From the NCBI GenBank assembly GCA_030141605.1, contig JAQGDQ010000214.1:1-64000 (forward strand): 64,000 nt of DNA, written 5' to 3'. Source of the stretch: Tubiluchus corallicola (lineage: Eukaryota; Animalia; Priapulida). The notes below the pieces were generated by a model. It saw only the letters and a list, made by a program, of their open reading frames with translations, was not told the origin of the DNA and did no database searches. Both the position numbers and the translations under genes were made by a program. Shown in pieces: positions 1-64,000 of the stretch; position 1 is the first letter of the stretch, and each line of letters opens with the position of its first letter.

Positions 1-559
1 GTAGAAATACTTATATCACGCTATGATGATAGATTAAGCAACTGTGTCGCATAATCGTGGTTTGTGACGCACAACTGCTTGCGCTCAATAAAAGGCTTTC
101 TATTTTTTGACCAATCGCTGCTCGCAATGCAGTAACCAGTCATTTGCCAGAATGACGTTGTCACTTTTCTTCAGCAGTACTTAGCAAACTGTGAGAATGT
201 CTAGCAAAAACAACAACTGTGATTTGGCACTCATTAAATTAGTACTGGTTAGGAATAATTTGTGTAACTGTTTCGCTAAAGAATATAGAAATTGAACGTT
301 CTAGTTGGGTACTTGGGGTAAAAATGGATGATGAGCTTAGCTTTTCTTTTTTGTAAAAGCGTTTAATATTTTAGTACTTTCTGCAGCATCACGCATCAGC
401 AGCACAAATCACGCTGGCCTTTGCACCTCTGACTCTCTAAAGTCCATGCATTTTAGGCTGTTTTTTTGTTTTGTTTTACTGGATGTATATATTTCGACAC
501 ACTTCTGAGTAACACCTATGATGCAAATAAGAGAGGTTGCTGTCTAAATAAAAACTTGC

Positions 560-625
560 ACATCCAGTGGGTCTCGAACCTAGGCCTTTTGGTTTCCAGG
601 CAGCTATGCCAAACAATACACCTCA
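560..625 (-). mobile_element. tRNA-derived SINE head (degenerate)
   Basis: Minus strand reads GGTGTATTGTTTGGCATAGCTGCC...GGTTCGAGACCCACTG, with A-box-like and B-box (GGTTCGA) Pol III motifs; resembles the copy at 51361-51435. Confidence 0.4.
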
Positions 626-672
626 GAGGAATGGTGACTTCAGTCTTGGAAATTTGCACTATAAACTACTAG

Positions 673-889
673 ATGTATAACTGGTGATTCTTTCCAATTT
701 GATTTAAAAGGTGCACCACAACAAGATACTCCATCACCTCCTGCAACTAGGGGTTCGAAACGATTAAGGTCAAAGGCTGGTGGAACCCAGAATAAAAAAA
801 GGAGGGTCAACACTTCTGAACCGCCAGCTCTTGCTCCAATATCTGTTCCAGTAAAGACGCCACCTCCAGATGCAGATTGTGCTTTGAAG
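673..889 (+). other. Isolated putative coding exon, unknown product
   Basis: AG at 671-672 and GTAATG at 890 bracket an open frame CITGDSFQFDLKGAPQQDTPSPPATRGSKRLRSKAGGTQNKKRRVNTSEPPALAPISVPVKTPPPDADCALK (Pro/basic-rich, NLS-like); partner exons not identified. Confidence 0.3.
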
Positions 890-2499
890 GTAATGTTTTT
901 GAACTCTTTATAGTATTTTCCATTACTATTCACACAGACAGCAGCATCTTTTGATACAGTAGGTGCCGCTTAATAGATTCACTTTGGGATGGAAGTGTTT
1001 TGACTCAATTAACCGACATGTAATATTACTAGTGTAGAAGTATGAATCGTTAGCTTGGCGTGCACTGCAAAGGCTTTTAGACACGAAACAATGCCTAAAT
1101 TCCTATGCACGTATTTAAAAATATTAATTCATAAAGTGAATTAAAAAAAAGATATTAAAAAGGTTTCCTAAATCACATGTCTGTTTATTTACAGAAATTT
1201 GTTCTTGTTCATCTGTTTCATATTTGCAAAGAATTTGGTTCACAAAGTTCTCTTAATGATAAAAATGTTGAAAATTTGTTACTGTATGATGCACACATTC
1301 TTGTAAAATATTGCTTGTGGTGCTTGAACTGCAGTTGGTGGTGCCCATGTTTCCCCCCGCAAATGGCTTCATCTGTAGTTTTGTTTCTACAACCTTGCAA
1401 CACTTTATTGTACTGTACCTACGTCCCTGGCGTAACAGCAATAACTAACTGATTAAATATTCTATGATAGGCAGGGAGAGTTTCAAAAGCAAACCGATAG
1501 ACAAGTGATTAAATGTTTAGCTTCCAGAAATTCTTGGGTAACGAGGTTAATTGCAGTGGACAGACAGGTCAAAGCAAAACCGCTAGGCTAGCATATTAAC
1601 ATATGATAAACGTTCCTGCTTACAAACAAAACTGTACATAACATGATTGTTTCTGTGCATATTAGAGCACAAAAGCGAACTAAGATGACAAAAGTCATAA
1701 AGCTTATTGGTCACACAAAAATGCTTTATTAAAGCACGTGAAGCAGACATATTGAGTCAATTATGTGGACTTAGCTGAGTCTATTATCGAAAGTTTTTAT
1801 ATACATTTGAATGGAAGAGGCCTGTGCCAGGTGTTTTTGAGTCAATTAGGCGACTGATTCTGTTAACGTCTGATAAACAGCACCTACTGTATTTGTAATA
1901 TCTTGTTGAAGTATAGCAAGTTTTTTCGTTGTTATTTCGAACAATACTTTTGCGATATTCAAGAAAATGAGAAATGCATCTCGTGAATTTCATCTGTGAT
2001 TGCTTCAGGATGTTGCTGTTGGCCTTTTTGGGAAAAATCACATTTGACCCAACAGCTCTTAGTTTTTGAAGTGTCGATTCATTTTCTGCTTGGCTCTCGT
2101 GCAGCTAGTCAACACCGCTAGTCTTTCAGAAATAACTGTGACCGGAAAATGCATATTCTTCTATTCTGGTCACATATCTGGTGTGAAACTATCCTTCATA
2201 CTTAAAATTTTATTATAACTGGCGATACCCACTATAGAAAATGCGAAATTTTGCTTTACATCAACACTGTTGCTAAGCAATGTAAACTTGCAGATGACAT
2301 AATAGCAATAATTATCAGTTTTATGTGAGAGTTTTTTTTCACAGTACACATATGGAGTCAATGCATGGAAGAATTGGGTTAAACAAAAAAACTCGACCAT
2401 CGACACATCTCGTAAAGGTGCACATCGCGGGAAGCCATGCAAGATCGATTTACTACAAATGACTGCCGATGAGTTGAACTATTCTTTATGTTCATAGTG

Positions 2500-3847
2500 A
2501 GGACACAGAGAGAGACACAGAGAGACACAGAGAGACACAGAGAGACACAGAGAGACACAGAGAGACAGTGAGAGACACAGAGAGACAGTGAGAGACACAG
2601 AGAGACACAGAGAGACACAGAGAGACAGAGAGAGACACAGAGAGACAGAGAGAGACACAGAGAGACAGAGAGAGACACAGAGAGACACAGAGAGAGAGAG
2701 AGAGACACAGAGAGACAGAGAGAGACACAGAGAGACAGAGAGAGACACAGAGAGACACAGAGAGACAGAGAGAGACAGAGAGACACAGAGAGACAGAGAG
2801 AGACACAGAGAGACAAAGAGAGACACAGAGAGACAGAGAGAGACACAGAGAGACACAGAGAGACAAAGAGAGACACAGAGAGACAGAGAGAGACACAGAG
2901 AGACACAGAGAGACAGTAAGAGACACAGAGAGACAGAGAGACACAGAGAGACAGAGAGAGACACAGAGATACAGAGAGACAGACAAGAGACACAGAGAGA
3001 CTCAGAGAGACACAGAGAGACAGAGAGAGACAGAGAGACACAGAGAGACACAGAGAGAGACAGAGAGAGACACAGAGAGACAGAGAGAGACAGAGAGAGA
3101 CACAGAGAGACAGAGAGAGACACAGAGAGACAGAGAGAGACACAGAGAGAGACAGAGAGACAGAGAGAGAGAGAGAGACACAGAGAGAGAGACACAGAGA
3201 GACAGAGAGAGACACAGAGAGACAGAGAGAGACACAGAGAGACACAGAGAGACACAGAGAGACACAGAGAGACAGAGAGACACAGAGAGACAGAGAGAGA
3301 CAGAGAGAGACACAGAGAGACACAGAGAGACACAGAGAGACACAGAGAGAGACAGAGAGAGACACAGAGAGACAAAGAGAGACACAGAGAGACAGAGAGA
3401 GACACAGAGAGAGACACAGAGAGACAGAGAGAGAGAGAGACAGTGAGAGACAGAGAGAGACACAGAGAGACACAGAGAGACAGAGAGACAGAGACAGAGA
3501 GAGACACAGAGAGACAGTGAGAGACACAAAGAGACAGAGAGAGACAGAGAGAGACACAGAGAGACAGTGAGAGACACAGAGAGACAGAGAGAGACACGGA
3601 GAGACACAGAGAGACAGACAGAGACACAGAGAGACACAGAAAGACAGAGAGACAGACAGAGAGACAGACAGAGACAGAGAGAGAGATAGAGAGAGACACA
3701 GAGAGACAGAGAGAGAGACAGAAACAGAGAGAGAGAGACACACACACACAGAGACAGAGAGACAGACAGAGACAGAGAGAGAGACACAGAGAGACAGAGA
3801 GAGACACAGAGAGACACAGAGAGACAGACAGAGACACAGAGAGACAG
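2500..3847. repeat. Long GAGAGACACA/GAGAGACAGA (about 10-bp unit) simple satellite
   Basis: About 1.35 kb directly visible tandem array; source of the spurious SLCV/RETQ ORFs. Confidence 0.98.
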
Positions 3848-3849
3848 AA

Positions 3850-4471
3850 ACTGTAATTTATCGTTTCTTTTTGAAATTTTCATTTTTTTATTCAGAATTA
3901 TGAATAATTCGTACTAATTTTTTTCCGATTTAGGTCACATTCAAGATCGAATCTCGTCAATTTATGGACGAGCTGGCCAAAATTTTATTAATGATCTAAG
4001 TATGCCTGGTCAAGCTGTAAATAAACATATATTAATTATACTTCAAATACCCGCCCCAGTGGAGTTATGAGAATTGTAAAACAGGGTGTCATTCAGACTG
4101 TAGCAGACACGCATCCTTCATGAGCTCATGATACCTACTGAAAGAGAATCTCAATTCATCAAACTCAATGTGGCAATAGGGCAAGACCCCTACTATATAT
4201 ACCACAGAGCAACTAGTCCTGGATCATTCATTTACTGCCTGTAATGATGTGACAAATATAGGTCATTTTTTTACGTCAAAATGGCCAAAATCCGAAAAAA
4301 ATCAAAATGCCGGCCTATCTCCGAAACGGCTCATTTTTGATATCTAATATTTTGGCTGTGGGGTACATCTGAGGGGATCATCCAACCCTGTGAATATGAA
4401 CAAAATCGGTGATTTGTCACCTTCCACTATTTTTTGACTTTTGCATGGTTTTCTCGCGGAATGACTCTTAA
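3850..4471. mobile_element. Probable DNA-transposon terminus (Sola3-like end)
   Basis: Ends ...GGAATGACTC|TTAA (4467/4468-4471), i.e. TTAA+GAG on the minus strand; other end not found. Confidence 0.25.
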
Positions 4472-4706
4472 TATGAAGACACAATGAGCAAAGATTGTTT
4501 TTAAAACATTATTTGATCTTGTGACCTTGACACTGCTTGAACCGGAAGTAGTGGGTTTCCAGCTCTGCCTTAGACCTTATTCCAGGTATGGTCGTTACAG
4601 GTCATAAACACAGACAGACAGACAAGGATGATGAAACGCCGTCAGAATTGTTTTTGTGAGGAGTAAATAATCAAAATAAAAACTGCAGCACTATATCTAA
4701 AACGAA

Positions 4707-5460
4707 TGTAGGTAAAAATAGCACGGGTAACAATGGCACGGTAAAAACGACACAGGTAAAAATGGCCCAGGAAAAGTGGCACGATAAGAATGTCATAGGA
4801 AAAAAATGGCACGACAAAAATGGTTCAGGCAAAAATGGCATAAGAAAAAAATGGCACAAATAAAAAATATAAAGTACGAAAAAATGGCACATACATACGT
4901 TATTTTGATGCAAATAATTTCTATAATAAAACTAGAATGCAGTCACTAAGAAGTAACTCTCCGCCAAAACTAAACCATCCTAAACTTATTCGTCTGATTT
5001 TTTTCATTTAAAAAAGAGTGTAAAATAAAGACAAACAAGCAAACATATAAAAATATGCCTGTACTGATATTATAAAGCCTAACAAAAGGCACAACATTTT
5101 AATATAGAATTATAACGCACGAACATTCCACACAGTGCTCTACATTTCTTTACACATTTGGCGATGGCAATAGACTTACAAATATACAGGCTTACTAAGT
5201 CATTTTATTAAGCCTATATGCATGTATAAGCAAAAGTTGTAGATAACGTAACACAGCTTTTCAAGCGCGAATTCTCGAGAAGGAACTTTCAACTAACTCG
5301 TACTTGTGTTTCCTGGTGCCGATAATAAAAAATAATTACTCTGTCTTGTAGCCAAGTCCTCAGGCTCTTTCTAAAGACCCCTAACACACCATGTGAGACC
5401 TCCACGAAGTGCTTTACGAATGCTTTTGTACGTGGTGTTCGGTCAAGTTTTGTGAAATAA
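4707..5460 (-). mobile_element. Degenerate MULE-like transposon end with about 15-bp subterminal repeats
   Basis: Array of GGTAAAAATGGCAC-like units at 4707-4890; weak MULE C-terminal-like remnants (PRT...SH.V) on the minus strand at 5290-5450. Confidence 0.35.
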
Positions 5461-6119
5461 AATAGCGAGCGAAATTTGGCCCATTTAAGCAGTTTTCGTC
5501 CCACCGTCCAGGAATCTGCATCGAAATGCATGTTTCTTGCTCCCTATCCACCTTCTCTACAAAGTTTCTTGGAAATCTGTCTTGGTAGTTTTTGCATAAT
5601 TGGCTTATTGCTATAAGAGACAGAAAACAAACAAACAGTGTTGAAGCATAACTACTTTGGGAGAGGCAAAAATAACTAAAATAATTATCCTAACAGGAAT
5701 CCTAACCCTAAACTCGTTGTATTTTATGTGTGTCATTTTTGCCTGTGCACCATCTAGGAATCTAGAAGTATTTGCACATTCTGTGATTAGCTGCTGCAAT
5801 GTTCTTAAAATGAAATTTTTTCCAGCCGCGCTCGGTAAAATGTGCATATCGGTCGCCTTGCAACTTTGAGCTTCAACCACTTATGCAATATTACCGACCA
5901 CCCCATTGTAATTCTTCATCGATAATTTTGGTTTTCCAACTCGCTGGCGTTTTTATTTGTTAATTAAAATGCATTACTGAGACACACGACAATCAAAGAT
6001 AATCGATTACCCAAGTACATTTCGTGCTCTTTTGAAAGTGGATGGCTCCACCTGCTTTGCACAGCATCACATACAAAACAAAGGCAATGTCAATGTTATC
6101 ATTCACCGTGTATGAAACT

Positions 6120-6420
6120 GTGTAAGTAGCAAAACCTAGTAAGTAGGTAAGTAAGTAAGCAATTTATCGTCAATATAGCATAATACATACAATGAAATTT
6201 ATGTGGTTTTACGTACGGCAATACGTACACAAACAATTCAATCAGTTGTACAGTGACATGTAATTAATATTGAAGATTTACTGAAATTTATTGTTGATGG
6301 TGATTGAAAGTTCTTGGGGTTTCAGCGTTAATTGAGCGGAATCTACCACCAGAGGGAAGCATTTCAAGATATTTATTACCTGGATGAAATTTATCCAGTA
6401 TACCGGTAATAGGTCTGATA
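6120..6420 (-). mobile_element. 3' fragment of a non-LTR retrotransposon (Rex1/Babar-like)
   Basis: HPGNKYLEMLPSGGRFRS matches the C-terminal HP..LF.LLPSGRRYRS motif of this group, followed by a (CTTA)n tandem tail at 6122-6160. Confidence 0.6.
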
Positions 6421-9400
6421 GTAGAAGTAGGTTTAAAAATGCAAATGAAAAAATTGCAAAAGACGAAGCAGAAGAAACAAAAAATGAAGAAAATTGTCAA
6501 ATAAAAAAAGCAGAGATGGGAAGAAAGCGATTAAAAGAGCAGTAGAGAAAAAAGAAGGAAGCAAGTTAGGAAAATAACCAAAGCAACAGCAATTAAGATC
6601 CGTCAGCAAGACTACAAATGCTTTAAAAGAAGCCACCACACTGATGATGTTTAAAAGATTTCACACAACAATTAAAACCACAGCTGCCAGACACGTTTTA
6701 TGAACTCTCCGGCAATAAAAAAATAGTGAAAACAGCAATTTGATATGTATAATTATTGAGCTATAAAAATAGCATGGAAAGTATAGGTGTGGCTTTTTAA
6801 CTTGGCAAAACAACGCTGGCTTATTTTGGCAGTACAGTTAACTCTGCCCTACTTACAATCTAATCATTCATAACTACATCCATGCCTAATCAACATAAAA
6901 GCGGTGTAAAATTGCCGAAGCATTAGGAACTACAGTAGTACCAGTAAGCCCAGTCCCTTTAACTAAGAACAGGTTACCAAGGGTTTTTCAATATAGTTTC
7001 AATATTAAACTATATTATTATACTTAAATAATAATAATAATTTTATAACAGTTTTAAATGTAGTAAATAAACTTGAGAATGAATCGGTCAAATTTTTATG
7101 ACGCCCCGTGGCGGCAGCTAATATTATTACATCAGAATGTTTTAACTTTTGCAATTTAATTCCTCTTAAAATTTTAATCCAGCCAAGCCCTTATACACTT
7201 GTTTAATTGATAGAATGATAAATTTTTATCATATTATGTAACAGCGAAGTATAGATCAGTGGTCAGACCCTGAATGAAATCCAAATTGTTCAACTAGCTA
7301 GCTGTGGAGTTTCAACCATCAGCACTTTGAACTAGGTTTTCCAGGAACATTACGACAAGTCAATGGGAAGACGGGATTCTTCCCGGTTATTCTATACCCC
7401 GAGTCCATAACGTTCAAGCAACGTACTCAGGTTTGTTACCGGTCATGAAAACAATTTTCGAACCAAGAAGTTTATGTTAGACCCTCCATTTCAGTATTCG
7501 CTGACTTCAAATGCGAATTTGCCTTGGAAAATGACAACGTTCTTTATTAACATGAAAGTTCATCATTATCGCCTCACACTGGCTCTTATTCTAAAACTAT
7601 AAATTTATAACGCCAATATACAAGGTTCATATTACATACCGCTGTAAGTTTTTTGGAGTTCTCGCAGTAAGTATTTATGACTAGAAGTGTTAGAAGAATT
7701 GTAAATGACGTCCTCCACATATGAGGCAGCGACATCACACTACACGTACAACTTTTGCTTCTGAAACATTGAAGAAATTTCACGTTATGTATTATACAGT
7801 TATATATCTGTCTGCACATTGAAAAACCGGCTATAATGTTTACCTGAAGAAAGACAATATGCAATGATAAACTGATACCACACACAGTTCTTTGCTTCAT
7901 GCAAGCCACCTACTACTCGCGGTAAAGAGATGATAATAATTCAAAAAACAGGATTAAATCTCATTCTCTAATCCAGAGTAAAGTGCTCTCATTGAATTTA
8001 CAGCCAAGTATGAAAACACATCAGATATTAGACCGCTCTTCTGTCAAAAAAACTTGAACTGATCGAATTGCTTCTGTAGCAATGCCTCTGCGCTAAAACA
8101 AAAGTGCTGCGTTCGAATTCCAGCAGAGTTAGAGTTTTTTACCACTTGAAATCTTGCTCATAATTTATTATTTACCCAAAGTTATAAGTCGTTTTATGTA
8201 TTATCTGAATTATATGCAAGTCTTTATTAAAACGCATGTATTATCTTCTTCAAAAAGCTTTCAAGAGTTCTTTGGTAAAGGAATGCATCTCAAAAATTCT
8301 TAAATTTATTTAACTCTGCTGTACAATTTTCAAAAGCGCCACAATCAAAGCATAATTTACTTAGAATTTTGTAAATAACTACACGTACCAGGGAGTACAT
8401 TTCCAGGCACCTACAAGGAGTTGCCTCAAGGCACTTATTGACCTAAAGATTCTAGTGAATGATAAGTTGATTTGCGGTCACGTCGTATCTTACTGATACA
8501 TGTGTCTGAGATGAATCAGATGTTAGACGTGTGTAAGAGATGTTACGATTATAAATACTACACGCGGTACTGCCTAGAAGCCCATTAACTAAACACATAC
8601 TATATACTACGCTACTAAACAAGCTGTCATGTTCATACCGTATTTACACCAGGTCGTCACATGCGGTTACAAGAATTATTTTACAACGCAGCAGCTGTGA
8701 ACGCCTCAACCCCACTCTCCTGCCGAACCTAAACTTGTTACACCCTAATTAACGTATCGTTTTCAGTGAGAGGTTAATTATGTCGCTATTTTTGACGGGT
8801 GGCAGGCGCGATAACCACAGTAACCCAAAATGCTGGCATAGTTATCAGAGGCGCAGTTTCCTTAGGAATTTGCTTCAGATTAATTATAGTTTCTTATTAG
8901 AATTTGTCAGAACTAAAACTGAGTTGCTAATCGGCCAAACACTTTCTAGTCTAAACAAACAACATCACTGACTTCAAATTTGAACTATTTTTATTTACTC
9001 TCTACAGCCGCATACTTTTTATAGATTGAAAACAATAATATACACTCAAAGTCAAACCCTACAATCAGGAAATTCTTAATTTTTTAGAAATCGCAATTTC
9101 TTCGATTCTTCTTACTACTGCTAGTGTTAACAAAAACGTCAAATAAACGAACATGCACTTAAGAATGATGTTCGAAAACCAAATAAATATAAAAGTAATA
9201 CAAAAAGTTATAAATTTTGCCTACGTTAAATAACAAATGCTATTATAGTTACAGACGTATGCAACTCTTCTAATGTTACTGAAATGCTTACCAAAACATC
9301 GTAAGTAAAATATAGCTAAAATAATTATAAACGAATTAACAACAAACAATCAAGCAAGCACGCACGCAAAGAAAGAAACAAATAAAAAACTCACTGACAT

Positions 9401-12400
9401 CGGTATATCAATATACGCGAAGCAGTTGCAAAACGTGCAAAGCAAACGCGTTCACTCATTCAAATGATTGTCCGATTGGAAGTCAATTATAAAATCATCA
9501 AGTCATAATTGTAAAAACTCGAACTTGCAGAATATCCGTTTAAATACCAGACTGAACAGACCGTGGGAATTTAGCTCGGCACTGGATGTGCGCGAAAGCA
9601 ATGAATGACCATTCGATAATTAACTATTAATAAGCAGGCACCTCCAAAATCCACTCATTACGAAGCTCTGCACGCTTCTGTTCCATTACATTTAGCGGTA
9701 ATAACTATATGACTGCATAAAGAAGAAATGTTATGAAATCACGGCAACTTAGTCAAGATATTCGAGTAATGATTAAAAACGGAATCTCAGCTACCATAAA
9801 GAACCGGGTCTGTTTCGGCACGCATGGTGCTCTAGCAAGTTTCTGGGAATTTGATCGAATTTCGCTATCCTATAGGGCTAGCACTGCATGCGGTGTTGAA
9901 TTTATGCCATGGTCCACCTGGGTGTCCTGGGTTTTTTAAACGCATGGGTTACTGATGTAACCAAATAAGTGAAAACACACGTTGAAATGTTTCATTTTCT
10001 CAGGTCATTTCTCATGACTGTTAACAGCAGGGAGCTGGATAATGGACCAGACAGTCACTCTTATACATGCAATCCAGCTTTAAATGGAATTTAATTTCCT
10101 AGATTGCCCTGTGTCCCCTAGGTGGTGCTTTTTGCAGGGTTGTTCCGTCAAGGCCGGAAGCTTGGGGGCAAGAAAACTGTTATTAAGCTGGCAACATTGT
10201 ACTATAGCAAAATGAAAAACCAGCACAAAGATAAAAGAAAGCTAATTTCAAAATAGAAAATGATCAATGAGACAATGAGTAGAAAAAGATGAGAGAGTGA
10301 AAAACTGAAAAAACTTGAAATAGCAACAGATGTGTGGCACTTCGAATGCACGGAGAAACAACAATTCCAAAGTTGATTGCACAAGGAAATGTAACTTTAA
10401 TAAAAGCCAACAAATCTCAAATTTATTATTGTAGAACATTTGTAGATCCCGAACTATTTTCTTCGCCATTTACTTTTATGAAGGACAGTTTCCCAACAGT
10501 TTCTTAACTCACTGTCTGATCACGCTGATAGTTTCAACTTCGCTATTGTTCGCTTAAGATAGATGACAAGAAAAACAGCGTGTAAGACGTCAAACAAAAC
10601 GCCATTTTTATAGGTGGCGTCAATCAATCAAGGGCAGTATTACCGTGTACAGCAAAAAGTGCTCATGCACAAATCAAGTTCTCAGCATGGCACATGTCTG
10701 CGGACGCTCGAAAATCCGCCCGCAACAACAAACAGAATACCGATGTATTTTTCTTGGTCAGTAATTTACGGGTAAGAATACAAGTTGTACTCGTGCCAGG
10801 ATAGCAAATATTTATTGTGAGTAGGATTGCATGAAAAACAGAGGCGTTATTAGCGCAGAAATAGCATGACCTACACTTCGAAATTAAATCAAGCATCAAG
10901 GACTTGCCGCCTTTTCAGCTACAAAATCTGACGCATCGTTCTGGCATTTACTTCCAAGATACCTACCATAACGCCTCAAGATACAATAAATATGTAAAGT
11001 GCGTAAAAGTAGAGTAAAGCGCACTTCAAACAAACTTTACTTTCGTGTTTTTAGCAGGAACTCGTGATGGATCAGTGATTGTAAATGCACAAGCACGCAC
11101 GATGAACTGCGAACATCAGTAGTAAGTAAACATTGATTCTTAAATAAGTGAAATAAGTAAAATAGAAAAATATTTACATTTCTTAACATTAATACAGTCC
11201 AAATGGGTGTTCCAAATTAGACAGAACTGTTTCATAAGTGCTATAATGCTACGGAGCATGTTGAAATGTGCAGTAATAAGAAAAATTGCTGTGTGCATTC
11301 ATCCTCACTAGACAAAACAAATTGATCGAGGAAGCAAAATGGCAGCTGAAATCACCCATCCATTTTCAAATGAGTCCCGACACTGCTTAACGTCCACAAG
11401 CACACACCGTTACTTCTCATCGCCCACCAAAAACCCTAAACAAACTGCAAAAACATTATGTATTTATATATTGAAAATTTTAGTCAATCACTTCTTGCTA
11501 AAATACGTCGCAGCATGAGCAAGGATTTTCAAATTTGCACATGAACCAAGCTGCTTGCGTAAATCAGCCATTTGAAAGATACTCTGTTTTGGTGCAGCGT
11601 TCAAGTAGTAATCCGTTTACGTGAAATAATAACTTTACAGTGGTTACAGTGTGTGTTTTCGAAATTGAAGTTAAACATCACTGGTTTTGGTAAGCGAATG
11701 GATGGATGATCATCGGGGTTGAACAATCGCTCTGGCCATTTTGGCACACCAAAGCGTTTACCTCATTGAAAACGAATATATTCATAACCGATCTAACCTG
11801 AGACACTTTTGTTGATTCAGTGCCTCTATTCAGTGCCTATATTCGCGCCTATTCAGAAAATTATTCTTAACAATGAGCTAAATTCCAGTCGTGCCACAAT
11901 TAGCGTCAGTTTTAAGTATCTTCCATGGAGTGCTAGTTTCCTGCTTGCAATATGCGAAACTATATAAAAATTAAAATAAACACGTTTACATTATTTGTTG
12001 TTTTATAATAAAAACAAAAAATCAATGAATTGATATTTTGTTTGCAAGCAGCTAATGTATGTCTCTGTGTAATCCTATTGGATGAAATAGAAAATACGTA
12101 AAAACACGATGTACTTACAAAGATTCAGACTTCCGTGCTCGGTGCGTCACGCTCGATTGAACGTCGAGGAAGCACTAAGCTCCCACCGCCGCCGCCGCGC
12201 TTTTTTGAGTCAACAACATCCTGCTGAAGCCTTAGCTCTCTTACACAGCTGCTGGCTTAATCATGAACGACGGAAGTGCCGAGTTCGCGAAATGCCAATC
12301 CGGTAGCCTGTAAAGCGGAAGAGGTTTTTTTACACCTTGCTGATTCACAACAACACGAAAACTTACTAAAAGCAAAAGCCACCCTTTTCGGTAACAAAAA

Positions 12401-15323
12401 TGATGCCGCGAACTTGACAGTGCTTTTTGGCACCATGTAACGAAGTTGTAAAAGTTCTAGTTATTTTTTGTTTGCTCTGAAAGTATGGGAGTTTTTAAGC
12501 TACCAGACTGAAAGTTTTTTGCATCTAAATGAAGGTCATGAAAATCATACTATTAGTACTTGGTGATCTTCACTATAGTTCCTAGTTAGAGTACAATAAT
12601 AAATATGTTAGACGCCATATTGACTGACAGTCATAAATGTTAGTATTAATTTCTAGATTTATCTGTGCACAGTTTCGTATTACATAAGTACTTTCTAAAT
12701 TGCCTATAGATTGGCTAAAAATTAGTTATGAACACGTTAGAAATTGTTATAACAAGTGGAATAACCAGTCCCAACCATTTCAAGCGCCATACAGGTTTTT
12801 TTTGCCAAGGATCTACTTCCTGCCTACACTCTTATACTTCTAAGTGCATTTAGATAATTACGTAGTTGTAATAAGGCGATGACAGTAGTGATCCACTGGC
12901 TTTAGAGTTATTCATTATAATTATGCAACACAAGTTTACGTTGTACTATACATGGAATACTTCTTAACTAACTGGACGTAGAATTATATACAATAATTGT
13001 CCAATCAGTGTTTCCGACAAATAAGTGAATATGAAGTTGTTATCCAAAAACTGTCTCTTTTTCTTCCTATATCACTAATGCGATGAAAATCAATTAAATG
13101 TGTGACCGTTCACAGAAAACAAAAGAGCACAAATCTAAAATCGTATTATTGTTGCTTTCATTAATTTTTTTCGCAGAACTAAAATATCACTGTTTTTCCA
13201 AATATGGCAAAATGCCAGAAACAACGTATGGTGTAAAATACGTCCCGTAGAAAATCGATGCGTTTCAATGAACAGGCGAATTGCTAATGTGCTCTTGTCA
13301 AACACAAATATTCTTCAAAAATGTATGTACCGAATAATTCACCATACATGGCCTATTAATAATTCATAGCATTTAAAATCATTGCTATCTTCTTAATGCT
13401 GTATTTCATCACGAAAAATGCACAGGAAAAATTTTAAGCATTGGTCCAAGTTGAGTCGGAGTTTACAAAAAAACTGATTAGGCAAAATAGATCAAGTATA
13501 AGATCAAGATCAAAATAGATCAAAATAGATCAAGTATAATCGCATTTATCACACATAGTGCTACGACGAGGCTTTTTCTTCCTCATATGATTATAAACTA
13601 TGCCATATTACAGCAACAACTAACAAGACTGTCAACACAAGCAGATTAAACGATTCCTACTGACTGAGATGGAAAAAATAAAAACGATTTACGCTTACTT
13701 GAACAAAAACCGGTAATAATAATAACGCTCGGCAAAACTTTTCCTTACTGGACTTGGAATCATGGCTGTCATTTTATACATCGGTAATATTGGAAATTCC
13801 TTACTTTTTTGGAGGCACGATTTATGTCGCACGTAGATGACGATAGTGACACAGTCACGTTGCCATTTTTAGCCACACGATTCTCGGAATAAAAAAGAAT
13901 ATTGCTCTTAAAATATCACGCATTTTTACTAAAAATAAAAGTTAAGTCATAGCTAACACGAAAAAAATGAGTGCCCCTATAAATCGGAATATTTCTGATT
14001 TGAAATGCTTTCACCGTGCATAAAACGCTATCCTATCAGAATCGTAAAGTTTACAACAGACAATAATTCTTTTACCTAGAGCTACAGAAACTCATTTAGT
14101 GAATCACTCTGTAATTGTAATAACAATATTGACTATTAGATGCTATGTTAAACTGCTAAATCGTTACTGCAGTTCTATGCGCACGAATATATTATTGGTT
14201 GAATATTGTTTTTTTTAAATAAACGTAAACACGTTTCAGAACACGTTTTACCGCAGGCTTTCTGTGACGCTAGTAATTTGCGTCTGGATTTAAATGAACG
14301 CCCGAGCGACATCAGTTTCGTAAAGGCGAACAGACAAAAAATCAGTTTACTAGGTGAAGTGGCAGAGTGCTACTTAAGAACGTCAGTTTGCTAGAGAGAC
14401 CTTAAGAGGGTCTTCTCTTCTTACCAGCCGCTACCAATGCCAGATTAACGAAATCAAACGGATTAAACGCCCCGCATGTTCCTTATCAAGAGATTTAATT
14501 AAATAACTTTCTAGGAACTTCAGTGCAACGAAATATTTCATAAAACGAACAGGAGCTACTGGTCAAAACGCCAACAGCCTGACCCATCTCTTGCTTATTA
14601 TCAGGGAGCTTTGCCATTTGTTTACTACTTGTGTAATTTTATATACGTATAATGTATAATTTTGTAATGTAAAATATGCTTACAATAGTTATGCGCGTAA
14701 GTTATACTCATATATGCGTTTACTGTATTTTTTATATATATTTTAATTTAATTACTGTTTACCAAACTCACATCTTCAAAACTTTGCTTTTAATTAACTT
14801 AACCATGTAAGTTCTAAATACGAAAATAAGGCGAGCCTGGAAAGCTTTGCAAAAAATTACAAATTACGAATATGACTTGGTTTAATCCTACTAGTATCCC
14901 CTTGCGTTCAAATATAGTGTTTTTATAATTGAAGAAGTACTAAGCGAACAAGCAGTCCCTAGACCGGCGAAAAATTTCATTTTTGCATTGTGCCATGCTT
15001 ACCAATCCTACTCAGAGATAATCAATGGAATTAAATGACGTAACAGGTCTTAGAGTTAAGTACGGGCCACAATGTTAGTATGTACATCATAAATTAAATA
15101 GTGAAAATTCGTGGAGAGGGGGCAAGAATGCCAATGGATGGAGCTGGAGAGAACTCTGAGAACTCCCGTTCCTAAGGGGTTTTGAGGAGTCTTTTCTTAG
15201 AAATGAATTAAATTCCTTGAAATCATTAATTCTGCATTCTGAGCATTGCGGAGCTAACTTATTTTTCTAGTTCTCTAGACTTTGGTGTTTTTTTTACACA
15301 GCAAGAGAACTTTTTCAAAACAC

Positions 15324-15419
<96 letters not shown>

Positions 15420-15432
15420 ATATATATTTCAC

Positions 15433-15471
<39 letters not shown>

Positions 15472-15519
15472 CAAAATTAAAATGTTAATACAGTTTATTA
15501 TATGTGTGATATACGTATA

Positions 15520-15550
<31 letters not shown>
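15324..15550. repeat. (TATC)n and (TA)n microsatellites
   Basis: Directly visible. Confidence 0.97.
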
Positions 15551-16584
15551 AGCATGTGTTGAACATCAACAAGCATCCCTGTATTGAACTTTCCAGAAAT
15601 ATGTTTTATACAAAGTCTAAATTTTATATCTTGTCTGTAACATGTACACTGTTTTCAGATTTTGTAACATTAAAATTAATTTAATTTTCGCAATGCAAAT
15701 TAGGCCTTTAATTACGAGATTACAAATAGAGTTGGACCCTCAACTGCTACTTGGCTTCATAGCTGCAAATAAAGATGCTAGGCTACTGAATCTAAGCAAC
15801 TTAGCACATATTTGTTTGCATTTCAATGGTTTTACATAGTTGTCCTTCTATCAATTTTCTTTTCATTTTGAATTAAAAAATTAACAAACCAAAACATATA
15901 CTTTTGAAATCTGCTTTAATGGGTAACCTTGACGAAGTTACAGACAGAAAGGACGTTATATAATCAACGTTAATTCTAATGATCAGAGGACGTGTTTTTA
16001 AACTAAACAAAACATTACAAGAGACCACCGACTTGCAGCCAGCTTTAAACCCTTGACACAGCATGAAATCACGAACGGAGCGCAATCTGAATTCAAATGA
16101 GTGTTTTAACATACGTTTTAAATGAATTGACCTTTACATGAATTTGAATTCCAGATGTTGTTAAGAGCCCGAACGAGATCATTTACAACAGCTGATCCTC
16201 AATTCAAATGCTCATTCAGGTTTTATTTGCTTAATCTCGTTAGGCTGAAGACAATTTGCACATGTTTGACTAGGTGACCTGCAAAAGTCTTATATATAAC
16301 AGTAAACAAATTTAAAAAAAACGACAATTTTTGTTTTACAACTACAATAACTTCCTTCTATTTGTTGGTAAGTGTTTAGGAATAATAATTACGATATTTC
16401 TCCTATCTATTTTAAGCCTTCTTTGAGAAAAATATGAAATCTGAGCAATGTTACAGAATAACGAAAGTTGAAAATAGTACATTTTGCAACCCACACTAGA
16501 AGTTAAGTTAGTTTGCAAGTGTTTTTTGGAAATACGCAACGGCAGGAATTACCTACATACTATTACAGTGCAAGTAACAGCAGT

Positions 16585-16870
<286 letters not shown>

Positions 16871-18956
16871 CGGTAGGTTCGCATAAAGCAAAAAAAATGT
16901 TACCTTGGCGTGAGGCCCCCCTAGAGGGTGAGGCCCCGGGGAAGTATCCCCACTCCCCCCCCTTGAAATAGGCCTTGAGTGCAACCATACGTTTAACAAA
17001 AGATTAACAACACATAATAAAATTAAATGAGCGCAAAAATGCAAAAACAAATTTTTTTTATTTTTTACTAAATTTTGCAAAGATCAGTCAGATTATATAA
17101 GCTGCTGTCCTCAATATACATTGAAATTTATTCAAGTTTCATTCAATTGCATGATTTGAAACAAAACTGCTTTCTCTAAAACAGCTGTCCAATCTGTTTC
17201 TGAACATCAGGACAACATAAAGTGACACAAAAGTATATTAGTAAACTGTTTGTATTCTATACTTTTCTTAGTATCGTATGTAATGTCTTATACTGTTACT
17301 CGATATTTTTTGTACAACTTTTCAAAAGTTTGTTTTACACCGATTCTGGGTAGCCAATATAAGGCTAGGCTTGCCAAACCAGTCTCCTAAGTAAAAAAAT
17401 TAATCCAAACTAATAGAATAATAATATTGTTATGGTAAAAGAAAGATAACGCCATAGTACTGGGAGGCTAAAAAGTCTAACCAAATTTGAACACCATTTA
17501 ACCAATTGTCCCTGAAACTTGAACACGATTTCAGAATACATCATCATCATCATACGCCTATTATAGACATTGGGCGCGGAAGTGGTGCTGACAAGCCACT
17601 GGCGTAGCAGTGTCTAGTTTCTTTTGCTGGATTACTGTTGCGTTTACCTGTCTGAAGGCAGATTTCTTTTATTTTAGAATTCTGCCTTCTACAAGTGCTG
17701 GAGCGGTGCGCCAAGCGACTCAGAAATGCATGCAAAAGTCACAAAACGTGATTAAATCAAAGTATACGAAAGCAGCAGTTCGCGCAGTTAGTGTCGCCCT
17801 AGCGGCACAGAAGTACGGACTGTTGTTGACAGGTACGCTATAGCGCAAGCTGTGTGTACTGTAGCAGATGAATTGATAAGACTACCAAAGCATGACCGCT
17901 TAATAGGCGCTCATAAATTGCTTAGCAGTGAGTTGCGAAAACACAAATAAAAATATCTTTTTAAATTTTGCAAGGATGCAGCCAGGTAATTATAATAAAA
18001 TGTTAATTACAACACAGTTTTGTAACTTTCGTCACAAGTTAAATATTTTGTAGTCGTACACTAAGCAAAGACTGCAAGGCCTTTATCTCTCTTTGGCGAT
18101 TTATAGCAGCTGTTATATTTTTAAATATTATTTAAAGCAAGCATAAGGTATTAAGAATAATTAGTAGCTAAAATAAAAACTATTATAATCATATCTCATG
18201 AAAATTAATAGGCTTATTTACAAAAGAAGTTAAGAAAGTTGATCATAAAGAAAGTTTGCAAATACTTGGCTCATGTAGTATTCTATTTTATTTTTTCTAA
18301 AAAACATTCCTATTTAATATGTTCTTATCAGGAAATATAACTTGAAGAAATATTAGGCCTGACTTTCATGTGTATATCGTTTTTTTAGAACAGCAATTAA
18401 TTTTTCCAGAACAAATTTTTCCAGACTCGTTAAATACAGTCTGTTCACATGCAAAAATATGCTTGTATAAGCGTACTAATAAAACACCTGTGGCTAAATC
18501 CACAGACAGGTCTTGATAAATAATTTATTTATCGATAGGCCTAAATGAATTGATTTTGTATAGGCCTTGGTGCTAAGGGCAATCAATTTATATTGTTAAA
18601 TATATAGGCTCAGCTTCATAGAATCTTTCTATGTAATAATGCATACATCATAGTCTGTGTGCATGGGTGTATCAAGACGTTACGACGCCCTAGGCTGGCA
18701 GTTCAGTCCAACTCACCTCTACTACTGTAATGATTATTTATATATGAACCACCGTATGCAATTACTTGTTGTGTGCATGCGCGTGTGCGAATTATTTATA
18801 TACAAACCAACAATATAATCTATATGTAACTATATAGATTAATTGCAGGGCACGTAAATGGGTGCAATTCTTAATGTGCCAAATTCGCTACCTCGCATTG
18901 GAGTAAAACGACCAAGAAACAAATGGCAGAATTTTCAACAAAAGGAAAAGAAGGAT

Positions 18957-18967
18957 CTCTCTGTGTG

Positions 18968-19016
<49 letters not shown>

Positions 19017-19035
19017 TTCACTGTCTCTCCTCCTC

Positions 19036-19113
<78 letters not shown>

Positions 19114-19130
19114 CTCCTCTCTTTCTCTCT
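18957..19130. repeat. (CT)n microsatellite
   Basis: Directly visible. Confidence 0.97.
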
Positions 19131-19493
19131 AAGAGAGGGAGGGAGAGAAAAATCAATAAATCAATAAAAAATGCATTACTTTTGAATAGTAGGCAGCCCA
19201 TCACTCAGTCAGCTAGCCGCTTTCCCCAGGAAGAACAATAAAATTTTACTTACAAGAAAATTGAAGAAGTATTTGCAAGTACATAATACAAACTTATTGC
19301 TACAATTTTTTCCTTTTCATTAAATGTTTTCAGTTTTTTTAAACTAATAATTGCTTTTAATTGAGATATTCTTCTTTTATTAAAAACGCAAAAGTGATTT
19401 TGGCTTATCGAAATTGCGCGTATGCCAACATTATTGGCGAACTTAAGAATATTATTATTACAGTCAGTACGCCGCTCAAAATTTTTTGATCAT

Positions 19494-19642
19494 CCGCCGT
19501 TTGATGCCGCCAGCATAGCCGCTAATCGCAAAAACGAAATACGTCGCAATAGGTTCGTCACTTCCGCCGTTTGATGCCGCCACCATAGCCGCTAATCGCA
19601 AAAACAAAATACGTCACAATAGGCTCGTTTCGTCACTTCCTG
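19494..19642 (+). promoter_or_regulatory. Probable RPP21 promoter containing a 2x about 70-bp tandem duplication
   Basis: CCGCCGTTTGATGCCGCC...CGTCACTTCC repeated twice, CpG-rich, each unit ending in an ETS-like CACTTCC motif, about 160-300 bp upstream of the ATG. Confidence 0.55.
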
Positions 19643-19798
19643 TTTTTACACTTTGTTTAAACTATGGTTACTGACGGCGGTTATTTCTGTTTCAGTTTGA
19701 AAAAATAATCAGAAATCAATTATTCATTCGCATTGCTGCAAAACCTTGAAACGTGTAAGGTTAGCTCTACTACACTTGTTAGTAATTTGTCTTTAGCC

Positions 19799-22423
19799 AT
19801 GAATGTTGATGCATCTAAGCCATCTACTACTAGTTCAAGCCGTGGTTTTGAGGCTTATCATCGTATCAATTATTTGTACCAGGTGGGTTTTACTGAAGTG
19901 GCTATTTTTGAAGTGACGTCGTAAATAATATTGAATACGTCCGTCTGTTATTTGCTCAAGAGTAGAATAATTATTAATAAACTAAAGTTTATGGCATCTA
20001 ATTAACCAGACACTAACAACTGTAACAATTACTAACATAATCGTAATAACTAATATTTAATAATATACTGCTACAAATGACATAGAGAGTAGCCCGAACG
20101 CAAAGCTACCATACAACTGTTTTGTTCCATTATTATTAAAGCTAATGGTTTGTTAAATTTATTTGTTTATCTATAGGCTGCCCATTTAATTGCTTCACAA
20201 AAACCACAAAATATTGACATGGCAAGCTCTTACATTCATGTCTTGAAGTCTGTTCGCAACAGAAGAGTACTCAAAATGTAAGTTTTATCTTTGACAGGCT
20301 TTTGAAGTGATAACTGAATTGAATATGACTATCACTTTATAAAATCTGGCAATTATTTAGCTGAAATGTAAAAATGAGTGTTTATCATAGTGTTAAAAAT
20401 AAAATAATGTAAAGATAGTCTCCATGATCTTTTGGTCCATTATCAACATGTATTGAAGTCTAGTACTACCTGAAACAGGCATCTTTCAAGACACTGTGAC
20501 ACTAAAACACTACAAAATCAGCAAAATAAATAAACAAAATTCACGGTAAGAGACAGGCAGGCATATTTTTACTTGACTCCATTAAATCTGGCACTGAAAA
20601 GAAGGTTTTTTAAGCAAGATCAGACTTCATGAACATTGCATACATATTTTGAATTTTTCAAAGACTGTCATATAATGACAAAGGTAATGTTGAAAGGCTG
20701 CAGCTGTTAGTGTGCAAGGCTTGGAAGATGGAAGAAAAGTAGGTGATATTGAAGCCAGTCTTGAACTATTACTGAAACAGATGTTGACATTCTTCTGTGG
20801 AAATGGTTTTTACTGGTCATGTTTGGAAGAAATTAAAAATCAGCAACAGTCCTACTTTTCGTGTGAGCTATTTCTTGCATAGTCCACCCCAGTATTTTAC
20901 ATGTTTTTTATTGTGATAGTGATCCTCACATAAAGCGGACAATCTGTAAGAAATGCAGTGCTCTTCTTATTCCTGGTCTAACGTCTTCAGTGAGAGTAAA
21001 ATCAAAAGGTGAGCCTTTTCTTCTGAAACTGTTATATACGTTCTTGTATTATATCTTAATTAATGTCACTTCTTGGTTGTTGCTGCATCATTATTGTTGG
21101 TGGCTTTGCTATTGGTAATGTTAGTGTTCAGAGTGTAAGTTGTGGTTAGTGTGGGCAATGTTAGAACAGTTTTAGAACTGTAAGGTCAATGTGTAGCACT
21201 CAATTTGGGATGCTGATGTATTGAAAAATTTTTGACCTTGGATTAAAATCTTTACGGTTGGTCACCTAGAAAAATGTGAATGATATCAGCCCAAGTAAAT
21301 ATTAGGTAAATTGAATGTGCGATCATATTGAGTTAAAAGATCATCAAAAGAAAGCATTGTCAGCATACCACAGGTACTAGAGTCTTTTTATGACTTCAGA
21401 AGATGTACACAAAACTTTACAGAGTGTCCAATACCAATATCCAGTACTATCAATTCAAATCTGTGTTATAGATTATTTGAGATTAGCCACTTAAATGTCT
21501 TTGTTCTTGTGTTACATACATCATTGACACATATCAGTGCCAAATAAATGCCAGTTTATTGTTGCTGTATTATCCTAAATGTTTGGAGAACCACAGAAAG
21601 GAGGGTCGCATCCATTACAGTGTACCATAAGCGGGCATTCTTATTTTGTTGACCAGGCCTATTTGTGAGAGGAAAAAAATGAAATGCACGTGGAGCATTG
21701 CATACTTACCTGAAGTTCTCTTGAAAATGTAAGCTACAGTGTGACACGTCTTTGCTCCAGTTTATGCACCAGGAGAATACAGAAGAATCCAAATTGCGAT
21801 GTTGGACCTTAAACTCTTTGAGGATACTAAAGCTTGTCTTTCAAAATATACGCAATGGGGAAAATGGTACGCTGACTGTGAAGCAATAAGCCAGCACTTG
21901 ATTACATCTAGAAGAAGATTGTCACAAAATGTCACCTTTACTTATAAATACTTATTTTGGTATCATTGGCTTTAACAAGATATTTAGTAATTTTTAATGT
22001 GCAGTAGAATTACAATGCGTAGCATAATTTATTAAATGCTGGCTCCTATCACATCAGTGAGTCAGTGACGTTCTTGATGCCAGGAATAGATCTCAGACCT
22101 TGTTGTGTAACTTTTGTGACAGAAAAGAGCTATTAAAAATTCTGATAGTGCACAGTTAATTGCTGGGTTTGTTTTGTTTGACCTTGCACAATGAGCGAAG
22201 TACGTTTATCATTCGTTACGCATATTATGTACTTTCAGGCAAGAAAAAGAAGTACACGGTCGTCAAGTGCTTGAAATGTGATACCGTTAAGCGTTATTGT
22301 CATAACCCTAATCATCAACTGTGGCAAGATAAACCGGAAGCGGATGCTGCGATGGCTTCTGTAACTGACTGTAGAGGTGAAGCATTTGACAATATACCTG
22401 CACCTGAGTCCAATGCCACCTAG
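19799..22423 (+). CDS. RPP21: Ribonuclease P protein subunit p21 (Rpr2/Rpp21 family); exons 19799-19882, 20177-20277, 20920-21008, 22239-22423; 152 aa
   Basis: GT-AG introns with consistent phases give ...EAYHRINYLYQAAHLIA...DPHIKRTICKKCSALLIPG...TVVKCLKCDTVKRY...; RINYLYQAA, KRTICKKC..LLIPG and a second CxxC are the Rpr2 zinc-ribbon signature. Confidence 0.93.
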
Positions 22424-22714
22424 TGGCATGGAAAAGTCAATATTTCATATATCATGGTAAGCATTTTAATTTGCATAAATCTTAGTAAATCAGTGTGTTA
22501 GAAGATTGTATAGCTATTGAAACATGGAAACTGTGACCATCAGTGGCAACTCAATTATCTAGAAATTTTGGATTAAAGCCTGAAATGTAGCACAAATGGC
22601 TAGCAGTGAATAGAAAACTGAAAATTTGTGTTTCTTGTTTCATATTTTTTCTGTTTGAATGGGTGCACTATGAACATCAGTACACGTAGTACTATAAAGC
22701 TGTAACTTGTTGAA

Positions 22715-22864
22715 TGTGCCCACAGCTCCTGTGCATTGCTCAAGGACTTCATCCTTTCAGGTTTGAAAAATATCTTGGCTTGTAGCAAGGTCAAAGGGAA
22801 GTTTGTTAAAGCAATAACACCTTATTGGTGTCCTAAACGTCGTTAGGAGTTGGCTTTCCTGGTC
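22715..22864 (-). mobile_element. Gypsy LTR-retrotransposon RT fragment, downstream half
   Basis: DQESQLLTTFRTPIRCYCFNKLPFDLATSQDIFQT*KDEVLEQCTGAVG; continues the RT piece at 29526-29850 across the MULE insertion. Confidence 0.8.
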
Positions 22865-24046
22865 GCGAAATTTTTTTTGCAACTGAGTTCCGGACAGATT
22901 ATTTCCCTCATTAGCATTAACCAATCAGATTCCTCAAACAGCCATGACTACACACATGTAAACAATGGCAGGCGTTCGTCAACCACGTGCACATGTTTAC
23001 ATAACATCGGGCACTCACTTCAGTGCACTGTTGCCTGTTAATTGAACAGGGTAGGCCATGCTGTCAGCCCTTGCGCTCGGTTGGAAAAGAAGGCTAGAAA
23101 ATGTAGATTTATTTGGAACTAATAGAAACTAGTCCTTGGGAAATTTGGGGTGCTCTTTTTCAGGATATACTGTACAAAACCGCAGTTCATTGCCTTTCGC
23201 AATGTTCCATGGTCCAATAAGACTAAGAGGCCACAGTATACTATTAGTGTCAGTCTGTGGGCATACATCAGGGAAATAATACGGTCAGATTCGCCTGATT
23301 AGACTATGGCATTAACCCTTAAATGCAGTACTGCTGTAAAGTCCCTCGGGAGAGATCTCGACTCTCAAGATGGCATTTGAAAAGCCACAATCTCTCCTAT
23401 GAGACTACAGTAAGTGTTCAAACGATTTTCATGAATTTTTCCGAAATCTCTCAAATTTCTCTCGACAGTGGAGGGGTGCACGAGGACCTTTTGGGGAAGG
23501 GGGTCGAGTGGACCTAAATGATGACTTTGAGCCCTTGGCATTGCCCTCATGCCAAGTTGCAAGTTCTGTCAGCCATGTTTTTTCCCTCAGTCCCACTTAG
23601 GCTAACTAATTTCAAATCCATCTTAATTTAGTCATCTTAACCCTTAGTCATAGGGTTTTGAAAAAGGGTGCTCCAAAATTGGTAGCAGGTTCAAGTTTTG
23701 GTGGGCAAAAACATATATACCAAAAGGCAATCTAAGTCTTCATTTCAGAACCTTTCGGCCCCTCTGTAGGAAAATTTCGACACCTTATATTCTTGAGGAC
23801 AGCTCATAAAAGAAAAAACATTCTTTCTTTCACCATGTTCACATTGAACTATTCTTCATTTATTTTCAACAATCTTAACTTGTAACAAGACGGAATTTTG
23901 GTCTAAGGACTTCAAACAAAATATGTAAATTGTTTGAACTCTACGGAGATCGTTACCTGATTAATTGTTAATAGGCAGTCTAGTGATTACTGGATATAAC
24001 GTCAATGTCCAATCACCAAATGTAAATTAACGCAAAACAGTAAATA

Positions 24047-24988
24047 CCGTATATACTCGCATATAAGCCTACATCGCATATAAGCCGACCCCCTAAAACT
24101 GCTTTAAAATGGCCAGTTTTTGCAAAAACCCGTATATAAGCCGACCATCAACTTGTCTAATTTTACTCCATACCCAATCAACAAAATTGATCCCTTTTTG
24201 TCACATTTTGTTAATTGGGTATTTTTGGTTCATAGAAATTTTTTACTATAAAGATGTAAAATGCTTACTTTTATGTTACATACTAGAAGAAATAGAAGAA
24301 ATTATACATTTTGATATGAATAAAGAAGAAAATATTTTGTTTTCTATTTATTCACAAAAAATTATAACATTTCTGTTTGTTCTTAAAAATAATTAGAAAC
24401 CTTCAAAATCATTGTCACTACCACTCTCATCGTCTCTGTCTCAAACTTATAGAGTGTCTGTGCAGAAAACGTGTACACCAACCTGTGGAAGCAGTGAACC
24501 CTTCATATTTATTGGCTTGTGCAATCTTGAGGGCTTGCAAACGAACACTTAGCCGAGACACTCCATATCCATTTTGTCTCTGGGCTTCAAACCACTCGAA
24601 GATCTCCTTCTCCATTTCTGGGTACTGTCCATGTTTTGATCCCCTGTTCGCACGTTTGGCCTTAGGTGCAATATCCAGTGATGTATCCTTTTTCCATCGT
24701 CTGACATTGCTTTCATCTACACCAAACTTTCTTGCTGCCTCCAGGTTGCTTGTTTCTTCAGCGGCCTTTTCTAAAAAAAAAGTGGGTGGACGGCGATCCC
24801 CCTCCAATACACCACTGGTGACACACAACCAAATAAAGAGTCAGATAGCGATGAAAATGTGTGGCTGGAAAATTGGCATTAGTGTCTGTCCTTGTGTTCA
24901 TTTTGTTTCATGCGCATATAAGCCGACCCCCTGATTTCAGTATTGTATTTTATAGTTCTAAATTCGGCTTATATGCGAGTATATACGG
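24047..24988 (-). mobile_element. Internally deleted pogo (POGK-like) element nested in the MULE
   Basis: TIR CCGTATATACTCGCATATAAGCC at both ends, TA TSDs at 24045-46 and 24989-90; ORF 24427-24828 has Brinker-type HTH (AARKFGVDESNVRRWKK) and CENP-B/Tc5 HTH (FTASTGWCTRFLHRH), no DDE domain. Confidence 0.9.
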
Positions 24989-25399
24989 TAATTACTACAG
25001 AAATCAACACTTTTGTAGGTTTATTGAAATTAAAGCTGCGTTCAAATCATGAAATCTAAAGGATGTAAATCACAGTGAAATTTGTATGATAGCAAAATAA
25101 AGCTTTAACACTGACAAAACAGTTTTCTAATCAGAATTACAATTTATAAGCAATATACAGGGTGTGCACAAAGTAAAGCCCCATTCCCAAGGTAATGAAG
25201 GGATAGTAAGAAGGCAGGTTAGTGGGAGGCGCCATAGACTGTATTTCACCAGCAGGTCTGTGTCTTTTTACTGGCAAGTCCCAAGCTTCACTTCAAGAAG
25301 TTAATGATCGACATTTGGCAAACAGTTAATGTTCCTCCAGATACCTGAAAATGTAGTAATGATACGTCTTACCGGCAACTTCGGTTCTGCACAGAATAA

Positions 25400-28300
25400 G
25401 TCTGACTCTGCATACATCAACACTATGGCAAATGACTGTCTGTCCCATATTTGCGACTCAAATAGGTGACTGGCATATCATTGCCCTCACCATCTTCTTA
25501 GGATAGGACTGCACCAAGACCGGTTATAGATGCGTCAATTATAGATGTTTGTGACATCCTTTGTGTTGTACTACGTAAACATAATCGGATCTCTTCTCCA
25601 AGATTCGAAACGAAACGAAACTGTAACGAAAAGAGTAATGTGAATATCATTAATGTGAATCATCACAAAATTGCACTTGCACATAAAACTTTAAGTTGAC
25701 AAGAAAAGAATTTCCATATCTGTTATTTTCTTCAATTGCTAGCAAGATAAAAGTGTTAACATCTTTTTGGACCACCCTGTATTTACAAAAAGTATTTACC
25801 TGTATTTCCCATCTTGCAAGAGCACATTCCAACATCCATATCGACTGAGTACATCACACTTGTGTCCTTCTCACTGGGCACTTCATAGACACTAACAGCA
25901 ACATTTCTGATGAGACTGTGGTCAATTTTTGAGCAAGAGTTCACATTCACCAGGAAGCGAGAACGAAGATCACGGTCCAACCGGTTGTTGGCAATGTCAA
26001 GCAATCGTCGTTCGTAGTATGCCTCAAGCCGTGAGATGACAAAATCAACCAACTGAACAACATTGTAGGCCTTTGTACGCTGTAGGATCTGATCTTTCAA
26101 AATTCTCATTCCCGCTTCAGCATAATTATTCGTGTTGTTCCTACGGATAGGAAGGTTTGAGCGATAGCACAGAGCCCATGATTTTATCCGGCCCATAATA
26201 CTATCCAAGTGCTTTTGAACCTTTTCATATCGCTGAAGTGTCTATTCTCCCTGAGCTTCCTTATAAGCCACATCCAGTTGCTCAACTGTGTCACAATAGA
26301 CCAGTTTCTTAAGGATCCAAAGAAGTTTAGGATCCTCTTTTTTACACCGTTCTTGGACTCCCATAAGAAGCGCCAGAATGCTTGTAAAATGTGAAAAACA
26401 CATAGCAGGAGTGTTGAACCAGGATAAACCTCCTGCAGTGCCTGCTGTTCCGCTTGACTGTCATCAGTCATTATCACTTCTGCGCCCTGGCACCCTCGAC
26501 CAAAGTGTGATGCCTGACTGAGTAGGGCATTGTAACAGCGAAGGCTCGCTGTGATTGTTGCCTTACTTTCAGAGGTTGTAATCAGTACTCCTAGTGGTAC
26601 TCCCCCTGCTACGCTATGTGTAAGTATTAGGAACACACGGCATCCTTGCCTGTCCATATTTCCGGATGAATCTATGAACATAATTTCAGCGGCGGATTTG
26701 ATGGAGTCATGTACACGCTTCATAAGCGGTGTAACAATGGCAATGGCAGCTTGGTTTTCTTGTGTAGTAGTCATGTCCAAACATCTTTCGCTAAATCTTC
26801 CTTTTAATTTAGCGAGTTTGTTTTCAAGCTGCGAGAAAACCATTCCCCCACTTGGTTCACCATATTCCTTCTTGAAAGTAGCATAGTACAACCTAAAAAA
26901 GCAGAAAACACAAAAGGTCAGAGCCTGAAGAAGTGTCAGAAACATGACAAAAGAACTTTGAAAACATGAGTGCCTAAGGCGACATTTTTTTGATACATTC
27001 ATTACTGAGCAAGCTGCAATCGTGTCCAATTCCTACTTTCAGTTGAAAAATGTCTGTTGTCAAAATAAGAACTGGTAGCGGAGTGAAGTCACATGAGGTA
27101 CACCACATTTCTTGATTAAGCTCTAGGACCTCCAGAGGAGTCTTTTGACCACGTACCAAATATTCATTATAATCAGTTCAGCTTTAATGAGGTTTTTACG
27201 TATTACTTTCAGCAGGGTATTTATCAATAGGATACTTTAAGAGTCTTATCTCAGGAATCCTGAGATGAGGTAATCCTGTTTCCAGGGTCTGACGAGTGAG
27301 TCCCGTCAATATATCTTGCCCACTCGGCGACTCTGGGGACGAGGTTGTGGCATACCAGTGGAGAGTAGTGTTCCCAGTGTAAAACATTACTTACCTATAG
27401 CGATACTGTACATCAGGACATATGGCTCAGTCTCCACTTTTGACCACATACTCTTCTGGATCCTCCATTTGAAGGTCAAACCTGTGCAACTCAAGTGCCT
27501 TCGATGGGGTGTAGCCATTCTCAAACAATTGCAAGATATTTTGTTTGGTTGGTTCTGCAACATCTCGGTGTTTGAGTACAGCAGATGCCATGATAGGATG
27601 GTTATGCCGGAACTTGATCTTGACTGTCATTGGATAATTGGGCAGATGTGGGTCTTCGGAACTGAAATTCATAAAGAACATAATACAATGTAATTCCGAA
27701 TACCATCTGTGCTAAACCTGTTGAACTACAAAAAGAGGAGTAAAATATTCTTTCTATGCATACAACATCATTCCTTAAAAGTTGTTGGGAAAATTAGAAT
27801 GGCACATTCACTTCAACAAACATTTCAAAATAGGCAAACATGAAGAAAAGATGAGCATGCCATTTTAAAGGACACACCTCGATTTATTTTCTTCAGTAAA
27901 TACATATACTTTGCCTAGCTGTAGAGGAAACCTGAATTACTTACCGGTATTTCCTTTTATGCCCATCGATGTTAAAGAAACTTGTATTCTTGACTTTAAT
28001 CTGCAACCCAGCTGGGCAATTAGTATTCTTTCCAGCATGTGGCCCTTGCCCTTTGGTCTTTCTGGTCCTGTGATGGCAGAAGTAATCAACCTGTCAAATG
28101 TATGTTTAAGACACATGTAAACGATGCATCCCTTTAACCCTTCAACAACACTTGCTGCCTATTCTTCAGAAAAGGTACATCTTGACAATGGTTAAGGCTA
28201 GACAAAGAAAATACAAGTTTAGCATCAGTGCCTGCATCAGATTTAGTCTGCAGAAGTTGTAGACTGGAAAATGCAGGACAAGCAGTATGGTGTGGGTATA

Positions 28301-29428
28301 TGGGGGCACATGACATTACACTACAGGGTTGGGGCCACTTTTTTCATGCAGTCCACTAAATTCAAGTAAAGTCACAGGTGGGCGAGTGGCAACTTTTACT
28401 TACACGTATTTGCACAGATACAAACTATGATTTTGACCGTGACCATATAAAAACTTACTTTGAACTTGACTTTCTCTCCTGAACACTTTTCTGTCTTCAG
28501 AACTCGATATGTAGTACAGCTTTTCTCTTGGAATGACTTTAACCATAATTTTGCCTCTTCTGCTGCTGATATGGGAAGGTGAAGTATGATATCAAACCCA
28601 TGCCCCGAGTCAGGATTATGCACTAACTCACACAAACAATGGCTGAAGTCATCAGGTAGAATTTCCTGAAAGTGATAGGAAAAATCTTAAAAGATCTGAA
28701 GAAAGAGCTTTAAATTCCATAACTAGCATCTCACACAGGCCGAACCTGACTATAATCACAATTTATATATCCTCTCGAGTTACAATACATCCAGAATCTC
28801 TCACAGGTACACACGTGTGCATCTCTACTGAGCAAGCTATACAAAGTCTCACAAGGCTACAAAGGCAGAGGTTGGAAAGTACTGTGTCTCATAATGCTAC
28901 TCTAAAGTCTGGTGTAAGACGACTAAGTATTCTGTTGCCACACTTGTTAACAGGCTCTTTTACATAGTTTCGTTGACTATTTACAAATTTGTCCAACTTT
29001 CTCAAAGTGGTGGACCATAGATATAAATGCTTTTTGAAGACAAATGATAACATTAAAATTACTAGGTCTATACACACTATATGGCACACCCTGTATATTT
29101 TTAAGAACACAAATGTACGTCTACGTTTCCTACATACGATAAGGTATACATGCAATTACAGGCGAAAAGAGCGCACACAGGAGAAAAGTAGTAGACACAT
29201 ATCTTTTATCGCTGTACGAAAAAAAAATCGGTTTTGAGGTGCACAAAAGTTCTTTGTAAACAAACTTTATGTATGATTTTCGAGAGACAAGGCCCAGTGA
29301 GTGATCTATAGTCTTACACCGCCACCACATTTAGCCATTAGTTAGCAATATAATCTTACCGCAAATGAAGAAATTTCAGAGTATTTGCCAGGTTCCTTCA
29401 CATAGAACTCACACACGTGGACCGCCAT
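25400..29428 (-). pseudogene. Spliced MULE transposase with SWIM finger, disrupted
   Basis: Exons approx. 29428-29360, 28665-28459, 28091-27946, 27661-27395, 26892-25800; motifs FIDSSGNMD, IMTDD..AE, LLLCVFHILQA, NNTNNYAEA, CSCKMGNTG; stop at 27427 and frameshifts near 26340 and 28035. Confidence 0.85.
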
Positions 29429-29525
29429 CTTGCTCTGAAGCGCCCCTGAACAACATAGACGCTGATTGGTTAATGCAAATGAGGAACATAATCTGTCCGG
29501 AACTCAGTTGCAAAAAAAATTTCGC

Positions 29526-29850
29526 TTCCTGGACCAGGTGTATCGACTAATCTCCAGACTTGGCATCCAGTTTGGAAAAATAACGTGCTCCATGAAACTT
29601 GTGGCTCAGTTCTTCCGATGTTGGTTGTTTATGTGGACATCGCTTCACTGTTTCGTTGAGTTTAGCTGGATCAAGAATTCTCTAATGCTGCCATCACCTG
29701 TGACTGAGTATGTTAGACTTGAATACCGGTCTGTGTGTTTTTCTGCACCTCGGATAACCCCTAAATCTTCTATCCTCCTGAGCTCCTTTTCCAGTGGATA
29801 GGCCATTTCCTGTGGAACTTGTATTTCCATTGCTTATCTTTCAAACATTC
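29526..29850 (-). mobile_element. Gypsy LTR-retrotransposon RT fragment, upstream half
   Basis: LEKELRRIEDLGVI...DGSIR / LDPAKLNETVKRCPH...FHGARYFSKLDAKSG, typical Gypsy RT N-terminal motifs, frameshifted. Confidence 0.8.
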
Positions 29851-30423
29851 AGAGGAGTGATTCAACATTGTGCATCCTTGGATGATGACAATATCTTTGC
29901 CACCAACAAATAGTTGAAAATTGCTCTTCTAATATCACAAGTTTTCACACAACTGAACTAACTGATACCATTATATAAAACAAATTTTCCATTTATCAGT
30001 TTAAGCAGTTGCAACTTGTTTGTATGCCATGTATGTACAACTTGTATATGCTTACATGCATAAACGCAGCAGTACAATACTACAATGTACGAAAATTACA
30101 AGGTTATGTACTTGTGACAAATGAATGAGTGAGTAAACAAGTAAAAAAATTTAAATGATGAAGCACGATTTTGTCAAGCTAAACGCTTAATTCTAGTAAT
30201 ATAGAAAAATCAATAATGACAATCGAAATATATAACAATCATACAAGAGAAACCTGTAGCGGAATGGCTTCATTGGCATGGAATAAATATGTAAAAGATG
30301 TATAGAGAAATGTAAATTTTATATTACCTAATCCAGTGGGTACAAAAGTGTCCCATTTCTGTTGTATAAACTTTGATACATCTAATTGCACCACTGCATG
30401 GGTCGGCTTTCTCTTTCCATGAT

Positions 30424-33400
30424 TAGGGTTGGCATTTCCCGACCCGGGATCGCTTGACCGGGAAACGGGAACGGGATTGGCGCAATCCCGGGAAACGGGA
30501 CGGGAAACGGGACTGGACGGGATTGAGGGAAAACAGTGATGTTTGAGCTAATGATGAACTTTGACAGACCATAAATACCAACAAAAAATAAACAAAAACA
30601 CTATACTCGGGGCCACGCCATGTTTATAGTAGTTGACTGAGTTCTAAATATGTAGAGTATGTACTGACATAACGAGTTTAGTGTTTAGAAGCTAATCACT
30701 TACAATATAATTCTGGCGTGGACCCGAGTATATACATAATTAATTACTAATACAAACGCATGTAATATTCTTTCTAAACTAGAATAGAACATAATTAATT
30801 ACATTGATATCGATATGATGTGCGATTGCGATGCGATGCGATACTATAGCACGATGGCATGAGAAAATACAGACATGCCATTGTGATTTTAAATTGAGAT
30901 TAGCATAATAATAATCATCCATCAGTCAGCAAGAAGAGCACAGAAAAAGGAGAGACAAACTTTGACAAGACAAACTACTCAAACAACCAAAAGTTATCTT
31001 TTAGATGTAAGCTCAAATTTCAAATCCAGTCTGTCAGTAGCAGTACAGTACCCCTTGTCCGTACTCCGTACTCCAACTCCAAGAAAGTATTGCATAAAGC
31101 CGACATATTTAAGTATAATATGCTTTCAGAAAAGTGAGTGCGTCCAGAAGCCCATCTCCCATGCGTGCACGAAGTTTCGTGTTGAATAAAGCGCACGCGG
31201 AAAACGCACGTTCCGCTTCGCAGCTAGTGCACTGTATAGCTGCTAGATTGCGGTATATTATTTCCAGTCGTTTTGGCCTGACAGATGTTGTCTCCCAAAC
31301 CTTGAAATCTAAGTTGAAGTCCCCTTTTTTCTCTACTGCTGCAACCGCTCCTGAAGACATCATTGATTCTATTTCCTTATTTAAAGCTTCGGCCATTGAA
31401 ACGGGTGGTGGTGGATTGTTGACTACAACTGCTTCATCATTATCATCTGGATCTGGAATGATCCGAGCTTCCTCAATGACAGGCGCAGGGTGAAGTTTGT
31501 CGTAAAGTGCAATGATAGACTGTTTAATATCCTTCTTGTTTGCCATTTTCATTTGAGGGAATATCGGAGCAGATTTTGGAGAATCCGGGTTATGCAAGTA
31601 CTTGTACATATCTAGTAGCTTGGCAGGACGTCTCTCGAAGAACCTTTTCTCTATAGCCATTTTCATGTTCTTGCAGAGAACTGTATCTTTTTCTCCTAGA
31701 GTTTTCAACATGAAGCAGAAGACGGTATCAGCGGCCAATAAAGTCATACTCCTGTCCTGTAGCTTTTTTACAGCGATTCGCACCGGGGTCAGTGCTGCTA
31801 CTAAATCTTCCAACATATTAACCTCATCAGTGGTGAAATTTTGTTTCATCTTTGGGAAATCAACCATAGTTTTCTCAACTTGTGGCTTTACTTTCAAGAA
31901 CCGTTCCACCATGTCAACACATGAGTTCCACCGGGTCTTATTGTCTCGTATCAGAGATAGAGTTTTTCCATGAGCATCCATATTATAATCTTGGAGTTTG
32001 TCATTTTTTAACGGACTTCTGCGAATTTTCACCACTATTTTACGCACTTTTTTCACTGTATCTTTGATAATAGGGTTCATTGGGCGCACTGGCAAGGCTT
32101 CTTCATCCTCATTAACTTCATTATCATCATCATCGTCATCCTCATCATCGATAACTTCTTCTCCATCTTCTAAATCATCATCATCATCATCCTCTTCATC
32201 TTCGTCTTCATCTTCCTCTTCCATACCACTATATATAACATCCTGTACCGCTAAATGTATACCATGGGCGTAGCACGCCATATGTTCACTGGCGATCTTA
32301 CGTCCGAAACTGAGCATGACAGATGCGCCGTCCGTAGTCGCACATATAACATGGCATGCATCATCATCCAATTCAATACCATAACGTTTGAGCTTCATCT
32401 TTACTATTTCGACAGTTTTAACAGCAGTGATACTGCCCTTCGCTCGAGCCAGGCCAAGATTCCAGTATTCATTATATGTATGTAAATTAACATTGACATA
32501 ACGCCGATTTTGGTTAGATGTCCATTCGTCCAACGTTATCCCAAAGCTCACGTCATCACTTCGCCTCATTTCTTTGAATTTTTCCGCAATTCGTCTTTCA
32601 ACTCTTCACTGTGACCAACAATTATTTTTCGCAGAGTGTTGTGGCTTTTAGGTAGATTGAAACCTCTCCTTTCGAAACCATCTCTTATAAATTCACTCTT
32701 TGCGATAGTATTTAGAGATATTCGGTCAACGGCCGCTAATTTACATATCAGTACAGGCATGCAATTTTCAGCTTTATTATCTGGAGCAGTAAACTTATCT
32801 ATGCGCTGTTGGAGTTGGATTCTTGCCTTCTTTGGTTTTGATATACCTTCTCCATCCTCCCCATCCTTTTCCAATGATATAGACTTGTGCATTGCCTTAA
32901 GGTGTCGCTTCATACCGGATGTAGAGCCTCCGTCTCTCTTTATTACCGACTTACATAGTTGACACTTTGCTTTTTTTGTGTCATTGGGATCAACGGCGAA
33001 GTAGTTCCATATTTTACTAGTACAACCTGTAGGCATCGAAATTTTCGATTGTACCTTCTGTCCGGTATCAGTACCACTACCACCTTTTGAAGAAACGCTC
33101 GATTTTTCATTCTCAACTACAGCAGAACTATTGTCAGAACTGGCCATCATAAAACTCAGAACAGAGACACCAATCACAGAACAAGATGCACAATCAGAAT
33201 CAGGCAGTATAAGGCAACGTCGCACACAGTCCACACAATACTACAAATTTCAAATGTCAATATTCCTTCCTATGCGTCTCACTCACTCGCCGGCTACTAA
33301 AACAATGACAATGCTATATCTGAACTGAATTACCCGTGTAGCTGAGCTGCTGTACTGTACTGCCTATGCCTAGTTAGTTGCCTAGGCGATCGACATGCCA

Positions 33401-33556
33401 ATACACGCACATGCAGCGGAGTGAGTGACTTCCTTTTTTTATTATTTTTTTATTAATCCCGCGGGATCCCGGGATTATAATTGTACTCCCGGGATTGGCC
33501 AAATGTGCCGGGATCCCGGGAAACGGGAACGGGATTCAACGGGATTGCCAACCCTG
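30424..33556 (-). mobile_element. Complete hAT DNA transposon, 3133 bp
   Basis: TIRs TAGGGTTGGCA.../...TGCCAACCCTG, perfect 8-bp TSD TCCATGAT (30416-30423, 33557-33564), subterminal CCCGGGA/GGGAAACGG repeats. Confidence 0.95.
31109..33150 (-). CDS. hAT transposase (BED finger, DDE core, C-terminal dimerisation domain) split by one frameshift
   Basis: WNYF..AKCQLC..STSGMKRHL (BED), LDEWTS, TTDGAS, CYAHGIHLAV, TRWNS, TSCEAERAFS; single frameshift in a 5-nt homopolymer at 32579-32583. Confidence 0.9.
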
Positions 33557-34554
33557 TCCATGATGCAAACGGTGCTTACATGCCCTAGATGGTGTCCAGC
33601 ATAAGCCCAACTTGTATCTGTGGCTTGGGCATACTGTCAGATTTCTATATTCTGGTGAATCAAAATCAAATTTACCAGTCCTTGCAGGAAGCAATTTCCA
33701 TTCCGTAGATATTTCATATTTTTGAAGATGCAAGCGCCCTATATGCGGTCCAGTGTATTTAGTACAGACTAATAGATTCACAATATTCGTTTCGTGCAGA
33801 TAACTAGTCACAATACAGCATTTAACGCTGGTAAACAGCCCAGAAAGCGAACATTTTAATTCAGCAGTGGCCGCCATCTTGAATGCTGGAGTCCAATCCT
33901 GTCGGTAGTTTAACCAATGTGCTGTCCAGGCCCCTAGTTACCAAAGATGAATACTTATGACGTTTTGAAGTATTTTGGCAAGATTTGACAACTCATGTTT
34001 ACCCACACAAAGCTTTTTGATGACCTATATTTTCACCCTGATATATGCCTCTTTCAGGGGTCATTTACAATAGGGTGGAAATTCGCTCCATCGAAATTGT
34101 CACTGCAGCATAGTGGGATGGGATGCTGTATTCACATACATATCGATATTGTATGTGGTATATCGAGATTGTGGGTGTCCCTGCCCCCACAATGGGTGAG
34201 ATATAAGACTTTGAAATGACTGAGTATTTGCATCTTGTGCATAATGCGAGCTTAAAGACCCCCAGTAGAGCCGAAAAGTCATTTTGGAGAAGATAACAAG
34301 ATCCAATACTGTGCAGAGTCAGATCTATTCAAACTCAGTGGTTGCTGCATGGCTAATCCTTCAAATATGAGTAAAAATAGAGAAAAATAGATACCTCTGC
34401 TACTATGAGGAGTTGGACCAAGCGGATTCGCATAGTGAATACTAGTGACTAGTGGACCTCATACCCGAACTTTGGTCCGAATCGGGTTACCTAACCTTGT
34501 GCCGGAATTTTTCGCATCGTCTCCTCGCGGACACGTTCACGGGTTTTTTTAAAT

Positions 34555-36640
34555 TAATATCAAAACTATATCGCCTACATCGATGTTGTTTTTCTTTAAG
34601 TTCCACTTGCTCCGATGCTGCAGTAAAGGAATATACTCTTTTTGTCATCTCTGCCAAAATACATCGGCCATATACTGAACTTGACGCCAGTGTTTTTTAT
34701 ATACAGTCTAGTGGCGAGAGGCGAGATAACGGGAATATAACGAAGTTAGTCTATATGTATATACATAATAGTTGATTAACATGGTGTTCCTCTATGTACA
34801 TATAAAATATATTTCGCATTATGATACCAATCAACATTAAATCAGAAATGAAAAAATGTCATAAAAATAATCTAGAAATAACCCACATAGAAACGAACCA
34901 GATAGCGACGGTAGTGGGACTTAAATGCACTGATGATACCGGCGTCCATCGGCTGCAGGTGGCTGGTAGTGGTAGGCGGCAAGAACTCACAGCGGATATG
35001 AGTTAAGTTCTCAGGGATGATGTGACTGGGTGCATTGTCCATTAGCATCAAAATATGGCGGTTTTTACTCGCCATTCTGTGGTTGAGGGACTTCAAAAAT
35101 TCATCCAAAATTCCATTAACCATCCATGCTTTATTGTTGGCGTAATAGTCGCAGTAGAGCTTAGGATTGAACTGTTTGAAGCACCTTGGTTTCCAAGTTT
35201 TACCGATGATCAATGGTCTGAGCTTGTCTGATCCATCAACGTTACTGCAAAGCATCACCGATATCCTGTCCTTTGGTTTTTTCACGCCCTTCGTCTTATC
35301 CGTCGTTGTCAATGACCTATCTGGCAACATTCGAAAGAATAGACCGGTTTCATCAAGGTTATAAACGTCACTCAGTTCAAAATTTTTTATTACACGTGCT
35401 GCCTGTTCTCTGCCCGTATCAAGAACGTCTGAATCTACACCAGCACTTTCACCGCAGATTTTCTTGCTGCCAATGGCGAGGGCGAGAAGCGAGGGTGGCG
35501 ACTTAATGAGGTAAATATCAAAGCAGGAAATCCGTCCTGGTACTTTCTATGGCGAGAGACGAGTTTGGCGGCATAACGAGGGGCGAGATAACGAGGCTAG
35601 ACTGTAAGTTGTCGGAGGCGAAGCTTCCAGATGGCAAGACTGGTCCGGCACGAAGTAGCAGCAAATGATTTGGCGTTAAAGCTTCGCAGTCTCTAGCATC
35701 ATCAGACACAGCCGTCATTGGGCGACTATTCAGTATGTTCTCGATTGTGCAGAACAACGTATGTAAAACTTCATCATCCAAGATCTGCTTCTCCATTACA
35801 AATGACAAAACCTTTTTAATACTTTTAATCAATCTCTCCCAAATTCCGCCTGTATCAGGAGAGGTTGGAGGGTTGAAACACCAATCAATGTTTTTCTTTT
35901 GAAGCTCCTTTATTAGTCTCCGGTCTTCATTCCAAGCATCAACAGATTTTTGTAGCCATGCATGTGATGATCAAACCATAACATTTTACACGAGTTCTGC
36001 CTCGTTTAACGAGATACGGCCCAAAGCAGTCTAGCCCCACATTTTCAAATGGGGCTGCTCTCTCTTTAGGCAGGTCTGCCATCTTCTGCTGCATCAACTG
36101 TTCTTGCTTCAAACGACATAGCCTACATTCACGGAGTATGCGTTTGGTTAAAACTGTGAGCCCGACCATCCAATATTTTTGCCTGACAAGAGACATCACA
36201 TGTTCTTTCCCACTGTGACCATTCATCTCGTGATACTGGCGAACAATTAACTCTGAGTATTGATGCTTAGGTAGCAGTACTGGATGCTTAGCACAGTCAG
36301 CAAGGTTAGCATTTCGCAAATGTCCCCCTATAACACATACTTGGTGGCTGGACAAGACAGGATACGTTTGGAAACCGAAACTTTTCCTTTTTGCAGTGCC
36401 CTGTACTCTTACCTGAAATACTTTCTTTGCATGCATTGAATAATAGCTTGCTCGGCATCTTCTAAACCTTTTAGCGATAAAGTCTTAGTGGCAGGCCTGG
36501 AGATAGAGTTGCATCTGCAAAGAAGTGCTTCTTTAACTTTCAGAGTCCAAGCTACAGCTCATTTAAGCTTATATGCAAATGTAAAATGTTGACAAAGCAC
36601 GTCCATTGTGTCATTTGTTTCTCTGCCAATATAAGCCATG
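34555..36640 (-). mobile_element. BEL/Pao LTR-retrotransposon integrase/C-terminal fragment
   Basis: KHPVLLPK, GHSG..RQKYW, MADLPKER..PFENVGLDCFGP, WERLIKSIK, LTPNHLL, and beyond the Tigger WRQVQYMADVFW..EY.PLLQHRSKW..VGDIVLI. Confidence 0.88.
34704..35604 (-). mobile_element. Deleted Tigger (TIGD-like pogo) element nested in the BEL element
   Basis: Ends CAGTCTAG.../...CTAGACTG with TA on both sides; DDE_1 motifs YNLDETGLF, KDRISVMLCSNVDGSDKL, LMDNAPSH, FLPPTTTSHLQPMDAGII. Confidence 0.88.
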
Positions 36641-36959
36641 TATACTGAAACGGTATACATGTATATATATTCGCAACATCTTGTCAATTTTAGTTGCTAA
36701 GACTACAGCACATAGTTCGAGCCTAGGAACTGTTAGTGTCTTTAACGGTGCTAATCGCGTTTTACTAATCAACAGCTTGCACTTCACATCTTGCTCACAA
36801 TACGTGCAAAGCAGTATTTAAAATTTTAAAATAACAATGTACCTGTAAATATTTGTACGATTTAAGGTACAGTGTAATAAAAAAAGTTAGAAACTGTATA
36901 ACAGAAATTTGCTTCATGAACTATATTTCTTGTATGACAATAAAATAAAAGGTGCATGT

Positions 36960-38736
36960 ACATGTAGATCAACACCGATAAAGTCCTAAATGTCTCCGTT
37001 ACACTGCTGGCACACGTAGAATGGATCATCTGTGGCCTGGTTGCACTTGCCATAGAACCACTGGACGCAGTTCAGTCACTGCACCCAGTCGGGCCCCGTA
37101 CATCCCCGGTAATTCGTTCCACATTGAAAGCAGATGTCCGTGTTCTCATCGGGATTATCCACTTCTGGATTTCCTGCAGAGTTAGTCGAAGTCGAAGGAC
37201 CAGCTCCATCATGTCCATGGAAAGCGGCAGCTGCTAAATCAACTCCTGGTTTATGGCTAACCTTCTTCCCTCTCTTGGGCTTCGTCGTAGTGCTTTCTCC
37301 CCTACGCTCCTTCAAAAGAGCAATCAAAGCGCCAGCCAAGTCCCTGCCAATGTTTGAGTTACCGGCATCTGGCAACCTCTTGGGTACTTCATAAGGGCAC
37401 GTAGCCACACGCCCGGAAGCCAGATGGTAAGCTTTCGCGAAAGGCTTGGGAGGACTGATCCCAGAGGCTATTGAGAAGTTGCGGGAAAGTATCTTTTGGT
37501 ATCACCCCATTCCTTTTTGTCTCCATCCGCCACTTGTCCAGGATTTGCTTCCATCTCACTTTCAGGCCCTTGAAGACTGCCACGTCAAGCGGTTGAAGAA
37601 GGTGCGTGGCATTGAGGATCAAGCTGATGAAATGGATGTCATGTTCTTGGCATAGCCTAATTACCTCTGGAGAAAAGTGTGACGCCAAGTTATTGCCAAG
37701 GAGAACTTTTTCCCAAGAAGTTGGTTGGCGTGAGGAATAAATAAGGAGGTGAACACCCCGCTCAAAGGTCTCCATGTTGAACCACCCACTTGTTGTGCAA
37801 TCATAGACAGTGCCTCGTGGACCTCCTTTTGTCCAATTTTCGTAAATGTTCTTGGCTTTCTATACTACCATAGGTGGTAGCATCGTCCCGTCGGCGGCCC
37901 CGCAAGCCATCAGGGAAACAGTGACCTTGGAGTGGTCCTTGATGTTCTCGATGCGTCTTGTTTCCCGACGAGTAAGGATTACTTTGGCGCCGGGATTGTC
38001 CGTGATGTTGGTCTCGTCGAAGTTGAAAATGTTCGATGGTGGGACGTTTTCAATAAGGGGCCCTACGTTGGCAAGGAAGGCTTGAAGCTCTTGTGCACTG
38101 ATCTTCGTGCGGGCGCCCTTGATGTTGCCAGCCACGCTGAAAACCAGATTGTTCCTTCGGGCGAATGATTTGACAAAGTCTATTCCAGGGGTGTTTGCCT
38201 TGAATCGTTGTTCCTGGATTTCCTTCGTGTCAAGAACACTCTTAATCAGTAGTCGGAGATCGATGGCAGTCATTGGGAACCCCCACTCAGCGGCCACATT
38301 GGAGTGCGTTGGCGATTTCGTGCTCCTCGGCGGTGGAGAACACTGGCTGACCTCCAGTCTTCCGCGGATGACTTCCTGAGAGTTTGTCAAAAGGGTCTTT
38401 CTTGGAACTCCGAATTGCCTTGCCGCTGCGCTGATTGTCCTGTTGGTATTCTTGACGGCATGTAGGGCAGCTTCCAGAGCTTCTGGGGTATAATTTTGGT
38501 ATCTATGACCCGGTACAGGGCTGTAGGTGCGTGGCATGTTAAGTAGCAAGAAATAGTAGACAAATAATATGTAGCGCAGAATGGAATACTTCTAGTGCGA
38601 ATTGAAAGAAGATAACTGTCGCAAACAGATATAATGGCAGTGATCATGATATCTGTTCATTAAACACTGAGCAATAGTTACAGCAAACCTACAATGGCCA
38701 TTATGTAAGGGGTGGCGAACTCACCCCGTTTTACGG
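36960..38736 (-). mobile_element. Pogo/Fot1-like transposon (psq-HTH, CENP-B HTH, DDE_1, C-terminal PHD-like finger), frameshifted
   Basis: MPRTY...AAARQFGVPRKTL, NIFNFDETN, THLLQPLDVAVF, CFQC...DWVQ..C.QWF; 5' end CCGTAAAACGGGGTGA with TA at 38737-38; 3' TIR not found. Confidence 0.85.
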
Positions 38737-39957
38737 TATGTATTTATCACAAACTAATAGTGCTGCTATCTTTCGTAGGCCTTTGTTTTATGCTCATTAT
38801 GCGAGAGTCACTTGTCTATCAGCAGAATTTTGAAGTTACTGGCAAGTTTGAAAGGTAACCGTCAATGATTTAGTGACAAGTAGTCGATGATTATGGATCA
38901 TAATACCATCACTTTAAACATTTGATAAAATGAAAATGAGCTAAAAAACAGGTTTTTGGAACCTATTTGTGGCACAAGCAGACAGGCGTTATTGATAAAC
39001 TGGCATGAACTTCATTTATTAAAGTTTTTTCTAGCAAGAAAAAGTAGGTCTAAACAATTTTTTAAGCCCAATCCATGCTTTTTTGCTCAAAAGCCTCGAA
39101 ATAATACCACTGTGTAATCTGCCAGAAAAATGCGAAACAAAAAATTGTCTAGGAACGAAGCGGTAGAACAAGGGTGCGCAAATGCACAAACTTTTGATAT
39201 CAAAACAAGCCCTCGGTCAAGCCACTAATAATTATAAATTTGTCGTCACTTTAATCGCGAGATTACAGAACCAGCAGAATTAATCCATTTTATAACATAA
39301 CGTAAGTAATTTAACAACGTTAATTTAGCAAGGCTAACAAAATTGAATAACTAGCACTAACGTAAACTGCGCTAACGGTCCCAATGTACATCTTCACATG
39401 TATTCGCCCACACTGCCCTAAGTCTTTGACAATGATATTATCTTTGATTATTGTATCACATTTTGCACATCTCCTTAAACTTTGTGCTAGAATAAGTTAA
39501 GTAAATCTGTAGATAAATGATTGTCGCATTAAAATCGTAAAAAATAAAAAACTTACCAAATTTTCAATTAAGCAAAGAAAATAAAAGAGAAAACATGTGC
39601 CAGGCCACATTTCCTTCGCATTTCATATTCCCAAAATTCACAATGTTTGTACAATACGCATGTGCTGTATGTCAATTTCTCAAAGACACTGCAATTTCTG
39701 AAGAGTCTTACGACTTTGCCATCTCGAGGCATGCATTTCTCTGAAGTCACACAAACAGTAGACAATGCAGTTTCACAAGCAAAGTATAGCCTGTTGTAGT
39801 AGTTTAACCCTGTTACACGGGTTTAGACTGTATCTAAAGGTTTTACAAGCAAAATGACGACAAAGATTCAAAATGCATAACATATGCGAGTGCAGGAAGT
39901 GCGACTCAAAGTTTCATAAGCTGTACCACGATTAGTATTTCACATGCGATAAACACT

Positions 39958-39992
39958 CGTGTGTGTGTTTGTGTGCGTGCGTGCGTGCGTGC

Positions 39993-40022
<30 letters not shown>
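39958..40022. repeat. (GT)n/(GCGT)n microsatellite
   Basis: Directly visible. Confidence 0.95.
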
Positions 40023-40023
<1 letters not shown>

Positions 40024-42049
40024 GGTTCTTAAAGGTTCTTTGCAATGGCTGAACTACTACATTTTGCTTTATTGTCATCAGATATGCTGATTTGCTCATT
40101 GCTTCAAACACTGCATTCGACTGATCCTAGACTAAACTAGAGACATCAGTGTCCTCTATAGACTTTCCGTTGTTGTTCTCAGTATTTCCTCCTCTGGCTA
40201 ATTCTACTGTATTGTAAGACAGGCGATAATATTCTACACAGTTGATATGTTTGCATGGTACTTGCATTCAAGTGCTGCATCATTTTTAGGAGATGGATCT
40301 TCTAATAAGGAGTTGCTGAGGAAAGTTTGTTGCCAATAATAAAGGTTAGAAAACTTAGGCAAAAAACAAAGTGACATGTTATGACTTATTTGGCTTTAGC
40401 TGTTAAAAACTTTCCTAGTTGTTCTTTAGTCTGCCTTATTTGGTTGCTTACATTCTAAGTGATTCTATAATACTACTTCTTGGTGTCCTGATACAACGTT
40501 TTTAAGAATCGTTAAGAATTTTTAATATACAACGCTCGGAAGTGGTGCTGATATTCCACTAGTTTTTTGTTGAATTGCTGTTATGCTTACTTGTCTTGAG
40601 AATTCTCTCTTATTTTCTTTTATTTTGCAATTTTGCATGCCCACAGTCTGCAATGGGCATACGATGATGATGATATTAAAATTTTTACTTCACATCTCTT
40701 ATTTTCATTGTATTTGCAGCCAAGTGCAAATATTGGTTGATTGCATTTCTAGCAAGTCTACCATGATAGGATGCTACCAGACCATCTGATTTGCACATCT
40801 GCTGCCTAACAAGATATCCAAGAAAAATACAATTTATATAGTTTGCATCAGCAGGTTTCTGGGGTTTGCTGTATCTTCTGCTTTCCACTATAATGAAGAA
40901 GTGCTTACAGCGCTCCATCCCTCCTGTTCATATATCCATTTTCCAACAATAATTGCATCCTGTGTCATCAATTCTTTTTTCGGATATTACAATTTTAAAA
41001 TTATAAGGGGTGAGTGACGGATAAAATTATTTTTTTGTAAAATTGAAATTTGTGACACATTTGGAGAAAAATGTCTATGTCTATGTCTATGTGTAGATAA
41101 GCAATTTTAATAGCTACTGCATTCCTTTGTAAGCAGGTAGCCACAAACAAAAAAGGGACCGAGCAAGGTTACAAAGCAGCCCTAAATATAATTAGTATAC
41201 AGTACTTACATAATTATTATAAGCAAATCATTTTTTTAATAATTAATACTTAAAGTGCAAAACAAAGTGGCTTAGACTGACCTCAACATAACTGCTGTCA
41301 CTGCTTCTTGATTCTGGCGACTCTTCCGTTTTTGCCGTACTTGCTTCAGTTTTCTTCCTTGGTTGAAACTGAAATCCTTTTAATCCCACTCCAATCATAG
41401 ATTGCGGCGCTATTACCATTTCTTTGTCGGATGAATCCATAATGAAGTTATCAAAAGCTGGCGCAATGAAAAAAATTGATGCAACACTTTAGGCTTTAGA
41501 TGGCGAATAAATGCACGTGTTGTTGCGCAATATGCAGTATCTTCAAATCCGCCGTTGTTACTGCGCTTTTCGAAGATAGACATCTCTCAACAAATGATAT
41601 TATATGAGCTGCCAGGAAATTATCACTTTTCATTTTGAAAAAATGTTTATGTATTTTGAAAAACAATTTTTAGTGATGTGGATGGAAACTGTATACTGGT
41701 TTATAACATACACGAACATCTGCCTTCCTACGTTTATCTACAACCACTGAATCATGTATCATGAGGTTTATGAATTGTTTTCGCAGCTGAAGGGCGTAAC
41801 GGAAACTGGGTTCTTTTTACTAATGTTTTACGTCTTTTTGCGTAAGACTGACGAGATATTGCAATATGAGCCCAGGAAGAGTGAGCATCTGGTGAATAAT
41901 AGTAGTAGTAGTACTTCTGTGTGCTTGATGACAATTAAGATCATCATCAAATATTGCCTACACAATGCTTAGTGTGTTTTTACAGAATATCTCTAATTTA
42001 TTTTTTCACTATGCATTAATCCCATTTGTAATGCCATCTAATTGATCAA

Positions 42050-43050
42050 TATTGGCAACAATGTCATATTTCATAGAGACAGCTAGTGGGAGAATTGTCA
42101 TTGAACAAGAAGTTTCGCTTGGTTCCAATAGCAATGATCTTTTAATTTGATCTTTGACACTCATCGCCACATCTCCTAAGACTGAATCATAGCAAATAAT
42201 TCTCTGATGTTAATATATATTTATTCATTGTATGTGACAACAAGAGCATTGATAGTGAACAAATATGACACAATAGTGTTATAGCTTCGTTATCAATGTC
42301 AGCTGAATTGATAATACATGATTGTAGTTGTTGCTGATAAGCTTCTGTTTGATGACCTTGACAATCTGTTTAATAAAAGTGCAGACTCTTTGTCGTCTTT
42401 TTGTCTTATGGTTTCAGTTAAAGTTTACAACTTGAAGCAAGATTTCCAAACATTTGTCACAAGAGGACCATCATTATTTTGAGGATCAAGAAAAACCCAT
42501 TGGTCCATAACAGGTTTCAACTGGAAAAGGTCACCAACAACAATAACAATAACAATCCCTCCAAACATTTTTTAGTGCTAATGAATTCTTGTAAACGAAG
42601 GTTAATGACATTTAAAACAGCGATTATTACAACCGATAATTTCCTATATTTGACTCTAAATGTGCTTAAGTCCTTGGTTAGGATCAATTTTGAATGCTGC
42701 ATGTAAGGTGATACCATTAACATAAAACGCTGCTTTGCCAGTTGGGGCACAAACTAATATCCTACAGTTTGCAGGGTCTTCAGCTTCGACAGTATGTAAG
42801 TACTGGTGCAGTGCTTGATAAAGCCCTTTTGTAAGGACAAATTTGTCCACACCTGCACCTCAATTGAGAAAAACATGATGTGGTTCTTCTTTATTGTGCA
42901 GCTTTTGTAGGACGTGTGAAAATTTCTCTTTGTTCTCGGTCACTGATTGTACTAGTTTGTGATATTCCTGATCAGGAATTCTTGTTGGCACAGACTGCAT
43001 ACTTTCTGCTTGCATTTGATTTGACGTTTATCCAATATCAGCAGAGATAT
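42050..43050 (-). mobile_element. Helitron PIF1-type helicase remnant
   Basis: GAGVDK, CAPTGKAAFYVNGITLHAAF, GDLFQLKPV, LTETIRQKDD; many frameshifts and stops. Confidence 0.85.
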
Positions 43051-43051
43051 C

Positions 43052-45876
43052 TTAATTTACAGAATTAGCCTGCATTACCCCATTCAATCTTAACATACGA
43101 CTGACTATGGACGACACTCCTGTAACAGCATCAAACAAACAATTATAAAACACCCTAAAACCACCAATACGCCTTCTTGACGTTGAAGCAGCCTGAACAT
43201 TACCAACATTTCCTACATCAGAACGAACTACAGAAGCAGGATAACCCAGATGCCGCAAACGCGAAGAAAAAACCTCCATCCTTTGCGTCATTGCGTCATC
43301 CATGATTTGAGTCATAATGCAAATAAACCATTGGATTTTGAGGCTTCACATGCATATAAATCATTGCCTTCCTTCCCCTAGTACCAGATAAACGCCACTC
43401 CAAATCAAAGAATACAGCACGCTCAAAATCCAACTTTCAATTCTAAAGACAAACTTCCAGGATAATATTGCTTAATGACATCCAAAAACATCAAAAGATA
43501 ATCCAAATGAACCAAAGCTAAGCCATTAAAAGCATTACTTTTAAAGAACCTCACATTGCTCATTAAATTAGACTGATCCTTATACAACCTATACTCACAA
43601 AATATCAAAACATTATTAACAGCTGCCAGAGAACTCTTAGAACCCATAAATAAACCTGAAACCTGCCTATATATGTAATCCCCCACCTAAAATAATTCTG
43701 ATCTATAGACTCATCTAAAAGAAGCAAAAAAGACTCTATATCGTAAAAGTCAACACCCAATATAAGCAAACTCGACTTAACACTAGAATGTACATCAGCA
43801 TGACTCACATTAGCATATAATTCAGCAAAGTCAAACTCTACTATTGCTAAACGAAGCGAACTATCCAAAGTTTTCAAAACAGCAGCCGCACTCGAACTAT
43901 TTATAACCAAAGTTTGTACCCCAAATTCAGCCTGCATTCTCTGAAGCAATATTTCATTTATCTTATCCAACTTCTTACCAACTAGTTCACTAAACTCCAA
44001 ATCCACTGCACCGTAGCCAGTTATAATAGGCCTACATTTCAACTGAAATTCGGTCTCTGGAGAACAATACTTTAATTTATGAACCTTGCAACCATTCCCC
44101 ATGCAGCCACCCATCAATAATGAACGAATATCCTCTCCTTGCGTGATATTTCCTTACATTTCTTGCCCTCCGAACAACCGCCTTATCAGAGAAAGTGGCT
44201 AAGCAATCAATGACACCATTGGTCCTTTCGATCATTTCGCCCGGGCAGTTACTAGCATTCGCTTCCACCTTTCTTTTCAAAGAGCTACTAGCATTCACTC
44301 TCTCAAAGTCTTTCTTTTTACACAAACCATTAACATTCATTTTCTTTTTCTTTTCAAGAGAGTTACTAGCATTCACTCTCTTACTACTCAACCCTTTAGC
44401 CATTTATAAGAGTTACTAGCATTCACTTTTATTCTTTCCTCCTTACAATTAGCTGAAACTTTCATAGCATCAGTTTTTCTATCTACTTTCTCCTTTTCTG
44501 CTAGCTTATGAGCCAGTTCCCGTTGTCTATTAGCTACAACATTTATCGTTCTTTTATGATTGCGTGCTAAATAAGAGTTTGGCAGACTGCTAATAACACG
44601 CTGCTGCTGATCATAAAGCTCTTGAAATTTATACTTATGTCAGCTAATACCTTGAGTTTTGATGGGTCCGTGTTAATCTACAAATCCCAAGGCAAATATG
44701 TAATACTATTATACTAACCACACGCTAGATATATATACACAGTTTTAAAACACTTGGTTGAACAAAACAAACCACTTCGTCATTCACGTTGACACCAATA
44801 CAAACTGTGCAGCTACGCGGCTTGTGACACACAAGCAACCCACTGAAATATTTTTCGTCATACCTAAATAAAATATTTGTAATCTCTATCTTTGCAGATA
44901 GAAATCCGTATGACTCAAATAACTCAATATCTCCGCTCTTGTAAATCCCACTGGCTTTTTCCATATATTTAGCAAACGTAAAATATACTTAATTAAAGCA
45001 GTTTCTACAGATTGTTTCAAAGTCCGAATTAATTTCGTTATCTGAACTGATAATTTAGGTACAAAACCAGTGCCTTGACTTAAAAAATCAATTTTGCTCC
45101 TTACTTAATTTCTGACCAGTAAAATTATGCACGCGAGATGTTAACCCGCTACTTGACTCTTCTCAGCATCACGCTCAACCGACCTTATGCCCCGATAATA
45201 TCCATCAATAATGCAACTCTCTAGTGATCTTAATGCTCGTAATAAATGCCTATACAGAATAGAATTTTTTTTTCTTAACTAATCTTGGTAAAGATAAGCC
45301 TGCCATTTTCTTATCCAACATAGATTTATGACTTTGTAAGTTCCTATATGCATCCCCTTCAAGCCGAACCAAATTTCTTAAAGTGTCAACATTAGACTCT
45401 ATGGAATCACGATCTTCCAAAGAGAGCACACCGCCGCATCGAAAACTTAAACTGTTAGTTAAACTTATGGAATTGTACTTACACCTTAACACTGCACTAA
45501 CATAAACAACACTCAGCTTGACCAAGACAACTACGTAAAGAAACACAAAAACATTAAATGAAGATTTCAACACATGCTTTCGATAAAAGGAAATATACTT
45601 TCTTACCACACCCTGCCCGTACTTCAGATGAAACGAATCCCTGCTCCCATTAAACAAATCACTCACCAAACCAAAAAATGTAACCCTACCACACCAGCCT
45701 CCGAACAAAGGCAGCCCAAACGGTTTAGCAGACTCTGTAAAAATTTTTAAATTGATTAAAACATTTATAAGCACCATGTTTATCAACAATATCACAAATA
45801 AAACATGCATGCAAAAACTAAAATGATCAAATACACTTGCAAAAAAATTACGAAGAAACATTAAGAAAATGCCCAA
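43052..45876 (-). mobile_element. Penelope-like element reverse transcriptase, degenerate
   Basis: VHNFTGQKLS..FLSQGTGFVP, SDKAVV, KVHK..KCRPII, FDFAELYANV, NYFRWGDYIYRQVSGLFMGS, YLHYDSNH, LRHLGYP in the correct PLE order; no YxDD or GIY-YIG recognisable. Confidence 0.8.
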
Positions 45877-46273
45877 ATCCTAAAAAATCAAACCAACTTT
45901 ATGCACCAGTTCCATCAACAATACCTCAACCAAACGCTACACACAAAAATTAAAATAATAAAAAAAGGTCACACAAATAACAAAAACAAAAACAGCTCAA
46001 AAACCAAAATTTTTAGAAAACCAATTAAAGTGCAAATCGTATCAATACAAATACCATCTAAATCACAGACATAAATTAAAATAACCAAAAGTTATGCAAA
46101 AATGACAAAAAAACAAATATTAAAACAAACCCAAATTTTTTTAATTAAAAAAAGCATAATTTAAATAATGTACACAAAACTTTAGATGCACATTATATAT
46201 ATATATATGTAAAGAGCCATAAAAATTACATACATCTAGTGTAGCTATTTAATTAATTGGTTTATTTAATATG

Positions 46274-46454
46274 TTTTACCGAGGTTCGGTTTCCTCTATA
46301 TATTTTTTATTTTACATTTTTTTAGTTTTTTTTTATTTTTTATTTTGTGATCCGATTTTTTAGAGAGCTTAGGTATGCTCTTTCTTTCTTGCTGATTTTT
46401 TCTCATCGTAATCCTGCAGAACACAGAAAAATCCCAAACTTAGACAAAACAGAT
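46274..46454. repeat. About 180-bp direct repeat, copy 1
   Basis: Near-identical to 49585-49765. Confidence 0.92.
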
Positions 46455-46520
46455 AAATATATGAATTAGAAGTACACACTAACTATGTCTAAGATGGACA
46501 CATTTAATATGTTTCCTAAC

Positions 46521-47708
46521 CTACTTCCCCTTACACCTCCCTGCTTTTGTTAAATAAATTAAACTCCTAATCTCAACTAACAATGAATCATAAGTACAAC
46601 TACAACCACGACTCAAATGAGCAAACTCCTCTGCCTGTTTTAATATGCTAGAACTTAAAGAAGAAATCCTCATATGCATGCCACCCAATGTCTCCATCTT
46701 ATCCAAAATACCCTGAAAACGAGTTAGTAAAAATCTGTCATCTTTATCTGCCGAATCAAATAGACTAAATAACTCGGATGCATCGTTCTTTAAATCAGGA
46801 CACTGTTTATCTAAGAAAGCTAAACTCTCCCTACTAAGGCTATAATGCTTAGGTTTTACCTGCCAAGTCCCCTTGGACCTCTCTGTCTGCTCTACATGCT
46901 TATCTGCACTTCTCCTGACAAGATAATTATCTATTTTCTGACCACTATAGCGAGTAGGTATCCCTAACCACCCTCGCATGCTTACCCCCTACAGCCTCCT
47001 CCATCAAATAAGTCCTTATAACCCTTAAATTTGAATCATACTCTAATATTGCCTCAGTCTGCACATCCTTATCAAATGAACCACCATCCTCATCTTCAAA
47101 CCAAGAATTGCGCAAGCTACTCTCCCCTTTCTTACTAACCTCCCCTTTTAGCAACATAGCTAAACCACCCTCATCACATAACACAATTTCATTATGATCA
47201 TCATAAGATATTGCAGGATTCTTCGGTTTTAACTCTAATGAACCTGTCTTGGAGTTATATCTAGACACAATATTTTTACTACTTACTTTGTCCCCTGAAA
47301 ATCCCAAAGAAGAACACACAGAAGAAGTAGAACGTTTGCTACCACTAGCACCTACTACACAGCTGTACCCATTTTTTGCAAACCCCTTGATTTAGAAACA
47401 ACTTGAGTGTGTTTTTTAACTGATAAACTCTCCCGGTCTGCCAAAGATGCTGTCTTCCGCATCACAACCTGCTCTGCACGACCTCCTTTATTAAAATAAT
47501 TAAACACATTACCAGTCACATTCTCTTTATCGGCTACCTCACTGCTGACCTTCTGCGATGAACCTCTACCAATTCCCCTTGATGTTGAACTCCCAGAACC
47601 ACGAACACCTCCCGACCTCAAATCTTTCAATAGCTCAGTCAACAACTCCTCTGACGATTGTTCTAATGAAAGAACAAATTCATCATCATAATAATGTAAC
47701 AATATCAA
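46521..47708 (-). pseudogene. Frameshifted ORF of about 390 codons, unknown function, upstream of the PLE RT
   Basis: Three adjacent co-oriented ORF pieces (47708-47355, 47319-46945, 46979-46521) with the same strand-biased composition as the RT region. Confidence 0.5.
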
Positions 47709-49584
47709 AACATTATCTCACAATTACTTTAATTATAAACAACAGTTAATATTAGCCATCATTAGCCCAAAATCTAAATACAAGGTGCCACTAAGAATAA
47801 ATGAATAATCACTAGAAAATTTTTTTTTTAAAAAATGACAATATACTACCACACTTCAACCATGAAGCATGCAATCATACAAACAAGCACTTCGCAATGG
47901 AATCCACGCTTACATAAAAGTTTTTTTGTTTAAACAACATAATCAGACAACTGTGTCAAAAAATGATCATTACATACACAAAAGTACACACAGACACACG
48001 TACACACAAAATGCACGCACGCACAATAACCCAGGATAAAGTTTAAAAATCACACTATTATAACAATACATACAAACTTTCACTTATACTTATATAAATA
48101 TTATACACCTGCAATACCCTCTAACCTAGCACTTCCAGACATGATATAATAATAACTATATAGCAACTCTAAAACGCTAACTACTAATCATATAATGCAA
48201 TCTGAACAGGTAAAAGCACAAACATCATACCTCAAGGAAATAAAAAACACTTGTTGATGACGAAGACAAAAAAACGATTACACCTCTTATAACGACACCA
48301 AAGAGCATCCTTTTATCCTAAAAGCAAAATAAAATATACATTATTCAACATAAACAACCCAACCAATGACAATATTTTCTGAAAAAATGCAAACACAACA
48401 AAGAACCCACTACAACCGACACCATCATGAACTATTAAACAACAAACCAACATAGACTATTAATGCACTCACAAAACAAAAAATATATTTACACAATATA
48501 TTGCCATGCCGTTTTTTACCACCCTTAAGTACCAATTTTATGCTTGCTTCAGAAATCATACACCAAGACAACCTTATAGCATGAACACCTCCACTAATAT
48601 ACACACATTCAAACAATAATTAAATACTTTACGATTCCCATGACCTTCTTTTTCCAAAACTTTTATTATTTCGCCATCCTAATCTTACTGACCTGACTTA
48701 CTTTTCCTTTTTCACATATATCACACATTTCTTTTCTCTAGTACAAACTACATGCAAATGCCAGATTGCCATTTGCTGGTCGGCCGCTACTTTGCGATAT
48801 ACTTCTGTACAACCTAAAGACATGTGCTCGCACCTAGCATAACCTCTGGTTATCGCATTTCTAGGAAAAATTTTTACATTTGTTTTCATAAACATATATT
48901 ATGCAGTTAGACCAAAATTTGATCTGAGTTATCATTAAAAATTTTATTTTAATGATAATGGTTTAGACAGCCATTCCAGCGTCCTGTTGAAGTAGTTTAA
49001 GGTGTGGAATTTAATTCTACTGAATCTTAAATAGTGTGATTATCTTGTGCTCTCAAATTTTGTTTTACATGCTAGCAGTCGTAAAATACATTTATGTGTT
49101 GTGTCCTGAGTTTGATGTTCGTAAAAGGAAGACAGGTTGATTTTCTATATACTGCCCATTTTCTACAGATGGTGCTGCTATGTATGATCACTAGTTTAAA
49201 TGAAGTCCTACGTTAAATGTAGGTGGCGCCACTACCAAGCAAAGTTTAGCAACTTAATTTCCACTATAACACTTAGGTGGTACCACCGAGTTAGTGTAGC
49301 AGTTTATGTGCCAGCATGCATCCATGGAAATACTAGAACTAGAAATTTTTAGAAATGAAGCCGTATTTTACGTGGCTAAGCCTAAATAGATAAATACATT
49401 TAGGTAGCTCTTCATGAAACCAGCAATCAGATGAACGCAACATTCCGGACCAATTATGTTCGTCAAAATATTATACTTAATGTAACATTTTAAGCAAAAT
49501 ATTATATAATCATTACCAAAGTCATTATCAACATCATTAGCAAAATATCAATGCATCCACAAACAAGGTTTTTTCTGTCCTATT

Positions 49585-49765
49585 TTTTACCGAGGTTTGG
49601 TTTCCTCTATATTTTTTATTTTACATTTTTTTAGTTTTTTTTTTTATTTTTTATTTTGGGATCCGATTTTTTAGAGAGCTTAGGTATGCTCTTTCTTTCT
49701 TGCTGATTCTTTCTCGTCGTAATCCTGCAAAACACAGAAAAATCCCAAACTTAGACAAAACAGAT
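49585..49765. repeat. About 180-bp direct repeat, copy 2
   Basis: Near-identical to 46274-46454. Confidence 0.92.
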
Positions 49766-51360
49766 TAACTACACATTAAAGGAAGACAGGATGATTATTC
49801 ATATACTAGTCCATTTTCATGTCGAATAAAATGTATATATTTTAACACGATTAACACTGCAAAAGCGTTTTTGATAATTAAATAATAGATTGAACACTTA
49901 TTTAATGGCGAGCAAGCCCAACTTTGATGACATCACAAACTAACATAAATTTTAGCAGCAAAAATATTCCACGAGCGGTGTTGCACGTGTTTCCGAAAGC
50001 GAAAATTGAAGTACAGTGCTGCTGTAAGATATTCAGTGTGTTGTACTAAACTGAGCAAGTTTTAAGATAAAAATTCTATCTTAAATTTATCGCTGTGCTC
50101 ACGCATGAGCTTTTGAGCGTGTGTAGTTCGTCACAAACTAACACATCTAAATTGAGAGGTACAGTACCTGTTTTTGCGCAGTGCGTTTCAAATTGCAAGC
50201 GCTAATACTGGGGGTATTAACTAGCTAGCAAATGGCGAAATGCATGTAACAGCAAAGAACTAGTGGTGCAAACGTGAAATTGTGTTTGCGTGGTAATAAT
50301 TCTTTCACGTGAGACTTCAAATATTTTAAAGAGCAAATTGTTTTGAATTGATTGAGTCCGGTTTTGCTTTAAACATTTAAACAGGTCAATAGATTACATC
50401 AGTCATAAATTACAATACCGCGTTTGCTTTGTTAAGCATAAACAATTTGCCGAGTGATTACAGGATCAACCTTGGCAACCGAAGTTAAGATAATGCTGGC
50501 CGGTCATTTAATAGATGGGCGAACCGCGCTTGGATTCTTACTCTCAGAGATTTTGTTTATCATGCTGATTTTGGCTGTTTACCACGTATAGGAAGGATAT
50601 ATACACATCCGACAAAGATGCCACTGTCGGTTTGCTGCTGGGAAAAAGCGGGAAAAGAGTTTTTTCCTTAGCAGGATGCTGTTTCCATCAACTAAGCCAA
50701 CCAAAGCTAACATCCCGTGCCAATCAATTGAGTGGCTTCCATTCATTCTTAAACTTGCAAATGATCGTGGGACATGATCATTATATTCGAAATTCTCAAC
50801 GTATAATAGCTGGACGCCATCTTTAATTCTCCTCTCTAGATTCTATATATGAAGGTGACAGCATGAACCAAAGGTGTAATGGCTTGCAGGAAACTATCCT
50901 TCTGGTATATGCTGGTATATCTGATTTGACAGAACTGATCAAATAAACAGTCTCTATCCTATTTCCAATTTCCTAATTGCATAATTTTTAATCATTTTCT
51001 GTAGAAATTTTTAGGAGTTTAGCGAAAGCAACGCCATGAAGTGTCATATGTGCGTCCTCTCCCCTGAATGTTTGTGTCTCGTCACGTGGAAAAACTACGA
51101 GAAATTTTAGTACGTACACTACGCTGAAACTACCATATACAATAAAGAAGTGATTTGAAACCAAGTCTTACCAATGTAGCTATGCATTGACCTGCCCTGG
51201 CAGCGACCACCCGAAAATGGTTGCCGCCAGCTGTTCATTCAGTTGCCTCATCATTGTTTTTTCTTGTTCCTTGTTTTTGTTCTTTCTCTCTTTGTCTTTC
51301 ACATCCTACAGAAAACAAAGAAAAACGTCTTAGTAAATTCTGAAGTCTAAAAAGCATTGT

Positions 51361-51435
51361 GCCGTTGTGGTGTAAGGTTTAGCATGGCGTCCGGGAGAGA
51401 AGAAGACGGAGGTGCGAGTCCCAGTGCAGATGTGA
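51361..51435 (+). mobile_element. tRNA-derived SINE head
   Basis: GTGGTGTAAGGTTTAGCATGG (A-box-like) and GGTGCGAGTCCC (B-box-like); no convincing cloverleaf. Confidence 0.4.
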
Positions 51436-51567
51436 AACTGCTTGAGACTTACTAATTAACATTTTGCTTACAGCAGAATCTTCTTGATATACACCCGGTC
51501 TTTATTTTTATTTATTTATTTAGTCTTCCGTTTTGTTTCTTTAAAAACTCGCACACGCACGGTGCTG

Positions 51568-51835
51568 GAGGGTCACAAAATATAGGGCTAGATGGTCACG
51601 AAGCACAGGGCCAGAGGGTTACGAAGCACAGGGCCAGAGGGTCACGAATCACAGGGCCAGAGGGTCGCGAAGCACAGGGCCAGAGGGTCACGAGGCACAG
51701 GGCCAGAGGGTCACGAAGCACAGGGCCAGAGGATTACGAAGCGCGGGGCTAGAGGGTTACGAAGCACGGGGCCAGAATGTCACGAAGCACAGGGCTAGAG
51801 GGTCACGAAACACAGGGCTAGAGGGTTACGAAGCT
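51568..51835. repeat. 23-bp minisatellite GGTCACGAAGCACAGGGCCAGAG, about 11 copies
   Basis: Directly visible tandem array without spacers. Confidence 0.95.
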
Positions 51836-52253
51836 CACAGGAAACAAAATCCCCAAACAAAGGAATATTGTGACTCGAGCGTAAAAAACAAATATAACCC
51901 CAACAGATATTGAAGTTTTTTACCGTATTATTATGATTACAAAAAGAATTTGTCGTTCATTTTGTATTAAATTAACAGATTATAAATCATCTGACAATCA
52001 TCTGCAAAGACGTACAAAGACATCACGGGAATTACTTGATTTACCAAGGACCCAGCTATGGATAACAAAGACAGCAACAAAATGAACAAATGTCTGAACA
52101 GTTTGGTGTTTTTTATTTATAAAATGAATCTGAAAGAACTACTCACTTCCTTCCTTTCATTATCATGATCTTCTTTCTTTTCCATTACCATACTACACGT
52201 CGAACACACCTCCTGATCAAAAAATTACGAATGAAAGTTTGTAAGCGACTTAA

Positions 52254-52516
52254 CCCATAACCGACCAAGGTGGAGTAAAAATCACCCCAGGTGTGTTTGC
52301 TCATATTTGTTATTTTTATGCACGCAACGAAAAATTTTCAAACTAATAGCGGTTAAATATTCTTCGATTTGTTATGCAACCATACCTTGGTTTTGTTGAA
52401 AAGTATTATTCATGATTTTTTCACAAAGCACGAGTACCAGATACTACGTGTCCTGGGGTAACTTAATACTCCGTTTGGTCTTTAGTGTAATATAAAACCT
52501 CTGGATCGGCCAAGGG
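52254..52516. mobile_element. piggyBac-type MITE, 263 bp
   Basis: TTAA|CCC...GGG|TTAA, imperfect TIRs plus inner inverted pair GGAGTA...ACCCCAGG. Confidence 0.7.
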
Positions 52517-54702
52517 TTAATTATAATGACAAGAAAAACGACAATAAATAATTATTAATTCAATGATAACGATAACAATGCTAATTGTAAGGTTTAATTG
52601 CCATTGCTAGTGTAATGTTAATTAATTTAAGGTAGAAGATAAGCTAGACCAGGATAGGACAAGATCAAAGACGTACAAGACGAAAGCAAAACTTACTACT
52701 CTATTCCTCCTCGAAACTTTCTTTCTAATCCATCTTAAAAACCTTTCACAGCAGCACCTTCTTCTCCCGTACATTGGGTGTTCAGTCCACGCTAATTTAA
52801 TGTAACTATTCAACGTTTATTCTCTCTCTCTCTCTTTCTCTTATTTGTTGAATGGTGAAGTGAATGCTGTGACTTAGTAACGGCATTCATACTTTGTGAC
52901 GTCACGTGGCAGCTGACGCGTCATTCATTGCCCGACGCGTATGTTAAACGTATCAGGGGAAACACTTTTCTCAGATTCTTTATTTAACAAAGTTGGGTTT
53001 CCTATTTCTGGATAGGTGGCGAGGAAATTGCTATCTCGTGAAATTTGTGCATAATACGATGAGGAATAAATTTACTACACTTATTAAATTTCAGTAAAAT
53101 AACAAAAATTAATTTATTTAAAAAAATATTTATTAATTAATTTTAAATTACTAATACTACTATCACTTTGAATCTAAATGAAAATTATGTACATTTTTAT
53201 GTCATTCCTAACTGATACCCACAATTTGCATACAGTGAGAGCAAATGTGGTCAACTTTGTTAAATGTGTGCTTTATGTGAAGTTGAAAACATTACTCCTA
53301 CAAGAAGCGACACGTACCAAGGTGGTGCCCAGCGGATCGACTGAACGATCAATTCTCTATCCAATGATATGCCACACAGCCACCACAACCACAGGGCTGC
53401 TACGCTACGCCCGTTTTTCTGGACCAATGTTGGTATACCATACATATATATAGCAGGGACCGTCGCTCTTTGAACGGAAGCCATAAGCCATACAGACACG
53501 TTCCATATATCGTTGGATTTGCAATGAAACGTAGAATCTGATGTACTGTGTCAAAGTCACGAGCCGAGTTTTATTTAGCCACAATGCTGCATAATATCTG
53601 CTGTAGATACAAACGTATTTTAATCATTACAATATTGTGACTATTTATCTTGTATAGTTTCTCTTTTGATAATGTAACTGATTATTTAACTAATGAAATT
53701 CTCTTAACTACAAATGTTGTCTTAATTAATAATGAATTATTTATGAATTAATTGCAATGGAATAATTGCATTATACTTCTCGCAGCATGTACACAGAAAG
53801 TATAACACTGTAACAAGTTTTACTATCAGCGCTTGTAACAAAAAAAGGGGAGTCAAAATAGTAAAAACTAAATAAGTAACTTCACTTTTACTAAGCCAAG
53901 GAGCTGTTGTCGAAAACTAGGCTTCTCCAGTAAACGTGTTTAATCGTGATTACAAGCATCTTTTCTAAACCTGTTTACATAGTGTACAATTAGCTCTATG
54001 TAAACTAGTTTTGTACTCAATTAGCCGTGAAATCGCTTGCATTTAGGCTTCCTTCTCAGAAGGCTTATCTAGAATTTGGCAACTTGTTTCTGGCTTGATT
54101 GAAGTGGCGTAACATTGCGTTATGTCACTCCACCTCCTCCTTATCGAGAATAATCCGTAGCCAATTATCGGCATATAGTCACTATATTTGTGTTTTGCAG
54201 TGTTTATGTAAATTGTTTCACTCGTGTTCATTTTGATGTAGTCGTTACCTTATTGTAGCCAATGGCTCATATGTAGCATTTAGCTCTATTTTTCTCTTCC
54301 TAAAATGTAGCATTTAGCAATTAGCTCATGCGTGAGCATAGCGGTAAATTTGAAATTTGAATTTTTATCTTAAAACTTTGTTTAAGCACAACGCATTGCA
54401 TACCTTACAATAGCACTGTATTTCAATTTTCACTTTTGTAAACACGTGCAATATTTTTGCTGTTGAAAATTATGCTAGTTTGTGATATCATCAATAGTTG
54501 AGCTCGTCTGCCGTTAATTAAGTTTTAAATCTATTAACTAATTATCAGAAACGTTTTGACATTGTGTTAAAATGTCTAGTTTTTACCCTACTTGAAAATG
54601 GGGTAATATATTTTGACTTCATTTAAGTTGACATGATATGACAATATTATGACTTGGTTCTATTGGAAGCAGCATGTGAGTAAATTAATTGTTTTTCTAA
54701 AG

Positions 54703-57700
54703 GCAACCAGCGATAATTGTATTAGCAACTGAAACGAGCGACGTGCAAAAGGCAGCCTTGTTCGCTTTGAAGTTCAACATTAAAATGACGCCATATTCGT
54801 CTGGTCACTCCTACATTGGACGTTCAGCAAATGATGATGGTGTTATAATTAACTTGAGTGAGATGAAGACAGCCACAGTTTACACAAGCGACTACGAGGT
54901 GTCGCCAAAAACAGGAGCTTATGTAGTGGCGCAACCTGGTGTCACAAATTACCAGCTGCATGAAGAGGTTAGGACGTATGTTAGCCTAACTAGCCTTTGG
55001 CAATGGTGGACACCACTGTAACAATTATAACTATTAATAACAATACCTAGTCTGAAATGTAAACATTTTTTGAATTTTTAGTTATGAGTATTCTTGCAAT
55101 CTTAACACATACACTTGACAAGAAGAAACTTTGTGTATTTTTTACATGTTAGACATTGACTTCTTGAGTTTCTCACTGTCTTACTGGAACCTCGTTATGA
55201 AACTTACTACTAAGTGAAATAAAACAAATAAAACCTTTCCACAAGTTTAACAGAAATTTTATAAGATATCAATATAACAGGTTTCAACTTCCAAATCTTA
55301 TACCATTTACACAGATTCAACTTTCATCTACCCCCGCCTCTGATCTGTACAAAATGAGTAACAATACAAAATTTACGTAATGTAATCCTTGTTATGTTAA
55401 TCGTGCCATGTTAAATGTACATGGATATATAGTGCAAATGTCATGTAAGATTTAATGTAATATTGTTTTGTAAAAATATTTTAATATCGTGTTTGTAAAT
55501 ATGTCCATTTTTTGTATATAATTAAACCTCACTTTTACACTTTAGTTTTACATAGTCTGCACTGGACACATTTATCATAATGAGTGAACCATTTTAATGA
55601 CAAATAAAGAACTTATATATATACTGGCTGTAGATGCCTTTGTCTTTTTGCTGTCGCTGTTGCTGCTACTGCTGTTGTTGTTGTGTCCCTTTCATCTCTT
55701 CAATGTTTACAGGCTCACAAACACGGTATGTTGGCGGCTGGTGGCAGCTGCCCGTCTTTTCCCATGGGTGGTTTTCTGATGGGTGGTGGACACATTCCAA
55801 ACACTAGAACACTTGGATTAGGAGCTGACAACCTTCTGGGTGCCACTCTAGTCACTGCTGATGGAAGCATTGTTACAGTGAATGCAAGCATGCTAGTAAC
55901 GGAAGACAAAAGTGGGAAGGTAGGATGTGTTGAAGAAACTAAAAGTTGCTTATAATAATTAAATTCGTAAACTATTTTAGTTTAGGATTGATTATACTGC
56001 ATCTCTGTTAATCTTTATCAACCACATTTCTTGCATTTGAGAAAAAAATGCTACTATAAAAGGCAGCAAGTTTTTAATACCGATGACAGTTTTTTACTTT
56101 CTATTGTGTACTTACTAAACTCTGGTGTGTATTTTAAATCTAAATTTTCTTAAATTGTGGATTAATGTCTTAACTTCTTAATGACATTCTAAATTTTAAG
56201 TGCTTTTACGCACATTTTGTATGTAGTAATTTTTAGTATTTCTAGTTTTAGCCATTGTAAATTGTAATTGGATATTTTTATGACTTTTATGCGGAAATAA
56301 ATAGTAATCGATCGAGCGAGCACTCACTCACTCAATCACTCAGTCTGTCAGTCAGTCAGTCAGTCAACCAATCAACAAATCAGTCAGTTTTCTGGGACAA
56401 GCATGTAGCGTAGCCCACAAGTATAACATTCCATAGCAAATGTAGAAACATTTGTCACCATTCTTTAGTACTGAAGTTAAATATTCGTAAATATGAAAAT
56501 CTGAAAAAGCCATGTAGAGAACTATCGATTCGACAGAAAATTCCAGTGTAGCTAAGGCTGGAAGTTCATCAAAACATCTGCTGAGAGCCTTTGTCCAGTG
56601 TAGGTAATGTAGGAAGTTCACCAGACATCTGCAGAGAGCCATTGTCCAATGTAGCTAGAGCCATTGTCCAGTGTAGCTAAGGCTGGAAGTTCACCAAATA
56701 TCTGCAGAGAGCCATTGTCCAGTGTAGCTAAGGCTGAAAGTTCACCAAATATCTGGAGAGAGCCATTGTCCAGTGTAGCTAAGGCTGGAAGCTCACCTAC
56801 AGAGACCCATTGTCCAGTTAACGATTTGTCATAATACAGCTAAACAGGCAGTGCATTTCCAAACTCTGTGTGCCTGGAATAAAGGATCTCTTTCTTGTTT
56901 CTTTTACCACCTGTAAGCTTTTCGTATGATATTTACTACGGTAGAGTCTGTACGTGTAAAACCATATTTTTGCAAACAGCTTTTTTATCACTGAAGGTGA
57001 ATTCATCTTCAACAGAAACGTGCTATAATTGATTTGCTTCCTTTCAGGTAGAGGTAACACGTGACACTGATCTATTCTATGCCATTGGTGGAGGTGGTGG
57101 ACTGTTGGAAAGGGCCGGAAAGGGATGGGTACACGTTCATGTACTGTAACTTCTACGTCATATCTAAAGACGGCAAGGAAAACTACCATAAAGACCTGTT
57201 GACAGTCTATTTTGAGGAGGTTTTACTTTCCCTGCCACCTGAGTGGGGTAGCTACGTTCTGCTGTAACCTCCTACGTATTCCACAGAATATGGGGTGTTT
57301 AGCCAGGGAACTGTCACTTTCTTAATGTTGCATAACGGTAAGGCATCGAGAAAGGCAAAGAAAGTTTTTGATTCTCTTAAGTACATGGGAGCTAAATATC
57401 GTCCATTTCCCTGCATATTTCAAAATTATACAAGCTTTTGGGATTACCAGAAAAACGTTTCGGACATATTGAACGTTCCGCTCTACCTTGACGGTCGGTT
57501 TTCTCAGCCGGAGTTTTTTACTAGAAACTTTGCAGAAGATCTTTCCAAACTGTTCATTGATGTATCTTTGCGTGGCTAACGCTACGTATCTGTGAGTTGC
57601 ATGATGGTCCACCTGGGTGGTGCAGCCAATACAAGCAATGTTAACCAAAGCGATGCTCCAGTTGGAGTACAGTTTAGAAATGCTTTTTGGCACTCAACGT

Positions 57701-58014
57701 GTGCTGCCAACTGGTGGGAAGAACCACAAGCAGAAGCTCGAAGTGTCCGCTTCATGAACAAAGAATGGCGACCGATGATGAAGAAGTATGGGCATGGCAG
57801 TTACTACAATGAACCAAGCCGAGTTGTGGAAGACATGGCAGAGGAATTCTGGGATGACACTAAATATGAAAAGTTGTTAGAGATCAAGAAGAAGTGGGAT
57901 CCGGAGAACAGGTTCACGTGTTGGCAGTGTGTTGGTTATTCAAAAGATGGCGCGATTGCTGCTGTCCCATTACTGTCCTTGATGACGTCACTGTTGAGTC
58001 TCTTGAAACTGTAG
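54703..58014 (+). pseudogene. Berberine-bridge-enzyme-like FAD-linked oxidoreductase (FAD_binding_4 plus BBE domain), disrupted; exons 54703-54967, 55713-55919, 57048-58014
   Basis: PAIIV..DVQKA..SSGHSYIGRS, GGSCP..GGFLMGGG..LGLGADNLL, DLFYAIGGGGG, SYYNE..YEKLLEIKKKWDPENRF; frameshift near 57105, in-frame TAA at 57265 and 57577; 5' exon not found. Confidence 0.85.
56541..56817. repeat. About 51-bp intronic minisatellite
   Basis: Repeats of TGTCCAGTGTAGCTAAGGCTGGAAGTTCACCAAATATCTGCAGAGAGCCAT. Confidence 0.9.
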
Positions 58015-59827
58015 TGAAGATATGGGCTGCAGAGTAGCAAGTGATTGTGACGTCCTACATTTTTAATGTTTTCATCATTTGTTTCGTGGGTGAAGCCATA
58101 AACTATGCACTTTTTTGCTTTCCTCAGCCCGACTTTCCTTTTTTCAACACAATGAGATAAAGATAAACGAATTTTTCCTAAGAATCACCCTGGGTTTGAT
58201 TTGCGGTACAGCACCAGAGTAACTCTTTTGTGTGCATAAGTCGCTTATAAACACGACGGTTCTTAAACATTTTGCTCCAGCATTAAAACATGCAAATATT
58301 ATGAAAGAAACAGAACACTACATGTTTTCACAATAATACAATCGATATTTAGAGAAACGCCTTGTTCTTTTACAATTATCGATCTGCTAAGCCACACGAA
58401 ACCTTACACACGCCATTAAGTAACAACATTAGCTTTTTTCTAGGCAGTAAGTAGTAATTAAGTCAGCTATGATGATGTCTGACTAGACAATTTTGTTGTA
58501 GTTTGAAAACTTTTGTTAATTGTTAATAGTTCGTTAGTAATTAACAGTCATTGTTAATAACATTAACTCTAGAAGAATTTTGTGTCCTCTCACCCTTGCC
58601 CCCTGTCACTCCCACCTTGTTACGCCTCTGGATGTGGTCTAATAATTATTGTCTTTGCAGCGAGATGTTTCTGTCAAAGCAAGCGCTTGTGGCAGCACTT
58701 GAAAATGTGGTAAACTAGTTTTAGTGAAAGAAACTTTTAGAGAAAATATTTTCATTATTTCATACTGAACTTTTATTGTAAGACAGTTATTATTTCTGTT
58801 GAATATGCAAGTTACCTTAGTGTGAACTTACCTTAGCAAGAATGAACCTGGCTTAATGAATTTTTATTTTGTAGCCAAGGTGGCTCCATCTAGCTGGAAA
58901 CTTTAAAGTGTGGGCTTTGACCCAATTATTATGTTCTGTAGCATTTGAATAAACTGTCTTGTGCAAGCTAGCGAAATTTATCAGCCACAACGATGCAAGT
59001 TTATGTGTATTTAATTTTTATTTTTATTTATTCATTGATATTTTTGATTGATTAATTAGCTGTCAATCTAACTATGTACTTTTCATAAAATTAGCCAATG
59101 TCAGTCACTTTTGCTTTTCTATTTTAATATTAAATATTGCAGAAATAAACATCATTGTGTCCTCATAAAATTTCATGTGTCCTCTGTGTAATTCAGACAT
59201 CATTACCCCAGAACCTCTTTTAGGTTCGAACACCGATACATAAAAAATAAATAGAATGAATAAAACCAGTGATACCGAGCAAATATTTGAAAAACGTTCC
59301 TTTCAAGAGTTGTAAACTTACAGACCTGACAAGCAAAAATTATTAGAATAATATACAAAAGCAAAACGTTATTTTTACAATATTATATTTATTGTGATCT
59401 ATAACAGCAACAAAAACACCCCAAATAATAAACGCACGCACACTGCAGTAAAATACGGAGTATCTTCACAAAATACTATAATTATAATTAGTTTCTTTTA
59501 GAATAGCTATCGTGCTGTCTGTAAGAGGAAATGGCACTGCTATGTGAATGCGATGATGGTGGCAAAAAATTGGTGATTTCTAGTATTTTCTACAACTATT
59601 TCGCACAGCAATAACTGCTACAACTTACTCAGAAAATTTTCCGTAACTATTTATACGTAATGCTGAACCTATTCAGAAATATCTGAAGCAAAGCTAACAT
59701 AAGCAACAAACCAAACAAGCGTGTCACAGCAAAGCAAGCGATACAAGTCTGGTAATCGTGATCAATCACAAAGTTACAATAGTATATCGGCAAACCATTG
59801 CAAACTGACAAATAGCACACACTAAAA

Positions 59828-59972
59828 CATTTAATCATATTTTTGACACAAATTGTCCCAACAAAGTCACTAACATATACAGTTTTGCAACATACATTTA
59901 ATCATATTTTTCACACAAATTGTCCCAACAAAATCACTAACATATACCGTTTTTGCAACATGCATTTAATCA
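59828..59972. repeat. 2x about 67-bp tandem duplication
   Basis: CATTTAATCATATTTTT.ACACAAATTGTCCCAACAAA.TCACTAACATATAC.GTTTTGCAACAT occurs twice. Confidence 0.85.
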
Positions 59973-61663
59973 CGTGAAAACAATAAAAATTTAATATGTA
60001 AGTAAGAAAACAATTAGAGAGCAACGAGACAATATAAGCGTCTCAGAAACAAACTGATAAAGAAAAAATATTTCGTACGTGGGTAAAAAAAGTTGACGCT
60101 CACAAATACTTCCAGAAATTATACAATTGTAAGATATTCTCAGAGACATCAGCTTAGCAGCAAAAATCTTTTTACCCAGTTGAAAGGAAGATAAAAAATT
60201 GTCGGTTCTCAACTTTACTCTAGTGGAAAATTGTGCGACAATTAATGAAACTATTGCAATACAGTCAGCAAATTCAATTTCTTTTAAAATAGACGTTTAC
60301 AATTCATTTCAGATCGTAATTGATCGATTTTTTGCTAGTTTAAAACTTCACTTAATTGATCACAGCCATCGAAAGAATAAATACCAGGTCACAATATCAC
60401 TATACTCAATAAAAAGTAACAGTTTTCATCGGTATAATTATAAGCATTAGAACGAACTTGTTAGGAATTTTGTCTTACTAAACTTACAAAAGTGTTAAGC
60501 ACTGTCTATTTAATAAGTATGTACACTGCTTCAGTAAAATAAAGATCAACTGAATAGACTTATCCTCCTGTTTCTTATACAGTTTGAGAAATTTACTATC
60601 CTATATTTCAATACAGTGCTTTAAAAGAAAATAAAAAACAAATAAAGTCTATATATAAAATAAAAACAACACATCCGGCACCTGGCAACTTCACTTGTGC
60701 TAAGAAATTATCACCTTTATAACAAGAACAGAAATATTACGTTGAATTTTTAGCAGAGCACATTGTTATTTTGTTCAGCGAAGCATAGTTTGCCTGATTA
60801 GCCTGTCACAGCAGGTATTACAATTAATGCACGACTAATAAAATCTTCTGTGCATGGCTAAAATAGCCTTTTAAATAATTATTACATATACTTTAAGTGG
60901 CAACCGCAGAACAGAGAGAGAGTGTTGATCTTTGAAGTGCAATAAGTATACAAATTATATTTGCACATGTACAAAAGACAGTTATTCAGTAACGTGGAAA
61001 AAGCTAACTAGTATACATGTATACGCCTACATCAACATGATAAAAAATTTATAAGTACCTGCTGTGAAATTAGTGATCATAGATAGGTAGGGCAGTTAGC
61101 GAATAAGATAACTAATCAATAAGCTAAAATTAGGTGCAACTGAATTACAAAGCAGGCATAGTAAGCACAATTTACATGTCACAACAAACACTTAAACCAA
61201 ACACAAAACACATTTCCAGAACAGTGGCACACATGCCTAGCAATTGTTGAAGAAAAAGTGCATACTTGTTTTAACAGGTTGCTATGAATACAGTCACATT
61301 TATGTGTAGAATGTCGCAGCATGCATATTTTGCTACACTGTAACACTGCAAGTCAGTTAGCTAATAAGGTGGGCAAGTACGATATTAATTTGATATGTAC
61401 AAAACTGGCATATTTTCAAGCAGGATTCGATTTTGATTTATTTCAACAAAAATCATAAATTAAATTGAGAATAAAAATGACATAAATATGTCGATATTAT
61501 ATTACAATCTTGTTGCAGAATATCTAGGACTCCTCAATGGTTGAAAGAAACTGGTGGATTTTTCATTTTACAGAAACATAAGAACTTCATAAAAATATCA
61601 TGAGCTTTCCCCAAAACCTACCACTGAACCAATAGAGATTTTCTCATTTTACTGTATGGACTG

Positions 61664-62527
61664 CTACTGCTCTTTCTTGGCTACGATTACAGTAGCTAGA
61701 CCAACCTTTTTTCTGCGTTCTTCACACAGCTTTATGTGCTCTGGTAACTCTCCGTTTTTACTCATTTTTACAACCTTCTTCTCAATCTCAACCAGTTCCT
61801 CCGGTGAAGCCTTCGCCCACGATGACTGGTATCCCTCCCTTAAGGCGCGATTGAGCAACCGTTCGGTACTATAATAGAGCTCATCGGACGACACAAAACG
61901 CTCTTTCAATGACACAACGTGATCGATGATCTTAAAGCCGGCATTGATGATCATGCCATCAACATAATCCAGCGGCGGATATTGCTTCAGGTAAAAATTG
62001 CGTGTAGAAACAGAGAAAAAAGCATCTGCCCAGTCTAAATCCATACCCTGATGCGGACCACTTGTCAGGATGCATAAAACACCGCCGGGTTTTAAAACTT
62101 TGTGAACATTTTGCAAGGTGCTTTTCATCAAATGATAGCCGTCACCGGTGGCGTTTTCGTCGTAAAGATGATGCATGACCATGTTGGTCGTAGCTGCATC
62201 AAATGTATTCTCTGGAAATGGTAGATTGGGTAGCACCTCATGCACGCTGTTGACAATCTGACCTTTATCAAAATAATTTTTTAATTTTTCTTGAGCACAT
62301 TTCAGCATTTCACTGTTGCCATCTAGCAGCGTTACCTTGCCAACGCCGTTGTCCAAGAAAATCTTTGCGTAATTACCAGTGCCGCAGCCAATGTCCAAAA
62401 GGTGCCATTCGGATGGAGGCTTTTCCAGTTCCACGAACATGTATCCCAACTCGAGCTTAGCGCCAATGGGAAATCTGACAGTGTCATACTTTTGATGAAT
62501 GAAGTCGTAATCAGCGTAAAGACTCAT
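61664..62527 (-). CDS. Class I SAM-dependent methyltransferase (small-molecule type), 287 aa
   Basis: Motif I LLDIGCGTGNY, LLD..SEML, LPFPENTFDA, HKVLKPGG; uninterrupted ORF; splice acceptor 16 nt upstream of the ATG suggests a 5'UTR intron. Confidence 0.92.
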   Translation of the reverse strand: MSLYADYDFIHQKYDTVRFPIGAKLELGYMFVELEKPPSEWHLLDIGCGTGNYAKIFLDNGVGKVTLLDGNSEMLKCAQEKLKNYFDKGQIVNSVHEVLPNLPFPENTFDAATTNMVMHHLYDENATGDGYHLMKSTLQNVHKVLKPGGVLCILTSGPHQGMDLDWADAFFSVSTRNFYLKQYPPLDYVDGMIINAGFKIIDHVVSLKERFVSSDELYYSTERLLNRALREGYQSSWAKASPEELVEIEKKVVKMSKNGELPEHIKLCEERRKKVGLATVIVAKKEQ

Positions 62528-64000
62528 GATGCTGAATATGTAACTAAAAAAACAAAAACTTTTTAAATTTCACAGGCTTACAGATAAAATTCTTGAATAT
62601 CAGTTAATGCTGGTTAAACTGAGACTTAAGATTGGATAAATGTTTCGACTTGATCGTAGAGGTACATACAGAATATAACAACATTTGCTCAGACAGCTAG
62701 GGCGGTCAAACAGGTTCTACAAAGTTATGTCAATACCGTCAGGGTTGAATTATATTTACTATGTCAGATCCGGGGCTATACTGACAAATGCGCAGTTAAA
62801 TGTACTACCTCAAAAATGCACCTAGATGATAAACTAGAACAAGCTCAACGTAAAATTCAGCTCAGATCATTCCCTGATGTATGTACTAATGCTATTTCAT
62901 CAAAACATGGTAGTTTGTGACTATGTAGTTTTAGTAGTCCAGCAACATAATATTACCAACCAACGTTAGACAGAGTAAATGTGCCCTTGCATGACTTGCC
63001 ATACAGTTGTAATTACTTTCACAATAAGAATGCGAGCTCTCTCCAAAAAGTGGAAATTTGCCACAGTATGTTATTAAGATCAAGATCCCTACATATTGTT
63101 TTACTCGATAGGCATGATTAATTGATTACAGCGAAAATCGCTGGAAAATAACTTGGTATCATAAAGCTGTTTAACGCGACACAGTCTCATAGAAGTTTTA
63201 TGACTGGTGAGCAACTTTGTGGACACAGGGAGCGGTATTTATGACACCCGTGCCCTTGAAACTATTCCGGCCTTGACAGATTATTGTCATCGCTTACTAA
63301 ATTTCGATGTCATGCTAATTCTTTAAGAGATATGATTTTTGCGCGTCTGAGTTTTAATTCGTTGCGTTAGAGTTAGTATGCGGGGATTTTTAAAGGGTCC
63401 AGATTTTGTCCGAGTCATTCGATATCTGTAAAAGCGTATATTTAGACACCAAAATCATTATCATGTCTGCTCTGATAGCTAAGGTATAGCCCTTATAGGC
63501 TAGCAACAGCTATATTGTAGGCTATTTGGAAAATTGCGATCTACTTGGACGAATTTCGATTGACTCCATAACCATAATTAATCCTGTTTAATGAGCTCTA
63601 GCTCTGTGCACAGTTTCATTCTTTTGAATCAAAATGATCATTTCTTCGCCGTTCTGGCAGACTAAATACCCATTCAGTTTTATAAAATGGCGGTCATCTT
63701 TTTGCCATCATAATCAGCTTTTGCAGTGCTGAAATTTCGGCTTATTTTGGATATGTTTTTTTCTGGACCAAATACTACAAGAAACACAAAACGTTTTCTT
63801 ACAATTTTTGGGGTGGGACTATTTTTTTCCATTACCCTGACACTACTAAATAATTATGAGCTTTTTCCTTTGCAGGGATTAACTGTTTGAGATCCAAGCC
63901 AACTAGGTGGTTAGTTTAAACATAATTTATTGTAGGAGAGGATCAGCTAGTTAAAAAACATGATTTAGGATCCTCATCACAACAAACTATTTACACTATT

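Follow-up and report, generated by a model that had tools for sequence, protein, structure and literature searches.

The window analysed here, 64,000 nucleotides of contig JAQGDQ010000214.1 from the priapulid Tubiluchus corallicola, is animal DNA carrying spliceosomal introns, and it gave no Rfam match over its whole length. On its plus strand lies RPP21, encoding the RNase P subunit Rpr2/Rpp21. The neighbouring gene had been so named in a preliminary description of the locus, and this is correct: the four exons, joined across GT-AG introns, encode 152 amino acids uninterrupted by a stop and including two CxxC motifs, and the product matches Pfam Rpr2 with an E value of 2.6e-9. The stop codon of this intact gene occupies positions 22421-22423, and the first transposon remnant begins at 22715, 292 bases downstream. 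The interval contains ATTAAA, a variant hexamer, and after it a U/GU-rich tract, which together may serve as the poly(A) signal of RPP21; the first plus-strand AATAAA after the gene is found at 24319. From 22715 to 47717 we find 11 orientable transposon remnants, and all 11 are on the minus strand, antisense to RPP21 (Table 1).

Table 1. Features of RPP21 and of the transposon array behind it, in window positions
Feature	Position	Strand	Evidence and remarks
RPP21 (RNase P subunit Rpr2/Rpp21)	19799..22423	+	exons 19799-19882, 20177-20277, 20920-21008, 22239-22423
Candidate RPP21 poly(A) signal	22572..22657	+	putative function
Gypsy-type reverse-transcriptase remnant, downstream half, split by MULE	22715..22855	-	PDB RT chain, E 0.025
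MULE DNA transposon	22865..29525	-	Pfam MULE 1e-8; terminal inverted repeats; target-site duplication; transposase broken
Pogo-type element, nested in MULE	24039..24996	-	HTH_Tnp_Tc5 1.1e-15; terminal inverted repeats; internal deletion
Second Gypsy-type remnant (RNase H region), within MULE	25130..25560	-	RT_RNaseH E 0.001, below cut-off, ~25447-25539
Gypsy-type reverse-transcriptase remnant, upstream half	29535..29842	-	by-eye translation; continuity across MULE duplication
Element X ("Sola-like"), downstream part, split by hAT	30287..30415	-	tblastn with homologue P0072 extends here, E 0.001
hAT transposon, full-length, young	30424..33556	-	zf-BED 2.7e-13; hAT dimerisation domain 1.6e-5; terminal inverted repeats
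Element X, upstream part, N-terminal Cys/His region	33565..33937	-	159 homologues, best 1e-19
BEL/Pao LTR-retrotransposon remnant, split by Tigger-type element	34555..36830	-	Peptidase_A17 1e-11; Integrase_H2C2 2e-9; DUF5641 2.5e-12
Tigger-type (pogo family) DDE fragment, nested in BEL/Pao	34704..35607	-	DDE_1 1.5e-34; ends located
Fot1-like/pogo remnant	36995..38738	-	DDE_1 1.1e-14; HTH_psq 2.4e-6
Helitron-type PIF1 helicase remnant, old, frameshifted	42383..42937	-	PIF1 4.7e-9; low X1 depth
Penelope-like retroelement remnant (tentative family)	43055..47717	-	RT-like ORF 43608-44153; strong GC skew

Composition and nesting of the array

The array was built by successive nested insertions, and target-site duplications were found for two of them, the MULE and the hAT element. 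The MULE, whose ends carry terminal inverted repeats of ~72 bp and a 9-bp target-site duplication with one mismatch, split the first Gypsy remnant and itself contains the pogo-type element and the second Gypsy-type piece, the latter an addition to the ten remnants named earlier. The downstream half of the split Gypsy remnant matches one solved polyprotein reverse-transcriptase chain in the PDB weakly; neither this half nor the upstream one has a Pfam match, and a word-based homologue search with the Gypsy piece was also empty. For the MULE, 97%-like contigs are present in run X1, which possibly derives from the source sample. Some of these MULE contigs skip the pogo-type element, with joints from 24042 to 24999-25012, indicating that it inserted into this MULE copy separately.

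Further downstream, the hAT element, which is bounded by an exact 8-bp target-site duplication and carries one frameshift near 32580, split element X. Contigs of run X1 differ from this hAT copy at 0-1 positions over 574-1208 bases, and the deepest of them departs from it by a one-base indel at the site of the frameshift. Element X has long homologues in Mytilus and Nematostella, and a 701-amino-acid homologue from Mytilus runs on, judged by eye, into a DDE-like region; we therefore regard it as probably the N-terminal part of a DDE transposase of marine invertebrates. Pfam gave no match in element X, present here as its N-terminal part only, nor in the long homologue P0164, and nothing was found in a word-based homologue search with element X. 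The name Sola is used provisionally; elements of this family have a DDD transposase, terminal repeats and a 4-bp duplication. The Fot1-like element has a single terminal repeat, at 38709-38738, for which a matching second repeat was not found.

At the right end of the array, the remnant following the Helitron helicase is tentatively assigned to the Penelope-like elements, which are characterised by a PLE-type reverse transcriptase, a GIY-YIG endonuclease and a pseudo-LTR. Its open reading frame received Atlas feature scores of 0.90-0.95, with RVT_1 in 15% of one cluster, and had no match in Pfam; a 197-nt direct repeat lies close to the remnant.

Self-BLAST found no family twice. It detected short local repeats, the terminal repeats and, at the right end, one 190-nt duplicate, but nothing else; the two Gypsy pieces represent different domains, so that this comparison does not bear on their copy count. 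Several of the families recur elsewhere in run X1, where the summed contig depth, which is not equivalent to copy number, is 2.5-6.4 over the RPP21 introns, compared to 880-1270 for pogo, 65-214 for hAT, 1239 for the Tigger-type fragment and 1689 for the Fot1-like element. We read the high values as a coarse indication that these families are multi-copy and would be worth silencing. Over the Helitron remnant the depth is low, and at 39150-40797 it is 0.2-4.6. Based on this profile and on sequence similarity, the locus combines young families with old ones and high-copy with low-copy ones. The same unevenness between parts shows that the block does not recur as a whole, and a single repeated composite element was rejected on this ground.

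Uniform orientation of the remnants

The evidence behind the 11 minus-strand elements is graded: seven are above Pfam cut-offs, one has 159 homologues and three have weaker support. We scanned 240 stop-to-stop open reading frames of at least 45 amino acids with starts between 22400 and 49000 (123 minus, 117 plus) against Pfam, and additionally six-frame translations of 22001-49152 in which X replaced the stops (27 frames per strand). Above cut-offs, the minus strand yielded the Tc5 helix-turn-helix of pogo, MULE, hAT, the Tigger-type DDE_1, BEL/Pao, Fot1-like and the PIF1 helicase; RT_RNaseH, with an E value of 0.001, fell below. On the plus strand, no transposon family was detected by Pfam in any of the 117 stop-to-stop frames or the 27 stop-as-X frames. 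A single weak and unrelated match, to Hydrophob_seed, was recorded there.

In the flanks, Pfam found no transposon family in 250 of 276 open reading frames of at least 45 amino acids, 26 simple-repeat frames having been excluded; this screen covered stop-to-stop frames plus two small stretches and was less sensitive than that of the cluster. Since it lacked the stop-as-X sensitivity, we made the comparison at the level of open reading frames, where six elements in the 26-kb cluster stand against none in the 250 flank frames. One plus-strand exon in the flanks carries a QRICH1 domain and resembles a host gene.

The one-way antisense pattern is thus real and non-trivial. All ten remnants of the preliminary description were recovered on the minus strand as it had stated, the second Gypsy piece bringing the number to 11. 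The two-sided chance of uniform orientation is 0.008 for the eight strong elements and 0.001 for all 11, values that are uncorrected for a stretch picked post hoc among many scanned windows. Oriented elements account for ~74% of 22715-44153; in addition, non-coding repeats lie at 33940-34550, 38750-41900 and 48600-51500, and the count of 11 refers to the orientable coding remnants. DNA transposons make up 6-7 of the 11 elements, which bears out the earlier remark on an unusual richness in cut-and-paste elements, and their dominance is the only unusual feature of the array.

Proposed read-through from RPP21 and competing explanations

On balance, we favour the view that the 25 kb behind RPP21 are a uni-strand piRNA source, transcribed from the plus strand by read-through of the RPP21 poly(A) site, with RPP21 as the candidate driver. 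In such a process, a germ-line polymerase passing the poly(A) site would produce a long plus-strand RNA that is antisense to each element and would be cut into 1U-biased piRNAs, which in turn would silence related copies in trans. Antisense insertions would be retained by selection, while sense insertions, yielding no silencing RNA and potentially terminating the transcript, would be lost. Of the previously proposed trap for transposons, transcribed from the plus strand, the anatomy stands, the array being dense, nested, antisense and composed of one copy per family; its function is what we infer from this anatomy.

Read-through is favoured by the orientation of all 11 elements, the contrast between cluster and flanks at the level of open reading frames, the separate insertions, the presence of one copy per family, as expected under a trap model, the multi-copy nature of families in run X1, and a layout like that of the mammalian and mosquito read-through clusters discussed below. 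Against it count the post hoc choice of the stretch, the weak protein evidence for 3 of the 11 elements, and the RPP21 poly(A) signal, which is a variant but looks normal. Nor did we see a depletion of plus-strand AATAAA in the cluster (26 observed, 20.7 +/- 5.0 expected) or an enrichment of plus-strand hexamers resembling 5' splice sites (9 observed, 12.0 expected). Run X2, possibly an RNA run, is uninformative on transcription because it has no contigs on 19200-39150, not even over RPP21; on 39150-51500 it has nine partial repeat matches.

A uni-strand piRNA cluster might also possess a plus-strand promoter of its own beside RPP21, as flamenco does beside DIP1, where the accessible text places the promoter 1743 bp from the gene (PMC4120762). 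The orientation evidence would fit this arrangement equally well, and the plausible poly(A) signal of RPP21 counts in its favour. We nevertheless consider it unlikely, as the 292 bases between the stop codon and the first remnant are mostly 3' UTR and leave little space for a promoter. A plus-strand transcript without any piRNA role, either a long 3' extension or the intron of another gene, could likewise cover the stretch and lead to purging of sense insertions. Antisense bias in introns is well documented, with only 32.5-45% of intronic mouse elements in sense orientation (PMC3446317). At these rates, which did not cover DNA transposons, the probability of the observed uniformity is 0.001-0.013 for 11 of 11 and 0.008-0.043 for 8 of 8 elements; moreover, purging leaves the pile-up of coding remnants here, relative to the flanks, unexplained, and RPP21 is complete upstream of the array. 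In the form of a long RPP21 intron, as which the alternative of the preliminary description can be read, it was rejected, because the gene ends with its own stop codon before the array begins; in its general form it is improbable.

We assign a similarly small likelihood to chance, in which case insertions would have nested neutrally in dispensable DNA and their shared orientation would have been noticed after the fact. The pattern comprises just 8-11 events, its P values of 0.008-0.001 are uncorrected although very many windows were scanned, and poly(A) signals are undepleted; however, the orientation is the one predicted from the adjoining gene, and the array starts right at the 3' end of RPP21. 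Finally, the remnants could have been carried in together, and thus co-oriented, by a single large mobile unit on the minus strand through Helitron-like or Penelope-like capture, and hence would not represent independent events. The right end, where splice signals on the minus strand accompany the Helitron and Penelope-like remnants, would be in keeping with this origin. We consider it very improbable, given that MULE and hAT each have their own target-site duplication and that X1 depth varies more than 100-fold among the parts, with its low at 39150-40797.

If the piRNA source fed by RPP21 read-through is confirmed, the locus would be an invertebrate read-through cluster whose antisense bias extends to DNA transposons. 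As the hAT copy is near-identical to other copies in run X1, the trap model can be tested directly: hAT piRNAs and hAT activity are predicted to differ between carriers and non-carriers of this insertion. It is further conceivable, at somewhat less than even likelihood, that read-through from RPP21 feeds a young and still growing piRNA master locus, whose captures, one copy for each family, are mostly cut-and-paste DNA transposons, a recently active hAT among them. Were this true, gene-driven uni-strand clusters would protect animals in general against every class of transposon, and genome sequence alone would suffice to detect them where small-RNA data are lacking.

Relation to known piRNA clusters

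The likening of the array to flamenco in the preliminary description is a loose one. According to the accessible parts of the respective reports, flamenco and flam-like loci have in common with it a one-way array near a gene with one copy per family (PMC10643416, PMC4120762), 49 of 52 flamenco elements being single-copy (PMC4120762), and self-BLAST likewise found each family once in our array, where the two Gypsy pieces are not comparable. However, these loci extend over hundreds of kb and have their own promoter (PMC10643416, PMC4120762). A further feature of flamenco-type clusters is expression in somatic gonad cells. Flam-like loci of Drosophila are enriched in Gypsy LTR elements, and the strand bias is carried by these elements only (PMC10643416), whereas the ~25 kb considered here hold mixed superfamilies, the bias spanning MULE, hAT, pogo, Tigger, Fot1-like, Helitron and BEL/Pao elements, and Gypsy is confined to two small pieces of less than 1 kb.

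Outside insects and mammals, uni-strand clusters of slugs are likewise antisense to dense fragments; gene read-through is not described for them in the available portions of the Arion (PMC11615739) and Deroceras (PMC12506671) accounts. A possible founding step is illustrated by Tirant copies that have inserted antisense into the 3' UTRs of host transcripts; these give rise to piRNAs at the 3' end of genes and, in the text available, are single retroviral insertions as opposed to the multi-family array here (PMC13226689). An exact-term literature search, which missed most subscription papers, found none in which uni-strand clusters rich in DNA transposons are connected with molluscs or lophotrochozoans.

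The position next to a host gene, earlier thought unusual, corresponds to a layout described for read-through clusters of mammals and mosquitoes (PMC11615739; 10.1101/2022.08.22.504762, both as far as accessible), and these, rather than flamenco, are the closest known kind. The mammalian piC-DoGs, known from mouse, human and hamster, are piRNA clusters downstream of genes; they consist of dense antisense fragments just behind an intact host gene and measure at least 10 kb. They have proven read-through and piRNAs and a LINE/ERV cargo (PMC11615739), whereas for our array both read-through and piRNAs are predicted, and 6-7 of its 11 elements are DNA transposons. Mosquito core clusters, also from an invertebrate, start straight after a coding gene, carry antisense cargo and behave as traps; their function has been shown and they are rich in non-retroviral viral elements (10.1101/2022.08.22.504762), while the present cluster is predicted from DNA, and Pfam detected no such viral elements in it. 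Two of the four defining features of the read-through class are found behind RPP21, namely the location immediately behind an intact host gene and the dense fragments antisense to that gene; the other two, a transcript continuing from the gene beyond its poly(A) site and 1U-biased piRNAs from a single strand, are predicted for it, and we regard the locus as a candidate for, rather than an assigned member of, this class. As the concept has already been published for mammals and mosquitoes, the priapulid array would extend its range, rather than add a new kind of cluster.

Right end of the one-way array

Among contigs of X1, a sequencing run whose kind is not on record, we found two joints at the right end of the one-way array of minus-strand transposon remnants, one leading from 46482 to 50387 (depth 243) and the other from 49574 back to 46274 (depth 140). 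Together with a 197-nt direct repeat and the acceptor signals of this region (see table), these joints suggest a multi-copy minus-strand element with introns, a candidate that may extend the array to about 52 kb. A short repeat at 49800-50700 is present in very high copy, with a summed X1 depth of up to 21,258, which is not a copy number; its fragments were also found in X2, a possible RNA run. Strong GC skew, from -0.31 to -0.42, runs along 6 kb (43001-49000), spanning the tentatively assigned Penelope-like remnant, and sets this stretch apart from the remainder of the window.

Features of the array and its flanks
Feature	Position	Strand	Detail
QRICH1-domain exon	2312-2496	plus	Pfam 4.9e-11
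Splice signals, MULE transposase region	26893-27394	minus	donor 27395, acceptor 26892
197-nt direct repeat	46261-46457 and 49572-49768		minus-strand splice-acceptor-like sequence in each copy
Strong acceptor signal, additional to those in the direct repeat	51305, within 51180-51305	minus
Second copy of the 49800-50700 short repeat	54323-54611		inverted, 76% identical
FAD-binding berberine-bridge-type oxidase gene	54701-58014	plus
SAM methyltransferase	61667-62530	minus	single exon

MULE transposase and neighbouring genes

Within the array, the paired donor and acceptor suggest that the transposase gene of the MULE DNA transposon contains an intron. Directly 5' of the RPP21 start codon lies a 70-bp tandem duplication (19493-19640), which one X1 contig skips. 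The QRICH1-domain exon ends in a splice donor, beyond which a (ACACAGAGAG)n array extends for 1.3 kb. The oxidase gene is probably a pseudogene, since in-frame stops near 57266 and 57577 interrupt its final coding part. The SAM methyltransferase has two close relatives (85% and 48%), its remaining matches being mostly microbial at 40% or less, and was possibly acquired by an old gene transfer.
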